DNA from: an uncultured Bacilli bacterium
Lineage (GTDB): Bacteria > Bacillota_I > Bacilli_A > RF39 > UBA660
DNA: 64,000 nt
Assembly: GCA_944358675.1 (NCBI GenBank)
Contig: CALVRN010000003.1
Location: 3,163-67,162 of the forward strand
Reading direction: 5' to 3'
The position numbers and the translations under genes were made by a program. Under the pieces are notes generated by a model. It was not told the DNA's origin. It did not search any database and was given only the letters and a program-made list of their open reading frames with translations. Positions 1 through 64,000 of the stretch are shown here, one piece after another; position 1 is the first letter of the stretch; each line of letters begins with the position of its first letter.

Positions 1-1024
1 TTACTAAGACTACACTCATCATATCTTTAGTACCATTTACAAATGTTTCGACAAATTCATGTTCTTTGTAACCATTTATAAGAGCTATTATGATAGAAAT
101 TATTAAGAACCATAAAGCTGCTTCATAGAAATACCAACCACCAAGTGGAGTTCCGGTTAACCAACCTGTGAATTTATCAAATATGGTTATACCAAATTCA
201 CCCCAAGGAATGAAGCCGATGATCATAACTAAGAATGTTAAAGCAAATATTATAAGAGTTAATTTCTGTTTACTTGTTAATTTGGCTTTTGTTTGTTCTT
301 TTTCTTCACCATATGTTTCTTCCATGGCTTTTTGTTCTTGAAGTGATAGGAAGGTTGATCCTTTATCTTTTTGAACTTTTTTTGCGTAACGCATAACGAA
401 GAAGATAGATATGCCTAAAGTTGTTAACCAAAGTAAAACACCTAAGCCTATTATAATTCCTTGATTGACTTCAATGCCAGCTGGTAAGGCACTGACGGCG
501 GCTCCAACAGCAAATGGATTGATGGTTGAACCTAATACTCCAGATCCAGCACCAAGCAAGATGACTGAGGCTCCTACTAATGTGTCCATTCTAGCGGCAA
601 CCATAGTAGCAGCTAGTAAGGCATAAAATCCAACAGTTTCTTCAAGCATTCCATAGGTTGTACCACCTAATGAGAAAATAAACATCAAAATTGGAATTAA
701 TATTGTTTCTCTACCTTTTAATTTTTGAACTAAAACTTTGATACCGGTTTCTAAGGCTCCGGTTTTTGTTACAATGGCTAGGAAACCACCCAATATGATT
801 ACAAATATACAAACATCTATGGCATTTTCAAAGCCAAGTATTGGTGACATTAAAATGTCTGATATTTTGGCTCTAACGACTCCACTACCGTTAATAATAG
901 TGTCACCATTAAACTGAGCGATTGGTAAAATATATGAAAGAACTCCTAGAGCAAATATTAGTATTAAAATAATTGAAAAAGCTGATAACATTACTTTGTT
1001 TTTTGTTTTTTTGGTTTCTGTCAT
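1..1024 (-). CDS. YfcC/ArcD-family polytopic membrane transporter (putative arginine/ornithine antiporter of the arc operon). The 5' end is complete; the 3' end runs off the window
   Basis: Absent from the ORF track because the frame is open to position 1. My own reverse-strand translation from ATG 1024..1022 gives MTETKKTKNKVMLSAFSIILILIFALGVLSYILPIAQFNGDTIINGSGVV...GAGSGVLGSTINPFAVGAAV..., with many TM segments. GGAGGG RBS at 1030-1035. It lies immediately downstream of arcC, the position occupied by arcD-type permeases. Confidence 0.6.
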   Translation of the reverse strand, partial: MTETKKTKNKVMLSAFSIILILIFALGVLSYILPIAQFNGDTIINGSGVVRAKISDILMSPILGFENAIDVCIFVIILGGFLAIVTKTGALETGIKVLVQKLKGRETILIPILMFIFSLGGTTYGMLEETVGFYALLAATMVAARMDTLVGASVILLGAGSGVLGSTINPFAVGAAVSALPAGIEVNQGIIIGLGVLLWLTTLGISIFFVMRYAKKVQKDKGSTFLSLQEQKAMEETYGEEKEQTKAKLTSKQKLTLIIFALTFLVMIIGFIPWGEFGITIFDKFTGWLTGTPLGGWYFYEAALWFLIISIIIALINGYKEHEFVETFVNGTKDMMSVVLV

Positions 1025-1026
1025 TA

Positions 1027-1926
1027 TTATCCCTCCTTAATAACAGTCCCAGCTTTTCCGTTTAAAGCAGCATTAGCGTTTTCTAATGAGGCGATAATAG
1101 CTGTACCATGATGCTTTTCGGCAAAATCTAGGCAAGCTTCAATTTTTGGAAGCATACTTCCTTTAGCAAAATGTCCTTCTTCTATATATTTATGTGCTTC
1201 AGAAGTGGTAAGTTTATCTAGAGTTATTTCATTTTCTTTACCATAGTTTAAACAGACTTTATCGACAGCGGTTAAGATTAGTAAAATATCAGCCCCAATG
1301 TTTCCGGCTAATAGGGCTGCAGATTTATCTTTATCGATAACAGCATCAATACCTTCTAGACCTTTTTCTTTATCATTTATGACAGGTACGCCACCGCCTC
1401 CTAGGGCGATGACAAGGTATCCATCATCATTTAATCTTTTAATAACTTCTTCTTCGATTATTTTTATAGGTTTTGGTGATGGAACGACTCTTCTATATCC
1501 TCTACCGGCATCTTCAATGAAAGTATAGCCTTTTTCTTTGGTCATTTTTTCAGCTTCTTCTTTGGTATAAAATGTTCCGATTGGTTTTGTTGGATGTTTA
1601 AATGCTTCATCGTTTTTATCTACAAGTGTTTGGGTAATAACGGTTAGGCATGTTTTTTTAATATGTTTTTTATTTAATTCATCTTGAAGTGACTGCTGAA
1701 GCTGATAGCCAATATATCCTTGGCTCATGCCACCGCATTCTGGGAATGGCATTTCCATGTGATTGAATATTTCTCCTACTTGCGGACCATTACCATGAGT
1801 TAAAATAATATTATTATTTTTGGTTAATTCAGCAAGCATTGGAGCGATTAATTCTATTTTGGTTTGTTGCTCTTTAGCATTATTTCCTAAAGCATTACCT
1901 CCTAAGGCAATAACGATTTTACTCAT
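1027..1926 (-). CDS. arcC: carbamate kinase
   Basis: [13 protein letters not shown]... 299 aa with carbamate/amino-acid kinase fold motifs. Overlaps arcB by 8 nt. Confidence 0.9.
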
Positions 1927-2917
1927 TTTTATCCTTCATTGTGGCATACATTACAGCTTTGATTGTATGCATACGGTTTTCGGCTTCATCAAAAACTTTA
2001 GAGTGACTTGATTCAAAAACTTCATTGGTTACTTCCATTTCTGGTAAGCCAAATTTTTCATAAATTTCTTTACCAATTGTGGTTTTTAAATCGTGAAATG
2101 ATGGAAGGCAGTGTAAGAAGATTGCATTAGGATTTGCATTATTTAAAACTTCTTTAGTGACTTGGTATGGTTTTAGAAGTTTTATTCTTTCATTCCATAC
2201 TTCATCAGGTTCACCCATAGATACCCAAACATCAGTATAAATGACATCGGCATTTTTAGTAGCTTCTTTGACATTTTCTTCAAAGGTTAAATGACTACCA
2301 CTTGTTTTGGCTATTTTTTGACAAGTATCTATCAGTTCTTTGTTTGGCCATAAATCTTTTGGAGCGCAGCAAGTAAAGTTCATTCCCATTTTGGCTGATG
2401 CAACCATTAATGAATTTGCTACATTATTTCTAGCATCACCCATGAAGACAAAGTTAATGCCTTCTAGGTGTCCAAAATTTTCTTCAATAGTAAGCATGTC
2501 GGCTAGCATTTGGGTTGGATGAAATTCATTGGTTAAGCCATTCCAAACTGGTACACCAGCATAGGCTCCTAAGGTTTCAACTAGTGATTGATCGAAACCA
2601 CGATATTCGATTCCATCATACATACGACCTAGAACTCTTGCGGTATCTTCGATGCTTTCTTTTTTACCCATTTGAGAGCTTCCTGGATCTAGGTAGGTTA
2701 CACCCATTCCTAGGTCATGTCCGGCAACTTCAAAAGCACATCTTGTTCTTGTTGAGGTTTTTTCAAATAGTAAAACGATGTTTTTACCTTTTAAATATCG
2801 ATGAGGAATACCTTTTTTCTTTTTGTTTTTGAAGTCTTTAGATAGATCTAGTAAGTATCTAATTTCTTCTTTTGAATAATCTAATAGTTTTAAAAAGTTT
2901 CTTCCTTGTAAATTCAT
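1919..2917 (-). CDS. arcB: ornithine carbamoyltransferase (catabolic)
   Basis: STRTRCAFE carbamoyl-phosphate-binding motif and HCLP motif. 332 aa. Confidence 0.9.
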
Positions 2918-2931
2918 ATTATGTTCCTTTC

Positions 2932-4173
2932 TTATTTTTCTCTAACTAATGGCATACTCATACATCTTGGTCCACCACGACCTCTTGAAAGTTCGGCACT
3001 ACTCATTTCAATTACTTTAAGGCCATATTCTCTTAACACTCTATTGGTTTCAGTATTTCTATTATAGACAACTACCACTCCTGGAGCGATTGCGAGAGTA
3101 TTACTACCATCGTTCCACTGCTCTCTTTGAGATGCTACTTCATCTCCTCCAGCACATGGAATTAAAGTTATGTCTAGTCCTAAATATTTTTCTAATATTT
3201 CTTCTAGAGAACCAGTCATTTCTTTAACGTTTAAGTCTTCATCACTATCTGGGTCATTTCCTTCTTTGATTTCATACACTTTTAATGTTTCCATAATTCC
3301 TGGATGATAAGTAAATTTATCATAATCAACTTGTGTAAATACGGTGTCTAGGTGCATGAACGCTCTTGACACTGGAATGTCAAAGGCTAAGATTGTATCA
3401 ATTTTACTTTCTTTATCTTTGAAAATATTTTTAGCTAATTGATCGATAGCTCCAGCTTCGGTTCTTTGAGAGATACCAATAGCTAAAACGTGATCGTTTA
3501 GATTTAAAACATCTCCACCTTCAATATGACATTCTTCATATCGATCATAATATTTTGGAACTTGTCCTTTAAATTTTGGATGGTAATTAAAAATATATTC
3601 AGCGTAAATTGTCTCTCTATTTCTAGTTACAGAATACATTTTATTTAAGGTTATACCTTCACCCACACTAGCAAAATTATCTCTTGTAAAGTATAGGTTT
3701 GGCATTGGGTCAGTAATAAAATCTGAATCTTCGCTTACTAAGTCAACTAGCGATTTATCTAGTCTTCTTTTTTCATAATCTAGTTCACTGATTCTGATTC
3801 CTTCCATTGTTTTTAAGACTAGGTCTTTATTGTTTTCGATACTATTTAAATATTCTAATACTAAGTATTTATATTTAGGTGTATCAACCCCGGCTTCAAT
3901 TATAAACTGTTTAATAAATCTTTCTTTGATGTCTGGTCTTTGGTCTAAGACTTCAGTCATCAAATCTTCGAGATAAAACACTTTTACTCCATTTTCTTTT
4001 AGTATGTTTGCGAATTCATCGTGTTCTTTTTGAGCAACTTCAAGATATGGAATATCATCAAAAAGTAATCTTTCTAAGGTGTCTGGTGTTAAGTTTAATA
4101 ATTCTTTTCCTGGTCTATGGAGTAATACTTCTTTTAAAGGTTTTATTTCGCTTGTGACATCAATTGCACTCAT
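2932..4173 (-). CDS. arcA: arginine deiminase
   Basis: 413 aa. [13 protein letters not shown]-terminus, PNLYFTRD, and C-terminal [12 protein letters not shown] catalytic-Cys region typical of ADI. Confidence 0.92.
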
Positions 4174-4396
4174 TTCATATCCTCCTTATATTATCATGAT
4201 AGCATATTTTGTGATTTTATTTTGAGTCAAATATGTTTTAAATGCCTTATTTACACAAATTGACGCAAAAATTACTTTTTTATTTAATATTAACTATTTT
4301 TCACAAATTATTACTATTTTGTGTGCTATAATTTTTGAGGTGTTTATACTTTTTTTATATTTATGGGTTTTTAACCTTATTTTATAAGCAAAAGTC

Positions 4397-4425
4397 TTGA
4401 CTTTAAGGTTAATTGCATATATAAT
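4397..4425 (+). promoter_or_regulatory. consensus sigma-A-type promoter for rpsD: TTGACT - 17 nt - TATAAT
   Basis: TTGACT at 4397-4402, 17-nt spacer, TATAAT at 4420-4425. A roughly 155 nt leader then precedes the rpsD ATG at 4580. Confidence 0.6.
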
Positions 4426-4579
4426 TAATGACAGCGTGTTAAAGCAGCGTTATTTTGGAGATTATAATGTGGATATTCCCTATAGGGGTTACTTATTTGG
4501 CTGCGAAATTAAGTATTGATATATTCCACCCTATAGTTTTGCAAAATAACCTTTCGCGCTAGTGGAAGGAGGAATTTAA

Positions 4580-5185
4580 ATGGCAAGATATCTTGGACCA
4601 ACTTACAAAAAATCTAGACGTTTTGGTTTTTCTGTTTTAGAAAATGGAAAAGAATTAGCTAAAAAACCTTATGCACCTGGTGAGCATGGTCAAGACCGTA
4701 AGAAAAAATTATCTAACTATGGTATTCAATTACAAGAAAAACAAAAGGTTAAATTCATGTATGGTTTAAGTGAGAAACAAATGGAAAAAACTTTTGAAAA
4801 AGCAGTTAAAATGAAAGGTGTCAACGGTGAAAACTTACTTAAATTATTAGAAAGTCGTTTAGATAATTTAGTTTACCGCATTGGATTTGCTACTACTAGA
4901 AAAGGTGCTAGACAACTTGTTAACCACGGACATGTTACTGTTAATGGTAAAAGAGTTGATATTCCATCTTATCAAGTTAAACCTGGTGATGTTATCAGTT
5001 TAATGGAAAATGATAAAGAAATGGCTATTGTTAAATCTTCTTTAGAAGCTTTACATAATAGAGTCGAATTTATTTCTTATGATGATAAGAAAATGGAAGC
5101 TACTTATGTTAGGTATCCAGAACGTAGTGAATTAAATGCTGATATTGATGAAGCATTAATTATCGAATACTACAACAGAAATTAA
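4580..5185 (+). CDS. rpsD: 30S ribosomal protein S4
   Basis: MARYLGPTYKKSRRFG... 201 aa. GGAAGGAGG RBS at 4564-4572. Confidence 0.95.
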   Translation: MARYLGPTYKKSRRFGFSVLENGKELAKKPYAPGEHGQDRKKKLSNYGIQLQEKQKVKFMYGLSEKQMEKTFEKAVKMKGVNGENLLKLLESRLDNLVYRIGFATTRKGARQLVNHGHVTVNGKRVDIPSYQVKPGDVISLMENDKEMAIVKSSLEALHNRVEFISYDDKKMEATYVRYPERSELNADIDEALIIEYYNRN

Positions 5186-5295
5186 GGGAACATTTTGTTC
5201 TCTTTTTTTATTATAATCTATTTTTTAAAACGTTAAGCGACAATTTATGAGGTGCTGCTAAAAACCTTTGTACAATGAGTACGAGGTGGTAACAA

Positions 5296-5757
5296 TTGGC
5301 AACATTTTTTAAAAGAATCCACGATTTAAGAGTAGATAATGATTTGAAGCAAAAGGATATTGCTTCTATATTAAAAGTTAATGTTAATACTTATCCACAT
5401 TGGGAAAGTGGAATGTATGAAATACCTATTGAGATGGTTGATAAACTATCTAAGTTTTATAATTGTTCTATAGATTATTTAACCGGACTCTCTAAGGATC
5501 GCGGTGTTTTCATTAATTATTTTAACAGTGAAGAGATGTTTATTAGACTTAAAAGATTACGCAAGGAAAATAATTTATCACAATTTGAAATTGGCAGTAA
5601 ATTAGGATTTGGGCAAATGAACTGGTGTAGATATGAATCTGGAAAAGTGTTAATTCCTTTTTCTAAACTTTATTTAGTTGCGAAAGAGTTTAATATTTCT
5701 TTAGATTATTTAATGGGTAAAACTGATGATAAGAATATTAAAATTTTGACACATTAA
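5296..5757 (+). CDS. XRE-family transcriptional regulator with two tandem HTH domains
   Basis: Two copies of the Cro/C1-type HTH pattern (LKQKDIASILKVNVNTYPHWESG and NNLSQFEIGSKLGFGQMNWCRYESG). 153 aa. Confidence 0.7.
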   Translation: MATFFKRIHDLRVDNDLKQKDIASILKVNVNTYPHWESGMYEIPIEMVDKLSKFYNCSIDYLTGLSKDRGVFINYFNSEEMFIRLKRLRKENNLSQFEIGSKLGFGQMNWCRYESGKVLIPFSKLYLVAKEFNISLDYLMGKTDDKNIKILTH

Positions 5758-5760
5758 AAC

Positions 5761-5782
5761 TAGGATTTTGTCCTAGTTTTTG
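5761..5782. terminator. hairpin CTAGGATTTTGTCCTAG plus T-run between convergent genes
   Basis: Inverted repeat ctagga/tcctag followed by tttttg. Lies between the stop of the XRE gene and the stop of the Rpn-like gene. Confidence 0.5.
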
Positions 5783-6671
5783 TTATAGATTATTAGCAAG
5801 TTTTGTAATTTCATTTTTGTGCAAGCCAGTTAGTTTTGCAATTTCTTCTACGTTCATGTTTGCCTTTAACATATTTTGAGCTATATTTAATGCACTATTT
5901 TTTGCACCACGTTTTTCACCACGTTTTTGCCCTTTAGCTTCAGCTTCTTCACGGTCAATTTTATGCATCCAAGCTTCCATTTCGGCTTTGTCATATAAAC
6001 CTATCATGTGTTTGTCATCGTTTAAATCTGAAATTATTTTTTCCATAGCCATTAAATCATCATCTCCTTTCGAAATATCTTTTAAATCTTTTTGGCTAGT
6101 AATGTCTAACATTGCAGCTATCTTTTCAAATTTAGTCATTTTCTCTTTACCTTTAGTATAATACTTTTCTTTCGCAAATTCTATATTTATATGTATTCTT
6201 TTGAAATTTTCTTCATCAGTACTTTTGCCATCTTTATTTCTCATTTTATAATCATCTGGCAATAATTCATTTTTTAATCTTTTTTTTACTATTGATATTA
6301 ATTTGTAAAACACAGCCATCATCAAAATCATCACCAGCCTGAAATTTTTCATGAGCTAGTTTATGATGATAAGAATTATTTTTAAGTTTAGTACTTTTAT
6401 TATTATTTCTGTTAGCTTCAATATTGATAATATCATCATCAATTTTAATAATTAAGTCAGCTATTTTTTTCTTTTCATCGTAATGTTTTATGGACATTTC
6501 GGTATTTAGAAAAACTAAATTTTTATAAATATAACCTTCCGAATATTCAGTTAATTTACTTAAGAAATAAGATAATGTTTTTCTGAAGTTTTTATTTTGA
6601 AAAAGTGATTTAAATACAGGGTCAAACATTGTAGGCATCATTTTGCTTTTTGCTTTAACTTGATTTGTCAT
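5783..6671 (-). pseudogene. Rpn-family (YhgA-like, PD-(D/E)XK) recombination-promoting nuclease / putative transposase, split by a frameshift
   Basis: The N-terminal ORF 6267..6671 has MMPTMFDPVFKSLF plus a nuclease-core-like segment ADLIIKIDDDIINIEAN. The C-terminal ORF 5783..6352 ends with ...NIAQNMLKANMNVEEIAKLTGLHKNEITKL, typical of this family. The two frames overlap at 6267-6352 across an A8 homopolymer (T8 on the plus strand, 6280-6287). The combined length of about 296 aa matches family size. Confidence 0.6.
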
Positions 6672-6757
6672 TTTTGTCCTCCTCTATATATAAACATACG
6701 ACATTTTTGCATTATTTCCTTTTTTTCAAACGAAAAAAACTATAAAATTATAATTTT

Positions 6758-7987
6758 TTATAGTTTTATAGTTCCAATAAAGTATTTCTTTTTACCTCTT
6801 CTTAACACTAAAATTTCATTATCAATAGCTATTTCTTTAGTTACTGTATAATTTTCATCAGTGATTTTTTCTTCATTTATAGTAATACTTCCAGCATTTA
6901 CAAATTCTCTAGCTTCTCTTTTACTAGAAGCTATTTTATTATTAACAAGCATATCAATGATATTTACATTATTTTCTGTTTCAAATGTTGGTACTCCTTT
7001 AAAGACATCTTCTATTTCTTTTTTAGTTAGATTCTTAACATGTCCACTAAATAGAGCTTCACTCATTTCTTTGGCTTTTTCAGCTTCTTTTTCTCCGTGT
7101 AAGAAGGTAACTACTTCTTTAGCTAAAGTTTTTTGGGCAATTCTAGTTTCTGGATGAGCTGTTTGCTGTTTCTCGATATCTTCAATTTCTTCTTTTGTTA
7201 AGAAGGTAAATATTTTTAAGTAATCAATGACTTTTTCATCATCACTATTTAATAGATATTGATATATTTCATAGCTAGATGTTTTGTTTTTATCAAGCCA
7301 AAAGGCATTTCCTTCTGATTTACCAAATTTTTTTCCATTTTTATCGGTAACTAATGGCATTGTAAAGCCATATACTTCATCACCTGTTTTTTTTCTGATT
7401 AAATCAATACCAGCCGTGATGTTACCCCACTGATCAGAACCAGCACATTCTAGTGTACAATTTCTAGTTTGATAAAGGTGAAGATAATCTAAGGCTTGCA
7501 TTATCATATATGAAAACTCTGTATAAGTAATTCCAGTATCTAATCTTCTTCTAATTATATCTTTATCTAGCATATAATTTATATTAAAATATTTTCCGTA
7601 ATCTCTTAGAAAGTCAATAAAATTAATATCTTTAGACCAGTCATAGTTATTGACTACTTCAAATCCAAATAAATCTTCTACTTGTTTTTTTAAACATTCA
7701 TAGTTGTGCTGAATCACTTCTACTGGTTGCATTTGTCTTTCTTCGGTTGGTCTAGGATCTCCTATTCTACCGGTTGCTCCACCAACTAATAAAATAGGAT
7801 GATGTCCGGCTTTTTCTAATCTTTTGCTGATTAAAAACGTTGATAAATGGCCAAGGTGCAGACTATCGGCTGTTGGATCTGTTCCGATATAGAAAGTTAA
7901 TCCACCATTATTTAATTTTTCTTCTAAATCTTCACCTGCTTCATCTTTAATTAGACCTCTCCATTTTAATTCATCATATAGTTTCAT
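6758..7987 (-). CDS. tyrS: tyrosine--tRNA ligase
   Basis: 409 aa with HLGH(L) and KFGKS class-I motifs. The start ATG shares one nt with the deoC stop (TAATG), and a GAGGAGG RBS lies inside the deoC 3' end. Confidence 0.93.
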   Translation of the reverse strand: MKLYDELKWRGLIKDEAGEDLEEKLNNGGLTFYIGTDPTADSLHLGHLSTFLISKRLEKAGHHPILLVGGATGRIGDPRPTEERQMQPVEVIQHNYECLKKQVEDLFGFEVVNNYDWSKDINFIDFLRDYGKYFNINYMLDKDIIRRRLDTGITYTEFSYMIMQALDYLHLYQTRNCTLECAGSDQWGNITAGIDLIRKKTGDEVYGFTMPLVTDKNGKKFGKSEGNAFWLDKNKTSSYEIYQYLLNSDDEKVIDYLKIFTFLTKEEIEDIEKQQTAHPETRIAQKTLAKEVVTFLHGEKEAEKAKEMSEALFSGHVKNLTKKEIEDVFKGVPTFETENNVNIIDMLVNNKIASSKREAREFVNAGSITINEEKITDENYTVTKEIAIDNEILVLRRGKKKYFIGTIKL

Positions 7988-8682
7988 TATTTATCCTCCT
8001 CACAGTGGCAGTGGTCACATTTTTCTTCGCAATTACAGTTCATATGTGTTACTATTTCTACACTATTACTAGTGCCTATTCTAGTAGCTCCTGCTTTAAT
8101 TAATTCATTCATTTGTTTAAATGTTTTTATACCACCACTAGCTTTTATTTCTAATACTTCGTTTTTATGTTTGTTTATTAACTCAACATCTTCTAAGCTT
8201 ACTCCACGACTTCCAAAACCAGTATTGGTTTTTATGAAATTAACAAAGGTTTCATTACAGATTTCGGTCATTTTTATTATTTCTTCTTCTGTAAGTAAAG
8301 ATGTTTCAATAATTACTTTTAATGTTTTTCCATCAATTTGATCTCTAATTTCTTCGATTTCTGACTTTACATAATCATAATCTTTGTCTTTTAAAGCTCC
8401 TACATTGATAACCATATCTATTTCATCGGCTCCATTTTCAGTAGCTTCAATAGCTTCATAAGCTTTTACTTTTGGGGTGTTCATTCCGAGTGGAAACCCA
8501 ACAACAGTACATACTCCAATATTAGTATCTTTAAGTAAATCTTTAGCCAAAGTTACATAATATGGATGAACACATACTGTTTCAAAGCCATATTCTATAG
8601 CCTCATGACATAGTTTAGCAATGTCTTCTTCTTTCGCATCCATTTTTAAATTTGTGTGGTCAATATATTTTCCTATTTCCAT
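7987..8682 (-). CDS. deoC: deoxyribose-phosphate aldolase with a Cys/His-rich C-terminal tail
   Basis: 231 aa, DeoC TIM-barrel pattern (...KVIIETSLLTEEE..., ASGGI...). It carries an extra C-terminal HMNCNCEEKCDHCHCEEDK tail. Confidence 0.85.
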   Translation of the reverse strand: MEIGKYIDHTNLKMDAKEEDIAKLCHEAIEYGFETVCVHPYYVTLAKDLLKDTNIGVCTVVGFPLGMNTPKVKAYEAIEATENGADEIDMVINVGALKDKDYDYVKSEIEEIRDQIDGKTLKVIIETSLLTEEEIIKMTEICNETFVNFIKTNTGFGSRGVSLEDVELINKHKNEVLEIKASGGIKTFKQMNELIKAGATRIGTSNSVEIVTHMNCNCEEKCDHCHCEEDK

Positions 8683-8699
8683 GTTTATTCCTCCTTCAA

Positions 8700-8945
8700 T
8701 AAAAAGATACTATGAATTATAAGGACGAGTTTTTCCCGCGGTACCACCTTATTTCATAGTATCTATGCTTCTTTATCTGATAACGGTGATTAACCGGTTT
8801 GACTATAAATAGTGTAATTCATTATTTAACCTTGGTTAGTTTTCATCTACCACTAACTTTCTAATTACTAGTTAAATAATTACTAGGTTATTTGTCCACA
8901 TCAATTAATAAGACTATAACACAAAGGTTTTACGTTTGTCAAATG
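8700..8945 (-). promoter_or_regulatory. T-box riboswitch leader upstream of deoC-tyrS (promoter, Stem I, antiterminator/terminator)
   Basis: The reverse complement of 8735-8749 is AGGTGGTACCGCGGG, the T-box consensus. Terminator arms GATACTATGAA (8706-8716) and TTCATAGTATC (8753-8763) flank it, with a U-run after. Candidate specifier context GAAUUACAC (UAC then A, i.e. Tyr). Candidate promoter TTGACA - 17 - TTATAG near 8942-8914. Confidence 0.75.
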
Positions 8946-9146
8946 TTTTATCAAAAAATAACAAAATGTTATTGTGATTAGTGTCATTATTTGTTATAAT
9001 CATATATAAGGAATGTTCAATAGAGTTGGTGCGACCTCTTTTTCAAAAAGGAGGTGGTGCTTGTGACTAAAAGAGAAAAAGCTCTTTATGCCATAATATC
9101 CCTTCTATTTATTTTAATATTTATTATATTATTTAAATAGAAAAAT

Positions 9147-9180
9147 GCACCTAACTCATTTGCTTCAATGATTTAGGTGC
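9147..9180 (-). terminator. rho-independent terminator downstream of leuS
   Basis: Perfect 8-bp inverted repeat gcacctaa / ttaggtgc (9147-9154 and 9173-9180). It is followed on the minus strand by ATTTTTCTATTT. Confidence 0.5.
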
Positions 9181-9290
9181 GACAACCAAATTGGCCCTAT
9201 TCAACATTGCAGTATTGAATGTTCCTTTTTTATTTTATGAGATTTCTCTCATCTATATACATTTTATCACAAATTTAACTTTATGGCAAA

Positions 9291-11678
9291 TTATTTAACA
9301 ACAATGTTTACTAATTTTCCTGGTATGGCTATAACTTTAACAATAGTTTTTCCTTCTATAAATTTTTGAACATTGGTGTTTTCTTTAGCTAATTTTTCCA
9401 TTTCTTCTTTAGAGGTATCAGTACTTACTGTTTCTTTACCTCTAACTTTACCATTTACTTGGAAAACTAGTTCATATGTATTATCAATAGTTTTATTTTC
9501 ATCATAAGCTGGCCACATAGATTCACATAGCGGATTACCTAATTTATATTTCTCATTTATCTCTTCAGTGATATGTGGAGCAAATGGGTTTAACAAATGA
9601 AGTAATACTCTTAGGTCTTCTTTGGTAATTGTTTCCATATCATCGTAGGCATTCATTAAAATCATTAGAGCTGAAATAGCAGTATTAAATTTCATACTCT
9701 TGATATCATTAGTGACTTTTTTTATTGTTTTATGAACTAAAGCTTCATCAGAATAACCTTCTTTATCATTTAGTTTTTCGCCGGCTTTCCATATTCTATC
9801 TATAAATCTTTTACATCCTTTTAGACTATTAGTAGACCATGCGGCATCTTTTTCATAATCACCAATAAACATTTCATAAAGTCTTAAAGCATCAGCTCCA
9901 TACTCTTCAACAACATCGTGAGGATTAATGACATTACCTTTTGATTTACTCATTTTTTCTCCATCAGGTCCTAGAATCATACCATGTGATGTTCTGATAT
10001 CAATTGGTTCTTTATTTGGAACTAGTCCAATATTATATAAAAATTGATTCCAAAATCTAGCATATAGTAAGTGGCGAGCTGTGTGCTCCATACCACCATC
10101 ATACCAGTCTACTTTGCCCCAATAATTTAAAGCTTCTTTTGAGACAAATTCTTTATCATTATGCGGATCCATATATCTTAAGAAATACCATGATGATCCA
10201 GCCCAGTTAGGCATAGTGTCTGTTTCTCTTCTTGCTTTAGCACCACATTTTGGACAAGTAGTATTTACCCAATCTTCGATATTAGCAAGTGGGCTTTCAC
10301 CATCATCTGTAGGTTCATAGTTTGCAACATCTGGAAGTAATACTGGAAGCTCTTCTTCTGGTACTGGAACCCAACCACAATGTTTACAGTAAACTAATGG
10401 AATTGGTTCTCCCCAAAATCTTTGTCTTGAGAAAATCCAATCTTGAAGGCGATAATTTACTTTACTATTACCAATTTTTCTTTTGGTGATTTCATCAATC
10501 ATTTTTTTGATTGCTTCTTCTTTATTTGTCATTCCATTTAAAATTTCTGAATTAATATATTTTCCTTCACCGATGTATGGTAATGTATCTCCTTCGATTA
10601 CAGGAATAATTTCAATATTAAATTTAGTAGCAAATTCATAGTCTCTATCATCATGAGCTGGTACAGCCATGATAGCTCCTGTTCCATAACTCATCATAAC
10701 ATAATCTGCGGTCCAAATTTGAATTTCTTTATTTGTAAATGGATTAATGGCATTAATTCCTTCTATTTTTACACCGGTTTTTTCTTTAGCTAGTTCAGTT
10801 CTTTCAAGTTCAGTTTTAGTTTTAGCATATTCCTTATATTTCTTTATTTCATCCATGTTGGTTATTTTGTTTTTTAGTGTTTCTATAATTGGATGCTCTG
10901 GAGCAATTACCATGAATGTTGCGCCATAAATTGTGTCCGGTCTAGTGGTATATACTTTTAGTTTTTCGTTTGTATCTTGAATTTCAAAATCAATTTCAGC
11001 TCCAGTAGATTTACCAATCCAATTTATTTGACCTAGTTTAACACGTTTACTAAAATTAGTATTATCTAGTCCATTTAGTAAATCTTCTGCATAGTCACTC
11101 ATTCTAAGCATCCACTGCTCTTTTTCTTTTTGAACTACTTTAGAACCACATCTTTCACAAACTCCGCCAGCTGAATCTTCATTAGATAAACCCGTTTTAC
11201 ATGTTGGACACCAGTTAATATTCTTTTTAGCTTTATAAGCCATACCATGTTCATAAAATTTTAAAAATTGCCACTGAGTCCATTTATAGTAATCTGGATC
11301 TGTTGTTGAAAATTCTCTATTCCAATCAAAAGAAATACCAAGCTCTTCTATTTGACTTTTAAATGTTTTGATATTTGCTTTGACAGCTTCTTTTGGATGA
11401 ATATGATTTTTTATTGCATACTGTTCAGCGGGAGCTCCAAAAGCATCCCATCCCATTGGGAATAATACATTATACCCTTCCATTCTTTTTTGTCTAGCCA
11501 CTGTATCTAAAGCGGTATAACTTCTAGCATGTCCAACATGAAGACCAGCTCCTGATGGATATGGAAATTCTACTAGTAAATAATATTTTTCTTTTTTATC
11601 ACCATTTTTAGCGGCAAATGTTTGGTGCTTCTGCCAATAATTCTGCCATTTTTTTTCTATTTCTTTATGATTATACAT
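9291..11678 (-). CDS. leuS: leucine--tRNA ligase
   Basis: 795 aa. HVGHARSY (HIGH-type) motif, editing CP1 domain, KMSKS (MSKSKGN). Confidence 0.95.
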   Translation of the reverse strand: MYNHKEIEKKWQNYWQKHQTFAAKNGDKKEKYYLLVEFPYPSGAGLHVGHARSYTALDTVARQKRMEGYNVLFPMGWDAFGAPAEQYAIKNHIHPKEAVKANIKTFKSQIEELGISFDWNREFSTTDPDYYKWTQWQFLKFYEHGMAYKAKKNINWCPTCKTGLSNEDSAGGVCERCGSKVVQKEKEQWMLRMSDYAEDLLNGLDNTNFSKRVKLGQINWIGKSTGAEIDFEIQDTNEKLKVYTTRPDTIYGATFMVIAPEHPIIETLKNKITNMDEIKKYKEYAKTKTELERTELAKEKTGVKIEGINAINPFTNKEIQIWTADYVMMSYGTGAIMAVPAHDDRDYEFATKFNIEIIPVIEGDTLPYIGEGKYINSEILNGMTNKEEAIKKMIDEITKRKIGNSKVNYRLQDWIFSRQRFWGEPIPLVYCKHCGWVPVPEEELPVLLPDVANYEPTDDGESPLANIEDWVNTTCPKCGAKARRETDTMPNWAGSSWYFLRYMDPHNDKEFVSKEALNYWGKVDWYDGGMEHTARHLLYARFWNQFLYNIGLVPNKEPIDIRTSHGMILGPDGEKMSKSKGNVINPHDVVEEYGADALRLYEMFIGDYEKDAAWSTNSLKGCKRFIDRIWKAGEKLNDKEGYSDEALVHKTIKKVTNDIKSMKFNTAISALMILMNAYDDMETITKEDLRVLLHLLNPFAPHITEEINEKYKLGNPLCESMWPAYDENKTIDNTYELVFQVNGKVRGKETVSTDTSKEEMEKLAKENTNVQKFIEGKTIVKVIAIPGKLVNIVVK

Positions 11679-11679
11679 T

Positions 11680-12024
11680 TTATTTTCCTTCTTTCTTTTT
11701 ATAAATTGTGCCTAATAGTTTATACATTAAAAGCATTAGCGGAACTAAAATAACAAATCCTACTAACATTTTAAATATTAAACTATCAAATATTTCAATC
11801 ACTGTACATGTGAATGCTATAATAAAAGCATTTGTTAAAGCTAAGGCTTGGGCGAAGCTTTTTAAGTTTATTTTTTTAAAATCTATTTTATAAGCTGCTT
11901 CAAAAAATTTTAATTGTTTACTTGTTTTAAATTTTTCAAAACCTTTTTTTCTAAATATAACAACTGTACTGTAAACCAAATAAACTATTACAAAACAAAA
12001 TATAAATGTTATTAAATATTCCAT
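11680..12024 (-). CDS. small hydrophobic membrane protein (3 predicted TM), co-transcribed with leuS
   Basis: 114 aa. The stop is 1 nt from the leuS start. A GGAGG RBS follows the T-box terminator. Confidence 0.55.
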   Translation of the reverse strand: MEYLITFIFCFVIVYLVYSTVVIFRKKGFEKFKTSKQLKFFEAAYKIDFKKINLKSFAQALALTNAFIIAFTCTVIEIFDSLIFKMLVGFVILVPLMLLMYKLLGTIYKKKEGK

Positions 12025-12029
12025 AAATC

Positions 12030-12295
12030 CTCCCTATATTAAAAAAGTATTATGAATGTAAGGGCGTCATGAACGCGGTACCACCTTACTTTATAATACT
12101 TTTTATTATCTCTTAATGTGATAACGGACATGACCGTCTTATACTTATCATATAAGAAGCTCATAAGCAAGTTCATAATTATTGTTAGAAAGTTTGCACC
12201 GACCACTTTCTCTCTATATAACAAATCATTATTACTACTCTTATTCAAGGCTTTTAAACTGTTAATATTATAATATATTTTTTTATAATGTTCAA
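12030..12295 (-). promoter_or_regulatory. T-box riboswitch leader plus consensus promoter upstream of the small membrane protein and leuS
   Basis: Promoter TTGAAC (12295-12290) - 17 nt - TATAAT (12272-12267) on the minus strand. AGAGAGA AG-box-like element. The reverse complement of 12074-12085 is GGTGGTACCGCG (T-box). Terminator arms AGTATTAT/ATAATACT followed by a U-run. Candidate specifier GAACUUG (CUU, Leu). The track ORF 12039..12248 lies inside this leader. Confidence 0.75.
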
Positions 12296-12298
12296 GGA

Positions 12299-12946
12299 TT
12301 AATCATCGCTTCTACCAAATAATTGAAGTAGTCTTAAGAACAAGTTAATGAAATCTAAGTATAATTCTAAAGCACCATAGATTGCTAGATTATCTTCTGG
12401 TAATACGTTAAACTCTTGCATTTTTAATATTTGCTGTACATCATATGCTGTATATCCTACAAATATGGCAATTGCTATACATGAAACAATTAAATCAAAT
12501 GTTGAGTTATTCATAAATAAATTTATTAAACCACATACTATTATAGCAATTAGCCCTATAAATAAATATACACCAATTTTAGATAAATCTACTTTTGTTA
12601 CAGCACCCAGGAATGCAAATACAGCAAATATTCCTGCTGTTAATAAGAATACATACATTATTGAACCTAGATCATATGTTACAAAGATTGTTGAAAATGT
12701 TAAACCACTTACTGCTGAATAAATTATAAAACTTACAATAGCGGTTGCTGGTTTCATTTTTGTTATTCTGGCTGATAAAAATATAACAATAGCAAATTCA
12801 ATAATGATTACAATTAAAAATGCATAACTACCAAATAATTTAAACATTGTTTCTGGATGAAGTGATACATAATAACCTGTAAAGAATGTGACTAATAATC
12901 CTATGAACATCCAACCAAATACTTTTGGCAATATTTTACTTGTCAT
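12299..12946 (-). CDS. Bax-inhibitor-1/YccA family membrane protein
   Basis: 215 aa, 7 TM. The C-terminal ...LELYLDFINLFLRLLQLFG motif is characteristic of the BI-1/YccA family. Confidence 0.75.
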   Translation of the reverse strand: MTSKILPKVFGWMFIGLLVTFFTGYYVSLHPETMFKLFGSYAFLIVIIIEFAIVIFLSARITKMKPATAIVSFIIYSAVSGLTFSTIFVTYDLGSIMYVFLLTAGIFAVFAFLGAVTKVDLSKIGVYLFIGLIAIIVCGLINLFMNNSTFDLIVSCIAIAIFVGYTAYDVQQILKMQEFNVLPEDNLAIYGALELYLDFINLFLRLLQLFGRSDD

Positions 12947-13111
12947 TTAATTCCTCCTTTTTATAAGTATATCATTTTTAAAGATTTTTATAAAGATATT
13001 TTACTACTTTTTAGGAAAAGCAAATCTAGTGTGCTTATAATTTACACACTAGATTATACACTTTTATTATTTTTGATAAATCACATATAACCCATTTTTC
13101 AAGAATTGATG

Positions 13112-13144
13112 AAAGAAAAAAACTCGTTTCAAATTAAACGAGTT
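13112..13144 (-). terminator. terminator after the GH31 gene
   Basis: aactcgttt / aaacgagtt 9-bp inverted repeat (13121-13129 and 13136-13144). It lies directly after the stop codon and is followed on the minus strand by T-rich TTTTTTCTTT. Confidence 0.6.
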
Positions 13145-15547
13145 TTAAATTTCTCCAATATATTCAAGTAATTTTAAGAACATTTTAACAAATTTTTTAT
13201 CTAATCCTATTCTAGATAATTTACGAATTTCAATTCTTTTTTTCTTAATTGGTAATTCACAAAATAAGATAGAGTCGATTTTTTCTTTCATTTCGGTTGG
13301 TATTTGTAAATCACTAATAATTCGTTCTATATCTTCATTTATTAATCTTAAAGCATCAATTTCTATATCTTTACCTTTACAACTTATAGATAATTGTCCA
13401 ACGGTTGGAACATCATTTATTTCAACTATAAAGTTTGGTCCATCAACATATGTTTTTAAAGATAGTGATGTTTCATTCATATAAGCTTCAACTTCACTTG
13501 TTCTTTTAGTATTTCTAAAGATAATTTTATAATTTCTTTTATCTGGTACAATACCACTTTTACCTTTAACAGATCTAATTACTACACTATAGTTGTTTGG
13601 CATATAAGTATAATCTATTTGGGTTAATAAATAATAATCTTTACGATATAAATCACTTTCCCCATCATCTTCGAATAAAGTATAGGAATTACTTTGTCCT
13701 GGGAAGATGTTTATTTCCATATTAGTTGGTGGAGTTGTATCATTTAAATTTTGATTATTACTTAATGGGATAATTGCTCCTGATTTAGCAAATACTGGAT
13801 AATCTTCATCACGGAAGAAACTGATATAGCTTTTGCCACCAGGGAATTTTTTGCCGGTTACATAATCATACCATGTTCCTTCTGGAAGATAGAAATTGTG
13901 AACAACACGGTTCATGACTTCATCTTTTTTAGTAATAATAGGTGCAATTAATAAAGATGAACCGAAGAAATATTCATTACGATATAATACATCATCATAA
14001 AAACTCGGAGATAAATAGTATAATGGTTTTATTAAAGCATCACCAAATTTATGATATTTATAGGCTTCACTATAGATATATGGAATCAATTTATGTCTTA
14101 ACTGTAAATAGTCTTTAGCTATTGTATGTGTTTTTATATCCCATCTCCATGGCTCTCTTTTATAGTAGTGTCCTTTGTCAACACCAAATTTTAAGATTGG
14201 TGAAAAGACACCTAATTGAATAGATCGTAGGTATAATTCATTATCTTCAGTTCCTTTAAAATATCCACTAATATCGTGAGCCCAAAAAGGTGCACCATTA
14301 TTAAAACTATTGTTGTTATAAAAAGGTATTTTTCTTAATGTAGCCCAGCTTACTTCGGTTTTTCCAGAATATAATACGGGATAACGATGAGGAACTAATC
14401 CATTACCAGAAGATAATAATAGTGGTCTACGTTTGAAATCCCTTTGCATGTCATAGAATTGATAATGTTTTAGTAATGTTAAATCTTGAATATTTTGTTT
14501 ATTTTCTAAATCAAGCCAATAGAAATCAACACCTAATGCATCTAAAGGATGGATAAATAATTTAAAATAGACATCAATAAATTTTGGTTCTAATACATTA
14601 TACGGAATTTTTCCATCACTATCTGCTTGTAAATATTTTAAAGCATCATTATAGTATGTATCAATATTATAAATGCCGGAGGTTGGATCGATGCTTAAAC
14701 CTAGTCTTATATTTTTCGCATGTAGATAATCGATCATAGCTTTTGGATTTTTAAAGTATTTATCATTAAATGTAAAACCAGATCTTAAGTGTTTATCTTT
14801 AATTTTAATACGTTTGTGCCAGTCTTTGTCTAAAACAACTATAGATAAAGGTATTTCATGGCTTTCAAAATTATCAACTAATGTTTTTAATTTTAAGTCA
14901 TCATAATCATTATTACTACTCCACCAGTTACCTAAGGCATATCTAGGCGGGAGTGCTGGAAAACCGGTTATTTGATAATAATCTTTTAAAGCTTCTTCAA
15001 AATCTTTATTATACATGAATAAATATGTATCAACTCTAAGTTCAGTATTTTTAGAAACTGTTCCATCTTCATTAAAAATATATGAATTAGTATCATCAAT
15101 ACTTGCCATTCCATCAGCTGAATATAGTCCTTTACCTTTTAGACCACCTTCAGCTAATGAGCTATTCGGTATTCCAAAATTACGAACTTCTGGATGTCCA
15201 TAGTACCAAAAACGATCAGTATTTAACAACTCTACTTTTAAGTTCGCGGCCGGATCGGCTTTACCACCTAAAAAGGATCTTCCTTTAATATAGGTTAGTT
15301 TAAAGTATTTAGTAGTAATTACAACATAATTACTATCTTCATTAGAATGAAATTCTGGAGTTTTTAAATCACGATATAAGACTTGTTCTGTTGGATCATC
15401 AATGAATATACCATTATCATTATATTCTAGTCTAATTAATCTTTCAGTTAAAACTGTAAAGCGAAACTTTTCTCCTTGAATTATATTTTTTTTATTAGCA
15501 ATCGCTCTTTTTCTATCTAGTGTAAATTGCTCACCTAAATTATACAT
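13145..15547 (-). CDS. glycoside hydrolase family 31 (alpha-glucosidase/alpha-xylosidase-like)
   Basis: 800 aa. GVDFYWLDLEN resembles the GH31 catalytic-nucleophile region (WiDMNE-like). Size and overall pattern fit GH31. Confidence 0.6.
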   Translation of the reverse strand: MYNLGEQFTLDRKRAIANKKNIIQGEKFRFTVLTERLIRLEYNDNGIFIDDPTEQVLYRDLKTPEFHSNEDSNYVVITTKYFKLTYIKGRSFLGGKADPAANLKVELLNTDRFWYYGHPEVRNFGIPNSSLAEGGLKGKGLYSADGMASIDDTNSYIFNEDGTVSKNTELRVDTYLFMYNKDFEEALKDYYQITGFPALPPRYALGNWWSSNNDYDDLKLKTLVDNFESHEIPLSIVVLDKDWHKRIKIKDKHLRSGFTFNDKYFKNPKAMIDYLHAKNIRLGLSIDPTSGIYNIDTYYNDALKYLQADSDGKIPYNVLEPKFIDVYFKLFIHPLDALGVDFYWLDLENKQNIQDLTLLKHYQFYDMQRDFKRRPLLLSSGNGLVPHRYPVLYSGKTEVSWATLRKIPFYNNNSFNNGAPFWAHDISGYFKGTEDNELYLRSIQLGVFSPILKFGVDKGHYYKREPWRWDIKTHTIAKDYLQLRHKLIPYIYSEAYKYHKFGDALIKPLYYLSPSFYDDVLYRNEYFFGSSLLIAPIITKKDEVMNRVVHNFYLPEGTWYDYVTGKKFPGGKSYISFFRDEDYPVFAKSGAIIPLSNNQNLNDTTPPTNMEINIFPGQSNSYTLFEDDGESDLYRKDYYLLTQIDYTYMPNNYSVVIRSVKGKSGIVPDKRNYKIIFRNTKRTSEVEAYMNETSLSLKTYVDGPNFIVEINDVPTVGQLSISCKGKDIEIDALRLINEDIERIISDLQIPTEMKEKIDSILFCELPIKKKRIEIRKLSRIGLDKKFVKMFLKLLEYIGEI

Positions 15548-15568
15548 AAATTATCTCCCCTTATTCTC

Positions 15569-16990
15569 TTATATTTCATCTATTTGCATGAAGTTTGTGT
15601 GTTTTACTTTTTTAAAAGGATAACCACCTGTAATAATAATTTTATCTCCTTGTTTTAAATTTAAAGCTTTAGATATGATTTTTTTCACATTATCTGTTAG
15701 TTCATCTAAAGTATTACCTTCAGCATTTACTGGTAAAACGCCAAAGTTTAATTGCAAGCTTTTAACCACTTCGTTGCTTGATGCCGCAGCAATAATTGGG
15801 CATGGTGGTTTTAATTCACTGATTCTTCTAGCTGTTCTACCAAATGTGGTTGCTACTACAATTGCTTTACAGTCTAATTCATTAGCTCCTAATACAACAC
15901 TTGAAGATACAGTTGATGTTATGCTTTTTTGTTTTTCTTTTAATGAGTTTCTGAAAAAATAACCATAATCTATACTGTCCTCTGATTCTTTAATAATTTT
16001 ACTAACAATTCTAACAGTGTCAATTGGATGTGCCCCAATTGTTGTTTCACTTGTAAGCATAATGGCATCAATTGCTTCTGAAACTAAGGTTGATAAATCT
16101 GATACTTCCGCACGATTTGGAACTGATTTTTTAGTTATAAAACTATTGAATTCTGCGGTTATAATCATTAAACAACCTTGTTCATAACATTTGTGAATTA
16201 TTTTCTTTTGGATATTAGGTACGATTTCAATTGGCATTTCAATACCTAAATCTCCTCTATCTAGTATGATTCCATCGGCAATATTAATTATATTGTCTAT
16301 ATCATCGACAGCTCTTTTATTTTCTATTTTTGCGAGCAGTCCAATGTGTTCATTTTTTAGTTCAATTAATAAGTCATTTATTTCTAATACATCTTCAGCA
16401 GATGAGATGGAAGATACACTAATAAAATCAATTCCCATTTCATTTGCAAATAAGATATCTTGATAATCTTGGTCTGTTAAAAATTTACGGCTTGTTCTAG
16501 TTTCTGGTAAATAAATTTTAGAATTATCTGTTACTTCACCACCTTTTAGAACTGTACACACGACATAATCTAATCCTTTTTCAATAACTTGTAAAATAAC
16601 ATTACCTTTACTTAATTTTATTTTAGTGTGATATTTTAAATCGTTTACTAAATTTGGATAATTAACTGAAAAGCCTGTCATATTTCCATTTATTTCATTC
16701 ATATATATTCTTATTTTATCACCGGTGTTTAAATAAGCTTTACCACCAATGAAAGTATGGGTTCTAACACAGGGCCCTTCTAAATCTATCATGATAGCAG
16801 TATTTGTGCCTAGTTTTTCGTTTGTCTCATTAATTATGTTTATTAATCTGCGGCAAACATCATGTGAAGAATAACTCATGTTTAATCTTATAACATCAAT
16901 ACCACTTTTTATAAATTCTTCAATTTGCTGTCTTTCATTTTTATTTTCACTTACTGTTGCAATTAACTTTGTTTTTTCCATGTTTACCAC
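15569..16990 (-). CDS. pyk: pyruvate kinase family protein (divergent at several catalytic motifs)
   Basis: 473 aa. ILDRGDLGIEMP matches PK MVARGDLGVEIP. Other hallmark motifs are altered: NMSYSS versus NFSHG, DLEGPCVR versus DTKGPEIR, TAEFNSF versus ATQMLDSM, LTSETTIG versus LSGETAKG. Confidence 0.6.
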   Translation of the reverse strand: MVNMEKTKLIATVSENKNERQQIEEFIKSGIDVIRLNMSYSSHDVCRRLINIINETNEKLGTNTAIMIDLEGPCVRTHTFIGGKAYLNTGDKIRIYMNEINGNMTGFSVNYPNLVNDLKYHTKIKLSKGNVILQVIEKGLDYVVCTVLKGGEVTDNSKIYLPETRTSRKFLTDQDYQDILFANEMGIDFISVSSISSAEDVLEINDLLIELKNEHIGLLAKIENKRAVDDIDNIINIADGIILDRGDLGIEMPIEIVPNIQKKIIHKCYEQGCLMIITAEFNSFITKKSVPNRAEVSDLSTLVSEAIDAIMLTSETTIGAHPIDTVRIVSKIIKESEDSIDYGYFFRNSLKEKQKSITSTVSSSVVLGANELDCKAIVVATTFGRTARRISELKPPCPIIAAASSNEVVKSLQLNFGVLPVNAEGNTLDELTDNVKKIISKALNLKQGDKIIITGGYPFKKVKHTNFMQIDEI

Positions 16991-17077
16991 ACCCTATTCT
17001 ATTTAAATTATAAAGTATATACCTTTTAAAGTCAATGAATTTTATAACATTTAAAAGATGTAGAACCTACTCTACAT

Positions 17078-17398
17078 CTATTTTAAATCATCGATATTCT
17101 TCTTTAATTGTTTGGCATCTTCACCAAAAATTATTTTTAGTTGATTATCAATTTCAACTATACCCTGAGCACCCATTTTTTGAATTGCTTCTTTATTCAC
17201 AAGTTCAATATTATGAAGGTTTACAACGAATCTTGAATTATTTACTTCATAATTAATAATGTTTGCTGTTCCTCCTAAGTATTCAATTAATTTATTGGCC
17301 TCTAATTTAAAATCTTTACTTTTAGCTTTTAGAATTGCGAAAGCTATTATTAATAAGACTATAATTATAATTACATATTGCCATATCATTTTCATCAC
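17078..17398 (-). CDS. membrane-anchored PTS EIIB(Glc)-like domain protein lacking the phosphorylatable Cys
   Basis: 106 aa, N-terminal TM. YLGGTANIINYEVNNSRFVVNL aligns to the EIIB signature LGGKENI...CxTRLR with Cys replaced by Asn. Confidence 0.5.
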   Translation of the reverse strand: MMKMIWQYVIIIIVLLIIAFAILKAKSKDFKLEANKLIEYLGGTANIINYEVNNSRFVVNLHNIELVNKEAIQKMGAQGIVEIDNQLKIIFGEDAKQLKKNIDDLK

Positions 17399-17421
17399 CT
17401 GTTATTATTATACTATATTTT

Positions 17422-18216
17422 CTATATTTTTAATATATCATTTTGATCTAAAGTTCCATTACTAATAGCTTCATTTATATATGATTGCATTCTTTCAGTT
17501 CTGTTTATTTCCATATTGTTGATTCTTTCATCTAATCCGTTAGCATATCCAGATAAATCTATTAAATATTGGATTAGTGAATTTTTTGTTTCTGTACTAT
17601 TAATTTGTTGAAGGAAAATTGCTATTGTTTTGGGATCACTACTACTTATATAATCATCTAAATGACTATCTAATAATTTCATAGCTATTACTCTTGCTTT
17701 ATAATTGTTTATTTCTTGTTCTTCACTGTTTTCAAATGGGTAATTATTTGTAAGTAGTCCTACCATCTCTTCTAAATCAGTAAGATATACACCATAGTTA
17801 TATGTCTTAACACTTATAAAATAACTTGTTTGATTTTCTTTTACTTCACCATCGAATTTCCAAAAATAGTTTTCTTTTATCTTGTTTTCCAAATTACTAA
17901 AATAAGTTTTGTTATTTTTGACATAATTGTCTAAATTATATTTGTCAATTAATTTTTCACTAGGTGCTTGGAGAAGATAGGCATCTTCTCCAGTCATCAT
18001 TGTTTTATCTTGAACTTCTTGATTCATTAAACTTTCTAATTCATCTTTACTGATACCATTAGCAAAGCCATTAGAAATATTTTCTATGATCTCTTTTTTA
18101 GTATAGCTCTTTTCTGGCTCTTTATTATTTTTGGTTAATATGATTATTGTGACAGCTAATGCGATGAGTATCAAGAACACTATTACACTAATTATTATTT
18201 TAGTTTTCTTTTTCAT
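17422..18216 (-). CDS. hypothetical protein with N-terminal signal-anchor and extracytoplasmic domain
   Basis: 264 aa. KKKTKIIISVIVFLILIALAVTIIIL TM at the N-terminus. No recognisable catalytic motif. Confidence 0.5.
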   Translation of the reverse strand: MKKKTKIIISVIVFLILIALAVTIIILTKNNKEPEKSYTKKEIIENISNGFANGISKDELESLMNQEVQDKTMMTGEDAYLLQAPSEKLIDKYNLDNYVKNNKTYFSNLENKIKENYFWKFDGEVKENQTSYFISVKTYNYGVYLTDLEEMVGLLTNNYPFENSEEQEINNYKARVIAMKLLDSHLDDYISSSDPKTIAIFLQQINSTETKNSLIQYLIDLSGYANGLDERINNMEINRTERMQSYINEAISNGTLDQNDILKI

Positions 18217-18231
18217 AATTCACCTCTTTTG

Positions 18232-20853
18232 CTATAGATTTGGTGTATATGGAACTATAAGTGTACCATATGATCTATCACTAACATTTCCGGCATTATC
18301 AGTTGTTTGAGTACCCAATGATATATTAACTGGGGATCTTCCTCTATACTTCCATGTACAACTATGAGTCCATTCGCAAAAGTCTCCTACGCCATTATTT
18401 GATTTGAACAGATATAGCGTTTTACCTGTGTTAACACCTGATAAATTGTCTTGTGTATATGATCCTTCGTCATAACCCCATGGGGTACACCAAGGATTTA
18501 ATTGTACAGAACAGTTTTGTGTTTTTCCATTACAACTGTTATTTGATAATGATCCACATATTCCACCTGTAACATTTATATAAGGAGTATTTGGCTTTGT
18601 GGCATCTCTTTTAAATCGTTTTGAACATTTATTAGTATTACCTGCGGCATCTTTAACATATCCATAATAAGTTATTCCTTTTGTATCTGTTGTTTGTGTT
18701 GCACTTGTTTTTCCGTTATAACTTGCACTACTGCTACTTGATATTCCATAAGATGCGACTCCACTTAAATTGTCATTTTTAGCAGAGAATGATACTGTTA
18801 CATTACTTCGATACCAACCATTATTTCCTGATGTTCCATTTGAAACTATGCTACATGTCGGAGCGGTTTTATCCATCTTAATCCATTTTGAGCATTTGTT
18901 AGTATTACCTGCAGCATCTTTAACATATCCATAATAGGTTACTCCTGATGTCTCTGCTGTTTGTGATGCACTTGTTTTTCCATTATAACTTGCACTACTA
19001 CTTGTTGTTAATCCATATGATGCGACTCCACTTAAATTATCGCTTCTCGATAATGATAAAGTTACATTACTTCGATACCAACTATTGTTTCCTGATGTTC
19101 CACTTGCACTTATAGAACAGCTTGGTGCTGTTTTATCCATCTTAAACCAAGTTGAACATTTGCCTGTATTTCCAGCAGCATCCCTGACATATCCATAATA
19201 GGTTACTCCTGATGTGTTAGATGAATAAGTTGCACTTGTACTATTATTATATGTTGCACTTGTACTAGTACTTAAGCCGTATGAAGCAACTCCACTTGTT
19301 GAGTCATTTCTCGAGCTAAGTTTTACTGTTACATTACTTTTATACCAACTGTTGTTTCCAACTGTTCCACTCTTGGTTACTGTACATGTTGGAGCGGTTG
19401 AATCTTTCTTGACTGAAATTGAACATTTATTTGTATGTCCAGCGGCATCTTTCACATATCCATAATAAGTTATTCCTTTTGTATCTGCTGTTTGTGTTGC
19501 ACTTGAATTATTTCCATAACTGGCATTTGTGCTTGTTGTTATTCCGTATGATGCGACTCCACTTGTTGCATCAGTTTTTGAGTTAAATGATATTGTGATG
19601 TTTCCTTTATACCAACCATTGTTTCCTGGTGTTCCACTTGATTTTAATGTGCATGATGGTGCTACCGTATCTCTTTTTACATTTTTTGTACATGTTCCAA
19701 CATTTCCTGCTCTATCTTTAACAAAACCATAATATGTTTGACTCTTGGTGTCATAAGTTAATGTCATTTGAGTTGTTCCGTTATATACCGCACTATTTGC
19801 CGTATTCATTCCATATGAGGCAACTCCACTTTCTTTGTCTGATGTTGTCATTTTTAGGGTAACATTTCCGGTATACCATTGATTGCTTCCTTTTTGTCCA
19901 CTATCAGTAATTGTACATGTTGGTTTTGTATTATCTACTACTTTTAACGATGTTCCATTTGCTGAAATATTGCCAGCTTTATCTTTTACCCATATATAAT
20001 ATGTTCCTAAATCAAGTCCTCTTACAAATGTTTTGGTTTCTCCTCCATTACTTGAAACTGATATCCAATTACTATCATCTTCACTTGGTCTTGTGTTTGA
20101 TGTTGATATATATAAGCCATTTATTCCACTAATTTCATCTCTTGCAGTTATTCTTACTCTATTGTTTCCATTACTCCATGAGCCCATTTCGACTTTTGTT
20201 ATTACTGGTATTTCACTATCTATGTTTATAATATCTATTTTTGATGAAATTATATTATTACCTTTTAATCTAGCTTCTAACTGGCCAATTTTTGTAAATA
20301 CTAATTCTACATTTCCGCCATCATCTGCACTGCTATCTCTTATCCATGAGCCATTATCTATACGGTGTGATGCTTGGAAGTTTCCATCCATTTCAGGATA
20401 TATAATTGTGACTTTTCTTTGTTTTACCCAGCTACTTCCACTTGGATCAACTATAAAATCTATCATTGGTAAAGCGGCTATTTCTTCACATTCTGCGCCT
20501 TCTTTTAATTCGTGCTCGGTATTACCGCTACTATATATTGTAACCATTACGGATTTATCAGATATATCTTCTCCTGTTGTGACATCTTTTACTGGAGCAG
20601 CTAATTTTCCATCATCGATTAAGCTTTGAATGGTTATACAATATCTTCCACTTTTTCCCGGTGGATAATCTTCTGGATGTTCTCTTATATACTGATCGGC
20701 AGCATCGTATATTATTTGATTTTCTGCTTCTACTGCTTCATCTCCGCTACTTGATATTCTATTTATTATTCCTGGGATAACTAGAATTAATAATAAAGAT
20801 ATTATTACTATTACTCCCAATATCTCAGTTAATGTAAATCCTTTTTTGTTCAT
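18232..20853 (-). CDS. large type IV pilin-like (prepilin N-terminal cleavage/methylation domain) protein with five tandem 88-aa Cys-pair repeat domains
   Basis: N-terminus KKGFTLTEILGVIVIISLLLILVIPG is the class III/prepilin signal (G|FTLxE). Residues about 307-747 are 5 copies of D.T.P.C....SG..G.N.WY..N.T......D..SGVASYG...S..A.Y.......T......TYYGYVKDAAGNT.KCS. Confidence 0.7.
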   Translation of the reverse strand: MNKKGFTLTEILGVIVIISLLLILVIPGIINRISSSGDEAVEAENQIIYDAADQYIREHPEDYPPGKSGRYCITIQSLIDDGKLAAPVKDVTTGEDISDKSVMVTIYSSGNTEHELKEGAECEEIAALPMIDFIVDPSGSSWVKQRKVTIIYPEMDGNFQASHRIDNGSWIRDSSADDGGNVELVFTKIGQLEARLKGNNIISSKIDIINIDSEIPVITKVEMGSWSNGNNRVRITARDEISGINGLYISTSNTRPSEDDSNWISVSSNGGETKTFVRGLDLGTYYIWVKDKAGNISANGTSLKVVDNTKPTCTITDSGQKGSNQWYTGNVTLKMTTSDKESGVASYGMNTANSAVYNGTTQMTLTYDTKSQTYYGFVKDRAGNVGTCTKNVKRDTVAPSCTLKSSGTPGNNGWYKGNITISFNSKTDATSGVASYGITTSTNASYGNNSSATQTADTKGITYYGYVKDAAGHTNKCSISVKKDSTAPTCTVTKSGTVGNNSWYKSNVTVKLSSRNDSTSGVASYGLSTSTSATYNNSTSATYSSNTSGVTYYGYVRDAAGNTGKCSTWFKMDKTAPSCSISASGTSGNNSWYRSNVTLSLSRSDNLSGVASYGLTTSSSASYNGKTSASQTAETSGVTYYGYVKDAAGNTNKCSKWIKMDKTAPTCSIVSNGTSGNNGWYRSNVTVSFSAKNDNLSGVASYGISSSSSASYNGKTSATQTTDTKGITYYGYVKDAAGNTNKCSKRFKRDATKPNTPYINVTGGICGSLSNNSCNGKTQNCSVQLNPWCTPWGYDEGSYTQDNLSGVNTGKTLYLFKSNNGVGDFCEWTHSCTWKYRGRSPVNISLGTQTTDNAGNVSDRSYGTLIVPYTPNL
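18610..19935 (-). repeat. five tandem copies of an about 264-bp coding repeat (88-aa domains) inside the pilin-like gene
   Basis: Near-identical DNA blocks recur at about 264-bp spacing (for example tccataataagttattccttttgtatctg at 18661 and at 19461). The protein repeats align residue by residue. Confidence 0.7.
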
Positions 20854-20977
20854 TATGCTTCCTCCCCTATTATTTTCATTATAACATAATTTTTTTGTAA
20901 AAAATAGAGTAATTTTTCACTTAAAAATAATTGTATCTTTAAAAACTTTAGTGTATTATATTTATTGGTGATAACTC

Positions 20978-22108
20978 ATGAAAAATATTTCAAAATATAA
21001 AATGGATAAAACTATTTTAATTCCAATTTTGATTTTTGCATTTATTAGTATTATTACCTTATATGGTGCTAGTAGTATCTTACCAAGTACGATGGATCAT
21101 TTGGTTACTAATCAAATTATTTGGTATATTGCTGGATTTGTGATTATATATCTTATAATGACAGTTGGAAATACATATATATATAGGATGAGTTGGTTTT
21201 TATATGCGATTGGCATTTTATCTTTAATTGGATTATTTTTCTTTGGAAAAACAATTAATGATGCGACTTGTTGGTATGAAATAAAAGGGGTTGGAACGCT
21301 TCAACCTAGTGAATTTATGAAAATTATTTTAATTATTGTAAATGCTTCAATGATTTCTAAATTTAATGAGGAATTTCCTAACCCTAGCATTAGAGAAGAA
21401 TTTATGTTTTTAATTAAAGTGGCTTTGGTGGTACTTGTTCCTAGTGTTTTGACTTTTATGCAGCCGGATACTGGGGTTGTACTTATTTATTTACTTATTA
21501 CATTTGTGATGCTTTTTATTTCAGGTATTAGATACAGGTGGTTTTTAATAATAATAGGTGTGGCTGTATTTTTTATTGTTTTGGTTTTAGGAATTTATTT
21601 TATTAGTCAAGATTTGTTTATTAAAATATTTGGTACAAGTTTCTTTTTAAGAGTAGATAGATTACTCGATTGGTCTAATCAAAGTGGATATCAACTTGAA
21701 AATAGTCTAAGTGCGATTGGTTCAGCTGGGTTATTAGGGCATGGTCTTACTACTAATCCAATTTATTTTCCTGAAGCTCAAACTGATTTTATATTTGCGG
21801 TTTATGCAAGTCATTTTGGATTTATTGGTTCTGTTATTTTGCTTTCACTACTCGCAATGTTTGATATTAGATTAATTACTCTTGCTTTAAAAACAAATAA
21901 ACTTGTAAATAAATATGTAATAGCTGGTGTAGTCGGTATGCTTTTGTATCAACAAATTCAAAATATTGGAATGACATTTGGATTATTACCAATTACTGGT
22001 ATTACACTACCATTTATAAGTTATGGTGGCTCTAGTTTGCTTAGTTATATGCTGGCAATGGGGCTTATATTTAATATTTCTAATGAAGAGATGCGTTATA
22101 CAAATTAA
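20978..22108 (+). CDS. SEDS-family peptidoglycan glycosyltransferase (FtsW/RodA)
   Basis: 376 aa, about 10 TM. FtsW/RodA family pattern (...QPSEFMKI..., GHGL..., LPFISYGGSSL). Confidence 0.8.
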   Translation: MKNISKYKMDKTILIPILIFAFISIITLYGASSILPSTMDHLVTNQIIWYIAGFVIIYLIMTVGNTYIYRMSWFLYAIGILSLIGLFFFGKTINDATCWYEIKGVGTLQPSEFMKIILIIVNASMISKFNEEFPNPSIREEFMFLIKVALVVLVPSVLTFMQPDTGVVLIYLLITFVMLFISGIRYRWFLIIIGVAVFFIVLVLGIYFISQDLFIKIFGTSFFLRVDRLLDWSNQSGYQLENSLSAIGSAGLLGHGLTTNPIYFPEAQTDFIFAVYASHFGFIGSVILLSLLAMFDIRLITLALKTNKLVNKYVIAGVVGMLLYQQIQNIGMTFGLLPITGITLPFISYGGSSLLSYMLAMGLIFNISNEEMRYTN

Positions 22109-22110
22109 AA

Positions 22111-22138
22111 AATCAGGGTTTTCCTGATTTTTTTATTC
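22111..22138. terminator. bidirectional terminator between ftsW/rodA and rpmF
   Basis: aaatcagg-gttttc-ctgattt hairpin followed by TTTTTATT. Confidence 0.65.
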
Positions 22139-22324
22139 TTCTGTATTTTCTTTTTTAGCGATAACTTCTTTACCTTTATAAGTTCCACAGTTTTTACATA
22201 CACGGTGTGGTTTTACTGGTGCACCACATTTTGGGCATGTTGTAACAGTTTTTGCACTTATTTTGTAATGAGTACGACGCATTCTTCCACTAGTTTTACT
22301 AACTTTTCTTGCTGGTACGGCCAT
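22133..22324 (-). CDS. rpmF: 50S ribosomal protein L32
   Basis: [22 protein letters not shown]... with CPKCG...CKNCG zinc ribbon. Confidence 0.93.
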
Positions 22325-22335
22325 GATAACACCTC

Positions 22336-22785
22336 CTATAATAAATCTTTTAATTTAGCTAGGCTGTTTACACCTTTTTCTTCGCTATCTGATATAAGTT
22401 CCCATCCATCACCCTTTGTTTTCATATTCTTTGCTTTAGGGCTAACAACTCTCATGGGAATTTCCATTAATATATTTTCCCATATTATTGGTAAAATATC
22501 AATAGTTTTTTGAGAGTTTTCGATGATTTCGTTTAAATTTTCTTCGATTTCTAAAGTAAATGGATAGTCTACTGGTTCTAATGTAAGGTTGCAAGGTAAA
22601 ATCATTTTACCTTTGATAGTTAAATTTAATATATTTTCTTCTCTATTGCTTGTTATTTCACCTTTAACACTTACTTCATCCATGTCTAATATTCCAGCTT
22701 TTTCTAAATCTTCTTTAGGAAAAGTGACTTTAGTATCAATGATAATTTTTGGTTTTGTGTTTAAACTATTTAAATCAAATTCCAT
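22336..22785 (-). CDS. YceD/DUF177 family protein
   Basis: 149 aa acidic protein immediately upstream of rpmF (the conserved yceD-rpmF pair). It carries the C..C..L pattern. Confidence 0.75.
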
Positions 22786-22870
22786 TTAATCACCTTTAAC
22801 ATTATATATTATTTTTAATTTTGGTGCAACCTCAGTATAGTTTTTTAGAATAATGATAAAATAAAATTAG

Positions 22871-23368
22871 GTGGATAATATGAATATATTAGTTTATTTA
22901 GCTATTTTTGGATTCAAAATTATTGAAGATGCTTTAGCTACTTTAAGGTTAATTGTAGTTAGTAATGGCAAAAAAAAACTAGGAGCAATTTTACAGTTTG
23001 TTGTAACTTTAATTTGGATTATTTTGACTGGAACCGTTTTAATGGGGTTACAAAAAGATATATTTAAGGCTATTGCATTTGCATTGGGTGCTTTGTTTGG
23101 TTCTTATTTGGGAAGTGTTTTGGAAGAGAAAATAGCTCTTGGAACAAATGTCTTTATGGTAGAAATAAATAGTGATAAAGCTACAAAACTAATTAATAAT
23201 TTAAATAAAGAAAATTTTCGAATATCAAAAATTAAAAGTGGTAATGATGGAAATATTATTTTAATGATTACAGGTGCTAGAAAGAAAACTAGTAAAGTTG
23301 TTTCAATTATTAGGAATACTGATAAAGGGGCTGTTATTTTAAGTGAGAAAGTTAAGATTGCTGTATAA
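22871..23368 (+). CDS. UPF0316/DUF2179 family membrane protein
   Basis: 165 aa. 3 TM N-terminal half plus a C-terminal DUF2179-like domain (NVFMVEINSDKATKLINNLNKENFRISKIKSGNDGNIILMITGARKK). Confidence 0.6.
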   Translation: MDNMNILVYLAIFGFKIIEDALATLRLIVVSNGKKKLGAILQFVVTLIWIILTGTVLMGLQKDIFKAIAFALGALFGSYLGSVLEEKIALGTNVFMVEINSDKATKLINNLNKENFRISKIKSGNDGNIILMITGARKKTSKVVSIIRNTDKGAVILSEKVKIAV

Positions 23369-23975
23369 TTTTATATATTTCTAATGGGTTATCAGTTATT
23401 ATATTTTCGTTTTTATTTACTTTTTCTAATTCTTTTTTTGTATTGACAGTCCATCTAAAGGTTTCTTTATTTGGAATTTTTTTATTATATAAAATATTTA
23501 TCGAATTAAAATCAAAGTTATTATTTATATGTTTGGTGTTTATTTTGATACTGATGATTAACCCAGCTTTAATGTGACAACACTTTTTAAAATCAATTAA
23601 AAAATTGTAATTGAAACTACATATATAATAATTTAATTTATATTTATTTAAAGTTTTTATTAATTTTTTGGTCATTTGTTTTATTTGTTTGTCATCAACT
23701 TTGACTTCTATCATAATTATTTTATTATTGCTTATATTGATTAAAATTTCATCTAGCATATTTAAACCTAATCGTTGTAATTTAACAGCATTAGTGTTAT
23801 TTATATAGTATCCATTATAAAAAGGATCATGATTAATGATTAGTTTTTTATCTTTAGTTAGTCTAACATCTAGCTCTACTCCATCAACATATTTTTTATT
23901 TAAACTATTTATAATAGCTTCTAAACTGTTTTCTTTATGTATTCCATCATTACCTCTATGTGCGATAATTTTCAT
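23352..23975 (-). CDS. glycerophosphodiester phosphodiesterase family protein
   Basis: IIAHRGN...E.DV..TKD...I.HD N-terminal GDPD signature. 207 aa. Confidence 0.75.
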   Translation of the reverse strand: MKIIAHRGNDGIHKENSLEAIINSLNKKYVDGVELDVRLTKDKKLIINHDPFYNGYYINNTNAVKLQRLGLNMLDEILINISNNKIIMIEVKVDDKQIKQMTKKLIKTLNKYKLNYYICSFNYNFLIDFKKCCHIKAGLIISIKINTKHINNNFDFNSINILYNKKIPNKETFRWTVNTKKELEKVNKNENIITDNPLEIYKIIQQS

Positions 23976-24007
23976 ATTATATTTTATTTAAACAAATTTA
24001 TTTTATT

Positions 24008-24033
24008 CATAATAAAAGGCCGCTTATGCGGCC
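24008..24033 (-). terminator. GC-rich hairpin GGCCGC-ttat-GCGGCC with downstream T-run (reading the minus strand)
   Basis: The arms are at 24018-24023 and 24028-24033. The stem stands out in this AT-rich DNA. It probably terminates the lepA...tmk operon about 220 nt after the tmk stop. Confidence 0.55.
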
Positions 24034-24250
24034 AAGGAGTAAAAATTGAGTAAGAACTCAACCCAAAGAAATTATATTCCCTATCCCACCCTCGAATATT
24101 GCTATTCTACCAACTAAATTTCTTATAACACTTTTATTATGTAAAATATTTTTAATTTCATTCATAATAATGGTGTTTTTTTCTTTTTAATTATAGCTTA
24201 TTTTAAAACATTTGGCAACAGTTAAATTGCGAAAAAAACATTTTTTTACA

Positions 24251-24937
24251 TTATCCTCTTTTATTCAAAAATGGTTTTACTTTATCATATACAATTTTAT
24301 TAATTTCTTCAATATCTTTTGGTTTATCGTTTTCAGAACATTCAATAGTTATAAAGTTATATTTTTTTGCGAGTTCTAAATAAGCTGTTTCTGCATGTTT
24401 TAAATGATTTTCATCCTTTTCATGACCATCAGCTTTTTCTTTTCGGTGTTCTTTTAGTTTTTCAGCAACTTTTAATGGCATATGGAGAAAAATGGTTAAA
24501 TCTGGTTTTGGTAGTTCCATTAAATCAAATTCTAATTTATCTAACCAATTATACATGTTTATGCGTTCTTCTTTGTTTTCTATTTTTCCACCTTGATGAG
24601 CCATATTAGAATAAATATATCTATCTAAAATGACATTATATCCTCTTTCTAATAGAAAAATTATTTTATCAATATTATATTTTCTATCTGCTGCATAATA
24701 TAAAGCGGCTACTTTTGGATCGACTTTAGTTGAACCTTCTTCAAAATAACATGAGTCAAAACCATCTTTACCTAAATATGGTCCTCCAATTATTTTCCCT
24801 GTTGGTGAAGAGTAATTTGGAAAAGAAAAGTTTTGAACTTGATATCCTTCTTCTCTTAATTTTTTTATTAATAAATTGGTTTGTGTTTCTTTACCTGAAC
24901 AGTCTGTTCCTTCAATGGTTATTAATTTTCCCCTCAT
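24251..24937 (-). CDS. tmk: thymidylate kinase
   Basis: ITIEGTDCSGKETQ P-loop, then DRY motif. 228 aa. Confidence 0.9.
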   Translation of the reverse strand: MRGKLITIEGTDCSGKETQTNLLIKKLREEGYQVQNFSFPNYSSPTGKIIGGPYLGKDGFDSCYFEEGSTKVDPKVAALYYAADRKYNIDKIIFLLERGYNVILDRYIYSNMAHQGGKIENKEERINMYNWLDKLEFDLMELPKPDLTIFLHMPLKVAEKLKEHRKEKADGHEKDENHLKHAETAYLELAKKYNFITIECSENDKPKDIEEINKIVYDKVKPFLNKRG

Positions 24938-24940
24938 AAT

Positions 24941-25423
24941 CTATCTCCTCTTATATAAAATGTGTTTATATTTTATATTTGTTTTTTGATCAGTTTTTTC
25001 ATCTAATACTATAGATTCGTATTCATTTTTATTAAAATGTGGAAAAAATGCATCGGCTTTTGATGTGGATTCTATTTCTGTTAAGTACAGTTCATCTGTA
25101 TATTTTAATAAAGCTTGATATATACTAGCCCCACCTATATTGAATATTTTTTCACAACTATCTTGATATTTTGATATAAAATCTTGAATACTATGGTAAA
25201 CTTCAATTTCAGGAATATCAATATTGCTTTTAGATAAGACAATATGTTTTCTATCAGGTAATAGTTTTGGAAGTGATTCAAATGTTTTTCTACCCATAAT
25301 TATTGTATGATAAGTAGTTATTTCTTTGAAAAATTTCATATCACCCGGAAGATGCCATATTAAATTATTATTTAGTCCTAGTTCATTATTTTTACCAATT
25401 GCGGCAATTAGTGATAATTTCAT
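24941..25423 (-). CDS. folA: dihydrofolate reductase
   Basis: LIAAIGKNNELG...IMGRKTFESLP. 160 aa. Overlaps thyA by 4 nt. Confidence 0.9.
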   Translation of the reverse strand: MKLSLIAAIGKNNELGLNNNLIWHLPGDMKFFKEITTYHTIIMGRKTFESLPKLLPDRKHIVLSKSNIDIPEIEVYHSIQDFISKYQDSCEKIFNIGGASIYQALLKYTDELYLTEIESTSKADAFFPHFNKNEYESIVLDEKTDQKTNIKYKHILYKRR

Positions 25424-26484
25424 TGGGCGAGTGGAAATCTGATCTTTCCATGATGTTTATAATTTAATAGTTTGACATCTTTACATTCTTTGGAATTATC
25501 ATATTCATAAAAATCAGTTACTTCTGGATTTAACCATAGTTCTGGAGCTTTTAAGTCTTCTAGTTCATCGCCACGGCGGATTTGCTCTTTTATTCCATCT
25601 ATTTGATTTAGATATATATGCGCATCTTTTATACTCCAGTCAAGTGTACCTGGCTTTAATCCAGTTACTCTAGCCAGCATGTTTAACAATACTGCATACT
25701 GAGTAACATTAAATGGTAAACCTAATGGGACATCACAGCTTCTTTGATGAACCCAAGCGTTTAATTTTCCATCAGTTACATCCCATTCACTAGACCAAAC
25801 ACATGATGGTAAAACGGCTGTGTTTACATATTCATCTTGCCATAAACTAATGACATTTCTTCTGTCAGTTCTATTATTTTTTAAATTGTCTATGAGATTT
25901 TCAATTAAATGATATTTTCCAACAATATATCCGTAGGCTGTTCCAATAGTGTGAGCATACTCTTTACCATAGAATTTGGCATTTTTAATGTTTTTCTTAA
26001 TAGTTTCTTTATCTGGATAAATTCTAATACTATTTTCTTCGCTTAAACTCTTAGCCATCATAATATTACCATTTTCATCTTTTTTTAGTTGTAAGCCTCC
26101 ATTATGTTTATATTTTGGAACACTTAATGGATCTAATACTGGTACTTCCCTATTTTTGTCATAAGGTGTTTTTTCACTATCTGCTTCATAAATTCTATAA
26201 ATACCATCTTCATCTACTTCCCATTCATCCCAAATATGAACATTTCTATCTTGAAGCCATCTAACATCATTACTAGCTGCTTGATAAATCCAAAGCATTT
26301 CTAAAACAGCTTGTCTTATAAATAATTGTTTAGTTGTTAGAATTGGAAATTCTTCTTCTAAATCAAATTGAAAATGATGAGATGGAACTTTGATGGTATT
26401 TATGCCTGTTCTATTTTCTACTTCAGTGCCATCATTTAATATTCTTTTACATAAGTCTAAATAATCTTTATCCCATTTAGCCAT
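25420..26484 (-). CDS. thyA: thymidylate synthase (ThyA) with a long internal insertion
   Basis: 354 aa. C-terminal half DRRNVISLWQ, VHQRSCDVPLGLPFN and LDWSIKDAHIYLNQ are ThyA hallmarks. An insertion of about 80-90 aa follows the first conserved block. Confidence 0.88.
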   Translation of the reverse strand: MAKWDKDYLDLCKRILNDGTEVENRTGINTIKVPSHHFQFDLEEEFPILTTKQLFIRQAVLEMLWIYQAASNDVRWLQDRNVHIWDEWEVDEDGIYRIYEADSEKTPYDKNREVPVLDPLSVPKYKHNGGLQLKKDENGNIMMAKSLSEENSIRIYPDKETIKKNIKNAKFYGKEYAHTIGTAYGYIVGKYHLIENLIDNLKNNRTDRRNVISLWQDEYVNTAVLPSCVWSSEWDVTDGKLNAWVHQRSCDVPLGLPFNVTQYAVLLNMLARVTGLKPGTLDWSIKDAHIYLNQIDGIKEQIRRGDELEDLKAPELWLNPEVTDFYEYDNSKECKDVKLLNYKHHGKIRFPLAQ

Positions 26485-26489
26485 TTAAA

Positions 26490-27071
26490 TCACTCCTTTA
26501 TTTCATTATTTTCAAATTTTACATCTAGAAATTTACGACTTGCTAGAAAATCACACATATGAACGAATCTTTGATATTTATTATGTGGGATAGGTAAAAC
26601 CACATCACTATATGGATTTGTATTATATATACCCATGTGGGATGAGATAACATTTGCTAAAAATTCTATTTCACTATCAGTAAATGTTGTTTTATCCTTA
26701 TTTTCTTTAATATAATTAGCTATCAATATTGGATGATCAAATCTAACATATTTTTCTTTTACTTTCCCATGCTTTAAACCATCATGCATGATTAATGCAA
26801 TTATCATTAAATCTTTTTCATCATCGGTAAATGAATAACCTATTACTTCATTATTAGCTAGCTCATAGGCTAATTTAACGGCTACTTTAGTGTGCCTAAC
26901 TAGTCCTCCTTCGCCTAAGGCAAATTCTGGATGATATTTTCCGGTAGAACTGGCGGCTACTTCATAAAAATAATTAGGTAATAATTCGATTAGTTTTTTA
27001 GCATTTTCTCTATATTTTGGATTTTTGATATAAGTTAGTTCTTTATTAAATATGTCTTTCATATTAACCAC
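26490..27071 (-). CDS. HD-domain phosphohydrolase
   Basis: GKYHP...LVRHT...IMHDGLKHG...H..D pattern. 193 aa. Confidence 0.7.
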   Translation of the reverse strand: MVNMKDIFNKELTYIKNPKYRENAKKLIELLPNYFYEVAASSTGKYHPEFALGEGGLVRHTKVAVKLAYELANNEVIGYSFTDDEKDLMIIALIMHDGLKHGKVKEKYVRFDHPILIANYIKENKDKTTFTDSEIEFLANVISSHMGIYNTNPYSDVVLPIPHNKYQRFVHMCDFLASRKFLDVKFENNEIKE

Positions 27072-27112
27072 CTACTTTAAGATTATCACAAACTAATGTT
27101 TGTGTAAAGACA

Positions 27113-28174
27113 TTATATAAAATTTAATAATATTTCATTTGATGTATACAAATATTTTGGATTTATGTAAATGTTTGTATTATCTTCTAATAATAATTTT
27201 TCATTTAATAAAGTTTTTACTTTTGGCAATTCTTTGATATTTATTTTGTATTTTTTATAAAAACCTTCTTTATTTATACCCTTTATTTTTCTTAAACCTA
27301 AAATAAATTCATTTTGAATAGTTTCTTCTAAAGAAAGTTCATTTTTCTCTAAAATGTAATTTCCTTTTAAATATTCATTTAAACTTTTTGTATTTTCATA
27401 TCTTACATTATCTACATAACCACTCGCACCTAACCCAAAACCATAATAGTGTTCATTATTCCAATATGTAAGATTATGTTTAGATTCATATCCTTCTTTA
27501 GAAAAGTTACTTAATTCATATCTTACATAGTCATTTTCTTTTAAAGTTTTTGTAATAAAATCATACATTTCTCTTTCTTTATCATCATCTAATGGTTTAT
27601 AGTTATCAATATATAGTTTTGTATGAGGTTCTAAAATTAAACAATATGTAGATATATGTTTTGGATTCAATTTAATTATTTCATTTAAATCTGTTTTCAA
27701 ATCTTTTAAGGTTTGATTTTTAAAGCCATACATTAAATCAATATTGACATTGTTAAATGTTTGACAAGCTAGTTTTAGGTTTTCAATATTCAACTTACGG
27801 TTTAATTTTTTTATGATGTTTTCATCAAATGTTTGAATACCAATACTCAAGCGATTAATGTGTTTTTTTAAGAAGGCTATTTTTTCTTTAGTTAAATCTT
27901 CGCTGTTTGTTTCAAAAGTTATTTCACAGTTTTTATCTAAATTAAATCTTTTTAATATATTAAATAGTTTTTTTAATTGCATTAAAGATAATGAACTAGG
28001 TGTTCCTCCACCAATATATAATGTGTTTATTTTTTCTCCTTTATAATTACTTTTTATTTCTTTTTCTAAAGTGTCTAAATAATCATCTATGTATTTTTCA
28101 TTTTTTAATATTTTACAAAAATCACAATATGAACATATAGAAGAACAAAAAGGAATATGAATATATATACTCAT
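27113..28174 (-). CDS. hemW: radical SAM HemW/HemN-like heme chaperone (oxygen-independent coproporphyrinogen-III oxidase-like)
   Basis: IYIHIPFCSSICSYCDFC CxxxCxxC radical-SAM motif with the HemW pattern. 353 aa. Sits downstream of lepA as in many Bacillota. Confidence 0.85.
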   Translation of the reverse strand: MSIYIHIPFCSSICSYCDFCKILKNEKYIDDYLDTLEKEIKSNYKGEKINTLYIGGGTPSSLSLMQLKKLFNILKRFNLDKNCEITFETNSEDLTKEKIAFLKKHINRLSIGIQTFDENIIKKLNRKLNIENLKLACQTFNNVNIDLMYGFKNQTLKDLKTDLNEIIKLNPKHISTYCLILEPHTKLYIDNYKPLDDDKEREMYDFITKTLKENDYVRYELSNFSKEGYESKHNLTYWNNEHYYGFGLGASGYVDNVRYENTKSLNEYLKGNYILEKNELSLEETIQNEFILGLRKIKGINKEGFYKKYKINIKELPKVKTLLNEKLLLEDNTNIYINPKYLYTSNEILLNFI

Positions 28175-38164: not shown

Positions 38165-39190
38165 TTATTCAGTTGCGGTTGTTAGTTGAAGGTCAAAGGT
38201 GATTTTTCCACCTGATGCGTTGTTTTCACAGTCGACATCTTGTCCTTCAATCCACATATAAACTCTAACTTTTGTTACACCTTTTTCAAGGTTTATTAAT
38301 GCTTGATTTTCATCAAATCCAGTTTCAGTTTTAATTGCTGGAGTTACTGTTTGGAATAATGTAGCATTATTACTACCAGTACTTGTTCCATCATGTTTAG
38401 CTTGTCCTAAAGTAATACCTTCTTCTGTTCCAAAGGCAGCTTTAATACCATCATAGGTTACAGCAGCATTTCCTGTACCTTGATTTACGGTTACACCATA
38501 AACATCACGGGCGTTAGCAACACCATAAGCTGTATGATCATCATAGTTTGGTTCCCAAATTGTTACTGGTGAAGCAGCCCCATCATTAATTGATTGAAGG
38601 GATGATACTGATTCACCACTATCTTTGTTACCTAGTACAACAAAGGCAACTCTGGTAGCATTTTTAATACCTTTATCATTATCATCAGCAAAAGTAATAC
38701 CTGAATTTGAAGTTAAATAAATTTGAGCAGCTTCTTCTGTTCTTAAGAAGATATCATAAGCAACGAAAGCTCCTGATGCTGTAGTGTTGGTTTCAGTAGA
38801 TTTAGAAGCAGATAAGACAAAATCTCCTCCATCGTCTGCTGTTACGGTTCCTAGGAACATTTCCATTTTTCCAGTACTATCTACAGTTCCTACAGATGAA
38901 ACTGGTTCAATAGTTGCTGGAATTTGGTTAACGGCTGCGGTATATGTTCCGCTAGCACTTGTTAAATCTGATACATCCAAAATTGATTTCCAGTTTTGAG
39001 CATCAGCTGATATTTGTAAACCACTTTTAGCTGTAACGTTTACATCAATTGGGTTTACAGATACTGTTTTATTGGCTGTAAACCAAGCATAAGTTGCAGT
39101 TCCAAAAATTATACCTGTTCCAATCATTAAAAATAATAGTAATAAAACTCTTCTTTGTTTTCTTTTTTGTGTTTTTTTCTTTTTTTCCAT
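38165..39190 (-). CDS. SipW-cognate secreted protein, candidate major fibre subunit (paralog of 50321..51307)
   Basis: 341 aa. Signal ...LFLMIGTGIIFGTATYAWFTANKTVSV (TasA-class motif). Ala/Thr/Gly/Ser-rich beta-type composition. C-terminal RVYMWIEGQDVDCENNASGGKITFDLQL shared with the paralog. Own promoter and terminator. Confidence 0.7.
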   Translation of the reverse strand: MEKKKKTQKRKQRRVLLLLFLMIGTGIIFGTATYAWFTANKTVSVNPIDVNVTAKSGLQISADAQNWKSILDVSDLTSASGTYTAAVNQIPATIEPVSSVGTVDSTGKMEMFLGTVTADDGGDFVLSASKSTETNTTASGAFVAYDIFLRTEEAAQIYLTSNSGITFADDNDKGIKNATRVAFVVLGNKDSGESVSSLQSINDGAASPVTIWEPNYDDHTAYGVANARDVYGVTVNQGTGNAAVTYDGIKAAFGTEEGITLGQAKHDGTSTGSNNATLFQTVTPAIKTETGFDENQALINLEKGVTKVRVYMWIEGQDVDCENNASGGKITFDLQLTTATE

Positions 39191-39220
39191 CTCTCTATAC
39201 CCTTTCTATATTCTATCAAG

Positions 39221-39249
39221 ATTTTATCACAGTTTTTGACAATTTTCAA
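39221..39249 (-). promoter_or_regulatory. strong promoter for the 341-aa gene: TTGAAA - 17 nt - (TGa)TAAAAT
   Basis: On the minus strand, TTGAAA is the reverse complement of 39244-39249, followed by a 17-nt spacer. TGATAAAAT extended -10 is the reverse complement of 39221-39229. It lies about 30 nt upstream of the GAAAGGG RBS/ATG. Confidence 0.55.
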
Positions 39250-39274
39250 CAATATTTGCAATGTTACATTTATT

Positions 39275-39835
39275 TTACATTTGTTTTGAATCTATATAAA
39301 TAGTCGCACTTTCTAAAAGGTCCTGATATTCCGATGATTTATACTGCTCAGGGAAATTTACAACTAATTTATAATTATCAGTTTGCTTTACATCGTGTGT
39401 AAAGTTTTTTTTAGGTGTATGGAATTTATAAAAATACATTCCATCTTCATCTTGATATATTTCTTTACTTGTAATTATATTATCCGTGCTATCGGATAAA
39501 TAGATTTCATATTCAACTGGTAAATTAGTGGTTGTTACTAAAGTTAATTCATATTCTAAATCTACTTCACTAGTTTTATTATCTTTAAAGTTAGATACAT
39601 TTATGCTATAAACATAGTCTTGTCCATCTGGCGCTATTTCAAACATTTTTATATCTTCACTTTGGGTTTTTGTGTCTAAAACATAAAATGCGATATCAAG
39701 GTTTGCTTTACCTTTTCCGTCTGTTTGAAATGATGAAAAGGTTCTACCTAGTATTAATAATATAAATATTAAAACAAGGACAATGGTTATACGATTAAAT
39801 TTTATAAATTTTTTCTTATCAATCATTTTTTTCAT
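39275..39835 (-). CDS. secreted protein with SipW-cognate signal (module C cargo)
   Basis: 186 aa. ...LIFILLILGRTFSSFQTDGKGKANLDIA (compare TasA ...WAAFNDIKS). Overlaps the upstream sipW by 17 nt. Confidence 0.6.
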   Translation of the reverse strand: MKKMIDKKKFIKFNRITIVLVLIFILLILGRTFSSFQTDGKGKANLDIAFYVLDTKTQSEDIKMFEIAPDGQDYVYSINVSNFKDNKTSEVDLEYELTLVTTTNLPVEYEIYLSDSTDNIITSKEIYQDEDGMYFYKFHTPKKNFTHDVKQTDNYKLVVNFPEQYKSSEYQDLLESATIYIDSKQM

Positions 39836-40400
39836 CCTTTTTTAATAAAATACCAGAGTAATATATTCCAAAATCGTCATCTTTAGATAATTTCTTTTTA
39901 CCTGTATATGAGAATGCAAGTGAGAAAAGAAATAGTGTAATACATATTAAAGCAATTATTTTAGGTGTAGTTATTACTTTATACCAAACACCAAAGTTAG
40001 GTAGTATTTTTATTACTTTACCAATAATTTGAGTTTCAGCTATACTACCATCTGCATCGTTATTGGCATCTCCTTTGGTTATATATGTATTACCATTTTT
40101 AGATATTAATCTATGAGTAACTAAACTTTCTCCATCATCATATGTAATAATATCATTTTCTGATACATCTTTGGTTACTTTAACTAATATTAAATCGTTA
40201 GTTGTAATTTCTGGAGCCATACTGTTACTGGCTATTTGAAAGACTGTATATGAAAATATACTGACATATTTATGATTTAGTATTTTGAGGTTAATAAAAG
40301 CGTATAAGACAATTAATAAAATAATGCCTAAAATTACTAGTAAAATATTACTAATAACTTTTAAAGTTTTATATAAAACTTCTTTTTTCACTTTCACCAC
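39819..40400 (-). CDS. sipW: signal peptidase I, SipW type (catalytically intact)
   Basis: 193 aa. SNSMAP catalytic Ser, VTHRLIS His, TKGDANNDADG. N- and C-terminal TM. Confidence 0.8.
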   Translation of the reverse strand: MVKVKKEVLYKTLKVISNILLVILGIILLIVLYAFINLKILNHKYVSIFSYTVFQIASNSMAPEITTNDLILVKVTKDVSENDIITYDDGESLVTHRLISKNGNTYITKGDANNDADGSIAETQIIGKVIKILPNFGVWYKVITTPKIIALICITLFLFSLAFSYTGKKKLSKDDDFGIYYSGILLKKDEKND

Positions 40401-40404
40401 CTCT

Positions 40405-40971
40405 TTACTCTATGTACTGATTAAAATTAATACTAATTGGTATTTCTATTTGACTATTTTCATCTAGGCCTAACTGAGAATCACTTTCGTTATATTCTTC
40501 TGAATCAGTCCAGCTGAATGTTACTTTAATCATATCTGTTTTACCATTTTGAATATCATTCAAAGTAATGATTTTACTATATGTATCATTTTCTTTGGTT
40601 AAAACTGTACCATTAATTCCTTCAATACTATCTATTTTTATTTGTGGATATGTATCTGTAAGATCAATGTTTAAGAAATACTCGATGGCGACATCTGTAT
40701 CTTTAGGGTCTATTTCTAAAATAAATTCACCTTTGGAGCCAGGAGCAAATTTACCATCACTGACTTTTCCATTATTGGTATAGGTGATGTTATCGACATA
40801 GAAAGTACTATCTACACCAAGATCATAATCATTGACATAAATGTGCCATTTAGCAATTTTTAAATCATTTTCACTTTGGATATTGCTTTCAAAAACAGCT
40901 AAAGAGGATGCGAGTTCAAAGATTGTTAAACCTAAAAACAAACATCCTATAATGATAAATAATTTTTTCAT
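40405..40971 (-). CDS. secreted protein with SipW-cognate signal (module D cargo); paralog of 31326..31910
   Basis: 188 aa. Signal ...LFLGLTIFELASSLAVFESNIQS. Shared blocks are listed under the 31326..31910 entry. Confidence 0.65.
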   Translation of the reverse strand: MKKLFIIIGCLFLGLTIFELASSLAVFESNIQSENDLKIAKWHIYVNDYDLGVDSTFYVDNITYTNNGKVSDGKFAPGSKGEFILEIDPKDTDVAIEYFLNIDLTDTYPQIKIDSIEGINGTVLTKENDTYSKIITLNDIQNGKTDMIKVTFSWTDSEEYNESDSQLGLDENSQIEIPISINFNQYIE

Positions 40972-41492
40972 TCTTCATCTAATGGGGTTTTTAGTTCTAT
41001 AATGAAACGATATATTTCATAAAGTAATAATAGTAATGTTGGTAAAACAATTATAAGCAAGAATCCAAAACGAGATTCTAAGAATCCTAATACTTTTCCA
41101 ACATTGTTATAAACTGTAGTTGTTTCAGTTTTACCGATTAAACTAGCACTTGATATATCGTGATTATCATTAATAGTAAATGTTCTTTCGGTATCAGTTA
41201 TAACTTCAACGTTGGTTACAGTACCAAGATTAATGCTTGGAATACCATTAGTTACTTCATAAAATAGTATTTCATCACCATTTTTTATTTCACTGATGTC
41301 GTTTTGTTTTACAACTAATAAATCCCCTTCTTTATATGGCTGTAATTCATCTTCGACAATGATTAAACTATTTCCAAGCATTACGGTTATATTATAATCA
41401 TTGTAATTTAATAAAAATGCGGTAAGAATTATAACGAGTGCGAGATAAACTGTACATATAATTCCAAATAAAACTTTTAAAACTTTTTTCAT
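40968..41492 (-). CDS. SipW-like signal-peptidase homolog lacking the catalytic Ser/His (pseudo-peptidase)
   Basis: 174 aa. GNSLII in place of SGSMxP. INLGTV in place of THRV. TINDNHD in place of TKGDNN. N- and C-terminal TM retained. Overlaps its cargo gene by 4 nt. Confidence 0.55.
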   Translation of the reverse strand: MKKVLKVLFGIICTVYLALVIILTAFLLNYNDYNITVMLGNSLIIVEDELQPYKEGDLLVVKQNDISEIKNGDEILFYEVTNGIPSINLGTVTNVEVITDTERTFTINDNHDISSASLIGKTETTTVYNNVGKVLGFLESRFGFLLIIVLPTLLLLLYEIYRFIIELKTPLDEE

Positions 41493-41538
41493 ATTTTCTA
41501 TACTCCTTTTATTATAATTTTATCATATTCTAAATTAT

Positions 41539-43053
41539 TTAGATAGTTTTTTCCTGTATCTTTTTAAAGCTTTCAATATTTTTTAAGGTTTCGCTAGAAA
41601 TATTTAAGGTTTTTAATTGGTAATTTATAATAACAGTGTTTAGATTATCAATTAAAGTTTTTAGATTATTTTCTTCTAGCATGTCTTTAGTTAAATTAAT
41701 ACCAAAAATTCGGTAATTGTTTACAATAACGGTGGCTAAATCCTTCTCTTCTAAAATAGTTGTGTTATTAATTAAATTGTTATTTGGATTTAATGTGAAA
41801 TAATATAAGTCATTAATTTGTTTGTTTAATGATTCTTCATCTGTTTTATCAAAATGTTTTGCTAGTAAACTATAATACTGACAAGATAATAACAAGGCTT
41901 TAAATATCGTGGAATTATCTTTTAAATTTTGTTTGATGATGACTTTAAACATATTTTCATCTATTTCATCATAAATTGTTTTTATTTCGTTTATAATATT
42001 TTCGGCTTCTAATTCAAATTTATTAACTTTAGTTTTTTTATTTGAACTAATGGTTTTTTTATTTAATTTAAATAATTTTTTTTCTAATTTTCTGATTTTT
42101 TTAAATCTTATTTCTAAAAAACTTTTTTCTAAGGTTTCATTATATAATGTTTTGATAGTATCTATTAGTTTAGAATATTTTAAATAATTTTGATATTCTT
42201 CTAAAGTGTTTTTTAATTTTTTTATGATGGTAATTAAATCTTCTCTTTTTTCCAAAGTTAAGTTATCTAAAATTGTATTTACTTTATCATCTGAATAGTT
42301 ATCAATTAATAAATTACCACTTACAAATTCATGAATTAGATTGTTTTTATCGTTTAATTTTTCATTTTCTAATTTTTCTCTTAAATAAGCGTAATCATCT
42401 ATTAGATTTTTTTCACCATCTTTGAATTGGGATAACATTATTTTGCAGTTTTTTTGAATGTGTTTTTTTAATTTATCTTCATTTTTAAAGTATAGAAAAC
42501 GAAGATTGAATTCTAATTGCATAATGATATTTGGACATTTCCAATATATGTTTTCAAATGATTTTTTTAAATTTTCATTTTGCATGTCACTACGATATTT
42601 GAAAAACATATACATGTATTCATTAACAAATCTGGTGTAGTTGAAATCATCACTTGTAATATTAATTCCAGATAATTCAAATATATTAATAGCTGATGAG
42701 ATTTTGCTATTTATTTGATTAAAGTCTTCGCTGGCAAAACCTGAAAGTAAAAATACTATTTTATCTAATTTTAATTTTTCATAAGGTGTATTTAAATTAC
42801 TTGTATACATTAAGGCTTTAGCAAAGCTATCTATACTTTTTTCTTCATTTGAATAGTCAGTGGCGGGAACTTCAAAATATGGATTTAATCTATTTTGAAG
42901 TTCTTGATATATTTGATCTTTAGTAGTTTCATATGAATCAATTATTTTTTGAACTTCTTCTATATAATGTTTTTTGTTTTTTTCGTTATTTATAGGAAGA
43001 CTGCCTATTACTTCTTTATGAAGGTTGAAGTCTTTTTCTAATTTTTCAAGCAT
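41539..43053 (-). CDS. cytoplasmic coiled-coil hypothetical protein
   Basis: About 505 aa. The track starts at GTG 43062; ATG 43053 with an AGGTGAG RBS is the more likely start. Lys/Glu/Asn-rich, predicted coiled coils, no known motif. Confidence 0.5.
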   Translation of the reverse strand: MLEKLEKDFNLHKEVIGSLPINNEKNKKHYIEEVQKIIDSYETTKDQIYQELQNRLNPYFEVPATDYSNEEKSIDSFAKALMYTSNLNTPYEKLKLDKIVFLLSGFASEDFNQINSKISSAINIFELSGINITSDDFNYTRFVNEYMYMFFKYRSDMQNENLKKSFENIYWKCPNIIMQLEFNLRFLYFKNEDKLKKHIQKNCKIMLSQFKDGEKNLIDDYAYLREKLENEKLNDKNNLIHEFVSGNLLIDNYSDDKVNTILDNLTLEKREDLITIIKKLKNTLEEYQNYLKYSKLIDTIKTLYNETLEKSFLEIRFKKIRKLEKKLFKLNKKTISSNKKTKVNKFELEAENIINEIKTIYDEIDENMFKVIIKQNLKDNSTIFKALLLSCQYYSLLAKHFDKTDEESLNKQINDLYYFTLNPNNNLINNTTILEEKDLATVIVNNYRIFGINLTKDMLEENNLKTLIDNLNTVIINYQLKTLNISSETLKNIESFKKIQEKTI

Positions 43054-43159
43054 TACTCTCACCTGCTTTTTTTAATTGTTCTAGCTCTTTTAGATATGAA
43101 ATGATTTGATTATAAGCTTCAATTAATTCTTTTGTTTCTATTTCTTTCATATGACCCTC

Positions 43160-46100
43160 CTATTTTATTATAACATATTCTTCACAATCTCCTATATAAA
43201 CATCTCCATCATATAGACTAAAGACAAATTTATATGTTCCACTAACTAAATTTTCTTTTAAGTATAGTGATTTATTTAAGTTATCTAAAGGATTTTCTTC
43301 AAACATGTATGTGTAATCACCTTTGTCAATTAAATTATTGCTGATGTAATCAGTTAAGTTTACTTTGGTATATGTCATGTCATAGACTTCGTTATAGTTT
43401 CTCCTATATAGACTTATTCTAACATTTGGATCTGCTAAATTTGATGAGTATTTCATATTAAATATTAGGGTGTTGTTATTATAATTAGTAAATCCTGTAT
43501 CTTTATCAATTATTTTAAATCGATCGTTTAAGGTTATATCTAATCCAAATCTACTATTAATGATTGTGAATGGTATTTCTGCAACATCCGAAGATTGATA
43601 TCCATAATAGATTCCATCCGGTGAACCAAATGATTCTATTTTCATTGTATAATTACCACTATTTAAATTGGTATTTTTAGTATTTATTTTTAATCTACTA
43701 TATACGTTTGCTACTCTATCGGCTAATGGTATTCTAACACTACCATCCATTCTCGGATAATATGTTACTCCATCTAGTTCATAACTTAAACCTAATAAAC
43801 TACTATTATTTAATTGGTTACCATTACTATCATATATGGTTATTTTAGTACCTAATTTTTTATCATAATAAGTGGTGTCTGTAACGGTAATGCTATTTAC
43901 TATCGGTGATATGAAGTTAGTTGTCAAATCTAAATTAACTGTATCACCAATGTATATTTGATTTTTACTTAAAGTTCCCGATATATCGATAGTAGCGCTT
44001 TGCTTATCATAAAGACTATAAGTCAAATTGGCGTGCTGGATACCTAAAACACTTATTAATGTTTGGTCGTCTTGATTTCGCATTTCCATAAGCAAGGTAT
44101 TGTTTAACATATCACCAGATATATTGGTATCACCAAAATCAACTATAAATATAAATTCTTCATGTAGTATACCTAAGTCTTTATCGTAATACATATTATT
44201 TATGTTTTCTTCATTATAGTTATTATTTGCATTAGTAGATCCCATAGCAATAAAATCACTTAATAAATATGAGCTTTCTTTATATATTTGATATTCATTT
44301 GTGGCTTTAATGACATCTTCATCATTTATAACTTTATAGTAATATACTGGAGAGCTTCCACCTAAATCAATCATGGTTATTTTAGTGTTTTTAGGTAAAA
44401 CATAGTTTGAAACTAAAGCGTGATGATATCCTTCTTTATAATAAGGTTCATCTGTTTCCATATATAGTGAATAATAAGCACTTAATTTTGATTTATTAGT
44501 GATGTTAGTTGAAGTTGAAGCAAATAAATCATATTTTTCTCCTGGTGTCATGGCTCCTTCATATTGATTATCAGTGTATAAGGCACTACTTAAATTTACA
44601 TTTATATTAATTCTGGTTACTTCATTATTTAAGTCATCAATTGGTGTAATAGCTACTAGTGAGATAACTACTGTTCCTAATTTTTTTTCTTGAGTAAGAT
44701 TTTTAGAGTGATATAAGTAAAATATAAAACTTGGAACTGTACTTGAGTTTTCTGATTTGTAATTTGTCGTACCAGATATTGGGGTTTGTTCATCGGTCAT
44801 AAAATTAGTTGATCCAACTGTTACAAATCCACTTTTAGATGATTCCATGGATAAACCCATTTTATTGTCAGCGGTACCTTCAGTATTGATTCTATCTATT
44901 TCATCTGGAGATACTAATTCAAAATCTGATTCAAGGTTCTGATAGTTAAAGCCTAATATTTCAAAAGTCGTATTTGGTTTTGAAGAAGTAACTAGTGGAA
45001 GTTCATAAGTACCTAATGTGGAATATTTTGAGGCTGTTAATGATAATTCATAAGTTGTTACTGTTTCTCCAACAACCCACATATAATAGCTTGCATCGCT
45101 TGGTGTCGGTTCGATGTATTTTACTTCGATTGTTCCTTCATTTTCTTCACTTTCATAGTTACTATAAAAGCCATCTTTTGTTATATCGTGATCTGTTTTA
45201 TGCATGCCTAAAGCGTAACTTCCTGATGTGAAAGCATAAAATTCTCCGGAAGCAACAGTGTCGCCAAAGTCATATTTATTATTATAAAAGGCTGTTAAAA
45301 CTTCACCATTTCTATCTAGTTGATACATTCCAAAGAAGGTCATACCATTTACTTCACCATAGTTGGTGACAGCTTCATTAGTTGCAATGTTTAAGTTTTT
45401 ACCTTCTAACATATATACTCTATTGTTGACATTTTTTGTAACTGTTCCATCATCGTTAATGGTAACCGTGGCTTTTTCTTCTTTATCATCTATTTTTAAG
45501 CTAGAAAATTTTTCTAATAAGTTAGTTCCATTTTCTAAGAATAAGGTACTATTATTGGCTAATTTTAATTCTTTGACACGGCTAATACTGAATTCTACAT
45601 CTGAATATTCGTTTGTTCTATCGGTAGTTCCTGATAGTTTGATGGCTGAATTTTTTATTGTTACAATATCCGCTCTTTGAATTGATATGTTTTCTTTATA
45701 ATTATCAAAGGTTCCATAGTTAGATATATCGATGTAGCTATACCCTTCTGTACTTGAGGCATTACCACTTCCAAAAATAGATCCTGATATATTGAAGTTA
45801 CTATAATTATTGCCATCAATATCAATATTTATTCCTTTAGTAACACTTATAAATGAATAGTCATAGTCTTCATCACCGGCGGCATTGGCTTCTCCACCAC
45901 CGAAGACTGTGCCATCAATTGATATATCACTTTTGATTAGGTTTTCGGTATTGTTACCAATAACTAAATCAACTATCCCATATAATATTGCGGTGTTTGC
46001 TCCTCCATAGACATTTCCATGAATAGTTGCTCCAGCTATTTGGACTTTACTTTCTGAATTGTTTTTTTCTTCTGTACCTGTATTGGCAGCATTTCCACCA

Positions 46101-49100
46101 CCAAAGACATGTTTGCCAACGGTTGTATTATTGTCAATATTTAAAGTGGTGTTGCCATTTACTACAGCACTTGCTCCATTACCGCCAGCATAAATACTGC
46201 TAGAAACATTTGAGTTTGAAACATAGACATTTGTATTACCGTTTACACTTCCTAGGTTACCACCACCAAATAAGTCTCCTTTAATTGATGAGTTTTTAAA
46301 GGTAACGTTGGTATTAGTGTTAATACCAGCTTGGTTTCCACCTCCATAAAAGGCTCCATCCATATCTATGTTATTAACATTTACAGTTGTTTTATCTGTA
46401 ATTGTCATGTTGCCGCCACCATATATATTAGTATAATGTCCGCCGTTTAAGTTAATGTTTGCATCATTAGTAATGCCGCCTAAATTATTTCCACCATATA
46501 AATTTGTAACATTTAAATTTTGTGGATTATTTGATTCAATATTACTTTTAGAAACTTCACCGCTTTGGTTACTACCACCATATATATTAGTTGCTGTTCC
46601 ACTTGTTAGGTTAATATTAGAGGTATCTATTCCAGCATTATTACCTCCTCCAAAAATATTTGTACATGTAGAACCTTCTAAAATTACATTTGATGTATTA
46701 GTATTTGTTTCGTTACCACCACCATAAACATTTTCAATTTGACCATTATATAAATTTACATTTGTTTGATTGGTAACTCCACCTTGATTATTTCCACCAT
46801 ATACATTATTTATTTTAGCGCCATTAATATCTATGTTGGATGTTTTGACATCTCCTTTTTTGTTTGAACCACCATAAACTGAATTAATATTTCCATTTTT
46901 TACATCTATGTTTGTTGATGAAATAATACTGGCTTCTTCTCCACCGCCATAGATATCCCCTATATTTCCATTATTGATTAAAATATTAGAGGTATCAGTA
47001 TCTGTTAGTTTTCCACCACCATATAATGTGGTTACATCTCCACTATTTACAGTGATATCAGATTCTGTTGTTTGGCCACCAACATTATTTCCACCGTATA
47101 AACTTGTGGTTGCCCCTCCGGTGACAATTATTGTACTTGTACTTACATCTCCACTTTGATTACTACCACCAAAGAGATTAGTGACTGTACTACCATTTTG
47201 ATAAACATGGGTATTAGTGACTAAGGTTTGATTTCCTCCACCATAAACATTAGTTACTGTTCCATTATTTAAATAAACAGCAGTCATACCATTTGGCTGT
47301 CCATTAGCATCATTTCCACCATAGACATTAGTGATTTTACCATCATTAATATTTACTGTAGTGTTTCCACCAACATATGGTGTTTGACTAGTACTTCCTT
47401 TAGCACCGCCGAAAACACTATTTATATTTCCACCATTTATATTAATATTTATATTATAATTACTTTGATTAGTTGTTTTACTAGTAGCATTAACGACACC
47501 ATAAGCACTACCACCATAAATAGAACCTGTGACAGTTAAATTGTCACTTGTTGTTTGGATATTAATGTCTTGACTAACATAAGTATCACTACCTAATCCA
47601 CCGCCGTAGACATCTTTTGTTTGTCCACCTGAAAGAGTTATATTAGCACTTCCATAGACTGTTCCTTCTTGGTTACTACCACCATAAATGGAATCTTTGA
47701 CTGTGCCATTTGTCATGGATATGTTGATGCTTGAAGTTACTCTACCGTTTCTACCTGATCCACTATGGTTACCAGATCCAAAGGCCGAACCAATTGTTCC
47801 ACCCAATATTTGAATGTTTGTGTTGCTGGTACCACTGCCACTATAACCAACAGTACCATAGTTTCCACTTCCATAAACATTTTGTTTTACTACTGCCTTA
47901 TCATTAATAATGATATTTGAATTATTTACTGAACCAATAGTAGCATACCTAGTATTACCGTTTCCAGCTCCAAAGACAGAGCCAGATTCAGCTCCCCATA
48001 GGGTTCGGTTGTTATTTATATTGTCATCGGTACCAATGGTGGCTGTTCCACCTATATATACATAGGTATCTCCTGTGATAGCTCCATCAGCATTACCACC
48101 ATCTGTACCGTTACTACCGCCAAAGACACTGTAATTGACTGTTCCACCAGTTACTTGGATTATTCTATTACCATATGTTGTGGTTGTTCCAGCTCCTCCA
48201 AAGATAGCATCAACGCTTCCGCCAGTCATGTAAATAAAGGTATCATTTAATTCTCCTTTAGAATCGGTTTCTTCTGTTAATGGGCCACCATTTAAATTAT
48301 AAATATATCCGCCTTCAACTTTGATACTTCTTGGTGCATAATGTGTTCCACCATAACGGCCTCCAACGTATACACCTGTAGATATATCTAATTTACTGGT
48401 TCCAAAGCTACCGCTTTTAATATTGGTGTTTAAAGCGGAAATTAATGTATCATTTGATGAATGAATTCGCCCAGACCAACTTCCAGATGCACAATAATAA
48501 ACAGATAATTTATCATTGTTTTGGGTTACTCTATCATAATCATTTCCATATACAGTTATTTGTTCAACATATAAGATTGTACTTCTTGAGCTTGTAGATG
48601 CACCATATGTGGAAGATGTAGAGTTATATTTTCCAGATTCTACTTCTAATTTATATTTTTTGGGATTACTAGCTGATCCTATTGTAGTATTTCCCCATAT
48701 ACTACCACTTTCAGCATTGGCACCTATAATTGATACGAAGTTAACATTATTACCACTTTGTTTTATATTTCTTCCTAATTTAACATTGAAATAATTTCCA
48801 TAGAAAACTCTTCTAGTATTACTATTATTAGATGGGTCAGTGTTAGCATTTCCTGTTCCACCATTGATTGTTAATTCTTCTATTCTTGTATCGTTATAAC
48901 ATGTAACACCAGTATTATTAACATTCCATGTTGCATTATAATCATGGCCATTATAAATGCCGGTTAAGGTAAATGGTTTAGTGTTTGAGCTAGACCAAGT
49001 ACTAGATGTATTTCCAGTCATAACGACTAAATTGGTATCTCTTGTAGTTAAGTAATAATAAGTTTCATCTTTATTGTATAATTCTTCTGTACCATTATTA

Positions 49101-50299
49101 TAAAATTGAATTAATTCATAATATGTACAGCCACTTCTAGTATTACAAGTTCCTGATTGAACAGTTCCAACGTTGTTATAATATCCATCTATTGATTCTC
49201 GATAATTTATATTGACAGCTCTATAGTAACCTGACATATTAGTGTTTTCGTTAAAGTTTTCATCATCTTCACTACCAACATATATAGGTTCTAAATTAGC
49301 TTCAACAAACCCTCCACGACTGTTTCTAGTATAATAAGTGGCGTTTGGGTCGTATTCATCATTTTCATCTTGCAGACGAAAAATTGTACAATCATTTGTA
49401 TAATCTCCGACACTTGGGCGCCATCCTAGACTTGGGGCATCACAGGTGTATTCATTATACTGATTATAATAGTTTCCATCTTCGTCATAGCAATCAGTAC
49501 ATGTACCATAATTAGTTTCTGTTTCAGGTCCTGTAAATATACCACCACTAGAAATAACGGTTGTTGTTGTAGTTATTGTTTCAGATTTATAATATCCATC
49601 TACACTTGGGTATTCATATATGTCTTTAGAGGTATTGACTTTGTTCATTCCCTCATCATTTAAATCATTAAAAACATTATTGAATGATCCATTAACGTAG
49701 CTTACTGCTCCTTTTATCCAAGAAGCATGCATGGTTATTTCAATATCATTTGGAATTCCTCCTGTGTATGTTACTGGAACAGTTAATGTTCTTGTATAGT
49801 AAGTATCATCATATGATATTTTAGCGTTTTGGTAATCGGTTATCCATCCGTTAAATACGGTATCATCAGGATGGTTATTAAATGGGTTATCAATTAATTC
49901 AATGTTAATATAACCGTTTTCCACAGGATAATATTTATAATAAACTAATTTACTTTGATTTTCAGTTAGAGAAACATAACCTGTTTTTTTGGTATTATAA
50001 TCTTCCCCATCATAAGTTATTATTACTTTAACTAAATTATTATCATTATAAAGGTTTTTGTTATTTAATGTAGGTAGTTTTCCATCTGTACTGTTGGTAT
50101 AATTTTGACCAGTGTAATAATAGTAATCACTGTCTAAATCATTAATATATACGGTGTCCTCAATTATACCATGAGAAACTGCCATGTCTGTCCCACTTTT
50201 TATGGCTCCATAGGTAAAGGCAATTGTAGTAATGGATAAAAGAATAGCTAAAAATGTAAGTAGTTTTAATTGCTTATTGTTTTTTATTCTTTTAAACAT
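43160..50299 (-). CDS. giant (2379 aa) secreted beta-solenoid repeat protein (candidate fibre-associated adhesin or sheath)
   Basis: N-terminal signal ...LLTFLAILLSITTIAFTYGAIKSG. The central about 750 aa are made of about 30 tandem 20-22 aa units of the form x-G-x-I-x-N-[VIL]-[YF]-G-G-[GSN]-N-x-x-G-x-[VI]-x-x-S-N-I (NVYGGNN, SVYGGSN, NIFGGGN ...). This is the signature of a parallel beta-helix. Confidence 0.75.
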   Translation of the reverse strand: MFKRIKNNKQLKLLTFLAILLSITTIAFTYGAIKSGTDMAVSHGIIEDTVYINDLDSDYYYYTGQNYTNSTDGKLPTLNNKNLYNDNNLVKVIITYDGEDYNTKKTGYVSLTENQSKLVYYKYYPVENGYINIELIDNPFNNHPDDTVFNGWITDYQNAKISYDDTYYTRTLTVPVTYTGGIPNDIEITMHASWIKGAVSYVNGSFNNVFNDLNDEGMNKVNTSKDIYEYPSVDGYYKSETITTTTTVISSGGIFTGPETETNYGTCTDCYDEDGNYYNQYNEYTCDAPSLGWRPSVGDYTNDCTIFRLQDENDEYDPNATYYTRNSRGGFVEANLEPIYVGSEDDENFNENTNMSGYYRAVNINYRESIDGYYNNVGTVQSGTCNTRSGCTYYELIQFYNNGTEELYNKDETYYYLTTRDTNLVVMTGNTSSTWSSSNTKPFTLTGIYNGHDYNATWNVNNTGVTCYNDTRIEELTINGGTGNANTDPSNNSNTRRVFYGNYFNVKLGRNIKQSGNNVNFVSIIGANAESGSIWGNTTIGSASNPKKYKLEVESGKYNSTSSTYGASTSSRSTILYVEQITVYGNDYDRVTQNNDKLSVYYCASGSWSGRIHSSNDTLISALNTNIKSGSFGTSKLDISTGVYVGGRYGGTHYAPRSIKVEGGYIYNLNGGPLTEETDSKGELNDTFIYMTGGSVDAIFGGAGTTTTYGNRIIQVTGGTVNYSVFGGSNGTDGGNADGAITGDTYVYIGGTATIGTDDNINNNRTLWGAESGSVFGAGNGNTRYATIGSVNNSNIIINDKAVVKQNVYGSGNYGTVGYSGSGTSNTNIQILGGTIGSAFGSGNHSGSGRNGRVTSSINISMTNGTVKDSIYGGSNQEGTVYGSANITLSGGQTKDVYGGGLGSDTYVSQDINIQTTSDNLTVTGSIYGGSAYGVVNATSKTTNQSNYNINININGGNINSVFGGAKGSTSQTPYVGGNTTVNINDGKITNVYGGNDANGQPNGMTAVYLNNGTVTNVYGGGNQTLVTNTHVYQNGSTVTNLFGGSNQSGDVSTSTIIVTGGATTSLYGGNNVGGQTTESDITVNSGDVTTLYGGGKLTDTDTSNILINNGNIGDIYGGGEEASIISSTNIDVKNGNINSVYGGSNKKGDVKTSNIDINGAKINNVYGGNNQGGVTNQTNVNLYNGQIENVYGGGNETNTNTSNVILEGSTCTNIFGGGNNAGIDTSNINLTSGTATNIYGGSNQSGEVSKSNIESNNPQNLNVTNLYGGNNLGGITNDANINLNGGHYTNIYGGGNMTITDKTTVNVNNIDMDGAFYGGGNQAGINTNTNVTFKNSSIKGDLFGGGNLGSVNGNTNVYVSNSNVSSSIYAGGNGASAVVNGNTTLNIDNNTTVGKHVFGGGNAANTGTEEKNNSESKVQIAGATIHGNVYGGANTAILYGIVDLVIGNNTENLIKSDISIDGTVFGGGEANAAGDEDYDYSFISVTKGINIDIDGNNYSNFNISGSIFGSGNASSTEGYSYIDISNYGTFDNYKENISIQRADIVTIKNSAIKLSGTTDRTNEYSDVEFSISRVKELKLANNSTLFLENGTNLLEKFSSLKIDDKEEKATVTINDDGTVTKNVNNRVYMLEGKNLNIATNEAVTNYGEVNGMTFFGMYQLDRNGEVLTAFYNNKYDFGDTVASGEFYAFTSGSYALGMHKTDHDITKDGFYSNYESEENEGTIEVKYIEPTPSDASYYMWVVGETVTTYELSLTASKYSTLGTYELPLVTSSKPNTTFEILGFNYQNLESDFELVSPDEIDRINTEGTADNKMGLSMESSKSGFVTVGSTNFMTDEQTPISGTTNYKSENSSTVPSFIFYLYHSKNLTQEKKLGTVVISLVAITPIDDLNNEVTRININVNLSSALYTDNQYEGAMTPGEKYDLFASTSTNITNKSKLSAYYSLYMETDEPYYKEGYHHALVSNYVLPKNTKITMIDLGGSSPVYYYKVINDEDVIKATNEYQIYKESSYLLSDFIAMGSTNANNNYNEENINNMYYDKDLGILHEEFIFIVDFGDTNISGDMLNNTLLMEMRNQDDQTLISVLGIQHANLTYSLYDKQSATIDISGTLSKNQIYIGDTVNLDLTTNFISPIVNSITVTDTTYYDKKLGTKITIYDSNGNQLNNSSLLGLSYELDGVTYYPRMDGSVRIPLADRVANVYSRLKINTKNTNLNSGNYTMKIESFGSPDGIYYGYQSSDVAEIPFTIINSRFGLDITLNDRFKIIDKDTGFTNYNNNTLIFNMKYSSNLADPNVRISLYRRNYNEVYDMTYTKVNLTDYISNNLIDKGDYTYMFEENPLDNLNKSLYLKENLVSGTYKFVFSLYDGDVYIGDCEEYVIIK
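45900..48300 (-). repeat. tandem array of 60-66 bp coding repeats (Gly-rich beta-helix rungs) inside the giant gene
   Basis: Recurrent ccaccaccata / ccgccaccata (reverse-complement of YGGG/YGGN codons) at regular spacing on the plus strand. Boundaries are approximate. Confidence 0.6.
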
Positions 50300-50320
50300 A
50301 CTACATTCTCCTTTCTATTT

Positions 50321-51307
50321 TTAAGCTGGATTGGTTGTGAATTCTAGACTAAAACTTATGTCTCCATAAGATGCATTATCTTCGCAGTCGACATCTTGTC
50401 CTTCAATCCACATGTAAATTCTTAATTTTGTTATTCCTGAATTTAAGGTTAAAATTTGTTCGTTGTTAGTATTATTCATAACTGTTTTTATATTTGGATT
50501 AACACTTTTAAAGAAATTAGGATATCTATTTGAATTAGCTTCGGTTATTGAAACATTATCTCTAGCAGCTATATTATTAATAACTCCATAATAAGGTAAG
50601 GCGGCGGCGCCTGATGTTGAGGTGTGCAATCCATAAATATTTAAAGCGTTTTGAACACCATAGGTTGTATGGACATCATAATTAGGTTCCCATATAATTG
50701 CATTACTTGCATTATTTAAATTTTGGGCAATATTTGAATTATCTCCACTTGTTCCTTCGTTTAGAAAGGCAACTCTTGTGGCGTTTTCAATACCAACACT
50801 TTGGTCACCTAGATATGTGATTTTTGAATTACTTGATAAGTATAAATCTTTTTGATTAGAAGTTTTAAAAAATATATCAAATGCTATAAAACTTCCATCA
50901 CTTTCTTCTCCAAAACTATTTGTTTCTATGCTTCTATTGGCAACTAAAACGTAGTTTGTTCCACTTGTGTTTGTAGCTTCACCTTTAAACATTTCTAATT
51001 TTCCGTTACTGACATTTCCTCCTGTTGATGTTGGAAATAGTTGATATGGAACTTGATTTTCACTTCCTGGATAAGTTTTAGCGGCATCTTTGATATCATC
51101 AGTGGTTATAACTTGTTTCCAGTTGATGGCATCAGTACTAACTTCTAATCCTCCATCAGCTTGAACATGTACATTTAAAGCATCAATACTAACTACTCTA
51201 TTGGCTGTAAACCAAGCATATGTTGTAGTTATTAGTAAGATTGATGTAAATAAGATTGAGAGTAACAATAATTTTCTTCTTTTTTTGGTATTATTTTTCT
51301 TTGGCAT
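50321..51307 (-). CDS. SipW-cognate secreted protein, paralog of the 341-aa major-subunit candidate
   Basis: 328 aa. ...LLLLSILFTSILLITTTYAWFTANRVVSI. C-terminal RIYMWIEGQDVDCEDNASYGDISFSLEF. Overlaps the upstream gene by 17 nt. Confidence 0.7.
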   Translation of the reverse strand: MPKKNNTKKRRKLLLLSILFTSILLITTTYAWFTANRVVSIDALNVHVQADGGLEVSTDAINWKQVITTDDIKDAAKTYPGSENQVPYQLFPTSTGGNVSNGKLEMFKGEATNTSGTNYVLVANRSIETNSFGEESDGSFIAFDIFFKTSNQKDLYLSSNSKITYLGDQSVGIENATRVAFLNEGTSGDNSNIAQNLNNASNAIIWEPNYDVHTTYGVQNALNIYGLHTSTSGAAALPYYGVINNIAARDNVSITEANSNRYPNFFKSVNPNIKTVMNNTNNEQILTLNSGITKLRIYMWIEGQDVDCEDNASYGDISFSLEFTTNPA

Positions 51308-52004
51308 TTTCTATATGTTCCTCCGTAATTTCCATTTTCAGTTTTATTTCACCACCAATAATGGCATCAACACATTCTGGATCATCACCTTCTAGGTAAA
51401 TGACAATTGTGTATTTGTCATTTTCATTTGGTTTAATATGTTTTCTTTGTTTTAAAACAGCAATGTCATCTGAATAAAATGGGGTTGTACCTTCTTCTGG
51501 GTTACCTGTCAATTCGTTTTTTTTGGCATAAATTATTCTTTCGTTATTTTGATAAATCATTATACGAATTGCTTCATCAACGTTTTTGATGACATCTAAG
51601 ATATTTATTTGATACCAATAATTTATTGTTTCTTTTCCATGGTTACCAACATAAAATGTGTATGCGATATAGTTTTCACCATTATGAGTACCTTCGGCTT
51701 CATTATTAATGTTTTGTGGTAACCAATTTACTGATATATTATCCATAAAATCTATTTCTTTAGCATATAATCTATTTTTGGGTTCTGGATTATCTAAGTG
51801 TTCAAAAAGAACTAGTCCACTTTTTAAAGAAAAGTTTGGATCTAATGTGACTGTGAAACTTCCGCCTTTATAAATTACCATCAACACGAAAAAAATAGCT
51901 AGAAGTAAAATAAATAAAATTATGACTATTCTCTTTGTATACTTAAGCCTCTTTTTTCTTTTTTCTAGTTTTTGGGCGGTGACTTTAACATTTGTTAGTG
52001 CCAT
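51291..52004 (-). CDS. membrane-anchored protein sharing the island's C-terminal E-G-D-D-x-E-C motif (candidate fibre base/anchor)
   Basis: 237 aa. Basic cytoplasmic N-terminus (KRKKRLKYTKR), one TM, external domain ending ...VIYLEGDDPECVDAIIGGEIKLKMEI (compare YMWIEGQDVDCENNASGGKITFDLQL). Confidence 0.55.
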   Translation of the reverse strand: MALTNVKVTAQKLEKRKKRLKYTKRIVIILFILLLAIFFVLMVIYKGGSFTVTLDPNFSLKSGLVLFEHLDNPEPKNRLYAKEIDFMDNISVNWLPQNINNEAEGTHNGENYIAYTFYVGNHGKETINYWYQINILDVIKNVDEAIRIMIYQNNERIIYAKKNELTGNPEEGTTPFYSDDIAVLKQRKHIKPNENDKYTIVIYLEGDDPECVDAIIGGEIKLKMEITEEHIENAKEK

Positions 52005-52077
52005 ACTATCCCTACCTTTATATTCATAATAATTTTATCACATTATGTCAAAGTTTGTAAATAAAAGGGCATTTAAA

Positions 52078-52098
52078 AAGCACTATTTTTTAGTGCTT
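52078..52098 (-). terminator. hairpin aagcacta-ttttt-tagtgctt at the end of the 105-aa gene
   Basis: 8-bp perfect inverted repeat overlapping the stop codon. T-rich flank on the minus strand. Confidence 0.5.
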
Positions 52099-52407
52099 TG
52101 ATTTATTATTTACAAGTCCAAAATCAAAATCAGATTTATCTTTGACAATGCTTATGGACATAGTTTTAAATAAGTCATTTAAATCTAAAGTGTCTTCACT
52201 AATTTGTTTGGTTTCTTCTTTTATTATTTTTTCTTTTTCTGGCATTTTTACATCTTCAATGTCATAATTTTCTATTTCTGACATAAAGTCTCTAATTTCT
52301 TTTTGAAGTTCGTTTGAAAGAGGATTGTTTTTTTCTTGTTTTGATTTAAAAACTAGTAAAAGGGATACTATAATGATGATTAAAACTACTATAATTATGA
52401 TATACAC
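52090..52407 (-). CDS. small membrane-anchored acidic protein
   Basis: 105 aa. N-terminal TM IIIVVLIIIIVSLLLVF, acidic C-terminus. Confidence 0.5.
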   Translation of the reverse strand: MYIIIIVVLIIIIVSLLLVFKSKQEKNNPLSNELQKEIRDFMSEIENYDIEDVKMPEKEKIIKEETKQISEDTLDLNDLFKTMSISIVKDKSDFDFGLVNNKSKH

Positions 52408-52476
52408 TATTTATCCCTCCTTATTCTAGATATATTTTAACATTTTTTTGTAAATCATTCAATATTTTGATTAAGT

Positions 52477-52502
52477 GAAAAAAAAGAACTATTTCTAGTT
52501 CT
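52477..52502 (-). terminator. strong terminator after the type IV pilin gene
   Basis: agaacta-tttc-tagttct hairpin (52485-52502) overlapping the stop, then T8 on the minus strand (A8 at 52477-52484). Confidence 0.65.
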
Positions 52503-53058
52503 AATCTTGTCCTTCGTAAGTTCCTCCAACAAAGTTTGCAGCATCATCAGCACTTTCTAATTCTACATCGCTTTCTGTTCTTGAGCAGAACATTGAGTTT
52601 GGATCAAAAGTTTCTGTTCCTTCTTTCATAGTAGTACAGTAATATTGACCAAATTTCAATTTGTAAGCAATGATATTACCATCTGCTTGGATAGTAACAT
52701 AACCACCTTGTGGCATTTCACCACTTGCTGATACGGCTTGGTTGTTGATATATCCTTTACCATATCCTCCACCTGTAGCAGTTACAGTACCCCAATCTGT
52801 GTTTTGTGAACCTTTACTAGAACCTTTAGGGAAGTTAACAGTAAATGGAATACCTACTGGATCACTATCTACTTGAGCTTGTGAATATGCAACTCTAACA
52901 GCATCGATAGTTCCCCATGCTTTATCGACAGCTGCATTTCTTCTTGATTGTTCGATAACGTTCAAAATGATTGGAGTTGTAATTAAGGCGATAATAGCTA
53001 AGATAACGATTACGGCCAATAGCTCAATCAAAGTAAAACCTTTAGAATTCTTTCTCAT
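52501..53058 (-). CDS. type IV pilin (PilA-like major pilin)
   Basis: 185 aa. MRKNSKGFTLIELLAVIVILAIIALITTPII is the prepilin leader and N-methyl-Phe helix (G|FTLIE). C-terminal Cys pair YYCTTMKEGTETFDPNSMFC is the D-region disulfide loop. AGGAGGTG RBS. Candidate promoter TTGATT - 17 - (TGa)TATATT upstream. Confidence 0.8.
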   Translation of the reverse strand: MRKNSKGFTLIELLAVIVILAIIALITTPIILNVIEQSRRNAAVDKAWGTIDAVRVAYSQAQVDSDPVGIPFTVNFPKGSSKGSQNTDWGTVTATGGGYGKGYINNQAVSASGEMPQGGYVTIQADGNIIAYKLKFGQYYCTTMKEGTETFDPNSMFCSRTESDVELESADDAANFVGGTYEGQD

Positions 53059-53128
53059 CTATTTCACCTCCTCGCCCCTATTCTGTTATAAATATATCAC
53101 ATTTTTTTACATAAATCAATCTTTTTTA

Positions 53129-55675
53129 TTATTTTAATTTGTCAAGTATAATATCTAATTCTTGTTTTTCTTTTTTTAAAGTTTCCCTTTCATTTTCAAC
53201 GATATCTTTAGGTGCTTTATTTATATAATTTTGATTTGCAAGTAATTTTTCACGTCTATTAATTGACATTTCTAGGCGATCTTTTTCTTTATATAGATTT
53301 TCTATTTCAGCAGTTTTATTAGCAGAGTTATCATAATATAGAGTTACTTGCTCACCCATAAAATTAAAATATATTGTATCTAATGAATTATAATTTTCAA
53401 TGATTTTATTTTTTAATAATTTGTCAATGATGTTTTTATTATTTATTAAGATTTCATTTTTAAATTCTATATAATTTTCTTTAATGTTGTTTTCTAATTT
53501 AGCTTTTCTAATTTTTTTAATAAGTTCGATAATTTCTTCCATATCTTTACATTCACTAAACATTTCTTTTTGATTATATTCTGGATAAGTACTCAACATA
53601 ATTGATTCTTCGGTATTTGGGAGTTTAGTGTAAATTTCTTCGGTAACATATGGCATGAATGGATGAAGCATTTTTAATATTGCTTTTAATGTTTTAACTA
53701 ATATGGTTCTGGTAGTATTATTCATATTTATTTTTGAAAGTTCAATATACCAATCACAGAAATCATTCCAAATAAAGTTATATAAAATTGAACCAACTAT
53801 GTTAAATTCATATTTTTCCATACTATTTGTGACATTTTTAACTGTTTCATTTAATTTGGTTAAAATCCATTTATCAGATAAATTTAAATTTTCTAATGTT
53901 TCTTCATATTCATCTTCAATATTTATTAAAACATATCTAGATGCATTCCACAGTTTATTTATGAAATTCCATGTTGATTTAACTTTTTCTGGATCATATT
54001 TAACATCCATGCCTGGAGCAGATGAGGTTGTTAAGAAAAATCTTAGACTATCAGCTCCATATTTATCGATTTCATCCATTGGATCAACACCATTACCTAA
54101 TGATTTACTCATTTTTCTACCTAAATTATCTCTAACAAGTCCATGGATTAAACAGTCTTTAAATGGTCTTTCTTTAGTAAATTCTAAGCCCTGGAATATC
54201 ATTCGACTAACCCAGAAGAAAATAATATCAAATCCAGCAATTATAACATCATTTGGATAATATCTTTTATATAAATCAGTTTTATCTGGCCACCCCATAG
54301 TACTAAATGGCCATAAAGCTGAAGAAAACCAAGTGTCTAATGTATCTGGATCTTGAATCCATCCTTCTTCTTTTGGAGCTTCTAATCCAACATACACTTC
54401 ATCGCCTTTATACCATGCCGGTATCCTATGACCCCACCATAATTGTCTAGATATACACCAATCATGAGATATTTCTAGCCAGTGATTTAATGTTTTTTCA
54501 AATCTTTCTGGATAGAAGTTTACTTTTTTATTTTGGTCGTGCTGATTTTTTAAGGCATTTTTGGCTAGAACATCCATTTTAACAAACCACTGTTTAGATA
54601 GATATGGTTCAACAATGGCATCACTTCTTTCAGAGTGTCCCACTGAATGGGTTATTTTTTCTACTCCAAGTAATAAGCCTTTTTCATTTAATTCTTCTAA
54701 TAATTTTTCACGACATTCAAATCTATTTAATCCTTGATATTTCCCTGTTTTTTCGTTCATAGTGGCATCTGGGTTCATGATAACTATTTTTTCTAATCCA
54801 TGTCTTTGACCAACTTCAAAGTCATTTGGGTCATGAGCTGGAGTGATTTTAACACATCCAGTGCCTTTTTCCATATCTGCGTGTTCATCACCAATAATTG
54901 GTATTTTTTTGTCAACGATTGGAAGAATAACACTTTTACCAATTAGATGTTTATATCTTTTATCTTTTGGGTTGACAGCAACAGCGGTGTCACCAAATAA
55001 TGTTTCTGGACGAGTTGTTGCGACATCTAGATACTCATCAGTACCATCAATATAATATTTTAAATGATAAAAGGCTCCTTCTTCATCTTTATAAATTACT
55101 TCTTCATTTGATAGGGCGGTTAATTGAACTGGGTCCCAGTTAATTATTCGCTCACCTCTATAAATTAATCCTTTATTATATAAGTCAACAAACACTTTTC
55201 TTACTGCTTTAGATAAACCTTCATCTAAAGTAAATCTTTCTTTTGTGTAATCTAAAGCAAGACCTAATTTAGCCCACTGATTATGAATGTTTTCGGCGTA
55301 CTCATCTTTCCAGGCCCAAGCTGCTTTTAACCACTCTTCTCTATCCATACTTCTTGGGTCAATTCCTTCATCTCTTAATCTTTTATCGACTTTAGCTTGA
55401 GTGGCTATACCAGCGTGATCCATACCTGGAACCCATAATGTATCAAAACCTTTTAGTTTTTTATATCTTATTAATATATCTTGAAGTCCAGTATCCCAAG
55501 CGTGACCTATGTGAAGTTTACCGGTTACATTTGGTGGTGGAATTACAATGGCATATGGTTTTTTATTCATATCACCAGCAGTAAAATATCCTTTGTTTTT
55601 CCAATTTTCGTATTTGCCTTCCTCTACTTTTTTATGGTCATATTTTTTATCTAACATGATTATCAATCCTTTCAT
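53129..55675 (-). CDS. valS: valine--tRNA ligase
   Basis: 848 aa. [17 protein letters not shown] motif, KMSKSLGN, C-terminal coiled coil. The start may be the in-frame ATG at 55657 (MLDKKY...), which would shorten the overlap with the upstream HD gene. Confidence 0.93.
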
Positions 55676-56372
55676 CTATATATTTCAAAGCTTCCATATA
55701 CACCTGTTCATATATATGTTTGTATTGTAATCTATCATAAAATTTTGTTAAATTTTCTTTAAATTCTTTTAAAAATTCATCATAATTTATATCAAATACA
55801 AAAGAGAATTTTGTGATAATATGATCATTTGGATTTTTACATAGATGAATATCTACAAGCTGATGTTTTTTCACACATTCTAATACTTCTTTAGTGATTG
55901 GTTCATCTGTTTCTTTTAACTTCAAGTCGTTACAATATCCAAATAAAAATAATATATCCATTTTATCGGCATCCCTAATTAATTTAGCATGCATTAATTT
56001 TCTTTTATCTTCTGTTTTATCGATATAAAACTTATTGTGGTTTTTAATGGCAAATTTTATAATATCATAATATTTTTGAGGAATATTAAATTTTTCTATT
56101 TCTTTATTTTCAAATAAAAGTTTAATACCCAAATCTGCATGGTCTATTATACTATCTTTCATTGTATGATATTGCTTTATTTGTATAAATCTACCATAAT
56201 CGTGAAGTAATCCTATAATTTTGGCTATTTCAATATCTTCCTTAGAAAAGTTTAACTTTCTAGCATATTTTTCACTGAGTTTCATGACTCGATATGAGTG
56301 ATTATATTTGGCTTTTATAATTTCATCTTTCATATCAAAGTTATGAACATATTTATCAAAATTTTCTTGCAT
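55647..56372 (-). CDS. HD-domain phosphohydrolase co-transcribed with valS
   Basis: 241 aa. ...IGLLHDYGR...DHADLG...RDADKMD HD-domain metal ligands. Confidence 0.7.
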
Positions 56373-56374
56373 AT

Positions 56375-56634
56375 TAACCTCCCAAAAAAAAACTTATAAA
56401 TTTAAGGACGTTTTGAACGTGGTACCACCTTAATTTATAAGTTTTGCTTACCTCAATTAGTTTAACGCACTTCTACGTATTTTTTTACTGTTATTTCAAA
56501 AAATCGGCATGTTCAAGCTACCTTCAATATTATCTATTATTAGTTTTCACCAGTCACTAACTCTCTTTAAATAGATAGATATTTACTCCTCTTGGTCTTG
56601 GCTTTTCTTTAATTATACATGTTTTTCTATTATA
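56375..56634 (-). promoter_or_regulatory. T-box riboswitch leader upstream of the HD gene and valS
   Basis: The reverse complement of 56418-56429 is GGTGGTACCACG (T-box). Terminator arms AACTTATAAATT / AATTTATAAGTT plus a U9 run. AGAGAG and AGUGA elements in Stem I. The specifier is not confidently assignable (GAAGGUAG region; GUA would be Val). Confidence 0.7.
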
Positions 56635-57372
56635 TTACAATAGTTTGGTACCACAAAGGAAACAAGTTGTGGCAGTAGGCGCTAATTTGGTGCCACACTT
56701 TGGACAAACTTTTGGTTTACTTGTGTCAACAAATATTGGGTTTTGTTCTGTTTTTTGTTCTTGTACTTTAGCTTCAATAATAGTTTCTTGTCTTTCATCA
56801 GGTTCTAATGATTGGTTTGAAAATACATTTTCGGTATTTTCGGTAGTATATAAATTTACTGGTGGTTCTTCATTTACTACATTTTGAATTTGATTATATG
56901 AGCCTGGATTAATTAATATATTGTTTTGATTTTGCTGTGTTTGAATTTGTGGTTGATTGTTTGACTCTTTTTCAAAAAGAATATTTTGATTATTTATAAA
57001 TTCTTCAGTATCATCATACATATGAAGCATGAATTTTGGATTTTTAAATACTAATTCTGGAAATTTATACATAGGAATTAATATGAATAGAATTGATTCT
57101 TTAGGGTTTAATTTATATGCTTTGAGTAATTCTTGAATGATGATGTTATAATAGTATAAATTTACGAATGGTATTAATGTTTTATAGAAAAGTGATTTTT
57201 TTAAATCTAATAAATTTACTAAAACTAATCTATTATAAAATGGTACATAGGCTTTCCATGATGGGATTTTTGCACTTTTAAATATTTTCCCCAAACATAT
57301 TTTTACTGTTAAATATACTATAAAAAAGACAATAAATAGTAATAAGAAATATTTTCCTGTGCCTTCAAACAT
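56635..57372 (-). CDS. membrane protein with C-terminal zinc-ribbon
   Basis: 245 aa. 2-3 TM at the N-terminus, Gln/Asn-rich linker, C-terminal CPKCGTKL...CFLCGTKL. Confidence 0.5.
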   Translation of the reverse strand: MFEGTGKYFLLLFIVFFIVYLTVKICLGKIFKSAKIPSWKAYVPFYNRLVLVNLLDLKKSLFYKTLIPFVNLYYYNIIIQELLKAYKLNPKESILFILIPMYKFPELVFKNPKFMLHMYDDTEEFINNQNILFEKESNNQPQIQTQQNQNNILINPGSYNQIQNVVNEEPPVNLYTTENTENVFSNQSLEPDERQETIIEAKVQEQKTEQNPIFVDTSKPKVCPKCGTKLAPTATTCFLCGTKLL

Positions 57373-57431
57373 TTTTACAGCCTCCTTTTTATTATAATTA
57401 TATCATGACATTAATATATTTGAAATAAAAT

Positions 57432-64000: not shown

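Follow-up and report, generated by a model that had tools for sequence, protein, structure and literature searches.

Results

The gene under study encodes a protein of 873 amino acids in the window (the whole 64-kb stretch of DNA that was analysed) and is located between rodA and pyk, with housekeeping genes around it. The features of the gene and its surroundings are collected in Table 1. A promoter element and a Shine-Dalgarno sequence are probably present 5' of its ATG, as judged from the letters; a general scan for promoter and terminator consensus sequences gave nothing above chance and hence was uninformative. Homology with an IS-flanked copy of the gene (L094) begins at position 20904 of the window, so that the stretch carrying both signals is included.

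Table 1. Features at the modular pilin-like locus. Positions are those of the window; residues are those of the 873-aa protein.
Feature	Position	Strand	Basis and remarks
Modular pilin-like CDS, 873 aa	18232..20853	-	ORF list; stop TAG 18234-18232
Probable extended -10 promoter element TGtTATAAT (20886-20878) and Shine-Dalgarno GGGGAGG (20866-20860)	20860..20886	-	Read from sequence; 5' of ATG at 20853
Leader peptide MNKKG, residues 1-5, predicted prepilin-peptidase cut after Gly5	20839..20853	-	TIGR02532 above cut-off; F6 corresponds to mature residue 1 of solved pilins
Mature pilin module, residues 6-125	20479..20838	-	AF2 model, profile matches, sub-threshold ComGC/GspG N-terminal similarity
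D1, Cys-less beta-sandwich, residues 126-212	20218..20478	-	AF2 strands 132-208, pLDDT 84-90; 75-84% conserved among close relatives
D2, Cys-less degenerate repeat copy, residues 213-306	19936..20217	-	DxxSG and DKAGN motifs; unit HMM 17 bits at 217-305
Unit U1, two-Cys, residues 307-394	19672..19935	-	Cys 313/388
Unit U2, two-Cys, residues 395-483	19405..19671	-	Cys 401/477
Unit U3, two-Cys, residues 484-572	19138..19404	-	Cys 490/566; missing in 696-aa strain variant
Unit U4, two-Cys, residues 573-660	18874..19137	-	Cys 579/654; missing in 696-aa variant; holds 5' edge of hypervariable cassette
Unit U5, two-Cys, residues 661-749	18607..18873	-	Cys 667/743; U4 sister in unit tree; replaced in allele P0002
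Cap/tip domain, residues 750-873	18235..18606	-	Alignment of 19 cap domains; AF2 pLDDT 82.6; hypervariable between strains
p264, 264 aa, N-terminal transmembrane anchor	17422..18216	-	ORF list and comparison; own Shine-Dalgarno, 15 nt downstream of pilin gene
Hypervariable cassette	17490..19000	.	Sliding-window identity; BLASTN breakpoints vs allele in L086

The N-terminus of the protein, MNKKG followed by FTLTEILGVIVIISLLLILVIPG, has the composition of a class III signal peptide (MNKKG/FTLTE(10)ILGVIVIISLLLILVIPG), with a short positive leader ending in Gly, Phe at +1, Glu at +5 and about 20 hydrophobic residues. The prepilin signal named in the preliminary description was borne out by the TIGR02532 model, which scored 16.8 bits against a cut-off of 16.3, and Pfam N_methyl gave 19.9 bits, slightly short of the 21.2 that its gathering score requires. 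When the first 130 residues were searched as a profile, they matched solved type IV pilins (Geopilin, 1.3e-10; S. sanguinis PilE1, 4.6e-9; GspG, 2.5e-7), and in these matches F6 pairs with mature residue 1. The ComGC model matched the N-terminus at 30.9 bits and the ComGD/E/F models matched as well, all Com scores being far under their cut-offs. In the AF2 model the pilin module comprises a helix at 8-58 (a 51-residue alpha1, of which 6-28 form the hydrophobic alpha1N with Glu10 as mature E5), strands at 69-74, 101-106 and 112-117, and Cys72/Cys122. The marks of the type IV pilin fold, a long alpha1 packed on a small antiparallel sheet and homology to known pilins, are both present in the protein. 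The same N-terminus was found in 114 of the 120 top homologues, with Gly at -1 in 104 and Ala in 10. A genuine type IV pilin module is thereby supported, and cleavage after Gly5 and methylation of Phe6 by a prepilin peptidase are predicted.

Beyond the pilin module, the AF2 model (pLDDT 84.6) is all-beta, and its best Foldseek matches are tandem-Ig proteins (GhpA, 2.6e-16, and CEA), from which the repeats are predicted to be Ig-like beta-sandwiches. Five units of 88-89 aa span residues 307-749, confirming the five two-Cys repeats described earlier; each contains exactly two Cys and an invariant SGVASYG and scores 142-154 bits with the unit HMM. The count of 5.5 copies holds for five full units, and the supposed half copy is the degenerate Cys-less unit at about 217-305. 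Likewise, the two Cys and SGVASYG recur in all units as claimed, but the third block listed as invariant, TYYGYVKDAAGNT.KCS, is conserved rather than invariant. Tandem Repeats Finder reported a period of 267 with 3.8 copies (score 945). Pairwise DNA identity between units is 56-83%, so that the 75-85% given in the preliminary description was too high: U4/U5 alone reach 83%, pairs of U2-U5 are at 68-74% and U1 at 56-61%, and the longest exact run common to two units is 34 bp. The cap that follows is a derived beta-sandwich with six Cys and two conserved Cys loops (C774-x6-C781 and C826-x5-C832); judged by its DxxSG...DNAGN motifs, it is a further derived copy of the Ig-like repeat.

Across 460 units, both Cys were present in 310, neither in 125 and only 25 were discordant, and 29 of 30 proteins with just one Cys-bearing unit carry both. 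This co-occurrence supports an intradomain pair. Pairing between domains (Cys82 of one unit with Cys7 of the next, at a distance of 13 residues) is disfavoured because first, last and single units nearly always have both Cys. Of the disulfide-bonded Ig-like modules proposed earlier, the Ig-like part and the pairing of the Cys are thus sustained, and formation of the disulfides themselves in an anaerobic monoderm is an assumption on our part.

Neither the repeat nor the cap could be placed in a named family. The two-Cys unit matched no Pfam family above threshold and its profile returned no matches in the PDB; among 40 diverse units, Pfam gave weak HYR matches in four (best E = 0.01), and single units matched Big_12, Big_3_2 or DUF7743. 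D2 matched DUF7743 at 23.4 bits, short of the gathering score of 27. The nearest named model to the whole protein is the OmpL47-type NF047446 (cut-off 40), which gave 35.6 bits over four stretches and 19.4 bits for D1-D2. OmpL47-type, HYR (PF02494), Big_3 and DUF7743 domains share with the unit a beta-sandwich and a D-x-x-x-P ... W ... D-x-x-S-G-[VI] ... D-x-A-G-N skeleton; however, these weak matches are all under curated cut-offs, and only the two-Cys subfamily has the conserved Cys pair close to its first and last strands. The cap gave no match to a ligand-binding family, and its comparison with the PDB yielded no significant fold match, only generic PKD/FN3-like folds (best E = 0.026). A phage tail-fibre or receptor-binding domain was also considered for the cap and discarded, as no viral fold matched significantly (best E = 0.012) and no phage genes lie near the pilin-like gene.

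Independent metagenome assemblies of several samples yielded the exact 873-aa protein, in the same gene context, on at least 23 contigs (41 index blocks), and one identical cluster member recurs on 40 contigs, the longest of which measures 184 kb; the array is therefore real and does not collapse in independent assemblies. Copy number does vary, as had been proposed. A 696-aa strain variant (P0332) has lost exactly U3 and U4, the units on either side being joined in register at the D-x-T-A-P-x-C boundary. Duplication of a block of two units separates P0003 from P0010, and relatives have 0-9 two-Cys units, mostly orthologous by position. This exact, in-register loss of two units between close strains is new. 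Two unrelated studies (L092, L093) arrived at the same assembly of the 696-aa variant, which has substitutions of its own; exact identity at the deletion junction amounts to about 9-10 bp, which is too short for k-mer collapse in assembly. One cluster member (P0004), 98% identical over residues 1-549 and of unrelated sequence beyond, was set aside as a probably chimeric 3.5-kb contig. The array shows neither the near-identical tandem repeats nor the high-frequency copy-number change of contingency repeats. Since the units are too diverged (56-83%, at most 34 bp exact) and orthologous by position, and since the 873-aa form is constant on all those contigs, we reject fast, contingency-type or phase-variable change and with it the earlier suggestion of a tunable length.

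The main variable from strain to strain is the tip domain with the downstream gene, rather than length. DNA identity to the allele in L086, at first 97-100%, drops to 38-47% across U5 and the tip and to 53-84% across p264, and then recovers to 98-100%. At the protein level, comparison with P0002 gave 99-100% identity for residues 1-572, 90% for U4, 36% for U5 and 29% for the cap, with flanking DNA at 97-100%. L089-L091 add a further tip allele (about 41% identity), as does L094, whose tip could not be aligned. There are thus at least four unrelated tip alleles among near-identical strains whose flanks are 97-100% identical in DNA, with 29-43% identity between tips where alignable. Such allelism in a cassette of about 1.5 kb that includes the downstream gene is new.

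The p264 protein matched nothing in Pfam or NCBIfam, nor in the PDB by sequence-profile search, and its family has only 32 clusters. The family is well conserved (mean column identity 63%) and has an extracytoplasmic, membrane-anchored topology. Identity of p264 between alleles is 63-95%, being 95% with the same tip and 63-89% with a differing tip. The order pilin gene then p264 was observed in L004, L007, L013, L086-L089, L092 and L094, other genomic sites and the IS-flanked copy included; p264 therefore travels with the pilin gene, and this linkage is also new. The strongest signal at the locus, the joint variation of the tip and the downstream gene, had been overlooked in the preliminary description.

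A word-indexed search for the family returned 626 hits, with 0-9 units, in uncultured gut Bacilli (RF39-like MAGs). The family has no name in nearly all source records, its genes are scattered singly among housekeeping genes, and several paralogues per genome are often present. The two-Cys unit subfamily is larger, with 5712 cluster representatives at E <= 1e-3. No PilB/ComGA, PilC/ComGB or prepilin peptidase (peptidase A24) gene was found within the 64-kb window, either by PROSITE-type signatures or by tblastn with PilB, PilC and PilD seeds from related loci. Some related MAGs (L048, L050, L060, L065) do have machinery genes close to pilin-like genes, within 10 kb at just 4-5 of about 80 related loci, and large pilin-like genes there adjoin PilB (L065) or PilC-PilD (L060) homologues. 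Co-occurrence with type IV pilus genes, to which the preliminary description had pointed as a check, is thus seen at these few related loci and not in the window. As the window contains no such machinery, we infer pilus association, assembly and adhesion from the architecture of the protein.

Discussion

The reading that we favour, at a confidence somewhat better than even, is that the 873-aa protein is a modular minor type IV pilin. Modular pilins are defined by an N-terminal IPR012902-type motif and at least one module that is not pilus-specific, and here a pilin part (residues 1-125) precedes eight beta-sandwich domains. The class III signal peptide would direct membrane insertion, after which prepilin peptidase would cut behind Gly5 and Phe6 would be methylated. 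The hydrophobic alpha1 helix, carrying Glu5 of the mature protein, would serve as the handle by which the filament machinery takes up the subunit, and the bulky C-terminal part would fit at the filament tip only. There, D1, D2, the five disulfide-pinned units and the cap could form a rod of approximately 25-35 nm (at about 4 nm per Ig-like domain) that holds out the Cys-looped cap to a ligand. Homologous recombination would swap the cassette of last unit(s), cap and p264 and thereby create new binding or antigenic specificity, and rare unequal crossing-over at the D-x-T-A-P-x-C junctions would change the length of the rod.

Because the tip differs sharply between near-identical strains, the protein is most likely a strain-specific adhesin. 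The tip alleles, the linked partner gene and the occasional IS flanks further suggest that the locus is under strong diversifying selection, for which host IgA, phage or strain-specific ligands are likely agents.

Alternatively, the pilin-like N-terminus may be only a membrane anchor or export signal for a wall-spanning stalk that never polymerises and that p264 docks or stabilises, which we regard as unlikely, though worth serious consideration. In archaea, class III signal peptides occur on sugar-binding proteins and offer a likeness for such a stalk. The lack of pilus machinery in the window and at most related loci agrees with it, as do the single, scattered positions of the family genes and the several large paralogues in one genome (L085). 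Moreover, the two-Cys unit can equally follow a plain signal peptide or an N-terminal membrane anchor (the full prepilin motif was present in only 44 of 137 newly returned best representatives), so that the stalk is not pilus-specific, and a small gene for a membrane-anchored protein or lipoprotein begins within 10-20 nt of the end of most large pilin-like genes. However, a mere anchor would not need the strictly conserved Gly-1, Phe+1, Glu+5, 51-residue alpha1 and small beta head, and pilC-pilD immediately precede some relatives (L060). Glu5 is a hallmark of assembled type IV pilins, and bacteria that make true type IV pili commonly have scattered pilin genes; both count against a stalk that is only anchored.

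The linkage of tip and p264 could also mean that the hypervariable cap and p264 are a cognate pair, in which the tip would recognise p264, or a p264-dependent feature, on sister cells for kin or self recognition or for aggregation. We consider this improbable. If true, RF39-type gut Bacilli would possess a mobile two-gene strain-specific system on a type IV pilin scaffold, with its reach set by the number of Ig-like units.

A minor pilin of a Com pilus that takes part in DNA capture is very improbable. The best full-family N-terminal matches do include ComGC and the ComGD/E/F models, and Com pili are the commonest type IV filaments in Bacilli (PMC12153270), but no Com score comes near its cut-off, the gene is outside any comG operon, and an Ig-like rod with a hypervariable tip is unlike known DNA-binding pilins. 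Replacement of the tip at the strain level also suggests that the selecting agent is a variable ligand or immunity rather than DNA. The sharp breakpoint between a conserved N-terminal region and a hypervariable C-terminus, with a small downstream gene inside the cassette, is the layout of polymorphic toxins, and a toxin-immunity-like pair on a pilin scaffold could be imagined; yet the cap derives from an Ig-like repeat and has no enzyme-like fold or match, p264 remains homologous across alleles with no switch to unrelated sequence, and we reject this reading as hardly credible. Finally, although every sequence comes from metagenome assemblies, the contigs of L089-L091 stop within the array and P0004 looks chimeric past residue 549, an artefact of short-read assembly is next to negligible as a source of the array or its variants, given the identical protein from several samples, the agreement of two unrelated projects on a variant with its own substitutions, and units diverged enough for assemblers to resolve.

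Considered as a modular minor type IV pilin, the protein finds its closest studied case in S. sanguinis PilC. PilB (pilin and vWA) and PilC (pilin, Ig-like and lectin) of that species are modular pilins that have been modelled at the pilus tip and proposed as adhesins (Raynaud et al. 2021, PMC8179133; Shahin et al. 2023, PMC9934059). [quoted passage not shown] In contrast with the one or two modules there, eight beta-sandwich domains are present here, with no recognisable lectin or vWA effector, no sequence similarity past alpha1, and a gene outside any pil operon; moreover, the tip here is allelic within the species and linked to a dedicated downstream membrane protein.

The type IVb minor pilin TcpB of V. 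cholerae has a secreted partner, TcpF, and forms a system comparable to CofB/CofJ. CofB of ETEC is likewise a type IVb minor pilin with a secreted partner, CofJ (PMC8179133). These are also large minor pilins with beta-rich extra domains, a presumed tip position and a separately encoded partner. However, there is no detectable sequence relationship, their genes are within T4b operons of diderms, and p264 has an N-terminal membrane anchor whereas CofJ and TcpF are secreted. Trimerisation, too, has no counterpart in the evidence for the 873-aa protein.

Multi-repeat modular pilins are also recorded in InterPro, among them an 860-residue Candidatus Falkowbacteria protein with 12 IPR013211 motifs (PMC8179133). 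It resembles the 873-aa protein in that a small domain is repeated in tandem many times behind a pilin N-terminus, but the repeat family is another, and replacement of the tip at the strain level and a partner gene are undescribed there. A paper on TANB77 pilins was set aside as a precedent, since it deals with Tad-type pili in a different clade and bears no relation to the present case (PMC11680825). The protein is most likely a variation on the established idea of the modular type IV pilin. That idea would be widened from a pilin with one effector to a pilin with an adjustable Ig rod, an exchangeable cap and a partner.

RF39-like Bacilli are common, uncultured, genome-reduced gut bacteria. 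To our knowledge, nothing has been reported on their attachment to anything, and the family gives them a candidate surface organelle. The two-Cys unit in turn represents a widespread domain subfamily for which there is no curated model. The tip locus could serve to type strains and to explore what RF39-like bacteria bind.

Pilin-type N-terminus and family

We lean, by a modest degree, towards reading the 873-aa protein as a modular minor type IV pilin in which an Ig-like rod presents an exchangeable cap. Its N-terminus, MNKKG/FTLTEILGVIVIISLLLILVIPG (the slash marks the predicted cleavage site), is a class III signal peptide, and sequence inspection placed a Shine-Dalgarno sequence (GGGGAGG) and a TGtTATAAT element close upstream of the ORF. 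The prepilin signal proposed in the preliminary description was borne out: TIGR02532 scored 16.8 bits (cut-off 16.3), and an N-terminal profile built from residues 1-130 of 22 family members matched type IV pilins of solved structure and placed F6 at their mature residue 1 (Geopilin, 1.3e-10; S. sanguinis PilE1, 4.6e-9; PilA, 1.6e-8; GspG, 2.5e-7), while Pfam N_methyl fell slightly below its gathering score.

A word-indexed search returned 626 relatives, and 114 of the best 120 possess a pilin-type N-terminus, with Gly at position -1 in 104 and Ala in 10. The Ala substitution at the prepilin cleavage site (K-A-F-T-L; about 10 of 120) was observed in P0006, P0017-P0019, P0023, P0029, P0030, P0042, P0059, and P0095. 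Related loci in species-representative genomes come nearly all from uncultured Bacilli, 'Tenericutes', Mycoplasmatota, or Erysipelotrichaceae gut MAGs. One homologue (67% identical) of p264, the membrane-anchored protein encoded downstream of the pilin gene, bears the name 'Firmicutes bacterium CAG:822', and the GTDB genus CAG-822 has been placed in order RF39 (PMC8035907). The G+C content of the window is approximately 24-34%, and an RF39-type bacterium is therefore its probable source.

Repeat array and cap

Residues 307-749 (window 18607-19935) consist of five tandem 88-89-aa units (U1-U5), each with two Cys and an invariant SGVASYG; Tandem Repeats Finder reported a period of 267, 3.8 copies, and a score of 945. 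Pairwise identity between units is 56-83% for DNA and 47-77% for protein, with 83% reached by the U4/U5 pair only, so the 75-85% DNA identity previously stated was too high. The longest exact run common to two units is 34 bp.

The AlphaFold2 model, predicted with 114 sequences (mean pLDDT 84.6), contains a helix (residues 8-58), a small sheet (69-117), and beyond that beta domains only, and Foldseek matches in the PDB were tandem-Ig proteins (GhpA, 2.6e-16; carcinoembryonic antigen, 3.9e-12), which together support the earlier suggestion of Ig-like repeats at the level of predicted structure. No Pfam family matched the two-Cys unit above threshold (weak HYR matches in 4 of 40 diverse units), a PDB sequence search returned no relative, and the nearest named model, an NCBIfam OmpL47-type domain, scored 35.6 bits, below its cut-off of 40. 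The unit is nevertheless widespread: in a search of 1.84 billion proteins, its profile matched 5712 cluster representatives at E <= 1e-3, 2091 of them at E <= 1e-10. The full prepilin motif occurs in 44 of the 137 best newly returned representatives, the remainder having ordinary signal peptides or membrane anchors.

Among 460 units taken from 120 homologues, 310 have the complete Cys pair, 125 have neither residue, and 25 have one of the two; where a protein has a single Cys-bearing unit, both Cys lie in it in 29 of 30 cases. This co-occurrence supports a predicted disulfide joining the first and last strands inside each unit and disfavours an inter-domain bridge.

The terminal cap type recurs in 22 of 120 homologues (25-37% identity), with C774, C781, C826, and C832 invariant. 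It was modelled as an eight-strand sandwich (pLDDT 82.6), and fold searches gave nothing significant in the PDB (best, a PKD domain, E = 0.026) or among viral proteins.

Length variation

Independent metagenome assemblies yielded the exact 873-aa protein on at least 23 contigs (41 index blocks), with its gene context unchanged throughout, and one identical cluster member occurs on 40 contigs, the longest reaching 184 kb. The preliminary description had treated collapse to a single copy as the mark of an assembly artefact; independent assemblies showed no such collapse. A shorter protein of the same 90% cluster, P0332 (696 aa), retains the same cap and lacks exactly U3 and U4, with its junction in register at the D-S-T-A-P-T/C unit boundary. 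It is identical in two unrelated assembly projects (L092 and L093), keeps the rodA-pilin-p264 context, and the exact identity flanking its junction in the window sequence spans only about 9-10 bp, less than a k-mer collapse would need. It is unlikely that the array or its variants are assembly artefacts. Separately, P0004 (725 aa, on a 3.5-kb contig) matches the window protein at 98% identity over residues 1-549, after which its sequence is unrelated and non-beta; the contig is probably a chimera with its break within the array.

In a sister lineage, a duplicated two-unit block separates P0003 (nine units) from P0010 (seven units); apart from that duplication, units are orthologous by position, and U4 and U5 are sisters. 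The best 120 of the 626 homologues contain 0-9 two-Cys units. Sequence comparison thus indicates that copy number shifts by occasional unequal recombination or slippage, so the variability proposed earlier was upheld by P0332 and by P0003 and P0010, but not as a rapid switch.

Tip alleles and the partner gene

The nearest relative, a syntenic locus in an uncultured Bacilli MAG (L004), shares 88-90% protein identity with the window in RodA, Pyk, and LeuRS but only 52% in the pilin and 55% in p264, which indicates that the pair evolves much faster than its neighbours. At the same locus as the window gene, allele P0002 (877 aa, L086) is 99-100% identical over residues 1-572, 90% in U4, 36% in U5, and 29% in the cap. 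In 100-bp windows, L086 DNA is 97-100% identical down to approximately 19000, 38-47% across U5 and the cap, 53-84% across p264, and again 98-100% from approximately 17490. In a third allele (L089-L091), the end of U5 is retained before the switch to a cap about 41% identical, and a fourth, P0337 (920 aa, L094), combines five units with a longer, unalignable tip. Identity in p264 is 95% with the same cap (L092) and 89%, 66%, and 63% with other caps.

The two-gene pilin-p264 module is mobile, and in L087 the pair lies at another chromosomal site. In L094 (152-6824), a DDE_Tnp_1 transposase gene and an IS30-like (HTH_38) gene flank the pair at a site other than rodA-pyk, and homology with the window begins 51 bp upstream of the start codon. 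A related species (L088:1593-2372) has the rodA-pilin-p264-pyk synteny of the window, and two short ORFs between rpmF and rodA match p264 at 68% DNA identity; they look like remnants of a decayed second copy.

With 32 clusters, p264 forms a small family; it has an N-terminal membrane helix and gave no match in Pfam, NCBIfam, or the PDB. That the cap and p264 form a cognate recognition system is a long shot, and a toxin-immunity pair is likewise unlikely.

Genomic context

The pilin gene is flanked by divergent rodA on one side and by p264, the gene for a 106-aa PTS-EIIB-like protein, pyk, and GH31 on the other. The 106-aa protein has no EIIC or EIIA adjacent and is 99% identical to its L004 orthologue over 78 aligned residues, compared with 52-55% for p264 and the pilin. 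Co-occurrence with type IV pilus genes, raised previously, did not emerge in the 64-kb window: a scan of all large ORFs found no filament ATPase, platform protein, or prepilin peptidase, signature and tblastn searches found no filament machinery, and only one further prepilin-type gene is present. In relatives, large pilin-like genes are dispersed among housekeeping genes, with several on some contigs; in a few MAGs such a gene adjoins PilB (L065, L048, and L050), and in L060 it lies directly downstream of PilC-PilD. Most of 43 large pilin-like ORFs in fetched loci are followed, about 10-20 nt on, by a gene for a small membrane-anchored protein or lipoprotein. L085 (4635-23264) and L084 carry several large paralogues each (1144, 1087, 1080, and >1273 aa), some of which contain Flg_new domains. 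On two contigs of this type, SpoIIGA and sigma-E-like genes are present as well, and point to a capacity for sporulation in those MAGs.

The main alternative is a surface rod that spans the wall and uses the pilin-like N-terminus as no more than an anchor. It draws on the lack of pilus machinery nearby and on the use of the two-Cys unit behind other anchors, but the strict conservation of Gly-1, Phe+1, Glu+5, and the pilin head speaks against it, and we consider it rather unlikely. A minor pilin of a Com pilus is also unlikely.

Elsewhere, the second prepilin-type gene heads a long same-strand string (31919-53058, minus) that may be a TasA/SipW-like fibre locus, with possible defence-related genes inside it. 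The arginine deiminase genes form a complete pathway cluster, a gene content that fits a fermentative gut bacterium with a reduced genome.

Features of the modular pilin and of other loci in the window
Feature	Position	Strand	Remarks
Modular pilin CDS	18232..20853	-	873-aa ORF
D1	residues 126-212		Cys-less beta domain upstream of array
D2	residues 213-306		Cys-less beta domain, degenerate unit, 17 bits
Cap	residues 750-873		124-aa Cys-rich derivative downstream of array
106-aa protein	17078-17398	-	N-terminal membrane helix and PTS EIIB (glucose-type), best 4e-11
Arginine deiminase, ornithine carbamoyltransferase, carbamate-kinase-type amino acid kinase	1027-4173	-	
Prepilin-type gene	52501-53058	-	185 aa, TIGR02532 31.4 bits
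SipW-type signal peptidases	39819-40400; 32496-33062	-	TIGR02228 76.9; 82.7 bits
Degenerate SipW-like paralogues	40968-41492; 37605-38096	-	Two in string
'YAWFTAN' proteins	38165-39190; 50321-51307	-	SipW-dependent signal peptides; first above TIGR04088 cut-off
2379-aa ORF	43160-50299	-	No Pfam match
DUF2357 ORF and neighbouring ORF	33055-35692	-	DUF2357 4.1e-13; weak nSTAND3-like NTPase match

Implications

The concept of modular pilins is established and covers more than 1200 proteins in 264 architectures, multi-repeat cases included (PMC8179133), and S. sanguinis PilC already has a pilin, Ig-like, and effector layout (PMC9934059); the general kind is therefore known. Limited full-text literature searching found no description of the following features in combination: a two-Cys unit that lacks a curated model as the building block of the stalk, a cap with Cys loops whose alleles differ within a species, a linked gene for a membrane-anchored partner that travels together with that of the pilin, and occurrence in uncultured RF39-type gut Bacilli. 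As a modular minor pilin, the protein would be processed as a prepilin and form disulfides in its two-Cys units, and, by analogy with PilB and PilC (PMC8179133, PMC9934059), it may be incorporated at the filament tip, where it could mediate adhesion.

Follow-up and report, generated by a model that had tools for sequence, protein, structure and literature searches.

A giant protein with a variable head, a predicted beta-solenoid shaft and a constant C-terminal module in a SipW cluster of RF39-type gut Bacilli

Introduction

Bacilli of the RF39 type, which are prevalent gut bacteria, have yet to be cultured; their genomes measure about 1.2-1.3 Mb. The window analysed here (64,000 nucleotides from such a bacterium) contains a gene for a protein of 2379 amino acids, which takes up about 0.6% of a genome of that size, the surrounding gene cluster taking up about 1.5%. 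Among uncultured gut Bacilli/"Tenericutes", 272 species genomes encode relatives of the protein, and the retention of gene and cluster in at least 272 species-level small genomes speaks for a central function on the cell surface. No account of the family was found in the literature on TasA, pili or adhesins of RF39, or on SipW together with giant or beta-helix proteins; a paper on TANB77 pilins proved to be unrelated to it.

The gene and the domain map of its product

The coding sequence, read as 2379 aa in a preliminary description of the locus, is complete and intact, and a 100%-identical copy of the protein is present in public assemblies. The mature form is an acidic protein (pI 4.45) of about 254 kDa. 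Its structure was modelled with AF2 as two halves of 1200 aa, each aligned with full-length database proteins, the pLDDT being 89.7 for the N-terminal half (aa 1-1200; pTM 0.81) and 87.8 for the C-terminal one. The predicted order along the chain is a signal or anchor helix, a beta-rich head, a long solenoid and tandem beta-sandwich domains, as follows:

43160..50299, minus strand: coding sequence of the giant protein, 2379 aa (identical protein in public assemblies)
50201..50299, minus strand: signal peptide or membrane anchor, aa 1-33 (hydrophobicity, AF2 helix, motif)
49034..50170, minus strand: beta-rich N-terminal head, aa 44 to ~422 (AF2 DSSP; approximate boundaries)
48230..49033, minus strand: irregular N-terminal solenoid coils, aa ~423-690 (AF2 DSSP; approximate boundaries)
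45725..48229, minus strand: 29 Gly/Asn-rich solenoid coils, aa 691-1525 (motif, autocorrelation, AF2 strand pattern)
45380..45724, minus strand: last non-glycine coils and transition, aa 1526 to ~1640 (conservation, AF2)
43163..45379, minus strand: C-terminal all-beta domains, aa ~1641-2379 (AF2 C-half model, Foldseek)

Nothing meaningful was returned by Pfam, scanned with the full-length sequence at E<=0.01 and with three segments at E<=10, or by NCBIfam, and no sequence relative in the PDB was obtained with either the single sequence or a profile of 32 family sequences. For a family that lacks a Pfam, NCBIfam or PDB sequence relative, the present work supplies a domain map, of a variable head on a constant stalk.

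The solenoid shaft

On the AF2 models, the shaft of the protein, from about aa 423 to about aa 1610, is a rigid beta-solenoid. Two strands (8+6 residues) recur every 24-25 residues with strict periodicity in the DSSP assignment, the pattern running on into the C-terminal half, and pLDDT exceeds 90 over the coils; aa 1-1200 would form one rigid body, because their pTM reaches 0.81. Stacked parallel strands in regular coils of 20-30 residues, confidently predicted, are what is generally expected of beta-solenoids, so that the solenoid reading of the preliminary description stands.

The shaft can be divided into three parts. The first, of irregular coils, begins at a conserved YYYLxTRDTN motif, with R420, T422 and N423 invariant, and shows short periodic strands by DSSP; aa 40-690 contain 12% N, 12% T and 10% Y, in agreement with the long Tyr/Asn/Thr-rich N-terminal region described earlier. 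The second comprises 29 coils (about 30 rungs had been estimated), whose [YF]GG anchors fall at aa 700-1509, each anchored by [IVL][YF]GG[GSN]N within the consensus N-[IV]-x-[IVL]-x-x-G-x-[IV]-x-N-[IVL]-[YF]-G-G-[GSN]-N-x-x-G-x-[VT]. Nowhere is the protein better conserved than in the third, aa 1526 to ~1640, where close orthologs are 81-85% identical and Q1541, R1542 and D1560-N1563 are invariant.

The repeats of the second part differ in several respects from what had been read in the letters. Their period is not 20-22 aa: autocorrelation peaks at offsets of 24, 25 and 50 (z 6.5-7.6, where shuffled sequences reach 5.4 at most), and in the core (aa 993-1344) the coils measure 24-26 aa, with a mode of 25. 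Neither are they near-perfect, since the identity between coils averages 0.25 for the protein (0.32 in the core, maximum 0.52) and 0.44 for the DNA (maximum 0.69). The DNA-level repetition reported at 45.9-48.3 kb was not recovered by Tandem Repeats Finder, which found no array there; a further repeat search gave copies only 60-87% alike, and the longest exact direct repeat is 18 nt. Autocorrelation detects no periodicity on either side of the coil block, and the C-terminal region of some 854 aa agrees with the roughly 900 aa of low repetitiveness noted before.

A right-handed parallel beta-helix, of the kind known from autotransporter passengers or adhesin stalks, had been suggested. Right-handed coiling is putative, and DSSP assigns two strands to each coil where helices of the pectate-lyase-like clan have three (PB1-PB3). 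The PbH1, Beta_helix and Pectate_lyase profiles matched neither the full-length sequence at E<=0.01 nor any of three segments at E<=10; nor did the Autotransporter and PATR families of Pfam match, PATR up to E<=10. Among PDB structures Foldseek found none that resembles the solenoid half significantly, the nearest being EtpA (E 0.08) and SepA, Hbp and EspC (E 0.35-1). The likeness to these beta-helical passenger and TpsA adhesins, among which pertactin and FHA can also be counted, lies in the long single-chain solenoid shaft; they are the top PDB matches, aligned over more than 1100 columns at non-significant values (E 0.08-1, TM 0.11-0.16). Unlike these Gram-negative proteins, the giant has neither a beta-barrel translocator nor a TPS domain, ends in Ig-like sandwiches and belongs to a monoderm Bacillota lineage, all of which sets it apart from type Va autotransporters. 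Its coil is composed of two strands and a Gly-rich arc per 25 aa, and its rung motif, [YF]GG[GSN]N, has no Pfam model, in contrast with the passenger families.

A Gly-rich motif once per solenoid coil is also characteristic of the chlamydial Pmp proteins (GGA[ILV]/FxxN) and of RTX beta-rolls (GGxGxD). The giant shares this principle, but its motif differs, its period is 25 aa as against 18 aa per turn in RTX, most of its coils lack an acidic Ca-binding position, and neither Chlam_PMP nor HemolysinCabind of Pfam matches it. In BFVD, the matches were weak throughout and concerned long models that resemble phage fibres.

Constancy of length

The giant gene is neither a hotspot of repeat-length variation, as had been anticipated, nor an assembly artefact, which had been considered as an alternative. 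Both ideas are refuted because length is invariant among strains and near-invariant among orthologs: 13 of the 14 other distinct sequences in its 90% cluster measure exactly 2379 aa, the two sister clusters measure 2364-2367 aa and 2370 aa, and orthologs at 61-72% identity fall between 2361 and 2391 aa (varying by about 15 aa), one of them, of 2376 aa, coming from a circular long-read (hifiasm) genome. A contingency locus whose repeat block grows and shrinks by slippage, or a mis-assembly, would be in keeping with a periodic protein and with rung numbers that differ between distant lineages (13 to 53 motifs, 2275 to 3086 aa), but the missing tandem DNA repeat, the mean coil identity of 0.44 with exact repeats of at most 18 nt and the constant lengths leave it next to no probability. 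The expectation of a phase- or length-variable repeat locus is thereby removed.

The variable head and the constant C-terminal module

Variation is concentrated towards the N-terminus. The head is the most variable part of the protein (identity over aa 201-300 is 49% for close orthologs and 16%, with gaps at 36%, for distant ones), its cysteines 286, 304, 385 and 391 being invariant. In relatives, extra modules are inserted right after the signal peptide, and Pfam recognizes Fib_succ_major and Gly_rich_2 inserts ahead of the solenoid. No significant structural match to the head was found in the PDB with Foldseek.

The C-terminal 850-1000 aa, on the contrary, are the best conserved and show almost no indels across the family. 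They are modelled chiefly as a tandem array of Ig-like beta-sandwiches of about 640-740 aa, for which Foldseek against the PDB gives the Ig-like domains of PrgB (8beg, E 2e-11) and, further, the MG arrays of complement C3/C4/C5, alpha-2-macroglobulin, an S-layer protein of N. maritimus and RbmA. The chain closes with a conserved Y-x-I-I-K-COOH (...EEYVIIK in the giant itself). The module always lies at the extreme C-terminus, in proteins of 2,100-4,700 aa, and is matched by 493 clusters at 50% identity. It is this C-terminal module of constant length, ending in Ig-like beta-sandwiches, that defines the family. A contact-dependent or polymorphic toxin was considered and rejected, since such a toxin would have a variable tip at the C-terminus, where conservation of the giant is highest.

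The stalk recalls Gram-positive adhesins of the PrgB (Enterococcus), antigen I/II and SasG types, which share the plan of a variable N-terminal head and a C-terminal stalk. Compared with PrgB-type adhesins, the giant bears a solenoid of some 1200 aa between head and stalk, has no LPXTG/sortase signal and is encoded in a SipW cluster instead of a conjugation or sortase locus.

Signal and anchoring

The N-terminus, which has the make-up of a Sec-type signal, is basic and continues with a hydrophobic stretch (aa 11-31), the only one in the protein, followed by T-Y-G-A; AF2 places a helix at aa 2-36. The motif [TS][YF][GSA] after the hydrophobic segment is found in 94 of 99 distinct N-termini of the family, as against 7.5% of control windows, and its TYA version occurs in both exported neighbours (328 and 341 aa). 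The TasA-like signal peptide of the preliminary description is not confirmed: TIGR04088, the model of SipW-dependent signals, matches neither the giant nor four relatives at E<=10, although the T-Y-[GSA] motif is common to the giant and its neighbours and the giant is encoded together with SipW. Because of this miss, cleavage by SipW is putative and the helix could stay in place as a membrane anchor.

As regards other means of attachment, a regular-expression search found no LPXTG-like motif, there is no C-terminal transmembrane or hydrophobic segment, and no SLH domain was detected with Pfam or NCBIfam. The likeness to S-layers is structural only, being to Ig-like arrays which include an archaeal S-layer. 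NCBI gives one of the relatives the name 'S-layer family protein'.

The gene cluster

Around the giant gene, the following genes were annotated:

37605..38096, minus strand: divergent SipW-like paralog, 163 aa (NF046067 E 0.004, far below cut-off; in 47/80 loci)
38165..39190, minus strand: 341-aa exported paralog of the 328-aa protein, SipW-dependent-type signal (TIGR04088 20.5 bits, cut-off 19; synteny)
39819..40400, minus strand: SipW/archaeal-type signal peptidase I (TIGR02228 E 1.5e-21, 76.9 bits, cut-off 51.85)
40968..41492, minus strand: divergent SipW-like paralog, 174 aa (TIGR02228 E 2e-6, below cut-off; in 57/80 loci)
41539..43053, minus strand: 504-aa protein without signal peptide, coiled-coil-like by eye (in 77/80 loci)
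43046..43150, minus strand: 34-aa ORF MKEIETKELIEAYNQIISYLKELEQLKKAGESNA, translationally coupled, without signal peptide
50321..51307, minus strand: 328-aa exported protein directly upstream of the giant gene, SipW-type signal TTYAWFTAN
51291..52004, minus strand: 237-aa protein with N-terminal transmembrane or signal segment, first gene of the conserved block

The giant gene is kept in this cluster in about 75 of 80 related loci, with gene order rearranged in places, synteny being preserved in 69-75 of the 80. The 328-aa gene ends 21 nt upstream of it; the giant's own stop codon TAG (43162-43160) sits within the AGGAGG of the 34-aa ORF (43150-43046), confirming the overlap of stop and ribosome-binding site described before, and the stop of that ORF overlaps the ATG of the next gene. 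Of 74 loci, at least 39 conserve a separate ORF of 30-45 aa immediately downstream of the giant gene. Membership of an operon is supported because the junctions are tight or overlapping and the same cluster recurs in about 75 of the 80 loci. The 504-aa protein, which has no Pfam, NCBIfam or PADLOC match, is the member most constantly found with the giant; the 328-aa protein is present in 75 loci and the 237-aa protein in 68 (47-79% identity).

In total, three SipW-like paralogs and at least 6 exported proteins are encoded, but only the peptidase at 39819-40400, which also matches Peptidase_S24, exceeds its family cut-off. The 328-aa protein, 43% identical to its paralog at 38165-39190, falls just below that of TIGR04088 (E 0.003, 17.7 bits, cut-off 19). 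The preliminary description had taken the adjoining protein for a paralog of the major subunit and the whole for a fibre operon. An exported paralog is indeed found upstream, and junctions and synteny bear out the operon, but homology of these subunits to TasA is not detectable: the 328- and 341-aa proteins match neither Pfam nor TasA/Peptidase_M73, their family has no PDB match by sequence or profile, none of 120 relatives carries a Pfam annotation, and hhalign gives a probability of 0.2 against a B. subtilis TasA sequence. The very existence of a fibre is thus inferred, as these proteins are not demonstrably TasA homologs.

Similar arrangements are the tapA-sipW-tasA operon of B. subtilis and sipW-bsaA-bsaB-bsaC of C. 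perfringens, in which SipW is encoded alongside the exported substrates and also a secreted accessory protein of larger size, TapA or BsaC (PMC10151520; PMC11580942). The giant's cluster likewise joins a SipW-type peptidase to neighbours of TIGR04088 type. It differs in its three SipW paralogs, its number of exported proteins and the 328/341-aa proteins just discussed; moreover, the giant is about 10 times larger than TapA, has no vWA domain and lacks a conserved free N-terminal donor strand, its aa 34-43 being variable and of low pLDDT.

Possible functions

The most likely explanation, in which we place about even confidence, is that the giant is a secreted adhesin or spacer rod of the SipW cluster, associated with a fibre or with the envelope. 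One of the SipW-like peptidases would remove the signal; the C-terminal module would dock the protein onto another cluster product, be it the polymerized 328/341-aa proteins or a partner bound to the membrane; and solenoid and Ig stalk would together form a spacer some 45-55 nm long, presenting the diversifying head, which in relatives carries lectin-like inserts, to putative ligands, whether these sit on host mucus, on food particles or on other cells. The architecture of head, solenoid shaft and Ig-like stalk, in line with the adhesin suggested earlier, points to this function, as do the pattern of conservation and a cluster with a bona fide SipW-type peptidase and substrates of TIGR04088 type; ligand and binding partner are putative. 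The sequence points to no particular ligand or binding activity, and the head without structural match, the absence of an anchoring motif, the signal missed by TIGR04088 and neighbours that are not demonstrably TasA homologs speak against an adhesin.

Alternatively, the N-terminal helix might remain uncleaved, the giant being a membrane-anchored spike or S-layer-like coat with its C-terminus distal, on the outer surface of thin-walled or wall-reduced cells. The sole hydrophobic segment, modelled as a long helix, the failure of TIGR04088, the missing C-terminal anchor and the S-layer name given to one relative are consistent with such a spike, as are the BsaA oligomers of C. perfringens, anchored in the membrane and not in peptidoglycan (PMC11580942), and the lack of sortases in related orders (PMC10868615). 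However, the most variable, module-swapping region would then be membrane-proximal and the most conserved part distal, the reverse of known surface proteins; in addition, the near-universal T-Y-[GSA] at the end of the hydrophobic segment, shared with the SipW-type neighbours, the three SipW-like peptidases and the absence of an SLH domain make this arrangement rather unlikely.

The first descriptions of TasA and SipW, in B. subtilis, linked them to spores, and repetitive rod-shaped proteins are frequent in spore appendages; the giant might accordingly belong to an appendage on the spore surface or to an exosporium-like layer that the SipW cluster produces during sporulation. RF39 has, moreover, been predicted to form atypical spores (PMC10868615). 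Yet in the cluster, flanked by the housekeeping genes valS and lepA, neither a sporulation gene nor a sporulation promoter was identified (scans for promoters and terminators gave results no different from shuffles), and with nothing spore-specific in the sequence of the giant a sporulation role is improbable.

Finally, many right-handed beta-helices are carbohydrate-active enzymes, and a secreted polysaccharide lyase of pectate-lyase type or a glycosidase, with Ig-like carrier domains, could explain the carbohydrate-associated Fib_succ_major module of relatives and the invariant Q1541, R1542, D1560, R1561, H1700, H1704 and E1745 in the best-conserved segment; nevertheless, the lack of Beta_helix, Pectate_lyase or glycoside hydrolase matches in Pfam at E<=10, of PDB sequence or profile matches and of any significant enzyme match with Foldseek, together with Gly/Asn-only coils devoid of conserved groove-forming loops, renders an enzyme very improbable.

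Implications for RF39-type Bacilli

A wider proposal, which we advance tentatively and at well below even confidence, is that the giant may be the tip or anchor of a surface-appendage system, hitherto undescribed, in the reduced-genome RF39-type Bacilli of the gut, with which these host-dependent bacteria would attach to mucus or partner cells. Such a system would be a module of some 17-20 kb, including the three SipW-like peptidases, the non-TasA exported subunits, the coupled 34-aa microprotein and the 504-aa cytoplasmic coiled-coil protein, and possibly a co-syntenic membrane-anchored McrB-like AAA+ protein with a DUF2357 partner as assembly or export motor.

The domain map provides targets for experimental work: the head for assays of glycan or host binding, and the C-terminal module for the mapping of partners. 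Furthermore, the giant rods may serve as landmarks for antibodies or cryo-ET in enrichment cultures. Such targets would permit tests of how RF39-type bacteria attach and of their dependence on host or partner cells.

Predicted structure of the giant protein

The 2379-aa open reading frame of the preliminary description (43160..50299, -) is real; the neighbouring genes are all encoded on that strand, and the GC content of the window is about 28%. Its product, here called the giant protein, has a single hydrophobic segment (aa 11-31), and a motif and hydrophobicity search of the whole protein found neither an LPXTG-like motif nor a C-terminal hydrophobic tail; as judged from its sequence, it is secreted or surface-exposed. 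The mature form (about 254 kDa, pI 4.45) is high in Asn, Thr and Tyr at aa 40-690, and contains 19% Gly and 16% Asn at aa 691-1525.

Two AlphaFold2 models, an N-half (aa 1-1200) and a C-half (aa 1180-2379), were built from alignments of family members.

Predicted organisation of the giant protein
aa 2-36: signal/anchor helix (N-half model)
aa 34-43: linker of low confidence (N-half model)
to about aa 420: beta-rich head (N-half model)
from about aa 684: strictly periodic coils, an 8-residue and a 6-residue strand per 24-25 residues (N-half model)
to about aa 1530: coils, then a few non-glycine coils and an all-beta region (C-half model)

The N-half model (pLDDT 89.7) reaches a pTM of 0.81 over 1200 residues, and this half is therefore predicted to be one rigid body; the C-half model has a pLDDT of 87.8 and a pTM of 0.60. 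With the C-half, Foldseek matched multi-domain arrays of Ig-like and macroglobulin domains in the PDB, among them the Ig-like stalk of PrgB (8beg, E 2e-11), complement C3/C4/C5, alpha-2-macroglobulins, a Nitrosopumilus S-layer protein and RbmA. No significant PDB match was obtained by Foldseek for the N-half: the top one, EtpA (E 0.08), and those following it, SepA, Hbp and EspC, are right-handed beta-helical adhesins, aligned over more than 1100 columns with a TM of only 0.11-0.16. A BFVD search gave weak matches (E ~1e-4) to long phage fibre-like models. Taken together, the models depict a rod-shaped protein composed of head, solenoid and Ig stalk. At standard dimensions, with about 4.8 Å for each coil and about 4 nm for each Ig domain, the rod would measure roughly 45-55 nm.

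Coil repeats and length constancy

Anchored on a [YF]GG motif, 29 coils were located at aa 700-1509; in the core (aa 993-1344) they recur regularly every 24-26 residues, at the edges every 26-50. Residue autocorrelation showed maxima at offsets 24, 25 and 50 (z 6.5-7.6, against a shuffle maximum of 5.4), and by the same measure periodicity was absent from the N- and C-terminal flanks. Thus, the periodic region first described is real and spans about 835 aa in about 29 coils, whereas the period is 25 aa and not 20-22. Nor are the repeats near-perfect, as had been described, since pairwise coil identity averages 0.25 (0.32 in the core) with a maximum of 0.52.

The repeat block had also been regarded as a hotspot for length variation. 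Tandem Repeats Finder reported no array in it, a direct-repeat search recovered only copies of 15-75 nt with 60-87% identity, DNA identity between coils averages 0.44 (maximum 0.69), and no exact direct repeat anywhere in the coding sequence exceeds 18 nt, so that a good substrate for slippage or unequal recombination is absent. Moreover, among the 14 further distinct sequences listed for the cluster at 90% identity, 13 are exactly 2379 aa long, the remaining member, of 1518 aa, being probably a fragment; two sister clusters measure 2364-2367 and 2370 aa, and orthologs of 61-72% identity 2361-2391 aa. With no good DNA substrate, and with lengths constant among strains and nearly so among orthologs, the hotspot proposal is refuted. 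An assembly artefact is likewise refuted by the constant lengths and by the 2376-aa ortholog in a circular long-read (hifiasm) genome of 1,256,474 bp. In distant lineages the number of rungs does vary: family lengths range over 2275-3086 aa, with indels concentrated at aa 801-1000 and 1201-1400.

At aa ~990-1300 (46400-47460, -), coils of the types GGSNxSGxV, GGNNxGGxT and GGGNxAxT seem to alternate, and DNA repeat spacings there cluster at 72-78 and 222-225 nt. These spacings hint that the ancestral unit was a super-repeat of three coils (about 74 aa); in the autocorrelation, 75 is not clearly favoured over 25 or 50.

Family, hosts and polarity of conservation

No sequence relatives of the giant protein were found in Pfam, NCBIfam or the PDB. 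Hundreds of full-length relatives exist, of 2.1-4.7 thousand aa, and in a scan with a single genome for each species, 272 genomes contained relatives. The 80 best of these are without exception MAGs of uncultured gut bacteria, under the labels Bacilli, Tenericutes, Mollicutes, Mycoplasmatota or Erysipelotrichaceae; Clostridium sp. CAG:451, Mycoplasma sp. CAG:877 and Firmicutes bacterium CAG:884 are among them. These MAGs presumably belong to the RF39/RFN20/ML615J-28 group. That group, made up of Bacilli with small genomes, has been described in PMC10868615. Several MAGs that carry orthologs of 50-63% identity in the same syntenic cluster (loci L007, L008, L009, L014, L016, L020, L022 and others) bear the titles Muribaculaceae, Bacteroidaceae, Sphaerochaetaceae or Vescimonas; very probably either the taxonomic label is wrong or contigs of this Bacilli lineage were mis-binned.

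Conservation along the protein is polar, with a variable N-terminus and a constant C-terminus. The head is the most variable part (at aa 201-300, identity is 49% in close and 16% in distant orthologs, with 36% gaps), and relatives carry extra modules directly past the signal peptide, with a mean insertion of about 100 residues. In some relatives Fib_succ_major and Gly_rich_2 domains precede the solenoid (P0049, aa 1214-1393; P0060, aa 323-572 and 1520-1696), consistent with binding modules being swapped at the head end. Indels are nearly absent from aa 1400 on, aa 1500-1800 is the best-conserved stretch (78-85% in close orthologs), and the C-terminal end, Y-x-I-I-K, shows conservation of at least 90%. 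Used as a query by themselves, the last 854 aa matched 493 clusters at 50% identity (221 with E<=1e-30), in full-length matches essentially always at the extreme C-terminus. Family-invariant polar residues at aa 1500-1745 (~45100-45800, -) are Q1541, R1542, D1560-R1561-T1562-N1563, H1700, H1704, W1741 and E1745; the H-x3-H pair (H1700/H1704) could mark a site that binds a metal or ligand, or the contact surface for a partner.

The SipW-type cluster

Genes of the cluster and its surroundings
33055-34164, -: DUF2357 protein, directly after the AAA+ gene
34178-35692, -: McrB-like AAA+ protein of 504 aa (AAA504; PDB 6hz4, E 2e-4; PADLOC PDC-M26A, E 5e-34)
37605-38096, -: divergent 163-aa SipW-like paralog (sip163), below the TIGR02228 cut-off
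38165-39190, -: 341-aa exported protein, passing the TIGR04088 model of SipW-dependent signals
39819-40400, -: clear SipW/archaeal-type signal peptidase (TIGR02228, E 1.5e-21)
40968-41492, -: divergent SipW-like paralog, below the TIGR02228 cut-off
43046-43150, -: 34-aa ORF, MKEIETKELIEAYNQIISYLKELEQLKKAGESNA, without signal peptide, translationally coupled to the giant gene and the next gene
50321-51307, -: 328-aa paralog, 43% identical to the 341-aa protein, TIGR04088 score just below the cut-off
52501-53058, -: gene resembling those of type IV pilins (N_methyl motif, E 2.9e-9), upstream of the cluster and close to it

The 328-aa gene ends 21 nt upstream of the giant gene's ATG. As first noticed, the giant gene's stop overlaps the next ribosome-binding site, its TAG lying inside the AGGAGG of the 34-aa ORF, whose own stop overlaps the ATG of the 504-aa cluster gene. 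A separate ORF of 30-45 aa, with the motif ELIxxYxxIxxYLKxLE, directly follows the giant gene in 39 or more of 74 related loci; its product may act in the cytoplasm as a dedicated partner or chaperone. When all cluster proteins were compared by tblastn with the 80 related loci, matches were found in 77 for the 504-aa cluster protein, 75 for the 328/341-aa proteins, 69 for SipW and 68 for the 237-aa protein. In a distant subgroup (L028-L033, L041, L042) the giant gene comes after SipW and not after the 328-aa gene, and the block sip163-p305-p326-AAA504, downstream of the 341-aa gene in the window, lies upstream of the block p237-328aa-giant in many close relatives (L001-L005, L012, L019, L032). 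The cluster is rearranged yet stays together. Since the association survives changed gene order, and given the tight junctions and the same genes in most of the 80 loci, membership of the giant gene in the operon and the cluster is well supported: it lies in a SipW-type cluster and is inherited together with it.

Of the three SipW-like paralogs only the middle one exceeds the TIGR02228 cut-off; the two highly divergent ones may be inactive, or each specialised for different substrates. The cluster also holds several small exported proteins. The 328/341-aa paralogs share the invariant motifs TYAWFTAN and YMWxEGQDVDCE and have more than 2000 relatives, none of the best 120 listed carrying a Pfam annotation. 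The TasA-like fibre label given to them earlier is unsupported, as the family had no Peptidase_M73 match, no PDB match by sequence or profile and no hhalign signal against a TasA sequence; by sequence it is an uncharacterised exported family in its own right. The giant protein's signal is not recognised by TIGR04088. Directly past the hydrophobic segment, 94 of 99 distinct family N-termini have [TS][YF][GSA], compared with 7.5% of control windows, and this context is that of T-Y-A in the 328- and 341-aa neighbours.

The AAA+ protein has N-terminal hydrophobic segments (by eye), and DUF2357 is presumably a McrC-like N-terminal domain. Among the genes near the cluster the AAA+ gene is the most conserved (60-87% identity; matched in 60 of 80 loci), and it remains adjoining even with blocks permuted; the AAA+/DUF2357 pair is a candidate defence module or a candidate part of the surface system. 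A homolog of the pilin-like gene was found near the giant gene in only one of the 80 loci; in C. perfringens, BsaC, a protein of the SipW operon, requires a type IV pilin for its secretion (PMC11580942).

Proposed role

In the proposed mechanism, a peptidase of the cluster would cleave the signal of the giant protein past T-Y-G, the constant C-terminal module would dock onto another cluster product, and the shaft would act as a spacer presenting the diversifying head for adhesion. The main alternative would leave the N-terminal anchor uncleaved and the C-terminus distal, as in an envelope spike or S-layer-like coat. An outward head is preferred because of the sites of variation and module gain, and by analogy with PrgB-type adhesins and with the sipW-bsaA-bsaB-bsaC operon of C. 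perfringens; there, matrix proteins are processed by SipW, a larger accessory protein is secreted beside them, and the polymer is anchored in the membrane (PMC11580942). Less prominent alternatives would be an enzyme, a ruler or a structure on the spore surface.

The fold classes are already known, and so is the overall logic of a giant surface adhesin built from modules. What is new is the sequence family, with neither a Pfam or NCBIfam profile nor a relative of solved structure, the [YF]GG[GSN]N type of coil with its 25 aa, and the fixed link to a cluster of several SipW paralogs in a gut lineage that is uncultured and has a reduced genome.
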